NCBI RefSeq assembly: GCF_964355755.1
Contig: NC_092671.1
Location: forward strand, 34,854,304 to 34,918,303
Direction of reading: 5' to 3'
DNA length: 64,000 bases
Source of the DNA: Antedon mediterranea
Taxonomy: Eukaryota > Animalia > Echinodermata
In this document: positions 1-64,000 of the stretch, one piece after another
How positions within the stretch are numbered: the first letter of the stretch is position 1
Layout of the letters: each line of letters begins with the position of its first letter
The notes under the pieces: model-generated
Told to the model about the DNA's origin: nothing
Databases searched by the model: none
Seen by the model: the letters and a program-made list of their open reading frames with translations, nothing else
Translations under genes and position numbers: made by a program

Positions 1-58
1 TCTGCTTTGAAAAATAATTTGAGGTGAATAAATAATTGTTGAATCTTTTTTTCTACAG

Positions 59-218
59 GTATGAGTTCTTTAACGACCTTTATCATCGGTTTCTATTAAC
101 GAGCAAAGTGAACATGAAGTGCATGTGTCTGCACGCCATGGCGATCGTGTACGGCAAATGTTACGATGAGATTGGCGCTTTCAATGATACCAAATACATA
201 TGTGGAATGTTGGAAAGG
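59..218 (+). CDS. DNAJC13: DNAJC13 exon ([11 protein letters not shown]...CGMLER)
   Basis: ctacag| acceptor, |gtatga donor. Confidence 0.92.
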
Positions 219-278
219 GTATGACAACAACAGATGTTTGTTTAATTATTTTTTAACTGGGTGGCCTCTTTGCCATTC

Positions 279-522
279 GTACATAAGTTGGGGACGCTGT
301 ATGTGAAAGAAAGTCGAACTACTTCGTAAATAAAGCTAAGCCTAACCCTCTAAATAATCTCTATCTCACTATAAGGTAAAAATAAGTTGCTCATGGGATT
401 CGAATCCCATACATCAAGTTCATAGTCTAATCCACTTGACTACACAGACGGCTCGACAGAACACGTTTCCATTAGTCATGTTTTTTTTCTACTAATTCAT
501 GAGGGGTCCCCAACTTATGTAC
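279..522. mobile_element. MITE with 17-bp TIRs (gtacataagttggggac / gtccccaacttatgtac) and an internal tRNA-like segment
   Basis: Perfect inverted termini; internal gggattcgaatccc B-box-like motif on the - strand. Confidence 0.6.
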
Positions 523-537
523 AAAAAGAAATATCAC

Positions 538-864
538 AGGCTCTTTAGTGCAAAGACTCCACATAAGGCCCTGTAAATTGTCATTTAGGCTCTTTAGTGC
601 AAAGACTCCACATAAGGCCCTGTTAATTGTCATTTAGGCTCTTTAGTGCAAAGACTCCACATAAGGCCCTGTTAATTGTCATTTAGGCTCTTTAGTGCAA
701 AGACTCCACATAAGGCCCTGTTAATTGTCATTTAGGCTCTTTAGTGCAAAGACTCCACATAAGGCCCTGTTAATTGTCATTTAGGCTCTTTAGTGCAAAG
801 ACTCCACATAAGGCCCTGTTAATTGTCATTTAGGCTCTTTAGTGCAAAGACTCCACATAAGGCC
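538..864 (+). repeat. 49-bp minisatellite, left part (~6.7 copies)
   Basis: Unit aggctctttagtgcaaagactccacataaggccctgttaattgtcattt recurs at 541, 590, 639, 688, 737, 786, 835. Confidence 0.97.
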
Positions 865-3800
865 GCAGATGGACGCATACATGTACTAACTAAGAATAAT
901 AAGAAGATTATCGTAACAAAATTTTCCGATCTCAACAAACTGCATTCCACCTAATTTACCGTGTGGTAGTACATTAAATGTGAAATTTTGAGATTTCTTG
1001 TTTTTGCCCTGAAACCAGAATTTTAACTATTGTATACATTATAGACTGCATTAACTGTTTGGTGTGTGTGCTTTATTGTGATTCTTTTTATTGTAAATTG
1101 TGTTTTTTTTTTATTATTGTATTGCTAACCTGCCGGTTTTTAGTCATTTATTTGAACGCCATTTTGCTTAACAGCTTTGGTGAATTGATTATATTTTGTT
1201 CTTTTTCCAATACTACTTTATGAGCACGACTCAATATGAAAATAAATCGAGTCCTACACATTCCATAGATTGCTTTGAAAGTGACGAGGCTGGTTTATGC
1301 AAATATTTCACTCCAACACAACTTAATGAGCTACAGGCGCAAATTGATAACAATGGTATCTTTACAACGTTACACATGAATGCACGTAGTCTTCCAAAAC
1401 ACTTCGACGAAATTAGCATTATGTTAGATACCATAGGTCGTGCGTTTGATGTACTTGGTTTCTCGGAAACCTGGATAAATAAGAACACGCCAATTGACTT
1501 ATTAAATATCAATGGATACAATATGTACACTTGTAATAGAGAAGGTAGAGTCGGTGGTGGAGTTTGTCTATATTTAAAAGAACAAATCAACACCGTAACA
1601 CGTGATGATTTTGTATTTAATGATAACTCCATTGATTCACTTTTTCTAGAAATAATAAACACAAACGGCAAAAATACTATTGTAGGTATGTTGTATCGAC
1701 CACCAAATTCAAACGTCAACTCATTTAACTCTGATCTGGAAGAAATCTTACATAAACTTAATCGCGAAAACAAAAACTGCTATATCTTAGGAGATTTTAA
1801 TCAAGACTTATTAAAATATGACATTCAAAAAACAACACAGGAATTCACAAACATTATTTACTCAACATCTTTTAATCCATTAATCAACTTACCCACCAGA
1901 ATAACATCGTCTTCTGCTACTATTTTAGATAATATTATTACAAATGATGATAACATTTCGCATTGTGGAGTAATAGTCACTGACATTACCGATCATCTAC
2001 CCATTTTCATGACAACACACTTGTCATTAAATACTAACACACAAGCTCCAATTACAAAACAAAAAGTAATTAATGATACAACATTAAATAACTTGCTTAT
2101 TGCTATTTCTAATGAGGATTGGGGTGAACTATATTTATGCACAGATACCAATACATCATATAACCTATTTATTAATAAACTATCCAATCTCATAGATAGT
2201 AACATACCTACAAAAAGTAATAAGCCAAATGGTAATACAAAGAAAAAACCATGGATCACAACAGGAATTTTGATTTCAATAAAAAAGAAAAATAAACTTT
2301 ATAAAAAATACCTTAAAAACCCAACACAATCATTAAAAAATATATATAAAAAGTACAAAAATAAATTAACTCATTTAATTAGAATTCGGAAAAACAATAT
2401 TATTCCAAAAAACTGGATGCAGCTCGACACGATTCAAAGCAAACATGGAAAGTTTTAAATGAAGTTCTAAATAGAAAAAAATCGAGTGTTAAGCCAAATG
2501 AGGTAATTAACCATAGTAATAAAACTTTGGTATGTGATCCAAAAGGTATGTCTGACGCTTTTAATGACTTCTTCTCCAACATTGGAAATGAATTAGCAAA
2601 CAAAATACCAAATGTAAACAATTCTGACTTTAAACAATATATGAAAGAGAGTCAATCCCAATCCATATTTTTCAATCCTACGAATGAAGAAGAGGTCATT
2701 GAAATAGTTAGTCAAATCAAAAATTCAAATTCAGAAGGTGTTGATAACTTAAGTAATTGCATTCTAAAACATATTATTGCTGCTGTGGCATCTCCTCTTG
2801 TACATATCTTTAACCTCTCTCTTGAGACAGGCATGGTCCCTGATAGTATGAAAGTAGCTAGAGTAGTTCCAATTTTTAAATCTGGCAATAAAAGTGACGT
2901 CAGTAATTATAGGCCGATCTCTATTCTGCCTACCGCTTCAAAAATTCTTGAAAAAATTGTTCAAATTAGAGTAAATAATTATATCACAAAGTTTAACATC
3001 CTTAATAATGCACAATATGGTTTCAGAAAAAACAGTTCTACTTTTATGGCCGTTATAGATCTGGTTGAACGAATAACCGATGCGCTTGATAAGAAAAAAA
3101 ATACCATCGGAATATTTATTGATTTGTCAAAAGCGTTTGACACCATCAACCATGATATACTTCTTAAAAAATTGGAACACTATGGCATAAGAGGCACGGC
3201 CCTTAAATGGTTTAGAAACTATATTAGTGGAAGGAAACAATTTACGTCTATTGATAACACAAGTTCGTGTTTGATGGATATAAATTGCGGTGTACCACAG
3301 GGTTCAATTCTGGGGCCTCTACTTTTTATTTTGTACATTAACGATGTATTTAATTGCTCAAACTCGTTATCTTTTGTTTTATTTGCTGACGACACAAACA
3401 TATCTGCATCTCACGAAAACTTGGATACGCTCATAGAACTAGTTAATGGTGAACTAAAAAATGTTTCGGATTGGTTCATGTGCAATAAACTATCAATCAA
3501 CGTTAAAAAAACTAATTACATAATTTTCCGCAATCAGCGAAATCCAAGTAATTTAGAGAATGTAAATATTTATGTCAACAATAAAAGAATAGATAGAGTT
3601 AAATCGACTAAATTCCTTGGAGTACATATTGATGAATTTCTCACATATAAGAACCACATCAATGTTACAGCTAGGAAAATATCTCGATATGTAGGCATAC
3701 TATATAAAGTAAGACATTTTTTACCAACCTATGCTCTCTGGACAATATACAAATCACTCATTGAACCAGTATTAAATTATTGCAACATAATATGGTGTAG

Positions 3801-4415
3801 CACATTTCCAAGTTATTTAGATGAGTTATTTAAACTCCAGAAAAGGGCATTACGAGCTATAACATGGTCAAAGTTTAATGATTCAATGACTGAATGTTTC
3901 TATAAATTTAAACTTCTTAAAATTGCTGATATCAATAAGTACCAAATTGGGCTTTTCATGTATAATGTTACTACTAATCAGGACGTGCGTTTTTCATCGC
4001 TCTTTATTAAAAATGGTTCTTACCATAATTATAATACAAGATCTAAAGACAAAATGAGACTCAGAAAACGTAATCGTACTTCTACTAGTTTTACTGTGTC
4101 ATGTGTGGGACCCAAATTGTGGAATGACTTGAATTACGAACTACAAAGTACCAAATCAATATATATATTTAAATCATTGTTTAAAGAACATTTATTATCA
4201 TTTTACAAATAATTTTAAAAATTATACTTGTTGCAGGATTTAGCTTTTTTATTATTTATGTTTTAGTTTTTTAGGCTAGTTAGGGACTTAGGGGGACACA
4301 ACTAATCAAGCTCTTTTGAGTTTTTATGTGTTTCCTTTTCATCTTTTTTATGTTCTCATATATTGTTGTTGTATATTTTCATGATAGAGGATGAATAAAG
4401 AATATTTGAATTTGA
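865..4415 (+). mobile_element. L2/CR1-group (Crack-like) non-LTR retrotransposon, 5'-truncated within ORF1
   Basis: ORF1-like C-terminal remnant ADGRIHVLTK...DLNKLHST* (865-954); APE+RT ORF2; 3' aataaag and (tttgaa)2 tail; TSD aaggcc at 859-864 and 4416-4421. Confidence 0.92.
1196..4212 (+). pseudogene. LINE ORF2 (apurinic endonuclease + reverse transcriptase) split by one -1 frameshift near 2383
   Basis: APE motifs HMNARSL, SETW, YRPP, GDFN, TDHLPI in ORF 1196-2458. RT motifs NYRPISIL, DLSKAFD, GVPQGSILGP, FADDT, KFLG in ORF 2527-4212. Restoring one A in 'agaattcgg' gives continuous RNSEKQYYSKKL...TWKVLN. Confidence 0.9.
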
Positions 4416-4684
4416 AAGGCCCTGTTAATTGTCATTTAGGCTCTTTAGTGCAAAGACTCCACATAAGGCCCTGTTAATTGTCATTTAGGCTCTTTAGTGC
4501 AAAGACTCCACATAAGGCCCTGTTAATTGTCATTTAGGCTCTTTAGTGTAAAGACTCCACATAAGGCCCTGTAATTTGTCATTTAGGCTCTTTAGTGCAA
4601 AGACTCCACATAAGGCCCTGTAAATTGTCATTTAGGCTCTTTAGTGCAAAGACTCCACATAAGGCCCTGTTAATTGTCATTTAG
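4416..4684 (+). repeat. 49-bp minisatellite, right part (~5.5 copies)
   Basis: Same unit resumes in register after the LINE. Confidence 0.97.
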
Positions 4685-4991
4685 TTGGTCATCATTTGTT
4701 TAGATTGATTGATTGATATAGTATATTAAAAATACAAGCACAAAATTTATTATTATTACAATGTAATATAATCCAACAGAGTTTGTTTGTTTGTTTTTAT
4801 TTGGGTATTCAAATGACGGTAAAAGTTACTAGACTATTTAGTTTTCCTGATTATTGTTTTCCCCCTAAAAATAGTAAACATGCTTTAAATTTCTAGAGTA
4901 GCTTATGGTATCATAGACATTAAAGATTGTTCTCTTACAAATTGAAATAAAAAATGTATCCATGAATAATTGATTCATTGTTTTATTGCAG

Positions 4992-5156
4992 TGTACAGAT
5001 CGTCAAGAAAGAGATCGTTTAATCTTCTTTTTGAACAAACTTATCTTAAGTCGACGGAACGTGAAAGAGCTCATCAATGCAAATGGCATCAAAGTGTTAG
5101 TAGACATCTTAACACTGGCACACCTTCATACATCAAGAGCAACAGTACCTACACAG
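4992..5156 (+). CDS. DNAJC13: DNAJC13 exon ([10 protein letters not shown]...RATVPTQ)
   Basis: ttgcag| ... |gttagt; in frame. Confidence 0.93.
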
Positions 5157-5683
5157 GTTAGTTGTTCGGCACCCTATGTCTAACTAGTTTGTTACTGCTT
5201 TGAACATCAAGATGAAATAGTGGCATTCAATTTCGTTTCGTTTATTAAATATTTTTCACACATATAAAACATTGTTATATTGAACAAGTTCGATAAGAAG
5301 GAGAAAACATTTTATCTGTGGAAAAAACCCTAAATAAGGAAAACTTTATGCCTAGGCATTTGGCTTGCAGATGGAGCTTGTTTACCAATCCCACATCCCA
5401 GCTCTGTCAAAAATGTGATTTCATGGCTGAAAGAGTGCCACTACTTAAGCCTCATAGAAGATTTATTTTAGAAATCAATTTAGGCTCATTCTATCCACAC
5501 CAGTCTACTACCCAGTGGTAATAGCTTCAGTTTGTCATTCTGTGTGAAATGAGACACAGGATATACTATACTACAATATGTAATAGTAATATTAGATTTA
5601 CATGGATTTTTACTGTAATATTCATTATGGGGAATTATTACATTGTGTTATGTTATATTAAAATTATTTCATTGTCTTTGTAG

Positions 5684-5788
5684 ACCAATGTGATCGAGGC
5701 CTCCCCAGACATGGAACTAACGCAAGAGAAGGAATGGTACTATGGAAACAAGGAGAGGGAACGACTGGGACCATACAGCTCAAAAGAG
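5684..5788 (+). CDS. DNAJC13: DNAJC13 exon (TNVIEASPDM...GPYSSKE; start of GYF_2-like region)
   Basis: tgtag| ... |gtaaag; not in the ORF track. Confidence 0.92.
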
Positions 5789-5825
5789 GTAAAGTTTGGT
5801 GTTAATTATTAAGTGTTATAATTTA

Positions 5826-7224
5826 TTACATTTGGTACGCTCGCTTCGCTCGCGTACCATCTAGGTCATGGCCACAGATGGTTCTCGAATAGTAATTTCA
5901 CCTTTAAAAAATTGGCGACTTCAAATGTACATGCAAGACAATAACACATGTCGTTTACAGGAACGAATAAATAGACACGGTGATTTATGTACTGAACTAA
6001 AATTAGCACCATGGGAATTACTTCCGAAAGAAAAACTTGTCACAAAATAAGACCAATTGTTTTGAAACAAACTGAATTTGTGTTTTGTATGCAACATGAG
6101 GGTTGAGGGATAAGGAAGAGGATGGGTGCAAAGACGAACAATTTTTAAATATATTCTTATCCATTTAGTAACGAAATTTATACCTCCATGACTAAACACA
6201 GTAAAACATTGCTATTTAATACTTTGTTGAAACTGTCACCATATAGTCGATTGAAATAGTACACTAATACGACGTTTATATTTTTTGTACAGTAATTAGA
6301 TTATTAATTAATACGTTCAGAAGGAACTGTCAGTAATAAAGTAAACATCTCTATTCGGGGAATATCGTAAATTCGCTTTAATCGTCAATAAATAATTATC
6401 TAACTTAACTTAATTAGTAGGTCTAATGGTTTTGAATTGTTTCTAACCACCAAAGTTGTTCTGCGTTTAGGGCATGTGATCCTTCATACCGTACCGTAGG
6501 CCTATCCCCTAATGGCTTTACAATGCTACTCATGCCAGTGAGTGGGAGGGTGGTGATGTGGGTGGTGGTTTAACTGCAATAATAAAGATGATTGTACATA
6601 ATAGACGGCGACTGGAAAGGCTAGCTCATTATCCGTTAAAAAAAATACCTATATCCAACCTCTGGAGCACAGATTGGATGAAATGGATCGAATTTCGTTT
6701 ATGACTGTACAGTACTTGTCTTTACGACGCCCGAGGGAATAGACACTTGTGGAACAGAGATTGGAATGTTCCATTTATCGCAGATCAAAACAGTTGTATA
6801 AATGTATATTAAATCTATCAAAATAGTATTTTTTTAAAGAAAATCGGCCTGTCTTCAACATTATGATGCTATACTCGAGCTGTTCAACCGGTTTTCAGCT
6901 ATTAAAAACAATTATCGTAGGAGGAGATAGGAAAATGCGAAGCAACCTCGTATTATTGTGTGCAGGTATTTTTTAAGAGGACATCCATTAGACAGTGTAT
7001 ACTACGGTCGGAAAACACCCCTATTTGGGGCAAATCGTTCAACCTAAATTCGTTTTAATTGTCAATAACTAATTATCTAACTCAATTTAATTAGTAAACA
7101 TGGTTACATCTGGTGGTTTAAATCAGTACCGAGATTCTAACCAACTTTACATACCATCGAGTAAACATTCTAGAAATAACGCGCGATTTACCCAATTTTG
7201 CCCTTGCGTAAATTTATATATAGA
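5826..7224 (-). mobile_element. Probable non-autonomous Helitron
   Basis: On - strand begins A|TCTATATATAAA. It ends with hairpin ggtacgcgagcgaagcgagcgtacc followed by aaatGTAA|T (degenerate CTRR). Internal ~70-bp duplication at 6351 and 7021. Confidence 0.55.
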
Positions 7225-7461
7225 TATACAGTATGAAATATAAATGAAAATCAACAAAACATCCAAAAATCATATTCTAGTTGAATAAAGTCTGGTATAT
7301 TATGTAAAGCTTATTTACAGAATATGACCGATTATATACCCATGGGGCTTGGCTATAAAATTTGGCAATTATTAGGGGGTGGGATTATTCATGAATTACA
7401 TTAAGATGTTCTTTTGTCTGAATTTAGCCTAGTATTAGTATGATTTGATAATTCTTTGCAG

Positions 7462-7664
7462 CTCAAAGAATTGTGGGAACAAGGACAAGTTACACCAAAG
7501 ACACGTTGTTGGGCACAGGGTCTGGATGGTTGGCGCCCTCTGCATGCCATTCCTCAGTTGAAGTGGACGCTGCTTGCTACTGGTCAGCAAGTGATGAATG
7601 AGAGCGACCTCGCTTGTCTGATATTGAATATGTTAATTAGGATTTGTGATTATTATCCCAGCAG
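7462..7664 (+). CDS. DNAJC13: DNAJC13 exon (LKELWEQG...CDYYPS)
   Basis: [14 protein letters not shown] motif; GT-AG sites. Confidence 0.94.
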
Positions 7665-8127
7665 GTATGTAGATTTTGACCTAATGAATATTCATGAATG
7701 TTTGTGTTTTTCTTATACTTAACAATCCCTTGGTTTAGGTTCAGGTAGTTGGAATTTTTATGACTCTACAATGCTGCTTTCAGAGATTTAGGTACAAATC
7801 CTGAGTAACAATATAATATTAGCACTTGAAAGCATGGTTATTGCTCATTCTCAAAATTTGCTTTAAAAAAAGATTCAAATATGTAATCGAAAAAACATGC
7901 AAAACAAAGCATGTATTTTCTTTATCCAATCACCAATTATAATAATTTTGGAGGCGTGTTAGGAAATAATTTCCCTTTAAAATCTTTTATTGCTGAATTA
8001 CTACCAGGAAAATCACACTAATTAAGATATGTTTTCAAAATTATATTTGTATGAAGGATGATTTTAAACTAAACCATTCAATTGAAAGGTGTGCACTATA
8101 ACACATGTCTTTCTTTTGTATTTATAG

Positions 8128-8212
8128 AGATGCTGATGATGCTATAATCAGACCTCTACCAAAGCCCAAAAGGTTGTTAACAGAGGCAACCTGTCTTCCT
8201 CATTTTGTGCAA
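8128..8212 (+). CDS. DNAJC13: DNAJC13 exon ([12 protein letters not shown]...PHFVQ)
   Basis: tatag| ... |gtaagt. Confidence 0.93.
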
Positions 8213-8875
8213 GTAAGTACCATGACATACATCATTCATAGCAGAGATTCTAAAGTAAATTCTGAAATTGAAAGCATAGGCCCCTACATATAAGTCAAGT
8301 CAAGCTATAATACCTGTCAAGAATGATATTATTGTAGTTATGAATGTGGCTACTAATACTCTATACTAATACTATAATAGCTACCAAGATTTCCTTTTGT
8401 CTAATAAAAGCTAGCTAGTCCCAATTGAATCTTACCAAATCAAATTTATTCACCTTCCTTAGGAGAAAATTATGATAAAACTGTACATTTTAGAATATAG
8501 ACATATTTTAATTCAAGATTTAAAATTAACACCGTCCATACCAAATAAAAATCAAAAGGGTTTTAACAAATTAAATAAAGTATCAAAATCATTGTAAAAC
8601 AGGGCAGACTTAACACTATCACAGATACCATGATTGACACAACCCACAGATTTACACTCTTTTAAAACATTATGACGGTAAAAAGTTGTTTTGTATGTTA
8701 TCAATTATATTTGTTCCTGTATACACTTATTTATTTTTCAATTCATTGTTTATTTCATACACTAATTCATTCAGTTGAACATACAACAATTATCCATTAT
8801 TTTGATGTAAAAAATACAATTTTATAAATTCAATTGATTCAAGTTATATATTCTTGTTGTTTATTGTCATTATAG

Positions 8876-9076
8876 TTATTACTGACCTTTGACCCAATCC
8901 TGGTTGAGAAGGTGTCAGTGCTGTTAGGTGGTATGGTGAAGGATAACCCTCAGATGCCACGTATTTATCTGTGTGGCGTCTTCTTTTTTATCATGATGTA
9001 CACCGGTTCCAATGTACTTCCACTCGCATGGTTCCTCAAGTACACTCATACGAGTCAGGCTTTCCGTTCAGAAGAG
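8876..9076 (+). CDS. DNAJC13: DNAJC13 exon ([12 protein letters not shown]...AFRSEE)
   Basis: [16 protein letters not shown] motif; GT-AG. Confidence 0.94.
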
Positions 9077-9409
9077 GTATGTCATTATTTTACCTTACTT
9101 AACCAGAGTGAGGTGTATTTTTTTCATATTTATTTATTTTATATAACATTAAATTAGTTGGCTTTTGCTTTGGACAACAGTAATGACTAAAGCTCTGTCT
9201 TCACTGTCAAGCTGACAAAAAAATGTGATGTGCCCATATATGGATACAATGATGTCATATCACTATCATGACATCAAGTTCACACAAGTGCTTAGCCCAT
9301 CCAAGAAGTCTAATGTTCTACGACCAGAAGTATGGTCAAGGAGAGCCTTGAACCTGTGCATATTTTGTGGCTATGCATCTAACAATCTATACATTTTTGT
9401 CCCATATAG

Positions 9410-9564
9410 AACAAAGGTTCCGATATTATGCAGCGTAGTATTTTAGGTCACATCCTTCCGGAAGCCATGGTCCATTTTCTGGAAAACCACAGTGCAGAGA
9501 AGTTTGCAGAAACGTATCTAGGTGAATTTGATACCCCAGAAGCAATATGGAATAGTGAAATGAG
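9410..9564 (+). CDS. DNAJC13: DNAJC13 exon ([13 protein letters not shown]...WNSEM)
   Basis: [10 protein letters not shown] motif. Confidence 0.93.
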
Positions 9565-9850
9565 GTACAGTAGAAATTATTACTTGGTACGGTTTTTGAC
9601 ATGTCGCACTGTAAATTTGATTTAAGAGAGCCTAGAGAAAGCCAGAGAATGTTAAAAAACAGATGCTAACTTAAACAGATCAAGGTTTGGACTTGGTCTG
9701 GACATGAAACTGAAAAATGTGTACAATTATACTCTCATCAATCAAAAAATCTGCAATTTCTTTTCTCGCTGTTTCACTTTATCATTGCCTGTGATATATC
9801 AATTTGAAACGATAACGATGTGGAAATCTGTGAGAATGAGAAAAAGTTAC

Positions 9851-9920
9851 CCCAACTGAGATTCGAACCCGGAACCTTCTGCTTGATATGCAGATGTCCT
9901 AACCATTAGACCACTGGGGG
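9851..9920 (-). mobile_element. tRNA-derived SINE head / tRNA pseudogene
   Basis: - strand has A-box gtggtctaatgg and B-box ggttcgaatc; degenerate cloverleaf. Confidence 0.5.
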
Positions 9921-9960
9921 CTTTCATTGTATTGTTCAAAATTTGATTTTTCATTTTTAG

Positions 9961-10162
9961 GAGGTTAATGATTGAAAAGATCGCTTCTCACATCGCAGAC
10001 TTCACTCCACGTCTTCAAAGCAATACCCGTGCCTTGTATCAGTACTGTCCCATTCCAATCATAAACTATCCGCAACTAGAAAAAGAACTGTTTGTTAATA
10101 TCTACTACCTGAGGCATCTATGTGATGAACAGAAGTTCCCTGATTGGCCAATCAAAGATCCA
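9961..10162 (+). CDS. DNAJC13: DNAJC13 exon ([10 protein letters not shown]...WPIKDP)
   Basis: [20 protein letters not shown] motif. Confidence 0.95.
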
Positions 10163-10189
10163 GTAAGTAAAATAGTCTTTACAAGGGGT

Positions 10190-10397
10190 AGAGAGTGTTT
10201 TTTCAAATGACAATTGTCTTCTCCTGGTTTAAAATCTGATTCGAAGGCTGCCTCCATGATGATCATGTCGAACCACATATAATACTTCATAGCGTGACCA
10301 GAAAGCGCTAGGCCCCCTAAAAATTCCATCGTAGGGAGTGTTTTTTTCAAATGACATTAACTTTTCCCGGTTGAAAATCTGATTTGAAGGCTGCCTT
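10190..10397 (+). repeat. Intronic direct duplication of ~65 bp (10190-10255 and 10333-10397)
   Basis: gagtgtttttt..caaatgaca..aaaatctgattYgaaggctgcct occurs twice. Confidence 0.7.
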
Positions 10398-10561
10398 AGG
10401 TTATGTAGCATTGAACTGAAATTTAGTTGAAATTTATTTGTAGGAAAAATTCTCTTTTTTTAACTTCATGCTGCTTGCAAATAATACGATAACAACAGTA
10501 TACATGTAACAAATAAAATAGGCAATGAAAACCAAATACAGTATTTTATTTTCCAATTTAG

Positions 10562-10677
10562 GTAAAGTTATTGAAAGACATTCTCGAAGAATGGAAGAAA
10601 GAAGTCGAGAAGAAACCACCGTCCATGTCCAGAGATGAAGCCTTCGAAACACTGAAAATTCCAAAAGCCAAACAAGG
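10562..10677 (+). CDS. DNAJC13: DNAJC13 exon (VKLLKDILEEWKKEVEKKPP...KQG)
   Basis: tttag| ... |gtatga. Confidence 0.93.
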
Positions 10678-10699
10678 GTATGATGATGTCATTTGTCAG

Positions 10700-11150
10700 T
10701 ATTACACCATTATCAGTACCACTACTGCCACCATCAGCAACATCACAACTATCTTTACCATCAGCTATCATCACTTCTACCATCCATACCAGCACCACTA
10801 TTCACCACCACCATCTTCACAACCATTTCCAGTACCACCATATATATTTCTTTCCTTCATAACAATGATTACAGATAGCCCTATCGTTATCCCATCATCA
10901 TTACCACTTCACAGCCCTCATCATCATCGTCAGCCGTTATCCATCCACTGCTGGATGAAGACCTCAGCATGCTCACCATCTGTATTTTGTCTTGCTGTAC
11001 CAGTTGGTACTGCTCCAATACTGTTGGAGTTCATCTCTCCCAACGCGTTCTTTGTCTGCCTCTGCTTCACTTTCCCTCCACATTGTTAAGGCTACATTCC
11101 AGCTGTTATCCTCTGACACAAGACCTAATTCCCATGTCCACTTTTTTCTT
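10700..11150. repeat. (CAT/CAC)-rich low-complexity tract followed by an RTE-like retroelement 3' fragment on the - strand
   Basis: catcatcatcgtcagccgttatccatccactgctggatgaag resembles RTE 3' termini (recalled motif); explains several spurious ORFs. Confidence 0.45.
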
Positions 11151-11338
11151 TTCACAGCCCTAGCCAGTAATAAATATCGTATACCATTATAATTAGAATC
11201 ATCACTATAACCCATTGTCTTGACTTTTATCATCATTAATAAAATATAGTAATACTATTGTATTACTATTAAATATTAATTATAATTCTATTTTTTCCAT
11301 TTCTGTTTAAATTAAAAATGGTATTATTTAAATTTTAG

Positions 11339-11553
11339 AAATGATGAAGGCTTTATTCGCAAAGCATACTTCCGTCTAGCTCAGAAGTACCATCCAGACA
11401 AGAATCCTGAGGGAAGGGATATGTTTGAGAAGGTGAACAAAGCCTATGAGTATCTGTGTACAAAGAGTTCAAAGACTGTTGATGGGCCTGACCCAGAGAA
11501 TGTGGTGCTACTTCTAAAAACACAAAGTATTTTGTTCAATAGATACAAAGAAG
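11339..11553 (+). CDS. DNAJC13: DNAJC13 J-domain exon ([37 protein letters not shown]...)
   Basis: HPD motif; GT-AG; not in the ORF track. Confidence 0.96.
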
Positions 11554-11743
11554 GTAAAAAGACATAATAATAATAATAATGGTTGTATAAAGGCCAGCGT
11601 CGTACGACGAAGCCTGAAGAGTTGTGTTGTCTGGAGAAAATTGAATTAATTCAATGTTCCCCCAACAACCTAAAAACTACGCCTAAGTGTAATTTCACTC
11701 TTCTCTGCTACATACACTGTATCTTATTCACATTGTCTTTCAG

Positions 11744-11928
11744 TTCTTGAACCTTACAAGTATGCTGGTTACCCCATGCTACTGAAGACCATCATGCTAG
11801 AGACAGATGACAAGTCTCTCTTCTCTAAACCAGTACCACTACTCGCTGAAGCTTGTGAACTTGCCTTCCACACAGTCAACTGCTCTGCATTGAATGCTGA
11901 AGAACTCAGGAGAGAGAATGGTATAGAG
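11744..11928 (+). CDS. DNAJC13: DNAJC13 exon (LEPYKYAGYPML...RRENGIE)
   Basis: Conserved motif; GT-AG. Confidence 0.94.
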
Positions 11929-12382
11929 GTATGTTATCCATATTTTAAATCTTATATTACACACCTAAGTTAATCCTTGCCATTTGATTAGTTAATTATG
12001 TATCACGTTCATTATTTTGCACTAGTGAATGATGAACGGCGCTAATGAATGTTGAATGGCACTAAAAAACATTGAACAGTATTAATGAACATTGAACGGC
12101 ACTGATGAACGTTCAACGTGTAAGAATGCTGCCACACCAGGTTGTTTACTGATCCACTTTCGAAAATCAACCTGTAGTCCACACCATCTACAACTGTTCT
12201 GTTGGTCTAGCTGCCTTTCAGAATGTCATAGCTTCCCAGCCTAGCCTTGGATGATGATTAACAAATTGAATACAATCTTTTAGTTGATTCTATCAAGGGT
12301 GTAAATATTTTTCGTTTATCATTAATTAACAATCATTGCCTGTATGATTTTAAATTGATTTGTTGTTGTTGTTTCTTTTCAG

Positions 12383-12457
12383 ATTCTTCAAAAGGCATTT
12401 TCCCGTTGTGTTTCAATTCTTACTCAGTCCAGTAATTCAGATGATGTACAAGTTCAG
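12383..12457 (+). CDS. DNAJC13: DNAJC13 exon (ILQKAFSRCV...VQVQ)
   Basis: ttcag| ... |gtaagt. Confidence 0.92.
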
Positions 12458-12878
12458 GTAAGTATTCTGTCTGTTTAAATGTAGCTAAGAATACGAATAA
12501 TTTCCAGGATTGACCTGGAATGTTTGGTCATGCCAGTTCAAAAGAAAGCAAAGATTCTCTTTCCCTGCCAATTTGCTAAAAAAATATGCAAAATATAAGA
12601 ACTTTGTTTCTGATTTATGTAAACAAAAGGACAATATAACACGTTGCCGAACAATTTTGATGATCTTTTGACCTTTCTAGATAGGTTTATCTTTCTCTAA
12701 GATAACAAGTTTGTATGTGGAACAAGTAAGCCATTATTTAACTGCTACTGATTTTAGCATGCTAAAGTTTTTCGGTCATGTGAACATCATTCTGTGGTAA
12801 AAGTTTATAATATATACATCATTTTGACACAGTAATAGGTATGTATTGTACATTATAATGTACTCTTATTTTCTTTAG

Positions 12879-12995
12879 GTTTGCATCAATGTTATCAAAT
12901 GTTACACAGTTGCTGCTCAATTTGAAGCATGTCGAGAAAAGATCACAGAGATTCCGACTATTATTAAGGATTTATCAAAGACGTTATACTTCCAG
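12879..12995 (+). CDS. DNAJC13: DNAJC13 exon ([22 protein letters not shown]...LYFQ)
   Basis: GT-AG, in frame. Confidence 0.92.
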
Positions 12996-13934
12996 GTATG
13001 TACGATTTATTTTACTCTGGAAACATTTCAAACTGAAGAGAAACGTTCCAACGAACATAAACCATATACGACTTGCCGCCGACATTGTACTTTTTTCAAC
13101 TAGTAATCTATGCTGAACAAACTAAAAAAAAATGCTCCCATTTTAACCGTGAATGAAAGCTCTGAGTCTAAAACCTGTTTTGGACAACTTTTTTTGCACA
13201 TTTTATTTTTTTAATGTGTACACAGACGTCCCAAGTTGAAATAACAAAATTTGGGGTAAACAATAGAGGGTGTGCTATAATAATTTGTAATTATATAGAT
13301 GGCGCTATATAAGCTAATATTAAGTATAATATTACAAAAAATCATCCTCATCTGGGATATCCAATACCAAATTGAAGGCCTACGTACCTATGTTCAGTAA
13401 TAAAATAATGGATAATGCCAGACACCTTCAAGCATGGTATAGACTAGCCATCTAGGCCTACGATTATTTTGTTATAATAGAGTACACTTTTTCTTCACTA
13501 AATAAGTGTTTCACTGACGTTTGCATGTAAAAAATCTTTTTAAAGTAAGTCCTTCACTCACCTCGTGAGTGGACACCGCCCTCTACTCTACTGACAAATT
13601 GTTGCAGTTGACGCATATCAATACAACAATACACATTTGTACTTGGTTTGGCAGTTGATAGATGGCTGTTAATTTGTGAAACAAAATGCCTAAGAAATGC
13701 TTTTTTTTAAATACTGCCCGTCATTATAAACAGTGCCAGGATTGGAAAATGTTGGTTAATTTCAGGCCTTGGCATATATTGTCCAGATTTGCAGGGGAAA
13801 ATAACCAATTTTCGAGGATCTGGGGATCTGCATTAAAAATCGGAACAAAATTGCAAATTTCAGGGACTGGTGTACAAATTTATTTATTTAAATTGTAATT
13901 AGTGTTACATAAATTAATATTCTCTGTTTTTCAG

Positions 13935-14114
13935 AAACTTTCAGCACTGTGTGCTGTTGCTGCTAACTGTGTTAGTGCCTTTTCTGTCAGCAAGTTCATG
14001 CAGGATAGTCTGATGCAAGCTGGTGTAATATGGCATCTCTTGCTCTTCTTGTTCCAGTATGATTTCACGTTAGAAGAATCGGGGGTTGAGAAAAGCGGGC
14101 AAACAAACCAACAG
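13935..14114 (+). CDS. DNAJC13: DNAJC13 exon (KLSALCAV...YDFTLEESGVEKSGQTNQQ)
   Basis: GT-AG, in frame. Confidence 0.93.
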
Positions 14115-14137
14115 GTAATATTTAGATGTGTTTTTTA

Positions 14138-14260
14138 AGCTCTGTCTAGACTATCAAACTAAATGTGATGTGCCAAAATACGGACATGATGATGTCATAT
14201 CACTACCATATTTGGGCACATCACACTTTTTTTGTCTAGTTTGATAGTGTAGACAGAGCT
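14138..14260. mobile_element. PIF/Harbinger-like (Tourist-type) MITE, family agctctgtctacac...gtgtagacagagct
   Basis: TIRs, TAA/TTA flanks and internal palindrome gtgatgtgcc..ggcacatcac. Other copies at ~9191-9278 (partial), 14796-14950, 42339-42480 and ~46157-46253. Confidence 0.75.
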
Positions 14261-14795
14261 TTAATGTTGTGAGCGCAAGATTCAGTTGCATGCCAGCGTT
14301 TTTGAAAATGGTTGTTGCACATCAGTAGTTGTGACATCATTGAGTGGTTGTTGTTGTATGTTAACAGTGCCTTCCCTGACACAATATTAACATATTTAAA
14401 GAAACCGATGATGTGATCACCTGCTTCCATGGATAGTTGCAATTGTTTTAATCTAGAGTTTACACCGAACCCAGATTCCGGTGGCTGGATAAAAAAATTA
14501 CAAAAACTGGTTTGGTTAGCTTTTGATTTGTGATGACCGACGACCAAACTACGTCATATTGTGCACAATGGAAATATATGTTTGTGTGTCCTTGCTCCCC
14601 GCCTCGACTCATGTTTGATGGTTTCTGGGTCCAGACGATGACCGACCACACATCAAATGACCTGACCTAGGTTGGTCATTGATTTTCGCAAAACGAACGC
14701 TCCTTAATAATTTTTTTAAGATGTAAGAGTTTTTTCTGGCCACCAGACCATATTTAGACTCGGTGTGAACATAGCTTATGCTGATTCTTTTCTAA

Positions 14796-14950
14796 AGCTT
14801 GTCTACACTAACAAACTAGTTTAAGAAAAATAAATGTGATTTTCCCAAATATAGTAGTAATATACCCAAATATGGTAGCTATATGAGCTGTCCATATATG
14901 GGCACATCACATATTTTTTGTCACATAAATTTGATAGTGTAGACAGAGCT
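14796..14950. mobile_element. Harbinger-like MITE copy
   Basis: Same TIRs and internal sequence as 14138-14260. Confidence 0.72.
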
Positions 14951-15577
14951 TTAAGCTGCCTTTTTACGATAGTTCTGTTTTAATCAAGTCCCTTTGTTTG
15001 TTTTTTTCACATGGTTTATCCTCTGGACAGACAAATCTTCAGGTTTGATAGTCAAATTCATAGATTTTTGTGGTTGGTTACGGCATAAATTAACACAAAA
15101 CTTTAGACAAATATTTAGTTTTTTCTTCCGCTGTATGTATTTTATTAGATGTAGTCTGGTATTAATTTTAATAATTGTAATAATAGCAATGTCTCAATAT
15201 AAGGTGATGGTGATAATGCAATTAGTTTATCAGTTTTAATAATAGTTATATGTAGAAGTATAATTATTATAATACAAACTAAATAGTTTAACTTTCGAAT
15301 GCTTTGTTGTCTTAAACATTTTTTATGTATCTTCTCCATTAACAAGCTAAGCATAATTTTGACCTGGTAGCTTTCGGGCATTTTATAGCAAAATTAGACT
15401 CTCAAAATTATTTTCTTATTTTCTTATGTGTTCATTTTTGCAATAGCTCCCTCAACAAATATATAAAAAGTTTAAAATATGAGTCATTGAATACTTGGAA
15501 AATCATGGAATTTTACCAATTTTGTAGCTTAAAAGGTCATGGAAAGTTTGACTTTCATTAAAAAGTAAAGGAAAGTA

Positions 15578-16255
15578 CCGTACTGACGCGGGTATAAGCC
15601 CATACTCGGGTATAAGCCCACCCCCGACTTTTGACTAATTTTCATGAAAAATGAGGCACTCGGGTATAAGCCCACCCATTAATTCGAAGATCTACAGTGT
15701 GTGTCGTAATACATTATTTTGTATTTGGCGACGTCCATACACTGAATACACCTACCTTTGATCATAACCAAGCTAGGCTAACATACGCTAGGCCATATGA
15801 GGCCTAGCGGTCCTGTTTTGTTTACACTCCATCGCGGTCGACGATCGCTTCACACACGACGCTACAAGTCGCCAAAACGGAAAACCACTATTTGGTATCG
15901 GCTGCCATAAACAAGCTTATTAAATTTCTTTGGTACATTTCTATTTAACGAACATTGTATACTTGCTTTTCTGCTTGATAAATTCTTGTTCAATTGATGT
16001 TTAAAATAAGATATTCTACGATAAATTACACGAACTATAAGCTTAATTTTCCAACACTGTACACCTCGTGTATTTAGAGGCAACGTCGTACACGTGAGGG
16101 CGCTCGCTCGCATGGTGGACACAGTGTACATGTGCTGTTTTTGACGATCTGCATTTTTGGATCCTTGGGTATAAGCCCATCCCTGCCCCCCCCCCCCCCA
16201 AACTTGACGTGATTTCATGTTCAAGGGGGGTGGGCTTATACCCGCGTCAGTACGG
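15578..16255. mobile_element. Tc1/mariner-pogo-type MITE with TA TSD
   Basis: ta|ccgtactgacgcgggtataagccca ... tgggcttatacccgcgtcagtacgg|ta; internal repeats of gggtataagccca. Confidence 0.85.
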
Positions 16256-16481
16256 TAATGGCAAACAAAATATAATACACTGAAAAATATCTGCTTTTTT
16301 ATTGGACGCCTGCAGTTTAGGACAATTATTTTGCTTTACTGACTTTCTATTCCACTCTTGTAAATCTGTTTCAAACATCAGGGAATTTTGGCTAAAAAAA
16401 TAAATGGGAAGTCATGGAAATTAATTAACATTAAAGTGTATGAACATCATGTTGATTTAACAAAATATTTTTATTTTGTAG

Positions 16482-16649
16482 GAAGTGGCAAATGATCTAG
16501 CCAGAAGGAGTCTAGTGTCGTTAGGAAGGCTTGCTGGGTTCACATCAGGGGAGGAAAAGACACCAGAAAATTTACCAATTCAGAAATGTCTGAACATACT
16601 TTTAACACCATACCTTGCAAGGCAGCTAGGAACAGAAAATCCAAATGAG
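16482..16649 (+). CDS. DNAJC13: DNAJC13 exon (EVANDLARR...TPENLPI...NPNE)
   Basis: GT-AG, in frame. Confidence 0.93.
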
Positions 16650-16754
16650 GTACGAGTAAAGGTTACTTTAGTCTGGCAGCTGCTTATGTGTTTGTGACGG
16701 ACTCTATAGTTATAATGGTATAACAACTGATCTTCTATTTTGTTCAATTTATAG

Positions 16755-16862
16755 GTTCTAAAGGTTTTAAACAGTAACACAGAAAATCCATATTTAATTT
16801 GGGACAACTCAACAAGGGCAGAATTATTAGAATATTCTCACAGACACCAGACATCAAAACAA
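16755..16862 (+). CDS. DNAJC13: DNAJC13 exon ([26 protein letters not shown]...)
   Basis: IWN-type repeat motif. Confidence 0.92.
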
Positions 16863-16884
16863 GTAAGATGATATTACTGATATC

Positions 16885-17110
16885 TTAAAATTGGACAAAT
16901 TTTTTTTAAATAAAGTTGTAGAAATTCATTTTTATTTAAAAGTTGGACAAATACATTTTTATGTGAAAGTTGGAAAATTCATTTTTTTTTAAGATGGATA
17001 AATTAATTTTTATGTAAAACTAAAAGTTGGAGAAATTCATTTTTATGTGAAAGTTGGAGAAATTCGTTTTTATGTGGAAGTTAGAGAAATTCATTTTTAT
17101 TTGAAAGTTA
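16885..17110 (+). repeat. ~26-bp degenerate minisatellite (gaaagttggagaaattcatttttatgt) filling an intron
   Basis: About 8 visible copies. Confidence 0.8.
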
Positions 17111-17133
17111 TAACAATTTTTTTTTAATTTTAG

Positions 17134-17250
17134 GGCATTCCTAAGGATGAAATGGCAGCAGACTTCACATTCAGCGCCCATTCTAAGGAGTTGGTAATTG
17201 GTGAAATATTTGTGCGCGTGTTCAATGAACAACCTTCATTCCCATTAGAG
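17134..17250 (+). CDS. DNAJC13: DNAJC13 exon (GIPKDEM...[22 protein letters not shown])
   Basis: GT-AG, in frame. Confidence 0.93.
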
Positions 17251-18213
17251 GTAAGGCGTTTGTTGTTGTCTTATTAAGACGCGTCCTGCTTAAGGCGGTA
17301 TTCCAAGACGCTTCTAACAATAAGCTGATCTAATTAGCGAACCATTATGAATATTCATTAGCTTGAGTAGACGAGCCTGATCCCTGCTCACTATTGTTCA
17401 GAGTTCACTGCAACTTGAACACCAAACTAGTTTAAAACGCACCTAGCCAAAACTGAAATTCCAGTCGCTTCAAGTCATGATTTCGATTGTCTAAAGTCAT
17501 CCAACCTTCCGGCGAGTGTAAGATGGAGAGTCACTCTTTCGTAGATACATAGTATATGCCTCAAAGAAGATCGAAGATTACCTAGTAGACACAACCATGT
17601 CCGACGAATGATGACAATTGTTTAAATTGTTATTTTAAGAGAAAACGCAAAGTAAAATTAGATAGGTCTAGGTCTTAGTTTGAACTAAGACTTCATTAAA
17701 GCTTGGTTCCCACTTAGATGCAAAGACATAAGTGTGCCACAAGTAATTTGACCAATCACGATGCAGTGGATCATCCAATCTGTCACTACTGATTGGTCAG
17801 TCACTTGCATTGCGCCTACATTGTTGTGTTGCATTCAAATTAGAACCAAGCTTAAAAGATGTAGTCAAAGTTTGCAGTTCGACTAAATAAAGTCGGACTT
17901 TGTTGAGTTTACGATTGCTTGTACAATACATCTATAATGTGACCAATCAGATTACAACTAAACAGGCATGGCGTGGCATGCATCTTACACTTTTTGATGG
18001 ACATACATACACAGAAGATTATGTCTGATTTAAACATTTGCATTTTAACTAAAATGACATCATTTTTTTTTTTCAGTTTTACTTTCGAGCTATGGCTAAA
18101 GTTTGTTTAAGAATATGACCCTTTGTTACTGAAACTAAAATTGTTCATAAACAGATAAATTTCAAGAAAGAAAAAAATGTTTTCATTATATTAATTATGA
18201 CTTTTTCCACCAG

Positions 18214-18489
18214 GATCCAAAAGCATTTACAGTCAGCCTTCTGGACTACCTAGGCTCCATGGCCCAGTACTTGCACTCACTCATGGCCCTTACCTCAAAG
18301 GATGTTGATACTAGCAAGAACAGTCAGCAAGCATCAAGGCTAACCAACTCAGAGATGGCGCTAGAGGGCCTTCGCAACGTCATCAGGAACAACCCTGGAA
18401 CAGAAGCTAAATGTATAGGACATTTTAAATTGCTCTTTTCACTTTTAAGGATAACTGGTGCTGCTAAACTTCAACAATTAGCATTAGAG
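18214..18489 (+). CDS. DNAJC13: DNAJC13 exon ([14 protein letters not shown]...QQLALE)
   Basis: [12 protein letters not shown] motif. Confidence 0.94.
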
Positions 18490-18891
18490 GTATTTTAATA
18501 TTTTACTATTTATGATTTTAGTATAATAATCAGGTCATTGGAAGTTTCTTGGAATCAAAATAAAAGTTCTTTAAATTGTTTCCTTTTTATCAAATCTCTA
18601 CATTAATTTTTGAACTCATGTATGATTCTATGCTGATGGCTTTTAACTGAGCATTTTTAATGCAATCTGGCTTAGGTACAAAAAACATAAAACTTAAACT
18701 TTGTTTAATGAGGGTGACTCATAACAGCTGAGGCTGACATGCATAAGGCCCTCAAATCAAATAAAAAATGGGACTGATACAAACATGAAAAACAAGAAAA
18801 AAAATGGAAAAAATTAAGTATGTATATCATTGAGAAAACCAATCACCTCAAAATTTATTTTACAACATGCGTTATTTTGATCATGTTATAG

Positions 18892-19066
18892 GTGATATGC
18901 AGTGTGACTAGTAGTAAGGATTGTGTGGACAACATCGCCGATTCAAATGTCATGGCATATCTCCTACTGGTTCTTCACTCGTTACCTACGGGGCGACTGA
19001 CGGCATTAGAAACCATGTATGCCCTTATGTCAAATACGAAAATTGTCAAAGAGTCAATTAGTAAAG
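18892..19066 (+). CDS. DNAJC13: DNAJC13 exon (VICSVTSSKDCV...ESISK)
   Basis: GT-AG, in frame. Confidence 0.93.
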
Positions 19067-19296
19067 GTACGAACGATTTTTTAAATTAATATAAAATAAA
19101 AAGGGTCTATGGGAATATTTTTGTTTTGGGACAGTTTTCCTCTTCGAAGAGGAAACTATTGTTCAAACCAAATTAAATTAGGCTTCATAGATTGTGAATA
19201 CAATAATTTATTTATTATTTATCATTAACTAAATTTGTATTAAATCTATTGTTTATTTTTTTTAATGATTTTGTTATTAAATATTTTTATTTATAG

Positions 19297-19497
19297 GTAT
19301 TATCATCTATTTACTGGACATGTTCTGTAATTCAACGAATCCAACAGTTCGTGAGAAGACCGCGGAACTGCTTGCCAAGATTATGACGGACAAGCTGATG
19401 GGGCCTCGTATCAGAATACTGTTGTCAAAGTTCTTACCGCCTGTGTTTATGGACGCTATGAGAGACAGTCATGAGGCCAGTATACACATGTTTGAAG
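19297..19497 (+). CDS. DNAJC13: DNAJC13 exon ([12 protein letters not shown]...HMFE)
   Basis: [13 protein letters not shown] motif. Confidence 0.94.
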
Positions 19498-19744
19498 GTA
19501 ATGGTACAGTATTAATAAAACAAGGATGCAAATGAATATAAACATTTCTTTTTCATCAAACCAATGGTAAAATACGAAATTAGATGGTAAAATACAAAAT
19601 TAAATAGTAAATACCTCATTTCATTTCAAATAAACATTTATTTTCTTCCTTTAAAATCATATAAAATAAACAAAAATAAGTAACATATTAAGAGTACATT
19701 TTAAAAAGACTGAGAAATCAATTAAAAACTTTTTATTTTTTTAG

Positions 19745-19826
19745 GTGTTCATGAAAATCCTGAGTTAATCTGGAATGAAGAAGCACGAGAGAAAGTGTCG
19801 TCAGTTGTCAAAAAGATGAAAAATGA
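19745..19826 (+). CDS. DNAJC13: DNAJC13 exon (VHENPELIWNEE...)
   Basis: ENPELIWN motif. Confidence 0.93.
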
Positions 19827-20017
19827 GTAAGAAATAAAAAATATCAATGGCCCATGCTCTTGTCATACTGTACTATCAATAATCATCAATGAATAATATA
19901 ATCCCCATTTAATATAATGATAATTAAAACATTCCTTATTAAACAGCGCAGTGTACTGCTGGGTTTCCCATTGCACACTATTCAGGCCTACAATGTTGCA
20001 CAACAATAAAAAAAAAA

Positions 20018-20261
20018 CATAGTACCTTCAATCTTTGATGTGGCACTGAAAACGTACCGTGCGATAGGACCTTCAATCTTTGAAGTGAACATGGAACATA
20101 TAACTGCAATAGGACCTTCAATCTTTAAAGTGGCATGGAAAACGTACCATGCGATAGTACCTTCAACCTTTGAAGTCGCACAGAAAACGTACCATGCAAT
20201 AGTACTTTTAATCTTTAAAATAGGCACAGAAAACTATCCATGCAATAGTACCTTCAATCTT
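20018..20261 (+). repeat. ~45-bp minisatellite (atagtaccttcaatctttga...gaaaacgtaccatgc), ~5.5 copies
   Basis: Periodic repeats visible; source of ORFs 19988-20227 and 20040-20318. Confidence 0.85.
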
Positions 20262-20349
20262 GCACGGAAATCAACCAAGCAAATGGATTCCATATATTAT
20301 TTTGATGTGCAGAATTGAAAACCTTATTCTTTATTCTTTTATTTTATAG

Positions 20350-20392
20350 TCATTTTAATACTCAAAAAGACAACCCAGATGCTACGTGGAAG
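20350..20392 (+). CDS. DNAJC13: DNAJC13 small exon (HFNTQKDNPDATWK)
   Basis: tatag| ... |gtaagt; phase consistent with neighbours. Confidence 0.9.
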
Positions 20393-20587
20393 GTAAGTAC
20401 TGGAATATATAAGTTATTTGTGTACATTTACACTTTAAGCTAGTTACTGTTGCGTGTGGGATCACGATAAAAGACAAGGTTTGTGATCAAAACACAATAA
20501 TTCGTAGGTTCGCGATCAAACAATGCCCCATGATGATTGCGTCACCTGCTTTTAATCAGTCGTAATTAAATCATTACTATTTACTAG

Positions 20588-20761
20588 CTACCAGAAGAAT
20601 TCGCCGTGGTATACACGGATGTGGAAGGAGAGCTGATGATTGCTGGCGTATTTATCCGTCTGTTCATCTCGCAACCAAGCTGGGTTCTTAGGAAACCACG
20701 AGAATTTATGGTAGAACTATTTGAAAAGTTTACAGAATTAATTACAAAGAACAATCCAGAT
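20588..20761 (+). CDS. DNAJC13: DNAJC13 exon (LPEEFAVVY...WVLRKPREF...NNPD)
   Basis: GT-AG, in frame. Confidence 0.93.
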
Positions 20762-21188
20762 GTGAGTTAATTGATTTTCATTGATATATAGTAGAACCCC
20801 TCTTATGGAACATCTCTTTGCAGAGGACATCCCATTAAGGGGACATATATTATACACTATGACGAGTGGCGTAACGCAGGGGCCTGAGGCTCCTAGCTTA
20901 GGAACCCCAAGTGGCCCTCAACTCTGGAAGCCTTGGGTGTTTTTAGCCTTTTTCGACATATTTTAATGCCTGGGCACTGCTTAGGGCCCCCATAAGATCC
21001 GGGGCCAGTAAGCGCTCATAGCCGTTCCACCACTGACTGACCAACCCTTAGTCATAGGATGCTATATTAAGGGTACACTCCTATTAAGGGAACACATTTG
21101 GGAAGTGTAAAAAACAAATGCAAGTTTGATTGTAATGAATTTGTTTTTCTTTTATATTTATTCAAGAAAATGTTTTATTGTTTTAAAG

Positions 21189-21368
21189 GGCCAAGTATTA
21201 GAGGCAGTAACAACAGCCATGGTAAACTTCTTCATTGCACAGCCTACCTACGCTGAGCAAGTACCACAGCTAGGCCACATTCCAACGATCTTTCATGCCA
21301 TGGGATCACGTAATAGCGCCATTCCAAAGTCAAGTATGCTGGTGGTTCACAGACTAGTTGAAAGCGAG
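21189..21368 (+). CDS. DNAJC13: DNAJC13 exon (GQVLEAV...RLVESE), followed by a GC donor
   Basis: GAG|gcaagt is the only nearby donor that keeps frame with the next exon. Confidence 0.88.
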
Positions 21369-22618
21369 GCAAGTAATAGTTTAATTTTGCTCACATTACC
21401 ATGAACAGTTTACTCGATATTCAGTATATCAATGGTTCAGATATGGAAAGCAATTGAGGATGATGATTGATTTACGAAAAAACGCTTCCTTGATAATTCT
21501 ATCAGACTTTTTAGGAATTGTTCATCAGAGTAATTTTGTAGCTCTGTTGTATAATTTAGATATTGGGTTTTTTTTATATGTCTTAATAACATTTTTTTGC
21601 ACTTGTATATCAAATGAATTTCCTTTTTGACAAAGAAAATGAACTATGTATCATATTACATACACAGATAAAGAAAAAAAATAAATTTCTGTTTACATGT
21701 AGCCTACATAATGATGAGGAACAATGTGAATTCATCTAATTGTTGTTTATCATCTGTAGTATGAATGGGCATTAAAAGTGCTAACAAAAAAGAAATTGCA
21801 CAGTACAGTATTTTGTTATTGCTATGTATTTATTTTAGTTTACAAAAATGCAAATTGCTTTATAAAGCACACAAAATGTTAACAGAAATAGGATACAAAT
21901 TGTATTATACAAATACACAATCAATATTTTTATAAACAAATTGCAAAATATTGTTTCAAGATTTGAATTTCGAAGAAATGTTAGTAAATTTAAGATTTGC
22001 GGTATAGCATGTAATTCCTAATATGGAAGTAAGCTCTCAACTTTGTAATATTTCCTTTTTAGGAGTTAAATCGTAAACCGCACCCTTATTGAAAAATAGT
22101 AATAATTGAACTGCCTTATAAATCAGGTCATTACAATTGTATGTCAATACACTCAAACTGAACTGGCTTTTATTCAAAACTGGAAACTTTCCCAAAACTA
22201 GAATTTTCTTTTTTGTGGGTCCTACAACTTAATAAAGACAAAAAAATGCTAAAACATTCAGAAACCCCAACTGAATTATGGACCCATAGTGTCTGGTTTT
22301 GGGAATGATGACTGTATTAATAATCAGAGACTTTGGCCCTTAATTAATGTATACTCTCAGCCAGTGTTCTTAAATGTTAAAACATAAAGAATCAATACTT
22401 AGTTAGTCTTAATTATTTTTAAACAATATAATAGTATCTATTTATTAAATAGCTTTAAAAGTAAACATAAATATACAAGTTACAGTACATAAGAAACAAC
22501 AAACCATTGGCTAACTCTATATTTTACTCAATAAAATAGAATTGATGTTATTGTCTGTTTCTTAAATCTTGCATTTGTGACCAACAACTGATAAATTTAT
22601 CACCTGTTATCAATTTAG

Positions 22619-22759
22619 GCGTGCGTGCGAAGCATGGCACAAAGTGACTGTATCGGTCCATTAATGGTGGGAATGAGAAAGAGGCCAGACCAAACTGGGG
22701 TAGCCTGTGAAGCCATGCATAAAATGTTCCAAAGAAATTACCCAGAACTTGTAGTACAA
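22619..22759 (+). CDS. DNAJC13: DNAJC13 exon (ACVRSMAQSDCIGPLM...ELVVQ)
   Basis: tttag| ... |gtaagt. Confidence 0.92.
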
Positions 22760-23754
22760 GTAAGTTGTATTATTTTGCTCATATTAGAATAACAATCAGG
22801 TAAATATGTATCCTGTGCTGTATCTACCCTGTTTTTAGGTCACCCAAATAAACACATTTATTTTCAAGACAATCATTAAAAAAAAATAAGATATAAGATA
22901 ATATATTTTATCGTCTTTTTATTGCCATTATGTTACTTATTTTATTTAAATTCCTTTTTTTTTTTTTTAAATGTAAAATAACGAATGCAAATATGGTTTT
23001 AAAGACATAAAAATCAATCATTTTATGTACAGTATATACAGCAAATGTTTTTATTACAACTACTTTTAACGTTGTAACATATAAACGAGAGGGAAAAATA
23101 TGCTTAAAAAATATATAGAGCATGATAATAAAAGTGGGACGAACCCACACAAGACAAAAAAAAATATACATTTGAATGTGAAAAATTGCATTTAAATTTT
23201 AAAATGTAGGCATGTTAAAAGTCATCAGTGTAAAATATGTGATAGGAAAAATTCAGATACAAACACTAGAAATTCATGTAGTCACTTAAAGATGTATTTC
23301 CCCCTTAAAAAATAATTCTTAAAATAATTTTTGTTGTTGAATTTGCATTTTAATGTCACATAATAGCTATCCATTTTGACCAAACATTGGATCGAAAAAT
23401 TTTTATTTGCCTGAAAAAAACTGTAATTTAAAGCAAAAAAAATAGTCAAATTGGCTGCCAGCCAATGGAATTTAACAATTAATTTTATCATTTTATAAAT
23501 GAAAACATTAATTTCTTTCTTTTTTTCTACGGAAGTGATTAACTTTATTAGAACTACAAAATAACCTATTCAAAGTCTGATTTAATTTTCATATTTTTTG
23601 GGGGACAATACATCTTTTGTACATGTACAGTATATTATATAAAAACTATTTAGTATACTAAACAGGAGATTCAAGTTTATTTACAGGTAAACATAAAAGG
23701 ACATTTTTCACCAAATGAAAGATGGGTTTAAAAATGTAATGTTTTTCGGTTTAG

Positions 23755-23895
23755 GCCCTTGAACGTGACCTGATACCCTTCCTATTAACGTTACTTGAGA
23801 GTGGTATGCGAGAGCTACCAAACCCAGCAGGTATCAAAGCGCAGATTGTCAAGTCCATCAAGGCCATGCTGACTTGTTTGGAGAATGGTGAAAAA
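23755..23895 (+). CDS. DNAJC13: DNAJC13 exon (ALERDLIPFLL...KAQIVKSIKAM...GEK)
   Basis: GT-AG, in frame. Confidence 0.92.
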
Positions 23896-23949
23896 GTAGG
23901 CTTTAAATATACATTTTTACTTTTTGCAACTTTTTGATATAGGTTGTAA

Positions 23950-24142
23950 AGGCAGGCACAGACGAGCGGTAATGGTAAGCCTTAAATGGCAAGCGAAAAT
24001 ATAGAATCTATGTTATTTCTTATGACCATTTACACAAAACGCAGAGCGAATGGGCGGGTTGAACAGAAACCTGCTCAGGATAGATAAAGACAAGCACATT
24101 GTTTTCTGCTTACCGTTACTACTCGTCTGTGTGAATTGGTCT
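23950..24142. mobile_element. Degenerate Harbinger-like MITE immediately 3' of the nested Ig gene stop codon
   Basis: Imperfect TIRs cacagacgagcggtaatggtaagc / gcttaccgttactactcgtctgtg; taa/tta flanks. Confidence 0.55.
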
Positions 24143-24149
24143 TTATGTT

Positions 24150-25514
24150 TTAAATCTTTACCTGTTTCTTGTTAAGTTTGATAGCATTAATATAAAAATG
24201 TTCATTTTTCTCTGGGTCATCTTTTTTCTTTTGACCATCTTTTTTGTCTCGATCATCTGTTTCCTCATGATCATCTCTTTCGTCTCTATCATCTTCTTTC
24301 ACATTCATTGCCATGTAATCATACACATTTTGTGTGACCTTGTCTTCGTTGCCTATATTGTCATTAGGTCTCATGGCCATGTAATCATACACATTTTGTG
24401 TGACCGTGTCTTCGTTGCCTATAGTGTCATTAGGTCTCATGGCCATGTAATCATACACATTTTGTGTGACCGTGTCTTCGTTGCCTATAGGGTCATTAGG
24501 TCTTATGGCCATGTAATCATGCACATTTTGTGCAACCATTTCTTCGTTGCTTTTAGGGTCATCGGGCCCTGTGTTCATATCGATTGGTTGGTTGTTTATA
24601 TCTGTTACTTCAGTGATTCGTGTCATCCTCATATCGTCTCTGTCAGACATCTGGTTAGAATTTCTCTTGTACAGTAATGAGATTATTAGGAGTAATAGTA
24701 AAATAAAAATAACTGTACCTAGAGAGAGGCCAACGACCAACAACCTAGTGGGTTCGCCGAGTGTTTTGGATTGCCCTTCTATTTTTAACCTTGATGGTTC
24801 TATTTCACATGTTTTTGTGACATTCTCATTCCAAATTACCCTACATTGAAATGTAGCATTTAAATCCTGTTGTTTAACAGTGAAATCAAAGTACAGCGTG
24901 TATTCTTTGAAATTATCCTCACCGCTATAATATACTTCAATCTGAACCTGTTGTTCATTTCTCCACCATTCAATGCTCATTTTTGGATAGCCTATCATAG
25001 ATGTACAGGAAAATGCAACTTTCTGCCCGATTAAATATTTCTGAAAACTGGTAGCATCACAAATAGGATATTGCGCTGGTGGAGGATAATCAACTAACAG
25101 AACAATATTTCCGTAGGTGACTAAGTCACTATATGCACTACTGGTATGATAGGTATTACAAGTATAACAATTTCGATGAAGATATTGTCCAAGTCCTTCT
25201 TTAATCCATATTGTCAGTTCTGCTTCAGTGGAGTTGTTAACAGAGTAGGCCTGTGCTTCTTGGCTAAAGTCAGTTAGTTTGCCTTCCATATAAATTTCAC
25301 CAATACCGTGACATTTATGCCATGAAATAGTGTGTTCTGAGGTTGTAGCTCCTGTACAGTTCAGGTCAATTATATCACCTTCAGGGACACGTACGTATAC
25401 AGACTTGTACGGATTTTTTGGAGGATTAACTGTTTTTCTCGTTTGAGCTTCAGTCATTTGTAATGCAGTGAGTAAAATCATCAACACAATATTTACAATT
25501 TTGCCTCTTGCCAT
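24150..25514 (-). CDS. Single-coding-exon type-I membrane Ig-superfamily receptor (454 aa), nested antisense in a DNAJC13 intron
   Basis: Signal peptide; V-like domain (IDLNC..ISW..YTC); C2/CD80-like domain (YPPP..PIC..FSC..GYP..IEW..DLNATFQC); TM LLVVGLSLGTVIFILLLLLIISLLY followed by KR; tyrosine-motif tail. Good start context gcagtcATGG. Confidence 0.88.
   Translation of the reverse strand: MARGKIVNIVLMILLTALQMTEAQTRKTVNPPKNPYKSVYVRVPEGDIIDLNCTGATTSEHTISWHKCHGIGEIYMEGKLTDFSQEAQAYSVNNSTEAELTIWIKEGLGQYLHRNCYTCNTYHTSSAYSDLVTYGNIVLLVDYPPPAQYPICDATSFQKYLIGQKVAFSCTSMIGYPKMSIEWWRNEQQVQIEVYYSGEDNFKEYTLYFDFTVKQQDLNATFQCRVIWNENVTKTCEIEPSRLKIEGQSKTLGEPTRLLVVGLSLGTVIFILLLLLIISLLYKRNSNQMSDRDDMRMTRITEVTDINNQPIDMNTGPDDPKSNEEMVAQNVHDYMAIRPNDPIGNEDTVTQNVYDYMAMRPNDTIGNEDTVTQNVYDYMAMRPNDNIGNEDKVTQNVYDYMAMNVKEDDRDERDDHEETDDRDKKDGQKKKDDPEKNEHFYINAIKLNKKQVKI
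24305..24570 (-). repeat. 66-bp coding tandem repeat (VTQNVYDYMAMRPNDTIGNEDT), ~4 copies
   Basis: ccatgtaatca recurs every 66 bp (24311, 24377, 24443, 24509). Confidence 0.95.
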
Positions 25515-26299
25515 GACTGCAGGTTACCGTATGTTAATCTAAATTGAATTTGAAAAGCTTTTAATTACAGTATTATAAATATTTCTTTAAATGGAATAGT
25601 TTTTTTTTAAATATATTCTGCAAATATACTTCTGAAATACACCATTGGTTTGTAGAATTTTGTTGGTCTTTATTTCCTTCCTTACTCTGATGATAAATTG
25701 ATTATTTTATCATAAGGAACACCTTTTTCTGAGTAATTTTCAACAAGACAAGGCCATATACATGGCTGCAGTCGCGTGCTCAAGTTAGTGTTTACCGACC
25801 GAACAACATAGAGAGCTGCGTTGCATGCGACTAAAAATACTGTAAACTTTGTAACAGTTTTTAATCAGTTCAGTTAATTAATATGTTTTCCTCTTAAATA
25901 TACATATATGAATGTAATCATGTGTTACCCAGCTTTACCCATTGCTGCATACTAATATACGCCCGGTAAATCAAGTAAAATAAGTCTTAGTTTATGTATA
26001 GCATCGTGGGTTTGTCTTGTGAATGGAATTGCCACCATTAAGAAGGATAGTGAATGAATTCACTTGTGGTTATCCTTGGTAATTTGCCTGAAATGTGAAT
26101 AAAAAAAAATAAATAAAAAAAAAATAAATAATGTTTTTATGATATGAATTACTACAAAATACATGTTATTAAGTAGTACATGTAAAGGTGTAAATAAAGA
26201 ATATTCACTGTAAAGCAATATTAAATTTGGGTATCTTGTTTATTATTAATACTTGCAGTGTGATGAAAAATAAACTAAGTTTTGTGTTTTTTAATATAG

Positions 26300-26399
26300 A
26301 TCCAGCAATTACTAGACAAATCAGATGTATGGGCAGCCTACAAGGACCAAAAACATGATCTCTTCATTTCAGAATCAGCTGTATCTGGTTATTTAACAG
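26300..26399 (+). CDS. DNAJC13: DNAJC13 penultimate exon ([33 protein letters not shown])
   Basis: Conserved motif; GT-AG. Confidence 0.94.
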
Positions 26400-26724
26400 G
26401 TAACAAACTAAACTGATTTGGCATCTCTTGTACACCATACTCACCTAATGTATTCTATATTTTTTCTTTGATAAATTTATATGAGCTTTTTATGACTTTT
26501 TCCTTTAATACTTTTTATATTTTGTTGTTTATATTTGTATGGACGCACCATCCTTACACTCAGTAGAGCGGGGCCATTTAAACATTTTTAGTTCATAACT
26601 AAATTCATTTTGTTTTATTAAAATAACATTAACAGATTTCATATTTATTTTAGTAGTCTACCACAATTATTAATGTAAAGCATTATTTTTTTTGTATGAA
26701 TTTATTTTATTTTGGATGTAAATT

Positions 26725-26905
26725 CCGTTTCTCTTTGGAATGCGTTGCCTATTGACATCCGTCAGGCAACTTCCTCCAGTGTCTTCAAATCTCTCCTCAA
26801 AACCCACCTTTTGAATTTTTATTTTCTAAATTGTTCTGTCTTTGTAAAGTGCATTGAGGCTTTCAGCATAATGCGCTATATCAAGTACCAATTATTATTA
26901 TTATT
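26725..26905 (+). mobile_element. L2/CR1-group LINE 3'-end fragment
   Basis: LWNALPIDIRQATSSSVFKSLLKTHL and a (tta)n tail. Confidence 0.75.
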
Positions 26906-26997
26906 TTTAATATTTAATTCACTTCTGGTTTGTGCTTGTACATGTTTCCTAAGTTGATAACGTTTTAAATTTCTCAATCTTCTTTTTTCACCACTAG

Positions 26998-27092
26998 GCC
27001 CTGGAGTTGCAGGCTACCTCACCCAAGGTCCGACCCAAGTATCAAGTAAACCACCACCAATGGACACAAGTCAAGATGAAATCCAAAGCTAA
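26998..27092 (+). CDS. DNAJC13: DNAJC13 last coding exon (GPGVAGYLTQG...PPPMD...IQS*)
   Basis: Conserved C-terminus; TAA at 27090-27092. Confidence 0.93.
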
Positions 27093-29199
27093 GTCCACCT
27101 GCAATATGCAAATTAGTATAATTTTTAGTTGTGTTTGAATGGAAACTTTGATAGTTATTTGGAAACTATTTATTGTAAACATAAATAGTAGGGTTTTGCA
27201 AATACTAAAATAGAAGAATCACATTTAGGAAAAATCAACTAAGATATTAAACTATTATTTATCTGTTTTTATTTGTGAAACATTTCTTCAGTGCTAAATA
27301 CTTGTAATAATTAAAAAAAACATATTAGTTATTTCCTTTTCAGAAATCACATTGTGTAACGCAAACCTTGTTTGTTAATTCACCATGTAAACATTTAAAA
27401 AATAGTAAATTGTTATTTCTATACAACTTTAAATAGCAATTTTTAAACTAGTTTAAACCTGAACAAAACACAAATGGAATTGATAAAGGTTTCATATACC
27501 GTACATTCTTCTTAATTAAATAATGTTATACTTTTCATATAATATGTATTCAAAAGAAGAGATCTGAACGAGTATTGAATATTAATATAAAAAAATATTA
27601 TAACTTTAGGTGAAAATATTCATCCAGTTTGTAGATTCAGTTATTGAATCTACAAACTATTAAGAAACCGAAGAAACATCTTGACTCGTCGGTGCTGTCT
27701 GAGTTTAATATATCTTGAAATAGTGTCCGGCGTAGTTTTTAGGTCATTGGGAGAACTTTAAACATGTTTAATTTTCACCTGATGAGACGAGTCCTCGGGC
27801 GGGCCTCATCATACGACGCTGTCTGAGTTGGTCTTTACTGATTTTACTGACATTCTTGACGATGTTGGTGAGTTGAGGCCTATCCGATTAAAGTGGTTGG
27901 CTTAACAGTAACTATTGAAATTTTATTCTTAACGATGTGCTTAATTATTTTACTGAAATTCTAATCTTAATTGGACGTTATCATTATAGGAATCGATAAA
28001 TTGTTGCATCCTTTCAATAGATAGCTTTTCGTTCATGAACAATCTAGGAACTAGTTACTTCATGTTTGTGTACGTGTGCATGCAAGGACATTGGGATGTG
28101 GTTCTTCACTTCTTTGAAACAGTGGTTTATAGGTCAAGGAGACAACCAGCCACACATCACTGCATAGGTCGTAGGTCATTGCAATTTAATGCTCCTTATT
28201 CTCCAGTTTCCTGGTTTAATATTTGGAATTTCAATAAACGTACTATACACATATTTAATAAAATATTAACATTACTTTAAAATTATAAACTGGAAGAAAA
28301 TTGAGTATCCAACATTTTGAAACTATGACCTAATAATTTATGTTTGCAAATGAGAAATGTAGTTATTATGTTCTATAGAAGCTAACATTCCATCGTGATT
28401 TAGTGGTAAAGTTTTTATTCAAATCTAGCATCAAAACTCATTGCAGATTTACATTAGTTACATTATGTAAATTAGTATGCTGATTTGTATGCAAATGTGT
28501 ATCATAATTTCTATGCTATATATAGTATCACAACGCCCTTATATCTCGTCTGTATAGATTTTACTGATATAAATCATACTTATGCAAATTAGTATGTTAA
28601 TGACTATACAAATCAGTTAACTAACCTGTAAATTATACTAATGAGACGATGTTTCAATGTTAAAATTAATAATCATGTGACCTAGTATAAACACAATTTT
28701 TTGTGGAAAATTTTAAGATAGATTTTATGTAAACAGTAAATTCTCTAATAAAAACACAACATAATTATGTACATTATTATTTTGTATATTCAAAGCAATT
28801 GAAATTATATTTTTGAGCACCTATAAACAATTATATGTTAATAATTATAATGGATGTGTATCTATATCTAGTCTATCATTTGTTAATTTATGTTTTATTG
28901 ACTAAATAGTATATTGTTGTTATTATAATTATATCTGAGTTTTTTGTTGTTATTGATTCAGTAGCCTTCATTTTAGTGTTTTTATGGATTTATTTGTCAA
29001 TTTTAAGCATAAGGATAAACTTTAAAATATATCCTATATGACCATAATACTAGTTCTTCAATTTTGCCAGGGAGTTTTAATTATTGGCTATTCAAAGTCA
29101 AACAGCAACATGTATTGTTGTGTATGTTTTTTATTTAGCCAATCAAAATTATAATAATAATAATAATTCATTAAAAAGATTCATTCGGTTGGTATTGGA

Positions 29200-29309
29200 A
29201 ATAAATTATAATAGTTAATTATATCTCAACCGTAATAGTAGTAGCAAATAACGATTATTATTTGCTACTACTATTACGGTTGAGATATAATTAACTATTA
29301 TAATTTATT
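29200..29309. repeat. Perfect ~52-bp-arm inverted repeat with a ~6-nt loop
   Basis: aataaattataatagttaattatatctcaaccgtaatagtagtagcaaataa / reverse complement. Confidence 0.9.
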
Positions 29310-30397
29310 AATAATAATAATAATAATCGGTTACTGCCCTAGATACAAAAATACACATACCAAATTATTTTTCTGTCCACCATATAGATAAAAATAATAG
29401 CATGTAACTAATTTTTCTTTCTAGGCAATTGAGCATGTTATGTTCTTTTTAAAAAATACTAAATTAACAGCTTATCATTAATAAAATGAATGTGAATCAA
29501 AAGTTTTAAGAAAACAATGTTTGTTTAAAGGTTCTTGTATTTTTGAGTAAAAAATAAATTAATAGACAACAGAAGGAATAATGTTTAACATTGTCAATAG
29601 TACCTTTCTATTGACTATGGTTTAGAATCAGTCGTGTGAGATAAGATAGTTGGAGGAAGAGGAGGTTGTACTATGGTTATAGCAATGTTTTCTAACAAAA
29701 GTGTTCCTAAAACTGAACAAACTATATCTGTTAAAATTAACTCAATGCCATAATCATCTCCGGTATTAAAAATCATCTGATATTTATTATGAAATCTCAA
29801 TTTTTATTTCATTATTATATGCTGAATTTATTATTTTTCCTTTTTTGTTTACATATAAGTATATAGCAATTTATATAGTAGTGTAAATTGTAGTTTAAAA
29901 TATATTGTGTTTATTATTGATATAGATAAATGTCACATAAGAATAACATATTTTATACAGATTCACAAATAATGGTATAGTCCTATTTTTAATGATGTTA
30001 AAAATGTTATGTTTGGTTTTTTGTTATATGGTATGACATTACTAAATGTCTTCCAATATTTGCTTGATAAATGGAAGTACTAGATAGATTATAAATTAGA
30101 TAGATTACTCTTATTAATTGTATTGATAAAGAAGACAATATGACATGCTATATCATGTGTATATAATGTATAATTTTGAAAATTAAAATATAAAGAAAGC
30201 CATGTCACCATTAATTCATAATTTTTATGAATAAAACATATTGTATGCCAATTGATTGTATAAATATATGTTTGATTCATTGTTTTGATGATTTTTTTTT
30301 GCTCATTTTTTCTTTTATTTGTCCAAAATATTTGCCCTCGGAGCTTTTAACCACTTTTCTATGAATCTCAATACTGCACCTTTTCTATAGATGATCA

Positions 30398-30860
30398 TTA
30401 AGCCCTGATCCTGTTCATCATCCCTTAAGCCCTGACCCTCTTTCTCATCCCATTAAGCCCTGAACCTCTTTCTTAATCCCTTTAAGCACTGATACTCTCT
30501 TTGTCATCCCCTTAAGCCCTGATCCTTATCCTCTGAAACCCTGATTATCATCCTCTTAAGCCCTGATCCTCTTCCACTGAAGCCCTTATCCTTATTCTCT
30601 TAAACCCTGATCATCATCCTCTTAAGCCCTGATCCTCTTCCACTGAAGCCCTGATCCTCTTCCTCCTAAGCCCTCATCCTTATCCTCTTAAACCCTGATC
30701 CTCATCCTCTTAAGCCCTAATCCTCTTCCACTGAAGCCCTGATCCTCATCCTCTTAAGCCCTGATCCTCTTCCACTGAAGCCCTGATCCTGATCTTCTTA
30801 AGCCCTGATCCCATCCTCTTAAACCCTGATCATCTTCCCTTTAAACCCTTATTATCCTAC
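30398..30860 (+). repeat. ~20-21-bp minisatellite (aagccctgatcctcttccactg-like)
   Basis: More than 20 degenerate copies. Confidence 0.9.
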
Positions 30861-32502
30861 TCATCACCTGTTTTTTTTTTCTTTTATTTTAAAGACATAG
30901 GTTTGTCCAGCTCATACAAGACTATATATGAGATAAACTAATGAAGAGAGACTCGAAGCTGTGCCAATTATATTGGTATATGTTGTGTTGTCTGCCTTTA
31001 ATAATAAGTACAAGACAATTGGGCTATATGATATTATTTGAAGCACAGGTCCTGCAACCAGAGTATTTTTTCTCCGGAATGAGAAGTTTCTTCGAGAAGT
31101 ACTGCATAATTTCCATTTCTAATTTTCCATTTTGAATTTAACGATGGTAACAATTTAGTTCTAGTACATGCCTTAATAGTAGATTTAGGTTACTCAATTG
31201 GAGTCCTCTAAAAAAGATACCAAAACATTTTCATGTAAGCCTATTTTATTTGCAGATTATTCAAAAGCTATTTTCAGGGGTTTTTTTGCAGAATATTCAT
31301 GAGGCATTTCCTCAGACTTCCAGGTCCGTGTAAGTAATAATATCTAAGTTTGTATGAAATAAACACACATCTCAATGATTAGCCTCCATTTCTTGTTTTT
31401 TACTGCAAAAATCTCCAAATGCAAAGATTCATCAGATTAATTATGGTATGATGCGAAAGAAGTATACAGTTTTTGTCATTGCGATCGAAGAAATGTCCTG
31501 ACCATTGCATTGATCATAATATTATGTTGTTTAAACATTTGCACGTCGAAGAAATGCTAATAAGGTCATGGTTTGCGGTATAGCATGTAATTCCTAATAA
31601 GGAAATAAATTCTTAACTTCACCTTTTTAGGAATTAAATTGTATTTGGTTTTTACTATGACGCAATTCAAGGACGTAAAGTGCAATGCAAGTAATTTGAC
31701 CAATCATAAGCAATGGATTATACAAACTTTGGTTTGTCATTGGTCAACATGCTTGCTTTGCACGTATGTGTAAGTCTGCATACGTTGTCTCTTAATAAAT
31801 CATGTTTTTCAGATGATCTGTCAATACATTCAAGTAGTCCAAAACCAAACACGTTAATAGTTTGATTTTTCTGTTGAACTCCATTTTGCTCACTAACATG
31901 AAAAATCTGTATATGAGTGATAAAGGAAGATAAAATTTACACACAGTACGTATTTGCTACTTAATTGCTTTATGTTTATTTTGGTTTACGAAATGTCCAT
32001 AGAAATGTCCATAGAAATAGCAGAACAAAGTATTTACAATATGCAATCAATATTTTTAGTGGTTAAACAAATTTATAACATTTTTTTTTCTTATATTTTT
32101 ACTTTTTGTATAATATTGTGCTTATAGTTTAAATTAATTTCACCATTCCATAATTTAATTAGTATAAAACTATAATGAGATTGAAGCCATGATTCGTTAA
32201 TATTCCTGATCACAATAAAATTACACTCTATTTTGTTTAAAAATAAATTTTTAATAAATAAAATAGATCATACAGTATATCATGTAGTTGAACAACCAGC
32301 TACTAGCATGCCTAGATAAAGTCTACAATTGCCAGTGGCCATCAGTGGTATCAATCAATAGAAAGAGCATACAAATTGTATTAAACAATAGGCAATCAAT
32401 AATTTCATAATTACAGTATTTTATATACAAACAGTTTTAAATTTCGAGAGAAATGCTAATAAAAATGATTATGGTTTGCAGTGAAACATGTAATTCCTAA
32501 TA

Positions 32503-33175
32503 CGTCGTGAGGTGGTTTCCCGAATGATCGTAAAATCAAAACGGTACTGGTTATGACCAATTAGACAATTCTTGTCACCAACTAGTCATCCGTTCATAGA
32601 AGTACTGATGTAGTAGCCTACCTGTACGGTGACCATAGAATGTGACCCGAGACATGACTAACTACGACTTTTAGATGATAGAAAGTTGAGAAAAAATTTG
32701 TTACGAGTAGTTGTACGATATGAAGATGTTGATTACAATATGTTAAAGATGTAAAACATACTACACTAGGCGTATAAACAGTAATGTTTGTTTGTAAAAA
32801 CAATTTTATGTTAAAAGATATAAGGAAGAAAAGCAAAGAGATTGTGGAGCGGCTGTACCTGAATATACAATACAAGTATTGTAAGGTTAAAAACTAGAAA
32901 TTTAGCCGATCTTGTCAAAGGTCAAGCGCCTTCAGCCTGCCACGTTTCGATATTCGATATTGAACTTGACCTGACATGGTTCCACAATAATTTTATGTTA
33001 AAAGATATAAGGAAGAAAAGCAAAGAGATTGTGGAGCGGCTGTACCTGAATATACAATACAAGTATTGTAAGGTTAAAAACTAGAAATTTAGCTGATCTT
33101 GTCAAAGGTCAAGCGCCTTCAGCCTGCCACGTTTCGATATTCGATATTGAACTTGACCTGACGTGGTTCCACAAT
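32503..33175. mobile_element. Insertion resembling a solo LTR, containing a near-perfect 187-bp tandem duplication (32802-33175)
   Basis: Termini cgtcgtga (degenerate TG) ... ccaca; interrupts a block homologous to DNAJC13 intron sequence; TSD not clean. The duplication itself is certain. Confidence 0.4.
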
Positions 33176-33962
33176 ATCTTTATATGAAAAATTTGTAGAG
33201 TGGATAGAAAATTATTAAAAGGTTATTGTTAAACTGTTTTTAATATACGTTATTCGTTTTAATGTTAAACTATGTTTTTTTCATACCAAGCCTACCACAC
33301 CCTTAAAAAATAGTGAATAATTCAGGTCTTTTGTCCAAAGACTCAAAAAGGTGTTCAGAACAAAACATTCTTTAAAAACCAGAATTCTTCTAATCCTACT
33401 TCTTTCTACAAAATGTCTAGAAAATTAAACTGAATTATGGGATATGTTCAAGATGTCAAATTGTGTCAAAGCTAATCAGAGACTTTTTTTGTCTACCATT
33501 CTTTTGTCTATTCTATGTGTGGTAGGGAAAAGAGGAAACAACATAATCATCTTAATTAATTAAAAAAAATATAATATTATTTAATTAAATCTAAGCTTTA
33601 AGCAAACATACATATACAAAATACACAAGATGATACACGATTTAGGCACTTTTTAAAGACTAACACACAGATATACCCACCTATAGTCATCATCGGTTAG
33701 ATGGAGAGCAAAAGAAGAAGATATGTTTTTTCAGTTTCAAAAGGCAAATACATAGCCAAAAAATGTTGTTATTGTTTTTAAGCGTAGGCTAGGCTAGGCT
33801 AGGCTAGTCCTACTATAACAAAGTTCAGAATAAAAAAAAAACAATATTAATCACTATAAGCTTGGATGTTGTCAAATGATTCATGTGAAGTTAGGCTTCA
33901 CTACTAAGTAGTAGTATATCATGCAAGCTTATTGTTTATTGAACACCGTACACATATTCTGT

Positions 33963-34739
33963 TCACATTATTTTAACAACCTCATACACATCTTCGATCA
34001 TTTTTTTGTTGCCTTTAGCGGTTGGTTTGTTGTATATGTCTGTTACTTCAGTGATTACTGTCATCTTTTGATCATCTTTGTTTGTCATCTGGTTTGAAGG
34101 ATTTCTCTTGTACAGTAATGAGATTATTAGGAGTAATAGTAGAATAATAATAACTGCACCTAGGGACAGTCCAATGACCAAGGTCCTTGTCGTTTCAATG
34201 CACGGGGTCTCTGATGTTGTAATTGTTGTCTCTGGTGTTGAGGTCATACTCTTCGGTGTTGTGGTCACTGTCTCTAATGTTGCGCTCCATGTCTTTGTTG
34301 ATGCTGCTGTTGTAAAATATAATTGTTTATTAATATGTTTCAGCACTCTGCATTTTTTCCTATGCAACTTTTCTTTATAATACAACTTACATATGAGGTC
34401 AATTTCATCACCTTCACGGTGTTTAGTTGGCAGTTGACATGTTATGGTCCCATCCTTTGCTGCTGTTGTCAACTGTGATTTTTCAGTTTGTTCCTTTATT
34501 GTGCCGCATGTGTTGACATCCTCTTTCCAAGAAATATATTCAGATTGGTATGATCTCATTTCGTCATTATCCCAAATACATCTGAGATAAATGGTATGAC
34601 CTTCATAAGTACATACAATAGGCCTAGTATTACCAGATTTATAATTCCATTCTTTTTCAGATATTGTTTGAGTCATTTTCAGTACATTTGCAATGAGTGA
34701 AGTTATCCACAAAATATTTACAACTTTGCCTCTCGCCAT
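33963..34739 (-). CDS. Single-coding-exon type-I membrane protein (258 aa), paralog of the nested Ig receptor: degenerate Ig-like ectodomain, Thr-rich stalk, TM, short tail ending DVYEVV
   Basis: Same start (cctgcagtcATGGCRAGAGGCAAA; MARGKxVNI); 40-nt identical TM/juxtamembrane DNA (24661-24700 = 34102-34141); AATAAA on - strand ~23 nt after the stop. Confidence 0.8.
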   Translation of the reverse strand: MARGKVVNILWITSLIANVLKMTQTISEKEWNYKSGNTRPIVCTYEGHTIYLRCIWDNDEMRSYQSEYISWKEDVNTCGTIKEQTEKSQLTTAAKDGTITCQLPTKHREGDEIDLICKLYYKEKLHRKKCRVLKHINKQLYFTTAASTKTWSATLETVTTTPKSMTSTPETTITTSETPCIETTRTLVIGLSLGAVIIILLLLLIISLLYKRNPSNQMTNKDDQKMTVITEVTDIYNKPTAKGNKKMIEDVYEVVKIM

Positions 34740-36148
34740 GACTGCAGGTTTGATTAATATTGAATGTAAATTTATAAATTCACTTCCTTAAAACGAGGTT
34801 GTAAACTAAACAAACAAAATGATACATTTCACAACCAATAGTTGCACTTTTTATTTTATAAACAAATAGTCCTTTCCTTCAATAAATGTATATAAAATGT
34901 TGGACATAAATTAAAACAAATGTATAACCAATTTAGTGTTAAGCATTGTCTTGGAATGTTAAAATATCATAAGGACGGATTTATTCTTTTATCACACACA
35001 CCTTAATACCTATAATTATTAAATTATTGTATATACTGTACATATACAAATGATAATCAACTGGAATTTCCTAAAAAAAAGCATAAATAAAAGTGAATAA
35101 TTTCATCCAACCATTTCTTCCAACAAGGTCTGTATACATTTTTAAATGTTTAAATTTAGTTTTAGCATGACCAAAGAAAAGTTGATCAATGGCTAGTTGC
35201 CATCCCTCAAATATGTTATATGAACATGTCAACCAGTACTATAATGATGTATTTAAAGCATGTGCTACTACTGCCTGTAAATCAGTCAATGGGTTAAAGG
35301 TGAAAGGCCAATGTACAACAATGAATACTATAGGCTAATGTGTACATGAATGTTGACCTCTGTCCTTTTTTTAAACTTACATTGAATGTAAATGTTCTGT
35401 TGGGTTTTCTTTCTAAAATCTTCAAGATTGAACAACTGAAATTGTTATCATGGAAGAAGTATAAAAAACAAAACGTCGGTCTTATCACTAAAGTTATGAA
35501 CATATTTCGGAAAGACACATTTAATGGACGAATTTTTCACTTATTGCACAGATTATTTGTTTTAACCTGAAAGTTTAACATGAATGCTTTCTTAAAAAAC
35601 ACATTTAGATATAAATAGGTTTAGATAATCCAAGTCATCAAGGTATGCATATTAAGCTGCTGCTGTATTTATTTACATATTGAATATTTTATTCAAATTG
35701 TCAAAGACACACTGCCTCTTTTGGAAATGATGTAATAGGTAAAAGTTAATCAATATATGCTAACAAATGTAAGTAACTGGAAGGGCTATGCTACACCACC
35801 TCACACAGAATGGTATGATGAAACACACTGTTTATAGTTTAATACAGTTCTATGAATTATAATGGCTGAAAAAACTAATTCATGTTCTATGTCAATTGTG
35901 GGTGGAGCCTATATAATTCCAACCAACCTAATCATTTCCCTCATGCCAGGAAACAGGACAGTAGGATGATAGTCATAGTCAGAGTATGAATGTAAAATAC
36001 CATTTTTCATTTGTTGTCAATAAATTATTACAACAACTATAATTCCTGTTCAATTAAATTTGTAGCTGGAGCCAAATTCTGACCAACCAATCATGTTCAT
36101 AAATCCACTATTGCAAGTGTTTAATGCACACTTTTTCCTCCTTTTCTT

Positions 36149-36277
36149 TTATGACTTTAGTGTATGGTTTATCATGATATTTGCAAGGGCGTTGCGACGG
36201 CATCTCCAAAATCCAAGAGGAATGCTGTAATGTTTCACCAGCATCAACCAGCTATCACACTCTTCAGAATTTTCACA
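36149..36277 (-). CDS. RhoGEF last exon (CENSEECDSW...RRNALANIMINHTLKS*)
   Basis: tttag| acceptor; TAA stop. Confidence 0.87.
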   Translation of the reverse strand, partial: CENSEECDSWLMLVKHYSIPLGFWRCRRNALANIMINHTLKS

Positions 36278-36370
36278 CTAAAAAGGATTAAAATAAATAC
36301 AGGTCATATAAAGTACGGGACATTTTCAGTACTCTAAAAACATGATTTAATTTATAGTACATAATTTTAC

Positions 36371-36463
36371 CTTTAAGTCAATGGTGTCGCCCTCCATTTC
36401 TGTAATGGTAAATTCATCTGATGTGTCGGAGCTTACAATACATTTTTCTAGTTGAAGTGGATC
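36371..36463 (-). CDS. RhoGEF exon, PH region (DPLQLEKCIV...IDLK)
   Basis: GT-AG, phase 0. Confidence 0.87.
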
Positions 36464-36728
36464 CTGTAAAAACATGAAATAATATAAATTGTTAGAATCA
36501 TTTCTTATTAGTTTAATTAGTATGCTTACAAAGAGATGTGAACCATACTTTTAGAACTTTCTAAATGGGTATACTAAGAAAGCCTTTGGGAACTAATTTC
36601 ATATGTTTACTTCACTTTTGCTTTGTGAAAATATAACCTTCATCTTTCACCTCATGATGAATTATTTGGCCCATTGCATAAAACATTCATTATTTGTATA
36701 TTATAGTTTGGCTAACTACTGTATTTAC

Positions 36729-36860
36729 CCTAACAACAGCACATTTTCCAGCAGCTTTTTCTTTTATCAGAACCAATGCAGCTTTCTGACCTCCATCGGC
36801 GTGAGGAAACAGCATACCATTCTTGGGAAGGTTTGCTTCAATTTCAGACAAACGATCAAC
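36729..36860 (-). CDS. RhoGEF exon, PH region (VDRLSE...AALVLIKEK...VVR)
   Basis: GT-AG, phase 0. Confidence 0.87.
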
Positions 36861-36949
36861 CTAAAAGAAAAGATTATATTCTAAAATGACCTTTTCATTT
36901 TGGAATAAAGAATGAATAAATAAAGCATGTGTATCTAGAAAAAAACAAT

Positions 36950-37292
36950 TTTTATTTTATTCAATCGAAACCAACAGCGATAATTACCGCCACTAACAGG
37001 TTTGATACAAACAAAGCCAGGACTGTTTAAAGCACCTTGATTGGTCCTGACATTGATCAAGGGCTTCTCTCGTCCAGTGCCCACCCTGACCAGAGGTCTG
37101 AGGCAGATACTAGATGCAGGGGCTGCCATAAGAGTCAGCAGTACTGATTTCAAATGCCTAACGGGACCCCGGCTCCGTATACAGCACCCGCTATTCCCAG
37201 ATGGTCTCCCATCCAAGCTCTAACCAGGCCCAACATTGCTTAACTTCGGTGATCTGACGAGAACCGGTGTTTCAACGTGGTAAAGCCGTAGA
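36950..37292 (-). mobile_element. 5S rRNA-derived SINE (SINE3-type): 5S head 37177-37292 plus ~225-bp unrelated body and A-rich tail
   Basis: - strand ctacggctttaccacgttgaaacaccggttctcgtcagatcaccgaagttaagc...ggatgggagacc..ctgggaatagcgggtgctgta is a diverged 5S. No oligo-T terminator follows it; the body ends in aataaaataaaa. Confidence 0.75.
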
Positions 37293-38225
37293 ATTGAAGG
37301 AAGAATAAAGAAAGAATGGAGGAGAAGCAGCCTGATGCATATAAGGAAAAAAATACAATTGAGCCTGGTGCATACAAGAAATGGTGATTGAAGATGGATG
37401 CTTCCAACATTGACAATACAGGCAATGGACTGTCATATAGATGATGATTATGATGATACTATGTCAGTGACAATGGAAACATTAAGACTATCTTAAAGGT
37501 TGGGTTCACACTCGATCACTGATGATTAACTGTGATCTTATTGTCTCGGCAAATACAAGACATCGATAATTACAGTGAAATTATGTTTTTTATACTCTGA
37601 TGTAATTAGATAGTCCATGAAATTCCGTGAAAAAATTGCAAGATGAGTCTCACCAACTTCTCCAGAGTGGTGAAAAGCATATTATGCCTGATCAATGTTT
37701 CTTGTGAATTTTCAATCAATCATAATATTTTTTTAGTCATAATAATGATAACCATAACGTGAAATTTCACTCTTCCCTGGTAAACTATCATAATGATAAT
37801 TCTTTATTTTAGATGGAAAATGGACACACTTAATAATAATGATCCTCAAGTATACAGCCACTTATCTATCCACAAGAGGGAGTTTGTGATGCAGTACACC
37901 AGGATAACCCTCTACTTATCATGAAAGATGTTCTACTGTGCAAACTAAAGCCATTACACCTAGTGAGTACAACAATTCTAACCGCTCGAACATTTAAGTT
38001 GCTTCCAATCCAAGTTCTATTGATTCTTTCTTTAATATAATCAATTAAAAAATCAAGGGATACAATACTTCTCAATTGCATAGTTTTAAATTATAATCGA
38101 TCTCCCAGTTTTTGTTCAACAAAATATTGTAAATGAATGTTTTAGTTTTATTTGAACTTGAAATCATATCTTTAATGCACTGTTGAAAAAATTACCATGT
38201 TCCAAAAAACATAAAATTACTATAC

Positions 38226-38381
38226 CTTTCCAGTGCACACCAATACAGCATAGACAGGCACATGTCTTGGGGTACTGATCATTTTTTGCCATATCTGTTC
38301 CAGTCCTGGGCCTAGCATGAGCTGTGCCATGTGGACTAGATGTACCGTTTCCAGGTTCCAACATACACTTTCAACAGCCAC
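38226..38381 (-). CDS. RhoGEF exon (VAVESVCW...VLVCTGK)
   Basis: GT-AG, phase 0. Confidence 0.85.
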
Positions 38382-38481
38382 CTATGAACAACAATTATTA
38401 AATATAAAATGTTTGTTTTTATTTTCCTTATATATTAGTCCATTCTTTTTATTCATTAATTCTTCATTTGATTATATTTAC

Positions 38482-38577
38482 TTTTCTAATTTCAGCTTTG
38501 AGGTTACTTGGTATTGAGGTAGAGAATGAACCATTGCGTTTCACAGACAACTTTGTACCAGAGGTCCCCTGACTTTG
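38482..38577 (-). CDS. RhoGEF exon (QSQGTSG...AEIRK)
   Basis: GT-AG, phase 0. Confidence 0.8.
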
Positions 38578-38839
38578 CTGGAAAATAATTATAACATAAA
38601 CGGTATTTTATTTTGATAGAATTTACAAACAAGTTTCAAAAGAATTTAACAATTTAATGCAACAAAAAAATGAAACATTATTTATCAGCATCTTTGTTTT
38701 AGTTATACTCAGATATTGGTTTTACAGAGTGTAAACCAATATACTGTAGTAACCACCAATTATTGCTGTATTACCAGTATCATATGGAAGTTCCATAATA
38801 CAGTATCATATGTGTATCACATGTGGAGCTTGTACTTAC

Positions 38840-38954
38840 CACATTAACTTCTTCTAAGAAGTCTTCTGTTCTTTTCTGAGCTTCTTGTAACCTCTCTTTA
38901 TCCTCGTGCCATCCTGGTGTCGATTTGTATATACGGTTAAGAAGCAGTGGATAT
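38840..38954 (-). CDS. RhoGEF DH exon (YPLLLNRIYKSTP...EEVNV)
   Basis: DH conserved region 3 motif. Confidence 0.92.
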
Positions 38955-39336
38955 CTATGTAAACAAAAGTTGATGAATTTAAATGTACCAATTATAATTA
39001 TCAGCATCATCATGACATCATCATCATAGTATCTTTGTCATTTTCATCACAATAATTGTCACAATTCTCATCGTTCTCATTGTTATAGCACACAGTACCA
39101 TAAATGTTGCAGACGTGGGTCCAGTTGACAGAACTGACTGAAATAACTCCATTGGTATCATGGTTTCTTACAATGTAATAATGACTCACAAACAGTAAGC
39201 TTATTTGTTGCATCATCATTGATAAAATAACAACCAAAACTAATACAGGTGCAATAAATATTTAAAAATATAATCTGATAGAGGGCGCTAGCCAAAAAGT
39301 TAATTCATATGATGATGACGATGAGCTTCAGATTAC

Positions 39337-39482
39337 CTCATACTTCTTTGTACAGGCACCATCAGGAATGACTTTAAATGTTGTCGACGAACTGCTCTGT
39401 TGTCATTTTGAGATACCTCCAAGAAAACACGCAATAATTGTTTCTCACTTTCAAGTGATTTCAAAAGGGCTGCACCGGTTGG
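39337..39482 (-). CDS. RhoGEF DH exon (PTGAALL...FLMVPVQRSM)
   Basis: PVQR motif. Confidence 0.92.
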
Positions 39483-40038
39483 CTTAACATTTTGAAATAA
39501 AATACAAATTTATTATGAATTTTATAGTATTATAAATAATATTATAATAAATAATAATATAATGGTATTATAATGTAAGAAAAACATTACTTTTATAATA
39601 GAAAGAGAAAAACACCTCATTTGCATATTAATTTATGACACCTGTTTTTCTCAACTACATACAGAACCTCTTATACAGTCATTGTTGTGTGTTGTTCTAC
39701 CTATATGGTCAGGTCAGTGGTGGTGGTGTTGGTGGTGGTGTTAGATTGTGGAATAACAGACAATTTCTGACTTACGAGGAAGGTAGGATAACACTTTAAA
39801 TTTACTTTTTCTCTTTAAAACGTAAATAATATATGGTAGTAGTACTGTATAATCATAGAGATATTATAGTTCACTATAATATCTCTATGGTATAATCTAC
39901 ACTAGAAAATAATGAGTAAAGTTGTTCCTAGGCATTCATTCCTCTGCAGGATCACACAGGTAGGTAGTAAGTTTGCCCTGTCTGTTTCATCGTCTTGGTA
40001 GGGCTAGGCCTAAGGTTTTGAAATCTAAGTCCACTTAC

Positions 40039-40125
40039 TTGATTCACACAATATGCCTCAAATGCTGGAAACAGTATACGTATATTATCCAGAAATATTT
40101 TTCCAATGCTTATGTTTATGTAGTC
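40039..40125 (-). CDS. RhoGEF DH exon (DYINISIGKIFL...EAYCVNQ)
   Basis: IGxxF and YC motifs. Confidence 0.9.
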
Positions 40126-40220
40126 CTAAAAATGGAAAATTATAACAGAAAATTAAAGATTGTTTTAATATTTAGGATTTTTTCGAAAGATAATGTGCTT
40201 AATTGCTTCTAGTTTCTTAC

Positions 40221-40298
40221 ATAATCGTCTTGATCAGCAGCATTGTCGGCGGAATCTTGCAAGCAATCTGAAAATGTTTCGCTCACTTCAATAAGCTC
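40221..40298 (-). CDS. RhoGEF DH exon (ELIEVSETF...DDY)
   Basis: GT-AG, phase 0. Confidence 0.88.
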
Positions 40299-40873
40299 CT
40301 ATAAAGACAATAAAATAGTTCAGTCACAAATGCTTCCAGTGCTTGCTTGAGTGTTCACCCTCTTCCAAAATCAAAAAGTTGATGTATATCATACAATCAA
40401 AGAATCAAGGGAGACTAAAATATGGCCATATTTTTTTCAAAATATTGTATAAAAATACTACTACAGCCATTTTCAGTGGTTCCTCTGATTTTTAGGTTGT
40501 GTTGGCATTGACTATCTTTTCTAGTTGTAAAATAACAACTCTTCGAACAATTGTAAGTGCCCTATCTTTAAATGCGTTCCCACCCAAACCCCTTCACCCT
40601 TTTCATCCTCATAACCATTTTAACTCCTCATAAAATCAAATCTATTCATAATATTTATAGATTTAATTGAAGAATGAATTTTTACTTGCGTGTACACACT
40701 GTAAGTTCCAGTATGTTCAAACTGAGCTAAGACTTTGATCAATTGTGAAAAAAAATTACTGTAACATTGGAAAATTGTTGAGGTGCAATTGGAGCATAAT
40801 GGTTTCAGTAAAGGAAAATTTAAAATTAAAAATGGAAATCATTCATGATGCGTTAAGGTAAACAAAAAATTAC

Positions 40874-41069
40874 CTGTAGATTAATGAAGACTGCCTTGAG
40901 TTGTTCTGGTGTAAGAAGACCAGCGTTTTCCATAGCAACGTAGAACTCTTTGTGCATGACCTTTATGTCTTCTAAATAATTTACCTCTGTTTGTATAAAT
41001 TCCGTAATCGCTTCTTTTCTCGTTATTCGCTTTGTATTGCATTTTTTACATAAATAATCGCTACCATGT
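40874..41069 (-). CDS. RhoGEF exon (LCKKC...RKEAITEFIQTEVNY...FINLQ), start of DH domain
   Basis: E..TE..Y DH conserved region 1 motif. Confidence 0.93.
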
Positions 41070-42338
41070 CTAAGAATAAATAGTAAGATATTAAATTAAT
41101 AACACCAATATAGTAATTGGGCAATAAATAGATCCTCTGATAGAAATCTTTCAACTCTGTGTATCTGATTTTTTTAATTTAACATTCACTTAAAACATTT
41201 TAAGTTTCGTTCACACTACAGGAACGATCCAGAATGGAATAATAGTCAGTTGGCTAAACTAATCGTAAAGCCTGATCATGTGATTCTGCTTGGCCTACTG
41301 GGATTGATTATCAAAAACAGTTAATGTCAATTTGACCTATGATTTCAAATCATGATTTTGGTGGTTCTAGAATTGCTTGGTTTTTCTGTTAGTGAGAAAT
41401 TCAAATTTATGGTATCCAGGATTGTTTGATTTTATTAAAATATTCAAACTGACCTGAACAGGAACAAAATAATATAAATGCATACTACTTCCTTGGGCCA
41501 ATGCATAACCAATTTCGTTTGTGAACATAGCTGTATTTTATTATTTTAACATGAGTATTGCAACAAAAGGTTTATTTTCATAGTTTGAATAGATATGGAT
41601 TTTTACAATACACATTTAATTAAAAATATGAGTTCATACTCGTAAAACTTCATTTTCAAGATGAAATCAATATTTTATACAGTATTTGACAAAATCATTA
41701 CTTCATTACTATGGTAACATTAAACATAAAAACGACATATTTTTCTAACTTGAATATTAATAAATTGCTTAAAGGTTTATATTTAAGAAAACTATAAACA
41801 AATGCACACCATTTGTTAAAAGCTACTGCCGATTTTACTTTTTCCAAAACAAAAAAGCACCATTTTCCATTTCATAAAACATAACAAGTATAAATGTAGC
41901 TAAAGAGAGTAACCCAGCAGTAAGGCAGAGGCACTTCAAACCAAAGTCATAGCACTTGCAATCTTTCCATGCGACCATAGTTCTGGTGGTAGAACAAGTG
42001 TTCTTGGACATAAAAGAGAGGTCCAGTGTAGATACACTGTATGAATTGTACTGTATGCACTCAAGGAAAGAACCCAAAGTATTTCCATGAATTTACGTAA
42101 CCCAGTTCCCTGGTTCAATTTCAGCCGCTGGTGATGTTACAGCAGTTATTGAGCCTGCTTTGTATATAAGGCTCACCTGTATCCAATCCCAGTAAGCTTC
42201 ATTTGAGCTGCAATAGGGATTATTATACACCAAGAACGAAGTGGACATTCTTGACACATCACCACAAATAAAAATATATACATATATCTCATAACTATAT
42301 TATACTAAACTTATCACACTATGTATAGCTTCATGTAA

Positions 42339-42480
42339 AGCTCTGTCTACACTATCAAACTAGTTTGATAAGAAAAAGTGATGTGCCCAAATATACGGTA
42401 GTGATGTGACATCATCATGTGCATATATATGGGCACATCACATTTATTGTAAAATAAAGTTTGATATTGTAGACAGATCT
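42339..42480. mobile_element. Harbinger-like MITE copy
   Basis: Same family as 14138-14260. Confidence 0.72.
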
Positions 42481-42493
42481 TAACACAACTTAC

Positions 42494-42633
42494 TGTATTA
42501 TTTGTTGTTTGTGCTCAAAATAATTACTGCAGTCATAGCAAGTTGTACTGGTTGTTGAATCGCAAGAGACGCGACGGCCATTTGTCTCGGAACCTACCCC
42601 ACTGTCTACTCTTTCGATATCAGTACTACCAGG
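42494..42633 (-). CDS. RhoGEF exon (PGSTDIERVDSGVGSET...CYDC...)
   Basis: GT-AG; phase matches neighbours. Confidence 0.87.
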
Positions 42634-44349
42634 CTAGAAAAACATAAATAATTCATTGTTTGCTGATACAGTATAGAAAATATATATTTTTGACTTATTC
42701 TTATATTTGATTTGATTTTGATTTGATTTATTAGCATCTCATTAAAAAGACATACACAGTTTAAGAAACAGAGATTTCAAAAATGTTAAAAATACAAAAA
42801 CAGAGATGCAGGATAGCCCATGAAAGTCTCAATGTGAGACTTATTTCCAATGGGGTCCGTAAAGTAATATTATCTTTTATTTTTGCTACAGTATATTGGA
42901 AAAGGATCAGCATTACAATTATTTATTTAGTTAGGTATCGTGTCTCATACACATAAATAGTATTCCTTTGTGATTCTGTTGCTTCATGTACTACAGTACA
43001 GTCAACTCTCCCAATACTGTACAGCTAAAAACCGGAAACTCTCCCAAAACCAAACTTTCCTAAGGTCCAAAAGGTTCTTTTTTTTAAAAATCAAATTGGG
43101 AACCATGCAGGCTTAGCCCAGCCCAAAGGGCTGTCTATTATTACTGTGAAATTATTGAGATAGTGTAACAACATTTTGATTTTCCTGTTTTGTTTTACTG
43201 TTTGAAACAAAAAGGGCATACATGCAATATGGCACACAGGCCGGTCTTTAACTTATATGCTAGTTTAATTTACTTTTCATTATGCCATACCCCTCCCCTA
43301 CAATGCTATCATTCTATCAGGAAAGGGGTGAAGTAAATTTGGCAAAATTTGTATTGTTTTTTGTATCATTTTTTATTTTTGATAATAAAAAAGATCACTC
43401 TCAAGAAAAGGTGAGATAAAGTGTGGCATTATTTTGAGAATTGAATTATTTAATTTTTGATAATTATTTACAATATTTGTTAAGAATAATTGGACTTTCA
43501 ATATATAAAAACATCTAATAGCAAAAGCAACTGCCTTAATAGTTGCTATAGCAACATAAATGCACAATTAATTATCTCTCAATTTATAGAAGCCAATTAT
43601 TTTCTGGAACTAATTTTCAAACCTTTCTTTCCACACAAACAAAATTGAGTGACATGAGGATCAATAACATACTACTATGTTAATTGTAATGACATAGAAG
43701 GTATTAAAGCACATAATAATTTATTTCCTACTATCCTTCCTACAATTTTAAATTGTGCTGATAATACTAAATCGATTTTATGTAAAGCTACAATACCATA
43801 TAATTTACATTATAATATTTACTTATTTTTTATTTAACCTTATTAAAGGGTGAACCATGCTGCCAATCATAAGGCCCCAAAATGTGTATACAACTAAATT
43901 CTTTTTGCAATGTGAGATAATATTTTTGGTTTTTTTCAGAGGATCTAAAATATATCGAAAATATTAAATTATACTTATTATTATATAATTATATTGTACT
44001 AAACAATTTTTAAGTTATCATCCTAAATTGTGTGTTTTCATTTACTGTACAGTAGTACATGTATATAACTAGAATATTCCTATTGATTTTCAGTAAAATC
44101 AATATCAAATATTATTGGTGATGTCACAAATCTTCATCTTCAATATGGGCCAAAATAATAAATAACACGTCATTTGGTGTTGATATTTTTATTTTGCCAA
44201 GTATTTCTCTCAGTTTCTAAGCACAGAATTTAATTTATTTGAAATGTTACAAAATTTATAAAATATGTTTTTTAGATGTCTATTCGTATGACTGTAAAAA
44301 TATATTTATAACAAGAAAGTGTGCAAATTTAATTTTTCAGAACACCTAC

Positions 44350-44457
44350 CAGCAATTTATCTGGTTCTTCTATATCATGAGCGCCCCCAACGCCACTGTC
44401 TGTACTCAGTGTACTTGCTCGGTGTCGAATCTTTCTACCTCTTCTTTTCACATCACC
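44350..44457 (-). CDS. RhoGEF exon (GDVKRRG...STDSGVGG...DKLL)
   Basis: GT-AG, phase 0. Confidence 0.82.
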
Positions 44458-44799
44458 CTGAAATGAGCAAATCTTTTTTTCAATATTAATTTCAAATCAA
44501 ATATTCTTCATTCAAAGACACATCAAAATTCAATATAAAAATTAAAATAGGCAATTAATAAGATGCAAGGAAACACATAAAACATAAGCTTTTACTGTAG
44601 GTTTCATAACAAGACAATTGTATTGTCTTCCCATTTAATTCAATAGACAAAAATACACCCTTCTCAACATAAAAACCAAACCACATAATAATGATATATT
44701 CCATACAAGTCGAGGTGGCCGAAAACGACACCTGATCCTGCCAATTATCTGATTTGCGAACGTTTATTGATATTGTTCCTACAATTATGTTAAACTCAC

Positions 44800-44915
44800 T
44801 TGCTGAAATGTAGATTCATTTAAAGCCTCAAAGCTTGATGTAACATGCAAACTCGGGGTGACTCGACCGCTGCTCGGTAAGCTTTCTTCTGATACATCTG
44901 AGCGAGGTGATTTTC
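44800..44915 (-). CDS. RhoGEF exon (KSPRSDV...TFQQ)
   Basis: GT-AG; phase consistent. Confidence 0.8.
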
Positions 44916-45928
44916 CTGAATTACAATAATGAAAAAATCATCAGTAGTAGAGGGCTCAACAAATATTTAATTAAATTTATAAAACTAATAGTTCAATCAT
45001 AATAATGATATACTGTATATTATTTATTTATGTATTATTCAAGCCAATGTGTTTTGGCTTTAAAATAAATTTAGATTTTTATTATAGGCTGTCCGAACAA
45101 ATACTGTATTCAATTGTTGTAGTCTCATAATAATGAGGCTTAGTTGAGGGACTGTTTTTTTCTTTGGGTGAGAAAAAAATCCTGAAACACTAACAGGATT
45201 TGAACCAAAGACCCTGGGATTGGTACGCAAGTCACAGTGCCACTACCAATGACGTAATGACAACAAGTCATTTAGTTTATTTGACCTCAATTAAGCTTAA
45301 TGACCTTGTTATGATTAAAGTTGATGGCATCAGAGATAATTATCAAAAGCGTTTGAAAAATCAATACAGCCAATGGTGTATGAATATCAATTAAATGGGA
45401 TGACCACAGAAAGTAATGAGAACAAGTTTATTGATGGGAACAAGTGGGAACAAGCATAAATTTAATATCCAAGGAAAATCCAATATTTTTGAGGGAGGAC
45501 TAACCTAATTAAAACATTATCAAAAATTAGTTGTAATTTTATTTGGGGGAACGCTCACCCAAATCGCAATCCCCTGGGTTCCCCCTCTGAATATTTATTT
45601 TTTTGAATTGTATATTGAATCCAAAACTAAATTCGATTATATAGCCAATCTCTCCCTGTAGTTTATTTATATCCAAATTGCAGACTACCTACTTTCCCTT
45701 CCCTTTATTTCTGGCAATTTTTTTTGTATTGCTTTGTGACGCACACTCAATTTGTGAAATTGTTAACATCCTCAAATGCATTCCATGAGCAATTGGCTGC
45801 TTTGGTATGTTCATGGGAGTGACTTATACTGTAAAAGGTATGTTGAAATACAAGAAAATTAAGGTAATTGTCATACATCAAATGCAAACAAATTATGGCA
45901 AACATATAAAAAAATGTATGTGTCTTAC

Positions 45929-46091
45929 CGTGAGAACTATTTCTTCTAACTTCCCTGTCACTTGCATGTCTTGTTGGCGGCTGAGTTTCCTCTTGCGTAC
46001 TATCGTCAATGGATCGTCTCTGCCTCTGTTTCTTCTTCTTCACATCAGCTGCTTTGGAGTCGGAGCATGAACGTGCCAAGCCAGCCTCTTG
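45929..46091 (-). CDS. RhoGEF exon (QEAGLARSCSDSK...NSSH)
   Basis: GT-AG; phase consistent. Confidence 0.8.
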
Positions 46092-49000
46092 CTACAGTAT
46101 GAAAGCACAAAGATTATCTTTAACATGCCACATTTAAAAAAGGAATACAGTAACTTAGCTTTAAACTTTATGTGACAACAAAAATGTGATGTGCCCATAT
46201 ATAGAAACTTTTTTTGTTAAACTATAGTTTGCTTGAGTACAGTAGACAGAGCTTAAGGACAAATGTATGGTAGTCGGTTGTTAACCACACAAAATATTAT
46301 TTCATCACAAATTATTGAAAGAAAAACATATTCCACATTTTGTAATAAAATATTAAATTATAAACTTTTGCATTTATTTTCTGATGATTTCTATTTCTTA
46401 AAAAAAAATTATATTTTCTTCATTTTCAGTAAGGTTCATTATATTGTTAGATACAGTAAAACTAGTGGTCACCAGTTTTAACAAAAGTAATATAAATGGA
46501 TTAACATTATTAATTTAATTTGGTTTCAACCTACAAGCAACATTTTTTTATCGCTATTGTAAATCATTTCTTTCATTTGTACTGTAGCATCTGGCATGTG
46601 TATCAAAAAGATTACAAACTACATTTCGGAACACTAACGTTAATTCAATTTAAATGAAAAAATCAATAACTAAGCTAAGGAGAAATTTCCTATTAGTTCT
46701 TTTTACAATTCGACTTGTTTCTGGGTTTATTCAAGTAATGTTTTATGTTACCATGACAGTGGTTAACAAGAATTGATATTGCGTTTAATCTTATTAACTT
46801 ATTACAAGAAAATTTATTTTATTGAACTGTGAAAGTGCAATGTGACTATGCAAGTCAATGTATAATACATAATACCGAAAAGTATATTTGTGTTTATCTC
46901 TCGACCAAGACAAAACATTGATCAAAAGTCCGATAAACCATCATTGGATGGAAATGTCATTTATCATAGAATGACAAATACTTTAACATAATAAACGTAG
47001 GACATTTCTAATATTAGGAGAAATCTAATTGCAGCAAAAATAATAAATAACATGGATTTAATACTTCCTTTACTTATGTTATCTGAAACCATGAATGAAA
47101 ATACAGTAGTACAGAAGTTAGAACCCCAAATTTATAATTCTGCAAAGTATCATACATTACCATAGACAAACTACTGTAGGTGTAATCATTGCCTCTCGTA
47201 AACGAGACTCTCGTAAGCGACAATTGACAATTTATTTAGCTCAGTGGAATAATACTAATTTAAACTTATTTAGTGCATATTGATAGTATTATATTGTTAT
47301 ATTGTAAAATGCTTATGTCTTAATAATAATAATATAATATACTATTATGCACTAAATAAGTTCAAAATAATTTTCACTTACTAAACTAACATCTGTCACA
47401 TCTACAAATAGCTCAATTAAAAAAGTAAAAAGCTTTAAATAGTATTTTGACTATCGCTCAATATTTAGATAAAAGGTATCTTTATTCATTATTATATATC
47501 GGTGTCAGTCGCCGACGTCGGTGTCATTTCATCGTAAAGGTGATACAAAGTGATGAGTATGGTCGGTGGGTGTTACAAAGTGAGTGCGGTGAAGTGAAAC
47601 AATTGTACATGTCCTTAGAAACTAAGAAAGAAATAACGATTTTGGTCGCGCATCATTGATAATTAATTGTCCTAAAATACTTGCATCGTTACTTAAATCT
47701 ATAAGGAATGATTGATCTACTTAGATACTGTAAGGTCCTTGTTATGAAATGTACTTTTTTAAAAACTGTTAAACTTGAACTTTGAATTATTTCCTTTAAT
47801 CCTGATGAATAAAACATTCTGAAACTTTGTGTTACAGGTAGACTGTAAGTGTTGGGTTGTTTTAGAAATCTATACAAAATTGGCATTTTAAAAGTGAATA
47901 AATCTAAATAATTCAAAATGTAAGACAGGGGCGTCGGTTATGTTGGATGACCACACCTCTCCTATAAAAAGCTCGTAAAAATAGGCCTACGGTCTATATC
48001 CGTAATAGAAAAACCCAAAACGAACAAGTTCAAACTAGTTTGATAAATCTAGACATACTGTATGCATGAAAGTTGAACATTTTAGACATCCTCACATGTA
48101 CAGCAGTGTATACGTTTATATAGAGCTTTGCACCAGAGGGTGTGTAAGCACTATTGAACCTAGTATTGTAGACATGACATAGTTTCTATTCCTTTTAAAA
48201 TTATTTACATTTTGTGCAAGAATACAATTTCAATTCTCCTCTTTCTTGCCATCTACCAACTCTCCCACTTTATGTTTGCTAGAGATACACGTCTTATATA
48301 AATAGGACAAAAGCAGTATCATACTATCCATGTCAGCAAACTCTCCACAGTCACGTCTTTATTTCGCATTGCATTTACTGCCTTTATATGTACTTTCGTT
48401 ATACTCTACAGCAATTAATACAAAAGTGGCAGATCAATATTTTGGGATTTTATATTTCACTATAATCAATATTAATTCTATTCATATAACCTTGAAATTG
48501 AAAAACAATTCCATTCTTATTTGATTTGTCAGGATTTCTAATAAGAATTCTAAACATTATAAATACTGTACATTAAAATAAAACTGTTTGTTTAAACAAT
48601 TACATTAAATCCGTATTATTTCTAAATAAAAGGTATGATTGGTCTTACAGTTGATGAATTCTAAATAAGGACATATCCAAGAATAAGGGGGAAATGAGAT
48701 TCTTCCACGGAGAGAAATGATACTTGTCAAGTGTGGATCTAATATTTTGTGGAGTGGGGAACTAACATTCAGTATACTATTAATGTTAGTATTATTAGTA
48801 GTCTGTCATTTCATTTCATTTCATTATTTATTTGGTCTAAGTATATACAAAACAAAAAAACTGAAATTGGGGAGACCAGGGTCAACCTAAGTGAACTTAA
48901 TCACTGTAGCTGAGCCGGTTGACCCAACCCCAAAGTCAAAAATAGAAATACAAAAACTTAGTTCAAAATTTAATTTTAGCTGACAAATGGGGTGCACACA

Positions 49001-49241
49001 CTGCTAGCACTATCCCTTGGTTCCGCCCCTACTTTTACACTATCCAACATTTAAAAGTAGTGGTGTATCTCTTTACTATTTATTCATAGCAACTTTGTGA
49101 ATGGCAGAAATATTTATTTTAAATCAAAAAATGTTTAATTTCAGAAAAAAATGTATTGAAAAAGTACTTTTATTTTCTAATTTTCTGTAAATAAGTTTTA
49201 AATAATAGTAAATTGGAAATTATAAAAAAAAATGTACTGAC

Positions 49242-49330
49242 CTCTTTATTTTGTTTTGTTCTTTTGTCACTCCCAGATCTTCGATGATGTCTCTCTGTTT
49301 TGGCAACTTCTCTCTCTACTTTGTTTTCGT
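49242..49330 (-). CDS. RhoGEF exon (ENKVERE...NKE)
   Basis: ttgcag| ... |gtcagt; phase consistent. Confidence 0.8.
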
Positions 49331-49730
49331 CTGCAATTCAACCATTAAAATAAAATGTTACTATTAATTATGGAAGGTTTTTTGAAGTAAATGCTCAACA
49401 ACAGGCATATTTAAACAACTTAATATTTACATTAAAATTATTTTAAGTGGTAAAGAACAAAATTTAATGTATAATATTGAAAGAAGAAGTGTTGGTTGCA
49501 ATCAAGTTTTAAATTTTCAGTCAATTGTGGTCTGGAAAAAACTCATGGACAATATCAGATATGTGAATTGCTATGTTGAGAAGAAATCTGCAAATATTTG
49601 GAAGCTTTTGTAATCCCAAAAACAAAAATGTGTATTGCAACTAATAATGATGATACATACAGGTACGTAAAAATTATAAATAAAATTTAAAAAAGAAGTT
49701 TAAAGATTAGTGAATATAAAGGAATCTTAC

Positions 49731-51771
49731 CTTGACTTGTTGCTCTTCTTAACGCTTTATTTTCCTCTGATTTTATCAAGTCATTTTGTTCTTTTTCTGT
49801 CGATTTTCTTCTCTCTCTTATTTCTTTTTCACTTCCTTTTGTTATTTTTCGTGTTAAAAATGGAGACTTAAATCGTTCTACTGGTTCACTCCTGCGCAGT
49901 CTTGTTCTTGAAGTTGACCGCTTTTCTTTAGGTTGTGAAATATCTCTAGAACTTTCTCTTGAATTTCTTTCATCTGTTTTTTCTTCTGACTTATCTTTAT
50001 GCTCTTTTTCTGGTTTTGACAACACTCTTGAAGTCTTTAAACCTTCTTTACTTTTCCTTCGAGTTACCTTGGAGTCAACACCAATATTCTCACTGGATTT
50101 GCTACCAAATACTTTAGGAACTTCTTCATCCAATTCACTATTAGGTAAGTCTGAGTTAATGTTCTGATTTTTCTTTTTCTGTGTACTCTCTGACTTTCTG
50201 GGTGAGACTAGCTTAATTCTTAAGTCACTAAGTTTTTTCATTTGTTTGAACTCTTCAAAGGATGGAATGTGAGTCTTTGGCTTAGATTGCAACCCCAAAC
50301 TATTACATCTACCTCTAGGAGTTTCTGAAAGATTCATAGATGGACTTTCATTGAATGTTGTCATCTGCTCAATTGGACAATTTTTATATGTATCTAAATT
50401 TGAAGGAACACTACCAGACTTTCTAAGTTCTTTACCAGATGATGGCTTGTCTCCACATAGTGGAGTTATTCCACCTTTTTTTTCTTTCCAAGCAACTGTC
50501 GGCTCACTACTTGGTTTTTTGTTTTCAATGTTATTGTTATCCGGTGTGGAAGGATAATTATCATTGTAATTGAGTGAATAAATAGGTTGTGAAATATCAG
50601 TAACAGATGCCTCTGAATTTTCAAACATACTTTGGAAAGAAAATGCTTTTAAAGGTGTTGGTGACATACTTCGGCTGCGACTTAAATTGGAACTTTCAGC
50701 AATAAGAGAGGCAACAGGTGATTTCTGTGTGTCAAAGTCTGTAGGACCTTCCCTAAGATCAAGACTATCATTATTCTTTAGATATTTCCTTAGCTTGGTT
50801 GTACTCTTCAGGGCTTCAGACCTGGGAGAGATTGTCTTAAAATTTCTTAAAGTATCCTTCTCAGACTTTGATCTGTATAAGTTTGATTTGCCATCCATTA
50901 CAGATGAGTTCTTCTTCTCTTCTGTAGTGATGACAATCGCAGGAGAAGCTGCACATCCTGGTAAATTATCCCATTGTTTGTCAATAATTGAACTTGTTAA
51001 ATCACAGTTGGATGATAAATAACTTGGTGTTGAAGATAAATAAGAAGAAACTGAAAAATCTACAGGATTGGAAAATGACCGTGTAATCAAAGATCGACTC
51101 TGGTCATGAACAGGGCTTGGGGTTGCAGATCGTAACCCGGTAAAAGTTTTTTGGGCTGTTGAATGTGTTGTCCATGATGGTGAGTATGGTCTGTTTGTAT
51201 AACTTGCGCTATCAGACATCCATGCAGTTGTTGGTTTAGAAAAATTCAAGTTTTCAATACTAGATTTTGGTTTCGCACGCATGTTAGAAAATTCCTGGTT
51301 TATAGAATCATTACTGGCATTTAAAGGTGATCTGGAATCATCATGTCTTATTAAATCAGAAGAAATCGTGCCTTGTCGTAAATCTGGAGAAACTGTACAT
51401 TGCCGTAAATCTGTTAAAGAATCTGAGGTTCTAGTCTTGTACAAATCATTGTAACTTACTGAACTTGATGTTAAATTTGATTGTAACGCTGTATCAGAAT
51501 GCAAATTTACAGAGTATATTGACAATCCTCCAATGCCCGAACTACTTCCATTTTTTCTCCCAACTAATGGAGATTTTGACAGTGAATTTCTACGATATGA
51601 GTAACCTCCATGGGAATAATTCAGGAATGAAGGCCCAGGAGTGGATGTTGCTCCATAGCCAAGGCTAGAATAGCTGCCAGATAATGTAGACCCCTTCGAG
51701 GAGGCTTTGTCAGTTAAGCCTGATGTATCATGAATTGAGTATGGTAGGCCTGCCATGATTTTGTTCTTCAT
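49731..51771 (-). CDS. RhoGEF large first coding exon (~680 aa, Ser-rich, probably disordered)
   Basis: 694-aa ORF with donor CAAG|gtaaga at 49731; candidate acceptors upstream of the ATG at 51794 and 51935. Confidence 0.82.
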
Positions 51772-53182
51772 GAATGAATTTTACTGGCAGAGGTCTGTAG
51801 AAAACACAAGCATTTATCACACATCATCCAGATGTTTGTCATACCATCTTCTTCATTGTATTTGTTACATTGATTTCAAGTCTTTAATTGAAATTATATC
51901 CTTTAGTTAACTCTTTCATGATATGTTAGAACAATCTGAAAAGATAATTAGAAAAGATGTAATTAATCAAAAGACTTTTATCAGCAATTACATGTAGGCC
52001 TACTATAATTTAACTTTTTTTAAATTTTATATCAAAAATATTTGTCTGAGTACATGCTGGGCACACATGTTGTCATGTCACTAATACTGCAATAAAAGTT
52101 TGGATTTAGTGGATGTTTCTATACAAATTCATCAAAAAGAAAATTACTAAATAAAATAATGTTGAATTCCAACATAAAATAAATCAAGTCTAAATTGAAA
52201 TATTTAAGAAATTGAGACAAAATTACTATAAACTAAAAGTCAAAAAATTATTTTATATTGTAAAGTTATAAGATCATATTGTAATCAAGATGTTTAAAAA
52301 TAAATAATAGTGGATGCTTTGAAAATTAAATTAGTACGAAAATGGTTCCAAAAAGTGTAAATAATAGTAATATCTGAATTCAAAAGGAAGGAACCTTTTT
52401 GTAGAAAAAAAAGGTAATTATTTAGATTAATTACTTTGCACAGAAGATCCAGTATCACAAAAGTCTAAGACAAAACCACTAATAATAGAATCATTTACGA
52501 TATTCCTTACACTGTAATGATTTTAACTTTAAGCAGGCTTTCAGTACAGTAGGTTCTTTCTTTCTAACTTACTGTACAAGCCTCATTATAAGGTAGGCCT
52601 ACATGGAGTGGTAAAACATTGTTGATTCTGTTGTCTTACACTTTAGTGTTAGATAATCCGGTGAATTGTATGTTACAGTAAACTGTATTGTTCAAGCTTA
52701 ACGACCTTTGTCATTAGCATCTATAACATGTTTATAGGTGTATATCTATAACATTTTCATTTCTTTTTTATTGCTCAGATATATATAAAAAATGCTTAAC
52801 CCTATTAACTGTATTATACAGATAATTAACGTTTGATACTAACGGGTTACCAACGGATGGGAAACGATCTAATAAGTGAATCTGCGATTTGATTGTAAAA
52901 TTGGTCTAAAAATTATTTTGAAAATATTTGATAGCTTCAGTAACTAAAATTGATAATGTAACATATTCACTTCACAACCAATGACTACCTCATTAAACAA
53001 TAATCAGTGGGGTGTGCCAAAGTGGGTGTGACTAAAATGGCCTCAAATGTTGCTAGAAAACGTGTTGCTTCGTCGGGGAATGTAGCCCCCGCGCCGGAAA
53101 GATCCTAGCGCCACCGCTGATGTAGGCATATTCACACATTAATAATGTTACTGTAGAGTACATTGTCAAACAAATAGATTAC

Positions 53183-53259
53183 TATTATTCTTACTATGAT
53201 CAAAACATCCGTTACTAATGACATTAGTATCGGATGTTATGATCATAGTAAGAATAATA
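53183..53259. repeat. Near-perfect palindrome (38-bp arms)
   Basis: tattattcttactatgatcaaaacatccgttactaatg-a-cattagtatcggatgttatgatcatagtaagaataata. Confidence 0.85.
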
Positions 53260-56200
53260 TTAATATTGTTATCTTTCTATATCATTCATTATAGTAATAA
53301 TTTGTTATAGTACACCTGTGTTGCGCATTGATACAGTACAAGGCGAGGTTAAAAACAGATGAGGCAAAGATGCTTTAAATATAATTATTATAAAATATGA
53401 CAATCTGTGGTGGTGAAAATTGAAAATTTCAGATTTAGCCTCATGCTGACTACGGTCCTGCAGGTCATAGCATTCAGTTCTTGTTATTCAAACGAGATAT
53501 TCAAAGTATACTTTTTTCTCCCTTTCCATGTGCTGGGATAGAGATACCGGTATTGTATTTGTTGCCTACAATATTTCATGAAAACCCACAATACACTTTA
53601 CTTACCTTTGAATTTGTGTAAACCACTCAATTACTGTAATAGCCTACTGTAGAATTTTAGTATATGCACAAATTAAAACTTGTACCTACAGTAAATAACT
53701 CTCTATATTGTATTCAACTATTGTCTACAGGTACATATGTGTAGGTAGTTTTGTTACAAAATATAGCTTTTCTATTATAGAATTATGGAACAAAATGCCT
53801 TTTGTATCCACATTCCAATTAAATAGCAATCTTTTATGTTTTATCAATGACACATTCTTCAATTTTAGTTTATCTAAAAGGTTGTTGAACTAAATAATAA
53901 ATGCTGTAGTAGTGCAATTGCTTTTGTGAACAAATGGTCACCATAGCAACCATACACAAAAGCAAGATATATCAGCGGATAAAGGGAAGAATCGCATTGT
54001 TGTTTCTGGTACATCATAGGGTATGAAACCTGTTCCAAAAGTGTAAAATTATAAATATCCCTACAAACAAGCCAATAAACATTTTGCAAACAAAACAACT
54101 TTATTTTTTTTAATATATTTTTCTAGGTTCTAGACCGAAATTAGTAAAAAGATTAATATTTTGGCACATATGGCGTTTCATACATGAGCTCATTTTCAGA
54201 CACCGACCACTAGTGGACTAACATCAAAAGGACAATAAATACAGACTTAGCAAGTATAGAATAACATGCTCAGACCTCCAAAATGAGGTTCTGTACAGTA
54301 TGTATTGTACAGTGTACTATACATACAGTAGGAAGATGATTGATTTGTGAATACGGCCACAAGATGCTAAATCAGAGAAAAGCTTTGAATCAAACACCTT
54401 TCAAATTAGGTGACAATCCTGTAATAATACTAGGTCATGTCATATTATGGAATTACTTTATAATGTTGATTTTTGCTGTTGGCTATTGGTGCGTTATTAA
54501 ATCAAACCAGACAAGCACCTGCTCCCCCAGACACAAATTACTTTTAAATTGAAACATAGAAGAAATACAAATCTGTCTATGAATGTGTCAAATAACATTT
54601 AATTTAATATTAATAAGAACATTTTATATTTCCATATAAAATTTCATTAAAAATTACTTTTTTTTAAACTTTCTAACATTTATTTATTGTATACAATTTA
54701 CCAATACTTTCATATTTTTGTATGTACATATACTGTACCTGTGCAGTAATTATCTTTGTACATCATCAAAATGCTGTATATAGGCAGTGGAAATGAATAA
54801 AAATCAAATATGTTAAAACTGCCTCAATAGAAATTAATCAAAATGACTGTATGTTTGAGGCATAGCCCATCATCAAGTGAAGAGAAGTGTAACAAAGGAT
54901 AACATGTACCCGCCACAATTATTATTACATTTATATTTTTATTAAATATATACATAATTATATTATTATTATTATTATATTTTATTTGAATAATAACAAA
55001 ATTATGTACCTGTTTTATTATTATCACTCTATATATTGTTTGAAGGTTTGCATGGCGAAATCAAATGATGATATAAAGTTTGTAGTACACCACGTAAAAT
55101 GGCCAAACATATTGATCGAAACGTTGAGAAACTCAACAGTTCTTTTCAGAACTAATATAAATTGTGTACTGCAAACTTTATATCATTTTTATCGCTCTAG
55201 CCATGTCCATATCTGATATGAGAAAAGCTCTATTCTGTATTCAGCATACCGTATAGTACACGCCAATAGTTGATATTTAATACCTACGATATGTAACTTT
55301 TTAATTAAATTCTAGGCCTAGAAATGTTACAGGTCAGTTAAATGGGTAAAGTAAGATTGTTGAGAAAGTGTCTTGTGTCTAGTTAGTTATTCAGACGATT
55401 AATTTCTACCAAAGTGGTATCAGTATTTATGTTATCCCTGTTTCAGCATTGTATGTAGTACTGTACAAAATTAAATTTACAGACACAAAGATTTACCTCA
55501 AAATCATTTATTTTTAATAATTAAAAAATGTAATAATTAATTATAGACATTTTCAGTCTTTTTTTTACAGTAGTGCAAGATGTACAGTATTGTCCCCCTG
55601 AAAAAAATAATTGAATATGCCACATACTAATAGTTATTTAATTCAATTTTATTTTCATAAGATACATCACTGTGTAATAACATGAGAGTTTTTTAAAAGA
55701 ATGCACTTATGCTGGAGAAACTTGAAAAGGGGCTTTAAGGCTAGTTCCACCAGAAAAAAATAATTCAAAAAGTATATATAATAAATGTTTCAAAAGTAGT
55801 CAATAAATAAATAAAAAATAATTATAATTCACTTTAACCAAAAATTGAATTGAAAAATAAATTATTTACCTGAAAAAAGGGTTGAGTTTTTGGTTGAATT
55901 TAAATTTATTTTGTCATTTTAGAAGTGAAAACATTATTTTTTTTTTTTTTTTTCTACTTTATTAAAACTACCAAATGGATTTGATTAAACTTCATTTTTC
56001 ATGTTTTTGGGGTCAATACATCTTTAATGAGATATTAATCAAAAGACAGTATTCCATTTCTTTTTATTCTTATTTACCAGTCTTATATACCAGATTGTTA
56101 TTCTACCATATAAATATTCAAAATGTGAAAATGTTGTGAATAGTATAGTACAGGCTCAGTACTTTAATTTCCAGGCTTTTCAAACATATTTTTAATGTTT

Positions 56201-58519
56201 TGCTGTAGGCAGAAGTTATTCTTGAGCAGACGTTATTCTTGCGCAGACATGTGGTAATAGTTCTAAACTATACAGTACTGTGTTTTATCAATCTACGATC
56301 ACCAAGTTCCCAACTATTCTCAAATAAAAAGTTGAGAAAAATACACCTGATGGTAGAATGAGTCTTCTCAGATAAAGACTATAAACCGTACAGTAGGTAC
56401 AGAGTGTAGACAAACTATACAATATGCTTATGTGTGCACTTAAAATAACCTACAGTATTACATCTTTCAAGATGAGTAGGGGTTACCCCGGTAGTACTCT
56501 GTACATGTAGTACACTCACAGCCACTGTTGTGGACAGAGGGTGAGAGCATTTGGATTGGCAACACTAAAGTACAGGTAACATGACATGTCACCGTGTAAA
56601 AAAAAAAAGTCGCAGCACCATGAGCAATGGCGTTATACAAATAAACATCATTCTAATTCTCAAATCATCTGCCTTTGGCTAAAAATCACCACAATGATAG
56701 CTTTTTAATCAAATTATTTTACATCATTTAAGTGAAACAGAAAATTGTACACAAAAATATATTAATCGGGTCATGTTAATAATTACTATATAAATATTAT
56801 AATAGCTTTGGCTTTAGCTTATTTCCTGATCAGTTCTATATTTATTTTTAGAATGTCACATAAGTGTCATACTGTCTCCTATCACATTCATGTATTTTCT
56901 AAAGCATATTATTAAATGACACCTTAAGATCTATATATTCACCTGTTGAAAAACTGAATGACAATTTTTGTGTAAAAGGAAAGAAAAATCTATACAGTTG
57001 CCTTTCAGTAAAAACAGGCATTTTAATTTATAGTCTGCTTAAATTCATCTGAAATATTTTTGTTTTTAATCAAAATGAAAAATCTTTATGTTTTTATATA
57101 CCTGTAGTCCTATGGCTTTAATGTTCAAAATTTTTGAAAAAGTGAAAATTGAGGGAATGTGAACATTCTTATTAAAATAATATGACCATCATCAAATGAA
57201 TTTCTTTAGTATAGAAATTGGAAAAATCTAAGGCTCTTTAGGCCAAGAAAAAATTCTGGTTCATTTTTATTCTGAATAAACTGGATGTATCTAAAGTATG
57301 GCCTACTTTATGAAATACAAATAGGGCCTTTGTTTACAGGTTGCAGAAAAAACAAAAATTATATGTTTTCTTATAATTTTCAAATGTGTTCTTTGCTTTT
57401 AATTTTATAGTTATTAAAAATGTATTAATGTTATAAATTTTTCAGAATTTTTTATTATGAGAGATTGTTTACAATTCTAAACAAATGAATAGCAATTGAA
57501 ACAGATTTGTAGACAAAATGATATCATACTCACCACTTTGTTGGTATAGTACTAAAAATCCATTTTAATATATATTCCAAAAATAAATTCTCCCAAAAAA
57601 ATCAACAAGGAATTGAGGGAATGTAGTTTTTAGCTCTGTTACTGTGAAAAACAACCTGTATCATCATGCTAACAAGACCTGAATGAGATTCTTCACCACG
57701 CAAGGACGTGTACTATACATAACAATAGGTAATTGAATATTGATTCCCCAACCAATAAGGTTCATTCATTATACGCTTCACTGCACCTGGTCTAATGTCC
57801 ATCTTTGAATACAATGCTAAGTTTCTTTAATACTTACTTTAGGGGATTAGTTAATTATTCATGGGTTTATCCGTTCATTTTCATTATCGTCCACGAATGA
57901 CGTCAATTTTGATTGATTTTTTTTTTATTTGGAAGCATAAACAAAGGAGTAAATAAAATGAATTGCTTGTAGGAATGTGTTGTTTGTAATGTTTTTTTTT
58001 TTCAATTTACCGTGCTTCAAAATCTAATGAATTTTTTATACATAAATTGATTTCCTCCCTTTTGTCAGCAAAAGTTGCCTTGATTATTGGATTTTATAAA
58101 ATAAAGAAAAGTTTTTTATATTTTTAACTATACATGTAATTTTGTTAGGCCTAAAGTTTACAAATCTACTATAGAGAAATTTTAACATTTCCCTATTATT
58201 TTAATAATTATTATTTTAAAATAAATTAGAAGTATATGTCATTATATCAGTATTCCATTGTAGCAATGGCATCTTCACTGAGAAGTATACAGCAATTTAA
58301 AAGAAATAATAATTTTACATATTTTGATTTTCAGAAAATGGATTGGATGAATGAAAATAAGAAGAAAAAATCCAAAAATGCAAGGACTGAACAGAAGATA
58401 CAAAGATTTGTCAAATACAAAGTTTAAAAGGTAGTTTACTGCATTTCATCTAAGTAGAATCTTATATGCATACAAAATGCATTTTTTTTCGAACACGGAG
58501 AATGTATAAAACTATATTG

Positions 58520-60918
58520 CTATCTATGTAATTGTTGGTAAACAAGAAAAGTGTAAAGCTCATAAGCATAAATATAAAACAAGTAGAAACTACAAACATT
58601 TTAATGAAAATGAATTTAAAAGGGATATTGAAAAAATAAACTGGCAAGAAATTCAACATTATAATGATATTGATGACGCTACATATTTTTTCGAATCTAA
58701 TTTTCTTAAAATTGCTAATGATTATGCCCCGCTAAAAAAGAAGAGGGTGCGAAACAAAACTAGTCCTTGGCTAACAGATGATCTAGTTAGGTCTATGCGT
58801 GAGCGTGATGTACTAAAAAAGAAAGCATCTAAAACTAATACACCTGAAATGTGGGCTCAATACAAACTAAGTAAAAATAAGGTAAATGCTGAAATAAAGA
58901 AATGTAAAAAAGAATATTTTTCTAAACAATTAGATACAAAAGATTCAAAGAAAATATGGGAAACTTTAAGATATATTGTCCCAGCAAAGAGTATAAACAC
59001 TGAAATATCAAACTTAAAAACAAATGATAACAAACTAACAGCAGACTCTTCTAAAATAGCCAACAATTTAAACAAATATTTTTCTAAAATAGGACCTGAC
59101 CTTGCAAAAAACATCCCACCAGAAATTCCTAGATTACTTATTGTAAATAATACTAATCAAAGTAGGGACCTACTTAAATTTAGTTTTGTTAATCAGGAAT
59201 ATATTTATAAACAATTAAACGCACTCGATGTTAGTAAAGCGACAGGCTTAGATGAGCTTCCAGCTAAAATGCTGAAGTTGGTTATTGATCAAATCGTTGG
59301 ACCTCTCACTTATTTGGTAAATCTCTCACTCTCAACCAGTACTTTTCCAAAAAGATGGAAATGTGCCAAAATATGCCCAGTGTTTAAGGGGGGAGATAGG
59401 ACTGAAGCTAGCAACTACAGACCCATATCAATTTTACCGATTCTTTCTAAAATTATCGAGAGGGTTGTATTTGATCAGGTCTATCAATTTATTAACTCAA
59501 AAAATATGATTTATGCTTACCAATCAGGATTTCGTCCTAATTTCTCTACTGTATCTTCATTATTAAACATTACAGAAGATTGGATAAATGATATTGATTG
59601 TGGGAAGTATATAGGTTTAGTCATGCTTGATCTGAAAAAAGCTTTCGACACGGTAGACCATACCATACTTATAGACAAGCTTAAATCATTTAACTTAGAT
59701 GTCTCTATTATAAATTGGTTTAAAGACTATCTTTGTGATCGTACGCACTTAACACAAGTAAATGGTGTCCGATCAGATAAATGCTATAGTAATTGTGGAA
59801 TCCCCCAAGGATCAATTTTGGGACCACTCTTATTTATACTTTATGTAAATGATCTACCAAAGCATGTAAATAGTGTACAGATTAGTATGTATGCAGATGA
59901 TACAGCTCTTTACTTTGCATCTTCTGATATAAATGAAGTACTTGCAAAAATTAATGAAGATTTAAAAAAAATCAAATCATGGCTAGCAAGTAACAAGCTT
60001 AGTCTAAATGTAAATAAAACTCAGTGTATGTTTATAGGAACACAACAAAGGCTTGCAAAATTAGCAAACATTGATCTAAATTTAAACATAGACAATGTTC
60101 GGCTACAAAGAGTAAAAAGCTGTAAACATCTAGGTGTTGTTATTGATGAATATTTACTGTGGGATAAACAAATAGATAATGTTAAAAGTAAAGTATTGCC
60201 AGGCTTGTACTACTTAAAAAAATCTTCAAATCTCGTCCCAAAACATGTATCTTGCTTAATGTATAATAGTATTATCTCTCCACAGTTTAACTATTGTAAT
60301 ATTGTGTGGGGCAGATCAAATAAAAAAAATACTAATAAACTACAAATGCTACAAAACAGAGCAGCCAAAATTATTACAAAAACAAGGAAATACGACTCAA
60401 GTACACAAGCCCTGCAAAACTTAAACTGGATAAATCTTAATACTCAACTACATAATAATGAAGCCAAAATGTTATATAAAATATTCCATAATCAAGCACC
60501 ACCATATCTAAACGAACTATTTACACCCAAACTAGACACATACAATACAAGATCAAAGGATGTATTAAAATTGAATAAACCCAAAACAGAATATAAAAAA
60601 AAAAGTTTTTCATATCATGGTGCTAGTTTATGGAATACTCTAAAAAAACCAATGCAAAATGCCACAAATTTGAATACTTTCAAAAAATTATTGGTGTGAT
60701 TTTTTATTTATTTTGTACTCTTATCACAAATGTAATTAAGGTTTCTGTTCATATATTTTTGTTCTCTAATTTGTTATTTTTAAAATTTGTTATTTTTAAA
60801 ATTTGTTATTTTTAAAAATTTGTTATTTTTAAATGTGTAATGTACTACTGTTAGTTGATCACGGCCTTGTAGAAGAACACCTTTATGGTGACACAAGCTT
60901 TTCCGTGTTAAAATAAAG

Positions 60919-60955
<37 letters not shown>
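58520..60955 (+). mobile_element. 5'-truncated L2/CR1-group LINE (RT domain to 3' end)
   Basis: Open frame from ~58520 (..SRNYKHFNENEF..INW..APLKKKRVRNKTSPWLT). 3'UTR has a short aaaatttgttattttt repeat, aataaa and an (att)n tail. Confidence 0.9.
58747..60699 (+). CDS. LINE reverse transcriptase ORF2 fragment (no endonuclease domain)
   Basis: NYRPISIL, YQSGFR, DLKKAFD, GIPQGSILGP, YADDT, KHLG, LWN motifs; no internal stops. Confidence 0.88.
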   Translation: MRNKTSPWLTDDLVRSMRERDVLKKKASKTNTPEMWAQYKLSKNKVNAEIKKCKKEYFSKQLDTKDSKKIWETLRYIVPAKSINTEISNLKTNDNKLTADSSKIANNLNKYFSKIGPDLAKNIPPEIPRLLIVNNTNQSRDLLKFSFVNQEYIYKQLNALDVSKATGLDELPAKMLKLVIDQIVGPLTYLVNLSLSTSTFPKRWKCAKICPVFKGGDRTEASNYRPISILPILSKIIERVVFDQVYQFINSKNMIYAYQSGFRPNFSTVSSLLNITEDWINDIDCGKYIGLVMLDLKKAFDTVDHTILIDKLKSFNLDVSIINWFKDYLCDRTHLTQVNGVRSDKCYSNCGIPQGSILGPLLFILYVNDLPKHVNSVQISMYADDTALYFASSDINEVLAKINEDLKKIKSWLASNKLSLNVNKTQCMFIGTQQRLAKLANIDLNLNIDNVRLQRVKSCKHLGVVIDEYLLWDKQIDNVKSKVLPGLYYLKKSSNLVPKHVSCLMYNSIISPQFNYCNIVWGRSNKKNTNKLQMLQNRAAKIITKTRKYDSSTQALQNLNWINLNTQLHNNEAKMLYKIFHNQAPPYLNELFTPKLDTYNTRSKDVLKLNKPKTEYKKKSFSYHGASLWNTLKKPMQNATNLNTFKKLLV

Positions 60956-60957
<2 letters not shown>

Positions 60958-63900
60958 TTTATAAACAATGTTTACCTTTTCAGGCGAATCCAAGGGCAAT
61001 CCCTGCCCCACCCCCTAACAAAATGCAATTCAAAAGATAGAACACTTTAAGTTCAGCACTTTATTTTATTAAGCCTTTCTCCTTTCTATCCCCTCCCCTC
61101 ACACTTTCCAGGATTTCAAAATCTTGGATCTGCCGCTGACCTTAATAGTGCATTACTAGTAAACACAGTAGCAGAGTTTCCAAAACGGTAGCGATTTAAA
61201 GAATTTTCTTATAATGCTGTCTATATGCGCTAAAGTGCCGCGAGTAATAAAGTTACCATATAGGCTACTAACCATGATTATGTATACATTACCTATAGGT
61301 CACCTTAAAGGTCAAGTGCTTTTCTCATTGTGTTTTAAACTGTTTCAATATGCTCTTTGAAGTAACCACATAAATGCTTTAAAACGTGTAAGCAATCGAC
61401 AGTAGCAAAGCATATATAGGCCTACTGAGACTTATTGTTGGTTTGTTGAGCGGAGGTGAGCGGGAGGGGGAGGGTTAGGAATTGGTGATGTATGAAACAC
61501 CAAAAATTTTTAATTGCCCATTAAAAGGTGCAATTACAATATTTTCATGAATCAAATGTGCACGTATATAAACCCATTTTGAAATATAGAAGTAGATATA
61601 AATAAAGTTAGTAGATAATACCTAGTTTGTAATACAAAATCAATCTCCCTGTTTGGTTTTGTACATGAATAAATTATGCTACTGTGTGAAACAGGCTTTA
61701 GGGCTTAGTTCTAAGACAAAGTCTAAGACAGTCTTTATATAAATTTGCTTCAGAGTTACTCTAAAGAATTCAGTATCCTATTGATTCACTCTTAAGTCTT
61801 GAACAGCATATTTACCATTAATCTGTTTGCCTATCTTTTGTGTAGTTGCACAATAAGGAGACCCTATAGTGACACCATAGATCCCTTTAGAAACCTTTAA
61901 CAATACTTACACTATTTACACATCTTTCTTATATACCCTTCACATTTTCATTCACTGAGAATTATATATTGATATAAAATCATTTATCTGTACTACTATT
62001 ACCATAAATAGGATACAATAGGCTAGCCTTTATTAGATTCTTGGCTCTTTAAAATAGATTCGAGTTTTTTTTAACTAACGATTCAAACAATAGCTGGTCT
62101 ACGCTTTCAGGTCCAGCAGGCTTGGTTATTTGCACGAGTAGATCGTGACATGGCTTGTCCTGATTGAGCTAGAAAAACTTGGTATGTTAAGTAATGCTTT
62201 TCATGATCTTGTTGTATAAGCGTCTTACTCCAACCGAATCAAAGTTTGTTTAAGAAATGACTATTGATAATGTTTTAAGTCTATTTCATGCCTAGCTTAC
62301 CTGGACAAACCAACAATAACCCGTGCTCTCCAGAGGGAGGGCTTAGATACGAAAAGTTAAAGGTTCCTGGAATACTCCTGTACCATAATGGAGATAAGTA
62401 TGGAATTCCAAGCATTCAAATCCTCCCCTCTCCACCTTAAGGAGACAAATATTAAAGGATATCAACCCAAACCATTGGTCGAGGGTACATATAAACTTTA
62501 CATTTTTTTGTAATGTATTCCTAGTTACGAATAGTAGTAAACTTATTATAAATATCATGCCCATCACAGGGAATTTCATAAAATATAACTCATCCACTTT
62601 AAAAAAAATAGCAACCCCAAACAGACCCTACAACATTTACCTATTCTGGATATTCCATTAACCACCAACACTAATATGTACCAACCTTGCTTTAAAATGA
62701 TTCTGTCAGTGCCATTCAGATGTATTGTATATTTTCCTTGATGTTTATAACTATAGGAATTTGCGGTGAATTCCAATATAGGTCTACTCTCACATAATCC
62801 CAATTTGATCCAACAACTTATCTACAGTATTATATAAAAGCAGTAGCAAAATATACAGTGTAGGCCTACTAATAATAGCATTGTGTAGGTTATTCTATAA
62901 ACTAGGTTTAATTCTGATTACATTTCGTTTAAACAGTAATCTATGCCGGTTACTTACAATGTACTTGAATATTTGAATAATCTCTCAAGTGGATTTCAGT
63001 TGAACTTTGAATGTACATAGAGGGACAATAAATACAAAAATTAGCTCATTCACTTTAGTTTCCCATTGATTTTATTATCATACTGATAGTGGTATAAGCC
63101 CACTCAAATTTGGTGAAGTTTACCGAGTGACCCATCAAGTGACCAAAATGTGGGTCTACATTAAATACAAGGCTTCAAAGCAAAATAACTTTGATGAGTT
63201 TTGTTACTGAAGCTTGCAATGCAATAAGTAATAGGCATATAAGAATGAAGTAATGATGAATTTATTTATTCTTTCAGTTTTATTCGGTTCACTCAAAAAT
63301 ACAAAGACAAACATAACATAGAAAAGATAACAATATTAATAGAACGAACCGAAGAATAACCCAAGAAAGTTTAAAAGAAAACAGTGATGCTTTGTTCTGT
63401 GGCTATATGTTACATGAAGTGAATTTTCTAAGATCCATCTCAGCATACAGTTAAAGGTCAGTGCGGGCAAACAATTTCTATTGATTATACATTCAAATAA
63501 TTATCGATCTATAGTTTCCTCTATGTTTCATAATTTATTTGTGTTACACGAGCCTGTTGGAAATAAGCACCTTCTTATCAGTGGAGGCGGGGTGGGGGGG
63601 GGGGAGAGTTCAAATTACTCAGTAAAATTTCTATTCTTTTGTACACAAATGTTGTGAATAGAATTAATATTTAAAAAACTATGAAAAATAAACAGTGTGG
63701 TAAAAAATGTTGTCAGATGACTAAGGTAATAACTGGAATTTTACGTTTCTAGTATTTTTATTCAACTTCAGAGTTTTATTTTCATGCTATAGCAAAAATT
63801 ATCCACTGTATATCCACCATATTTATTCACCTTCTAGGGAGTCATCGGACATGTTATTACATTGGGTTAAACTACCTAACTACTGAAAAAAAGTCTTCTA

Positions 63901-64000
63901 TTATTCTAGCAGAATTTTTCCAAATTTTGTATTTGACCCTTTTTAAGGGAAATTGATGTTTTTTCGTCTTGATTTCTATTAAAAATATTTGATTTATGTA

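What the first reader, a model, noticed from the sequence alone, without database searches (positions are those of the whole stretch)
24150..25514. Intact Ig-superfamily signalling receptor nested antisense inside a DNAJC13 intron
Seen: a 454-aa stop-free ORF fills most of the intron between DNAJC13 exons 23755-23895 and 26300-26399, on the opposite strand. It encodes signal peptide, two Ig-like domains, TM and a tyrosine-rich tail in one exon. Known: animal IgSF receptors usually have about one exon per Ig domain, so an intronless ectodomain-to-tail CDS suggests retroposition or intron loss. DNAJC13/RME-8 is an endosomal receptor-sorting co-chaperone. Inference: this is a lineage-specific immune or recognition receptor residing in a housekeeping gene, and standard annotation could miss it.
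Basis: partly seen in the sequence, partly recalled or inferred. Interest (0 to 1): 0.85.

Follow-up and report, generated by a model that had tools for sequence, protein, structure and literature searches.

The report
Feather-star Ig receptor inside DNAJC13 intron
A feather star carries an unbroken, intron-free reading frame for a predicted two-immunoglobulin-domain surface receptor backwards inside an intron of the housekeeping gene DNAJC13; it is likely a stray copy from a fast-changing receptor family that would signal through repeated tyrosine motifs, and its expression is untested.

Summary
A 454-codon frame (25514-24150, minus strand) fills 57% of the second-to-last coding intron of DNAJC13 in an Antedon feather star. 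It encodes a signal peptide, a V-like and a C2-type Ig domain (AlphaFold pLDDT 81; B7/Neph/nectin-like folds), one membrane helix and a tail of four 22-residue repeats. Three repeats carry YMxM, a PI3K-p85 docking motif; there is no ITIM or ITAM. The closest annotated relatives are uncharacterised crinoid proteins (best 42%) on other sequences than DNAJC13, so the nesting looks recent and incidental. No retrocopy hallmark was found. Intron-free Ig receptor frames also occur in two distant loci and in kirrelL, and this scan earlier noted three clusters of them on other DNA of this genome. DNA-level duplication is therefore likelier than retroposition. Expression, ligand and immune role are unshown. 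Verdict: a real, apparently unannotated member of an undescribed crinoid family in an ordinary nested arrangement.

The parts
24150..25514 (-). Receptor ORF (P0001), 454 aa, single coding exon
25443..25514 (-). Predicted signal peptide, about residues 1-24; 87% identical in DNA over 62 nt around the start codon to the neighbour paralog
   Evidence: sequence
25086..25406 (-). Domain 1, V-like Ig fold (Cys53-Cys119, Trp65)
24780..25082 (-). Domain 2, C2/I-type Ig (Cys170-Cys224, Trp183, plus family-conserved Cys152 and Cys236); most variable part between haplotypes
24669..24737 (-). Membrane helix, uncharged, with a GxxxG motif shared with the paralog
24305..24562 (-). 3.9 tandem copies of a 66-bp unit (22 aa); overlapping YDYM/YMAM in three copies, YMAI in the first
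24186..24194 (-). C-terminal YxN motif (Tyr441), possible Grb2-type site
   Evidence: motif assignment recalled
25539..25563 (-). Candidate splice acceptor 24 nt upstream of the ATG (score 7.5, between the 95th and 99th background percentile); weak hint of a 5' non-coding exon
23896..26299 (+). Host intron of DNAJC13, GT..AG, 2404 bp, second-to-last coding intron
23755..23895 (+). DNAJC13 coding exon before the host intron
26300..26399 (+). DNAJC13 coding exon after the host intron
33963..34739 (-). Second intron-free paralog, 258 aa: same type of signal peptide, membrane helix and juxtamembrane stretch, different cysteine-rich ectodomain, Thr-rich stalk, short tail with one tyrosine motif; lies between the DNAJC13 3' end and exons of a RhoGEF gene

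Best explanation
This is an unbroken, intron-free frame nested antisense in a DNAJC13 intron that likely encodes a working cell-surface recognition receptor of a crinoid Ig family, likely copied here as DNA from an already intron-free relative. Inferred mechanism: the V-like and C2 domains bind a ligand on another cell or a microbe; clustering, possibly helped by the GxxxG helix, lets a tyrosine kinase phosphorylate the tail; the three YMxM sites, 22 residues apart, dock the SH2 domains of PI3K p85, and the last YxN may dock Grb2. It would act as an activating co-receptor in the manner of CD28, CD19 or DAP10, not as an ITIM or ITAM receptor. The number of docking sites was raised by tandem duplication of a 66-bp unit. 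The DNAJC13 intron is likely only a tolerated landing site. Shown: frame, nesting, domain 2 family match, motifs, paralogs. Predicted: fold. Inferred: expression, ligand, phosphorylation, partners, route of origin.
For: The ORF is far beyond chance. All six family cysteines and both core tryptophans are kept at only 43% identity to the nearest relative. The model has pLDDT 81 and pTM 0.71; best structural matches are Rst D1-D2 (Z 12.9, rmsd 3.8, 193 aligned), B7-H3, Lutheran, B7-1, ICOS-L and Neph1, mostly within 1 Z of each other. Against the paralog, pN/pS is 0.40 in the membrane block and 0.51 in the juxtamembrane block; a neutral frame mutated to half their synonymous distance stays open in 0.17% of 3000 runs. 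A second haplotype shows no stop at the 25 sites I read and no indel is listed. YMxM arises in 0.9% of shuffles of the repeat-collapsed tail; YMXM/YXXM are p85 docking motifs (PMC2192136 abstract start; PMC2358943 passages). Family: crinoid relatives form the nearest branch; genome contigs of 5 to 8 other sequences share short V-domain, C2 or membrane segments. Intron-free relatives. The annotated relatives are on a 26.06-Mb and a 289-kb sequence while DNAJC13 is on a 40.93-Mb and a 5.84-Mb sequence of the same two species.
Against: Transcription is not shown. No near-identical protein exists among 5.8 billion clusters although A. mediterranea RefSeq proteins are in that collection, which could mean low or no expression. 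No AATAAA or ATTAAA lies in the 254 nt between the stop and the next host exon. Haplotype differences in domain 2 and stalk are 12 amino-acid-changing to 4 silent codons, close to the neutral site ratio of about 4 to 1, so they do not show purifying selection; 25 random changes avoid a stop 33% of the time. The signal-peptide block has pN/pS 2.1, on one silent change. None of the four nearest relatives has YMxM, and only one has any YxxM, so the PI3K motif is not conserved; a plain YxxM appears in 16% of collapsed-tail shuffles. Exon structures of the nearest annotated relatives could not be read.
Confidence: 0.55

Rival explanations
1. The gene works, but as an adhesion or cell-fusion molecule like kirrelL, Neph or nectins, and the tyrosine motifs serve sorting (YxxPhi) or cytoskeletal coupling, not immune recognition.
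For: The top structural match is Rst (Irre/Neph family), with Neph1, nectin-4 and CD166 close behind. KirrelL is an intron-free echinoderm Ig membrane protein needed for cell fusion (PMC8903837 introduction). YDYM and YMAM also fit the YxxPhi sorting pattern (assignment recalled).
Against: Developmental adhesion genes are usually conserved and single-copy. This one has no relative above 42% although the host gene is 93% identical in Anneissia. It is multi-copy and polymorphic. It does not group with the three-Ig Kirrel-named pair P0047/P0060.
Confidence: 0.2
2. It is a young duplicate that is silent or dying: intact only because it arrived recently.
For: Absent from protein collections; no canonical polyadenylation signal inside the intron; near-neutral ratio of changes in domain 2; high-copy repeats on both flanks.
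Against: No near-identical source copy showed up: other contigs laid on the ORF match only short segments. Constraint in the membrane region and the open frame since the split from the paralog. Two samples show no frame-breaking change.
Confidence: 0.15
3. This copy is a retrogene made from the spliced mRNA of an intron-containing Ig receptor, possibly by a LINE enzyme.
For: Single coding exon, nested and antisense, a pattern commonly ascribed to retrotransposition (PMC3933685 passages). LINE-type reverse transcriptase frames are present in the window.
Against: No poly(A) tract after the stop; only short AT-rich direct repeats between the flanks. No spliced parent identified. Paralog and distant relatives are also intron-free. 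An ancient retroposition at the root of the family remains open.
Confidence: 0.15
4. The nesting is functional: receptor and DNAJC13 (endosomal sorting) are co-regulated or regulate each other through antisense overlap.
For: The nearest canonical polyadenylation signal on the minus strand that I saw is at 23676-23681, beyond host exon 23755-23895, so a 3' UTR could overlap that exon (sequence).
Against: Annotated relatives in two crinoids are not on the DNAJC13 sequence; the paralog sits outside the host gene; most nested genes are functionally unrelated to their hosts (PMC4394429 passages).
Confidence: 0.05

Closest known systems
Uncharacterised crinoid V-C2-TM proteins: Antedon mediterranea XP_071960071.1; Anneissia japonica LOC117111446, LOC117111448, LOC117111454
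   Same: Same two-domain ectodomain and cysteine pattern; 42%, 33%, 28% and 28% identity; nearest branch in the tree (97/93 with XP_071960071.1).
   Different: Different stalks, membrane helices and tails; none has YMxM repeats; on other sequences than DNAJC13; no function known; exon structure not seen.
Echinoderm kirrelL (PMC8903837; introduction and passages read)
   Same: Echinoderm Ig-domain membrane protein whose gene lacks introns.
   Different: KirrelL is conserved across all echinoderm classes and drives skeletogenic cell fusion. This gene is lineage-restricted, multi-copy and has two Ig domains; it does not group with the Kirrel-named pair. I had no verified kirrelL sequence.
Vertebrate YxxM co-receptors (CD28, CD19, c-kit; PMC2358943 passages) and the B7/nectin V-C ectodomain layout
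   Same: Tail with p85-type YxxM motifs; V-C2 tandem fold close to B7-1, B7-H3, ICOS-L and nectins.
   Different: At most 20% structural-alignment identity; multi-exon genes in vertebrates (recalled); here the motif is amplified by a 66-bp repeat. Resemblance, not orthology.
Hydractinia Alr family (PMC9546547 passages) and Botryllus FcoR/fester family (PMC12582321 passages)
   Same: Invertebrate, multi-copy, polymorphic Ig-superfamily type I receptors with tyrosine motifs.
   Different: Those are multi-exon, alternatively spliced, clustered in a histocompatibility locus, carry ITAM/ITIM/hemITAM motifs and extra Fn3-like or Sushi domains; none of these is present here.
Nested antisense receptor genes such as LRRTM1-3 in alpha-catenin introns and OMG/EVI2A/EVI2B in NF1 (PMC3933685, PMC4394429 passages)
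   Same: Surface-protein gene inside an intron, opposite strand, unrelated host.
   Different: LRRTM nesting is ancient and conserved in jawed vertebrates; here the nesting is not shared by the annotated relatives.

Membership tests
Ig superfamily type I membrane protein | Ig beta-sandwich domains with B- and F-strand cysteines and C-strand tryptophan | tested here: met
   Pfam above cut-off for domain 2; Cys/Trp columns; model and fold searches cover both domains
Ig superfamily type I membrane protein | Signal peptide plus one membrane helix | tested here: met
   One hydrophobic segment at about 260-282; signal peptide judged from sequence and alignment only
V-set domain (domain 1) | Match to the V-set profile | tested here: inconclusive
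   No PF07686 hit for P0001; 16 of 24 alignment members hit it, including the nearest relative below cut-off; domain 1 alone aligns to V-type domains of CD96 and CRTAM
ITIM/ITAM immunoreceptors (incl. Alr, FcoR) | ITIM or ITAM consensus in the tail, or a charged membrane residue for an adaptor | tested here: not met
   No ITIM, ITSM or ITAM in the tail and an uncharged helix
PI3K-recruiting YxxM co-receptors | YxxM/YMxM motifs in the cytoplasmic tail | tested here: met
   Three YMAM and three overlapping YDYM, all from one amplified unit
PI3K-recruiting YxxM co-receptors | Tyrosine phosphorylation and p85 binding | not testable with these tools
   Needs phosphopeptide binding or pull-down
kirrelL | Orthology to sea-urchin kirrelL | tested here: inconclusive
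   Separate from the Kirrel-named pair P0047/P0060 in the tree, but no verified kirrelL sequence was at hand
Nested intronic gene | Coding region wholly inside an intron of another gene | tested here: met
Nested intronic gene | Independent transcription unit | not testable with these tools
   No suitable RNA data were on offer
Retrogene | Poly(A) remnant and target-site duplication | tested here: inconclusive
   None convincing; these marks decay with age
Retrogene | Intron-containing parent gene | not testable with these tools

The most novel reading that the evidence does not exclude
Crinoids have a mobile, intron-free Ig-receptor cassette family that spreads single copies into introns and gaps, keeps a shared signal peptide and GxxxG membrane block while swapping or rapidly replacing ectodomains, and tunes signal strength by the copy number of a 66-bp YMxM repeat. 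This gene would then be a polymorphic, PI3K-recruiting activating co-receptor of an undescribed echinoderm recognition system, with its neighbour at 34739-33963 as a short-tailed partner or decoy.
Probability: 0.25. Interest if true: 0.65.

Novelty: new member of a known kind. Interest (0 to 1): 0.36.

Why it matters
Echinoderm Ig-superfamily receptors are little studied, and this one is missing from the protein collections searched, so nested single-exon members are probably under-counted. The locus offers a compact test case: two neighbouring paralogs with shared membrane blocks but unrelated-looking ectodomains, allelic variation concentrated in one domain, and a repeat-amplified YMxM tail that predicts PI3K recruitment. 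The nesting and the lack of introns are by themselves ordinary.

Tried and rejected
Whole-genome search: no genome is held. Expression: no RNA holder listed; the one run guessed as RNA covers introns and none of the 15 joints shown (of 288) matched a DNAJC13 intron, so it was treated as DNA; this is no evidence either way. Word-based protein search with P0001 found nothing among 4086 candidates. Single-sequence AlphaFold was poor (pLDDT 46) and was replaced by the alignment-based model. Homodimer prediction gave no answer (score 0.00). Metagenome scan with the ectodomain: 190 pattern matches, none confirmed. The Ig nature of the paralog's ectodomain stayed open: V-set_CD47 E 0.009 below cut-off, hhalign probability 1%, Atlas leads only. 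The conserved CAG just before both start codons scored as a poor acceptor (about 0). The domain 1 versus domain 2 difference in amino-acid-changing variants is not significant (Fisher p 0.28). The 66-bp skip in run X1 has GT..AG ends but lies in the tandem repeat, so it was read as a repeat-number difference or assembly collapse, not an intron. The antisense plus-strand ORFs 24135-24677 and 24517-24849 were taken as shadows of the real frame and not searched. A recalled report of single-exon V-C-TM genes in the sea-urchin genome paper was not retrieved and is not used as evidence. Earlier-findings look-ups by place, sequence and relatives gave nothing for this locus.

Full report
Observation. 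The minus strand holds a stop-free frame from ATG 25514 to TAA 24150, 454 aa. In 1000 base shuffles the longest stop-free frame was 181 codons for the intron and 218 for the ORF's own composition. The plus strand carries DNAJC13: 25 exon translations match the Antedon mediterranea protein at 1305 of 1308 aligned residues, Anneissia japonica at 93% and three other echinoderms at 71-72%, so the animal is an Antedon feather star. The ORF lies in the GT..AG intron 23896-26299, which both crinoid proteins join across. It is the second-to-last coding intron, and at 2404 bp one of the longest; the longest contains a LINE.

Anatomy. Domain 2 passes Pfam cut-offs for Ig_3 (E 2e-8), I-set and C2-set_2. 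Domain 1 has no profile hit but keeps Cys53, Trp65 and Tyr-x-Cys119 in a 24-row alignment. AlphaFold2 with that alignment gave pLDDT 81 and pTM 0.71 for residues 23-243. Foldseek ranks B7-1 first (E 1e-9). VIA-align ranks Rst D1-D2 first (Z 12.9, rmsd 3.8, 193 aligned), with B7-H3, Lutheran, CD96, VCAM-1, B7-1, ICOS-L and Neph1 within about 1 Z, at 13-18% identity; the fold fixes the superfamily, not the function. One uncharged membrane helix with GxxxG follows. The tail holds 3.9 copies of a 66-bp unit, with overlapping YDYM/YMAM in three copies, YMAI in the first, then an acidic stretch and a YxN. There is no ITIM, ITSM or ITAM in the tail.

A second uninterrupted minus-strand frame at 34739-33963 (258 aa) lies between the DNAJC13 3' end and exons of a RhoGEF gene. 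It shares 87% DNA identity over 62 nt around the start codon and 84% over 166 nt of membrane and juxtamembrane region, while the ectodomains barely align. Its single tail motif aligns with the repeated motif, so the repeats likely arose by local amplification. Over 72 alignable codons pN/pS is 0.64 (membrane 0.40, juxtamembrane 0.51, signal 2.1 on one silent change). A frame mutated neutrally to half their synonymous distance stayed open in 0.17% of 3000 runs without indels. This argues for selection on the frame, unless it died recently.

Family and position. HMMER against 1.84 billion representatives gave 58 hits, 5 below 1e-10. Of the ten I looked up, the closest named ones are uncharacterised crinoid proteins: A. 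mediterranea XP_071960071.1 (42%) and three A. japonica proteins on one 289-kb scaffold with neighbouring locus numbers. P0001 groups with the first at 97/93; the branch joining it to the Anneissia trio is weak (60/34). By the sequence lengths on record, the A. mediterranea relative is on a 26.06-Mb sequence and DNAJC13 on a 40.93-Mb one; in A. japonica the figures are 289 kb and 5.84 Mb. So the annotated relatives are not nested in DNAJC13. This does not exclude an unannotated nested ortholog. Neither window protein is in the collection as an exact sequence and no close relative was found by words, so the gene seems unannotated or absent from the annotated assembly. Contigs laid at 80% likeness show 5 to 8 other sequences sharing short V-domain, C2 or membrane segments (alleles may be among them). 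Two loose ends, translated by hand, equal 9-residue stretches of XP_071960071.1, so that gene is present in the same animals.

Variation. I read 25 sites as the second haplotype of sample S2 from the 40 of 72 rows shown; two further sites were left out as doubtful, and some may come from paralogs. They change 22 codons: 15 amino-acid-changing, 7 silent, no stop; no indel is listed. Eighteen sites fall in domain 2 and stalk (12 changing to 4 silent codons) and six in domain 1 (2 to 3); the contrast is not significant (p 0.28), and 25 random changes avoid a stop a third of the time. The domain 2 ratio is near neutral and fits diversifying selection or relaxed constraint. One contig of depth 4 from sample S1 lacks one 66-bp unit in frame, a weak hint of repeat-number polymorphism.

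Origin. No poly(A) tract follows the stop, and the flanks share only AT-rich repeats of up to 12 bp. Uninterrupted signal-V-C2-TM-tail frames occur in loci L001 (408 aa; 25% identical to the ectodomain, E 5e-11 pairwise) and L002 (421 aa) from an unnamed animal in a public assembly; that these contigs are genomic is assumed. KirrelL lacks introns in all echinoderms examined (PMC8903837, passages and introduction). Unchecked notes of this scan describe clusters of 22, 15 and 12 intron-free Ig receptors on other pieces of this genome. The premise that an intron-free Ig receptor is exceptional therefore does not hold in this lineage. DNA-level duplication is the simpler route; an old retroposition at the family's root remains open. 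Nested genes are common, two-thirds antisense in humans and mostly unrelated to the host (PMC4394429 passages; PMC3933685 passages).

Mechanism. I commit, at about 0.55, to a recognition receptor with an activating PI3K-type tail. YMXM/YXXM motifs dock p85 after phosphorylation (PMC2192136, start of abstract in the listing; PMC2358943 passages). YMxM appeared in 0.9% and YxxM in 16% of 20000 shuffles of the repeat-collapsed tail. The motif is not conserved in the nearest relatives, so the assignment rests on this protein alone. The Grb2 reading of YxN and the dimerisation reading of GxxxG are recalled. Rapid divergence, multiple copies and polymorphism favour recognition over developmental adhesion, but a kirrelL-like role (0.2) and a silent young copy (0.15) stay open.

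Comparison and novelty. Hydractinia Alr and Botryllus FcoR are the nearest functional analogues but are multi-exon and use ITAM, ITIM or hemITAM motifs (PMC9546547 and PMC12582321, passages). A 2025 review of invertebrate IgSF has no crinoid or sea-urchin passage (PMC11999971). Seven searches listed no paper on this crinoid family, judged from titles and abstract starts; the library lacks most subscription papers and I opened no supplements, where genome-paper gene tables could name these genes. The gene is a new, apparently unannotated member of a known kind. The interest lies in the family and the repeat-built tail, not in the nesting. Interest 0.36.

Noticed in passing
window 33963-34739 (-): Second intron-free paralog with its own AATAAA 22 nt after the stop and candidate acceptors 66 and 331 nt upstream; ectodomain fold unresolved.
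   Followed up: partly
window 1184-4212 (+): LINE-type element (endonuclease plus reverse transcriptase, two overlapping frames) in the 4.8-kb DNAJC13 intron, flanked by two arrays of the same 49-bp repeat at 538-864 and 4416-4684.
   Followed up: partly
window 58510-60699 (+): 729-aa reverse transcriptase frame of another LINE-type element.
   Followed up: no
window about 36150-51780 (-): RhoGEF gene converging on DNAJC13; DH-domain exon at 40853-41065 (Pfam E 3e-8). The 697-aa Ser-rich frame at 49687-51780 may be a large exon of it.
   Followed up: partly
window 23996-24110 and 25748-25800: High-copy repeats on both flanks of the receptor ORF inside the host intron; the first shows an opposite-strand joint typical of an inverted-repeat element.
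   Followed up: no
window 23676-23681 (-): Nearest canonical polyadenylation signal seen for the receptor lies beyond DNAJC13 exon 23755-23895, so its 3' UTR could overlap a host coding exon.
   Followed up: no
window 30396-30849 and 32802-33190: A 22-bp purine/pyrimidine-skewed tandem array and a 187-bp duplicated high-copy repeat between DNAJC13 and the paralog.
   Followed up: no
L001 1352-2578 and L002 623-1888: Uninterrupted V-C2-TM receptor frames in an unnamed animal; the protein from L001 (P0046) and P0017 carry ITAM-like tails, a possible separate intron-free family.
   Followed up: partly

What the first reader, a model, noticed from the sequence alone, without database searches (positions are those of the whole stretch)
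33963..34739. Second family member: same leader and TM, radically different ectodomain and tail (possible paired or hypervariable receptor system)
Seen: the two genes share aacctgcagtcATGGCRAGAGGCAAA, a 40-nt identical TM-end block and the juxtamembrane ITEVTDI. The ectodomains barely align: gene 2 has a degenerate Ig-like region (EGHTIYLRC..ISW..EGDEIDLIC) and a Thr-rich mucin-like stalk. Its tail lacks the YMAM array and ends in a YxxV motif (EDVYEVV; ITIM-like but without the hydrophobic -2 residue). Known: conserved anchors with diversified ectodomains and alternative tails typify paired immune and allorecognition receptors (KIR/LILR/SIRP, Hydractinia Alr1/Alr2). Inference: an undescribed, rapidly diversifying invertebrate receptor family with contrasting signalling outputs.
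Basis: partly seen in the sequence, partly recalled or inferred. Interest (0 to 1): 0.82.

Follow-up and report, generated by a model that had tools for sequence, protein, structure and literature searches.

The report
Feather-star mosaic immunoglobulin receptor paralogue
A likely feather-star gene is a tandem duplicate of a neighbouring immunoglobulin-type surface receptor that kept the same leader and membrane anchor but carries a rebuilt, patchwork outer domain and a shortened version of the same tyrosine tail, so it is likely a fast-turnover recognition receptor rather than the 'off' half of an on/off pair.

Summary
33963-34739(-) is an open 258-codon paralogue of the V+C2 Ig receptor at 24150-25514(-); they share the leader, a 41-nt identical TM block and ITEVTDI. 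Gene 1's closest relatives are uncharacterised crinoid proteins, and DNA contigs show at least three further TM-sharing sequences. Gene 2's ectodomain is a mosaic: two V-domain starts 63 codons apart (one 26/32 nt like gene 1), no C2 domain, and a Thr stalk. An Ig-like fold is likely but weakly predicted. The tail is not a different module: it is one unit of gene 1's tyrosine repeat, cut by a TGA with a degenerate second unit behind it. EDVYEVV is no ITIM; it fits the Botryllus core-2 / hemITAM-like pattern. Paired-receptor criteria fail (shared TM, unlike ectodomains, no ITIM, ITAM or charged TM residue). No hypervariability was seen in two samples; the single difference found is a W31-stop in one low-depth contig. 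Transcription is not shown. Best reading: a birth-and-death crinoid IgSF family with modular ectodomain exchange. The scan earlier found larger intronless Ig arrays of this style on other DNA of this genome.

The parts
33963..34739 (-). Gene 2 coding sequence, 258 aa, one uninterrupted ORF: signal peptide, Ig-like region, Thr stalk, TM, 48-aa tail
34740..34750 (-). 11-nt leader identical to gene 1; reads as a YAG splice acceptor plus Kozak context (inferred; no contig bridges it)
34668..34739 (-). Predicted signal peptide, weaker than gene 1's (hydropathy about 1.25 against 1.5)
34647..34649 (-). Codon 31 (TGG, Trp); one contig of run X1 reads TAG here, a possible null allele
   Evidence: table 3 (34648 C>T, depth 5.52, one contig)
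34311..34658 (-). Single Ig-like beta-sandwich region (aa 28-143; Cys 43, 54, 78, 101, 117, 130; Trp71); register of the F and G strands unresolved
34527..34604 (-). First V-domain start (EGHTIYLRC...SEYISW), aligning with A'-B-C of the family V domain
34388..34419 (-). Second V-domain start (EGDEIDLIC), 26/32 nt identical to gene 1 at 25355-25386 (EGDIIDLNC)
   Evidence: (0 of 300 codon shuffles reach it)
34197..34313 (-). Thr/Ser-rich stalk standing where gene 1 has its C2 domain; Cys180 next to the membrane
34113..34181 (-). Transmembrane helix, no charged residue; 26/31 aa identical to gene 1 over the TM segment
34101..34141 (-). 41-nt block identical to gene 1 (24660-24700); longer than expected, a possible conversion tract
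   Evidence: (p 0.007 by site, 0.017 by codon shuffles)
33966..34109 (-). Cytoplasmic tail with Y236 (YNKP, a YxxP) and Y252
33975..33995 (-). EDVYEVV tyrosine motif, positional homologue of gene 1's QNVYDYMAM unit; core-2 / hemITAM-like, not an ITIM
33935..33962 (-). In-frame remnant behind the stop (TEYVYGVQ*): degenerate second tyrosine unit, overlapping an AATAAA
   Evidence: 14/18 nt; 12 of 5000 shuffles
24150..25514 (-). Gene 1, 454 aa: signal peptide, V-like and C2-set Ig domains, TM, tail with four 22-aa units (six YxxM)
33550..33625 (.). Non-coding block 78% like 22407-22484 downstream of gene 1; with 32357-32502 against 21881-22023 (74%) it suggests a tandem segmental duplication

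Best explanation
Gene 2 is a tandem paralogue of gene 1 in a likely crinoid family of immunoglobulin receptors with uninterrupted coding regions; it kept the leader, membrane helix and one tyrosine unit of the tail, while its outer part was likely rebuilt by recombination or internal duplication plus deletion into one predicted Ig-like domain on a threonine-rich stalk, so it likely acts as a recognition receptor with a different ligand and a simpler, probably activating output. Shown: paralogy, the shared anchors, two V-domain starts, absence of the C2 domain, tail homology and truncation, and further TM-sharing sequences. Inferred mechanism: an unknown ligand clusters the receptor (Cys180 could link dimers), a Src-family kinase phosphorylates Y252 in EDVYEVV (and possibly Y236), and an SH2 protein of Syk/Shark or adaptor type docks, whereas gene 1 would recruit PI3K through its YxxM array (motif-to-effector links recalled, untested). 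The family likely turns over by birth and death, with null alleles segregating.
For: Paralogy. Anchors at dS 0.30, dN 0.16 over 68 codons; non-coding blocks at 74-78%. V-region DNA scores 44, whereas neutral evolution of gene 1's V to d=0.3 or 0.47 never fell to 44 in 200 runs each (minima 210 and 76), so the ectodomain is not simple drift. Two V starts: family profile hit aa 1-73, E 0.0009 in the window's six frames, and 26/32 nt at codons 107-117. A family V profile scores aa 28-146 at 11.2 bits, reached by 0 of 994 shuffles; the C2 profile gives 2.8 bits, reached by 94 of 997. ESM features: 9 of the ten best family hits share a family or clan (lead only). Long-term selection: a neutrally decaying frame stayed open in 21 of 3000 runs at 0.15 substitutions per site, and in 0 of 3000 with indels. 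Modularity: Antedon mediterranea XP_071960071 is 42% like gene 1 over V+C2 but its tail is unrelated (129 of 300 shuffles equal it). Family: X5 holds gene 1's allele plus other TM-bearing contigs (records 11, 12/13, 15/16), and loose ends show different juxtamembrane continuations. DVYEVV equals the core-2 pattern [A/D]VYxxV and resembles hemITAM-like motifs in Botryllus FcoR (PMC12582321 section 13).
Against: Transcription is not shown. The only difference seen in a second sample is a stop at codon 31 (one contig, depth 5.5; 51 of 861 possible single changes there are nonsense). Fold predictions are weak: pLDDT 40 alone and 57 with a V-biased alignment, last 22 residues under 50; no Foldseek match at E<=0.001; best Z 8.1, to FN3-type sandwiches. 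Anchor dN/dS of 0.51 is not significantly below 1 (Fisher p 0.12). The 600 nt flanking start and stop do not align (135 and 38 of 200 shuffles equal them), so an older duplication with conversion at the anchors is equally possible. No homologue of gene 2 itself was found. An immune role and every signalling step are inferred only. Y252 has two of the three acidic residues and Val instead of Leu, so it is not a canonical hemITAM.
Confidence: 0.55

Rival explanations
1. Gene 2 is a decaying paralogue: once functional, then crippled by deletion of most of V and all of C2 and by tail truncation, and now collecting null alleles.
For: Possible W31-stop allele; premature TGA with a remnant tyrosine unit behind it; two partial V starts that may not form one domain; low pLDDT; weaker signal peptide and no N-glycosylation sequon.
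Against: The frame is open over 258 codons in the window and in the X5 contigs that cover 33560-34051 and 34112-35300 with no other letters; neutral decay almost always closes it; Cys54, Trp71, both tyrosines and the TM are kept; an AATAAA lies 23 nt behind the stop.
Confidence: 0.2
2. The two genes are adhesion, guidance or growth receptors with no immune role (gene 1 feeding PI3K growth or regeneration signalling, gene 2 a spacer or modulator).
For: V+C2 architecture; more distant hits include a 'CD166 antigen homolog'; YxxM arrays also serve growth-factor signalling (recalled); little polymorphism seen.
Against: Lineage-restricted, tandemly expanded, with rapid ectodomain and tail turnover between crinoid species, a pattern more typical of recognition families.
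Confidence: 0.12
3. Gene 2 is the inhibitory counterpart of gene 1: pYEVV recruits an SHP phosphatase and dampens gene 1's PI3K signal, perhaps through heterodimers held by the near-identical TM.
For: YxxV core; near-identical TM and juxtamembrane region; tandem position.
Against: No ITIM or ITSM, Asp at -2; ectodomains too different to share a ligand, the defining feature of paired receptors; the motif is the positional homologue of gene 1's unit.
Confidence: 0.08
4. Gene 2 is a hypervariable allorecognition determinant like Hydractinia Alr1/Alr2 or Botryllus fester.
For: Ig-like domain with a spacer and tyrosine tail; family with divergent ectodomains and likely pseudogenes, as in the Alr complex (PMC9546547 passages).
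Against: One difference in 287 nt in a second sample, and no second allele contig over the ectodomain in X5; Alr domains sit on separate exons and many Alr tails carry ITAM or ITIM, unlike here.
Confidence: 0.05

Closest known systems
Uncharacterised crinoid V-C2-(stalk)-TM proteins: Antedon mediterranea XP_071960071; Anneissia japonica LOC117111446, 117111448, 117111453, 117111454, LOC117122970
   Same: Homologous V+C2 ectodomain with gene 1 (42% and about 26-33%); similar signal peptide in XP_071960071; four of the Anneissia genes have the same longest-contig length (289,181), suggesting a cluster; short tyrosine-bearing tails.
   Different: Their TM and tails are unrelated to those of genes 1 and 2 (one borderline at 10 of 300); none has gene 2's one-domain mosaic ectodomain; no function is annotated.
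Botryllus schlosseri FcoR / fester family (PMC12582321; passages and section 13 read)
   Same: Invertebrate deuterostome IgSF multigene family with tyrosine motifs; DVYEVV matches core-2 ([A/D]VYxxV) and resembles the hemITAM-like PDDVYAIL.
   Different: FcoR core-2 motifs come in pairs 29-33 residues apart, here single; FcoR lack YxNM-type PI3K motifs; the FF-FcoR pairing and allorecognition linkage are not seen here; no sequence homology was tested or implied.
Hydractinia Alr family (PMC9546547; passages read)
   Same: Clustered, highly divergent V-like receptors with spacer, TM and tyrosine tails; pseudogenes among them.
   Different: Alr domains are encoded by separate exons, the spacer is FN3-like, tails carry ITAM or ITIM and diverge more than the ectodomains; here the coding region is uninterrupted and TM/tail are the conserved part.
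Vertebrate paired receptors (Siglec-11/16, PMC5701461 passages; KIR/LILR/SIRP recalled)
   Same: Tandem duplicates about 9 kb apart, possible gene conversion, a possible segregating null allele.
   Different: Inverse geometry: paired receptors homogenise the ectodomain and differ in TM and tail; no ITIM, ITAM or charged TM residue here.
TIM-1 / CD300 / CD8-alpha-type single-V plus O-glycosylated stalk receptors (recalled; CD8-alpha and VSIG4 appear among ESM look-alikes)
   Same: Overall architecture of gene 2.
   Different: No significant sequence match; architecture only.

Membership tests
Paired receptors (KIR/LILR/SIRP/Siglec type) | Highly similar ligand-binding ectodomains | tested here: not met
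   V regions 27/117 aa identical, C2 absent in gene 2; definition from PMC5701461
Paired receptors (KIR/LILR/SIRP/Siglec type) | One member with an ITIM, the other with an ITAM or a charged TM residue | tested here: not met
   No ITIM, ITSM or ITAM in either tail and no charged residue inside either TM
Paired receptors (KIR/LILR/SIRP/Siglec type) | Overlapping expression and opposite signalling | not testable with these tools
   Needs tissue RNA and signalling assays
Allorecognition determinants (Alr1/Alr2, fester) | Extreme allelic polymorphism of the ectodomain | tested here: inconclusive
   1 difference in 287 nt in sample S1; no divergent second allele laid at 80% or more in S2; only two samples, contigs only
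Hydractinia Alr family | Each domain on its own exon; ITAM or ITIM tails | tested here: not met
   Uninterrupted ORF; motif scan; Alr features
Allorecognition determinants (Alr1/Alr2, fester) | Genetic control of fusion or rejection; allele-specific binding | not testable with these tools
   Needs crosses or grafts and binding assays
IgSF V-set domain (gene 2) | B-strand Cys and C-strand Trp | tested here: met
   Cys54 and Trp71 align with the family V domain
IgSF V-set domain (gene 2) | F-strand D-x-G-x-Y-x-C and a complete G strand | tested here: inconclusive
   Two registers: Cys117 as F or Cys101 as F as in the weak CD47 match; no tyrosine corner in either
IgSF V-set domain (gene 2) | V-type fold | tested here: inconclusive
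   pLDDT 40 and 57; beta sandwich; Foldseek E>=0.016, mostly VHH, PD-1, CTLA-4; VIA best Z 8.1 to FN3-type domains; Pfam V-set_CD47 18.6 bits, below its cutoff of 21
hemITAM ([E/D][E/D][E/D]xYxxL) | Three acidic residues before xY and Leu at +3 | tested here: not met
   IEDVYEVV has two acidic residues and Val at +3; consensus
Botryllus FcoR core-2 motif | [A/D]VYxxV | tested here: met
   DVYEVV; the paired 29-33 aa spacing of FcoR core-2 is not met
Unnamed crinoid V-C2-TM receptor family (XP_071960071, LOC117111446 group) | Homologous V+C2 ectodomain | tested here: met
   Gene 1: E 3e-46 to 4e-10. Gene 2 belongs through its paralogy with gene 1 and its N-terminal profile hit but lacks C2

The most novel reading that the evidence does not exclude
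Crinoids diversify intron-free Ig receptors by recombining sub-domain pieces between a fixed signal-peptide anchor and a fixed TM anchor. Gene 2's domain would be a new folded Ig unit stitched from two V half-domains, with a duplicated B-strand cysteine reused as the F or G strand, giving a new ligand-binding surface on an inherited signalling stalk: germline receptor shuffling below the domain level, without introns.
Probability: 0.2. Interest if true: 0.72.

Novelty: new variant of a known kind. Interest (0 to 1): 0.42.

Why it matters
Lineage-specific IgSF families with tyrosine-motif tails are described in cnidarians, tunicates and vertebrates; my searches found no description for crinoids. 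This pair would add an echinoderm case in which the membrane anchor is the conserved part and the ectodomain is rebuilt, the inverse of paired receptors. It gives a two-gene, uninterrupted-ORF model for asking how new Ig binding domains arise and die. The interest is moderate: function and expression are untested, gene 2 may be decaying, and larger arrays of the same style were already noted in this genome.

Tried and rejected
No whole genome is held, so no genome-wide count was possible. Word-index protein searches found nothing for gene 2 (523 candidates) or gene 1 (4086 candidates); they are insensitive, since gene 1's 42% relative was missed. No RNA holder was listed on record. Run X1 is 'RNA?' by guess: one contig starts its match exactly at the AG acceptor at 36277 (record 8), which suggests spliced RNA, but X1 has depth in all 30 bins, introns included, so its 287-nt contig on gene 2 does not show transcription; holes in X1 over gene 2 prove nothing. 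An X1 contig of another paralogue has depth 92.7, but contig depth cannot rank genes, so I did not use it. Summed TM-block depth in X5 (about 3000-3800 against 300) is no copy number and overlapping contigs inflate it; I counted distinct contigs instead. Gene 2's own 34052-34111 was not covered by a listed X5 contig. Compensating frameshifts: the other two frames of gene 2 are full of stops and no family profile or tblastn hit lies in them; rejected. Gene 2 ectodomain as a C2 domain like gene 1's D2: not supported by the profile. Stalk homology to the XP_071960071 stalk: compositional only (744 of 1000 shuffles equal it); rejected. A whole-ectodomain collinear alignment is probably forced by the aligner. 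Single-sequence fold and its Foldseek search were uninformative. (A2 profile against gene 1's C2, probability 3) added nothing. No third family member was found in the window. Sequence look-ups in earlier findings were blank, as was the near look-up. Literature searches for a crinoid or echinoderm description gave 0 papers or none on this family by listing; subscription papers are not covered, and no supplements were read.

Full report
Observation. The window is AT-rich animal DNA (GC 0.25-0.37). It holds two minus-strand ORFs, gene 1 (24150-25514, 454 aa) and gene 2 (33963-34739, 258 aa). They share a 62-nt start region at 87% with 16 identical nucleotides, and a 166-nt TM/juxtamembrane region at 84% that contains a 41-nt identical block. 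Protein comparison gives 49/85 identities for TM plus tail (E 1e-14) and 21/55 for the N-terminus. Gene 2's frame is not chance: 0 of 20000 shuffles of the gene and 1 of 20000 of the ectodomain are stop-free. Started from the present frame, neutral decay of 0.15 substitutions per site left it open in 21 of 3000 runs, and in 0 of 3000 with indels; at 0.075 the counts were 192 and 4 of 3000.

Relatives. Gene 1 has Pfam Ig_3, I-set and C2-set_2 hits above cutoff. An exhaustive search gave 58 proteins at E<=0.001; I looked up 10 of them. The best is Antedon mediterranea XP_071960071 (42%, E 3e-46), followed by Anneissia japonica LOC117111448, 446 and 454, all 'uncharacterized'; a profile search added LOC117122970 and LOC117111453 (4 hits among 6896 candidates). 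The organism is therefore likely a crinoid, as earlier notes on this genome also say. No whole genome is held. In DNA run X5, laid at 80% likeness, the TM block attracts gene 1's other allele (record 10, whose differences match gene 1's, plus one synonymous change inside the 41-nt block) and further contigs (records 11, 12/13, 15/16); loose ends in X1 and X5 show several different juxtamembrane continuations (16 of 42 pieces and 12 of 23 loose ends were displayed). That gives at least three more TM-sharing sequences. Over the gene 2 ectodomain (34209-34680) only its own contig lies, so it has no close relative among those contigs.

Ectodomain. A profile of 14 family V domains (gene 1 included; 2 of 16 candidates could not be split and were dropped) scores aa 28-146 at 11.2 bits, reached by 0 of 994 shuffles; the C2 profile scores 2.8, reached by 94 of 997. 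ESM features point to the Ig clan, as a lead only. Folding gave pLDDT 40 alone and 57 with a V-biased alignment; that model is a beta sandwich without a significant Foldseek match and with a best Z of 8.1 to FN3-type domains. An Ig-like fold is likely but not established, and two registers remain: Cys117 as the F strand or Cys101 as F with REGDEIDL as G, as in a weak CD47 match. The region contains two V-domain starts 63 codons apart. The first (EGHTIYLRC...SEYISW) sits at the expected place; the second (EGDEIDLIC) matches gene 1's EGDIIDLNC at 26/32 nt, reached by 0 of 300 codon shuffles, about the same identity as the anchors. One caution: the spliced neighbour gene spells EGDTIDLKC by apparent coincidence, so the protein motif alone is weak. 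The V-region DNA as a whole scores 44, while neutral copies of gene 1's V at d=0.3 and 0.47 never scored that low in 200 runs each; d near 0.8 is needed. Anchors diverge by dS 0.30 and scattered downstream non-coding blocks are 74-78% identical, but the 600 nt next to start and stop do not align. So either a fairly young duplicate received foreign or duplicated V sequence and lost the C2, or an older duplicate was homogenised at its anchors; the identical run is longer than expected (p 0.007-0.017), which fits conversion. Modularity is visible between species: XP_071960071 shares gene 1's V+C2 but not its tail. Compensating frameshifts are excluded.

Tail. Gene 1 has four 22-aa units with six YxxM sites, the classical PI3K p85 motif (recalled). 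Gene 2's tail is collinear with the juxtamembrane region and one unit (score 94, 0 of 300 shuffles): EDVYEVVKIM* stands against QNVYDYMAMNV, the DNA across the TGA aligns with gene 1's last unit, and a degenerate second unit (EYVYGV, 14/18 nt, 12 of 5000 shuffles) follows the stop in frame. It is a truncated homologue, not an alternative module. Neither tail has an ITIM, ITSM or ITAM, and neither TM has a charged residue. DVYEVV matches the Botryllus FcoR core-2 pattern and resembles its hemITAM-like motifs, whose function that paper calls unknown for the core motifs (PMC12582321, section 13 read). An activating or adaptor-type output is thus somewhat more likely than inhibition; this is inference.

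Expression and polymorphism. Transcription is not shown (see Tried and rejected). In X5, probably the window's own sample, gene 2's contig has no other letters over 34112-35300 and no divergent second allele was laid, whereas other family members appear as pairs of half-depth contigs. A second sample (X1) differs at 1 of 287 nt, and that change turns Trp31 into a stop; it rests on one contig of depth 5.5 and may be an error. Two samples cannot test population diversity, but nothing suggests hypervariability, and a segregating null allele is possible, as with SIGLEC16P (PMC5701461, passages).

Mechanism and rivals. Best reading (0.55): a live or recently live recognition receptor of a birth-and-death crinoid IgSF family, with a rebuilt single Ig-like domain on an O-glycosylated stalk, signalling through phosphorylation of Y252 and SH2 docking. 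Rivals: decaying paralogue (0.2), non-immune adhesion or growth receptor (0.12), inhibitory partner of gene 1 (0.08), allorecognition determinant (0.05).

Comparison and novelty. It fails the definition of paired receptors (similar ectodomains, opposite signalling) and differs from Hydractinia Alr in exon structure and motifs (PMC9546547, passages). It works like other lineage-specific IgSF tyrosine-motif families. A review of invertebrate IgSF has no mention of crinoids (PMC11999971, term search), and searches found no description of this family (open-access library only, no supplements read). Earlier unreviewed notes describe larger intronless Ig arrays with shuffled ectodomains and tails elsewhere in this genome; sequence look-ups did not link them to this pair. 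Verdict: real, a new variant of a known kind, interest 0.42.

Noticed in passing
window 36152-36860 (-): Last exons of an unrelated spliced gene (36729-36860, 36371-36463, 36152-36277), PH-domain-like by eye, no Pfam hit on single exons. An X1 contig begins its match at the 36277 acceptor. Its likely 3' UTR runs to within a few hundred bases of gene 2's start, and the spliced product spells EGDTIDLKC, a probable coincidence with the Ig motif.
   Followed up: partly
window 24150-25514 (-): Gene 1 tail: four 66-nt units with three YDYMAM double motifs (six YxxM) and a terminal YxN; contigs of all four laid runs show synonymous-position alternatives at 25338 and 25362.
   Followed up: partly
window 1220-4212 (+) and 58795-60699 (+): Two LINE-type retroelements with RVT_1 hits (E 7.5e-38 and 4.2e-39); the first is split into two ORFs.
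   Followed up: no
window 49687-51771 (-): 694-codon Ser-rich ORF without a Pfam hit, perhaps a large exon of the gene ending near 36150.
   Followed up: no
window 30395-30860 and 32799-33172: A 22-nt tandem satellite and an almost perfect 187-nt tandem duplication lie between the two receptor genes.
   Followed up: no
window about 37180-37275 (-): Looks by eye like a 5S-rRNA-derived repeat (recalled resemblance, not tested); the bin has very high summed depth in all runs.
   Followed up: no
protein P0062 (Anneissia LOC117111453): Lacks the end of V and the start of C2 relative to its paralogue P0061: a similar internal deletion in the family, or a gene-model artefact.
   Followed up: no
window about 34326-34388 (-), aa 118-138: Strongly basic stretch (KLYYKEKLHRKKCRVLKHINK) in gene 2's ectodomain; could bind polyanions, or mark degenerate sequence.
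   Followed up: no
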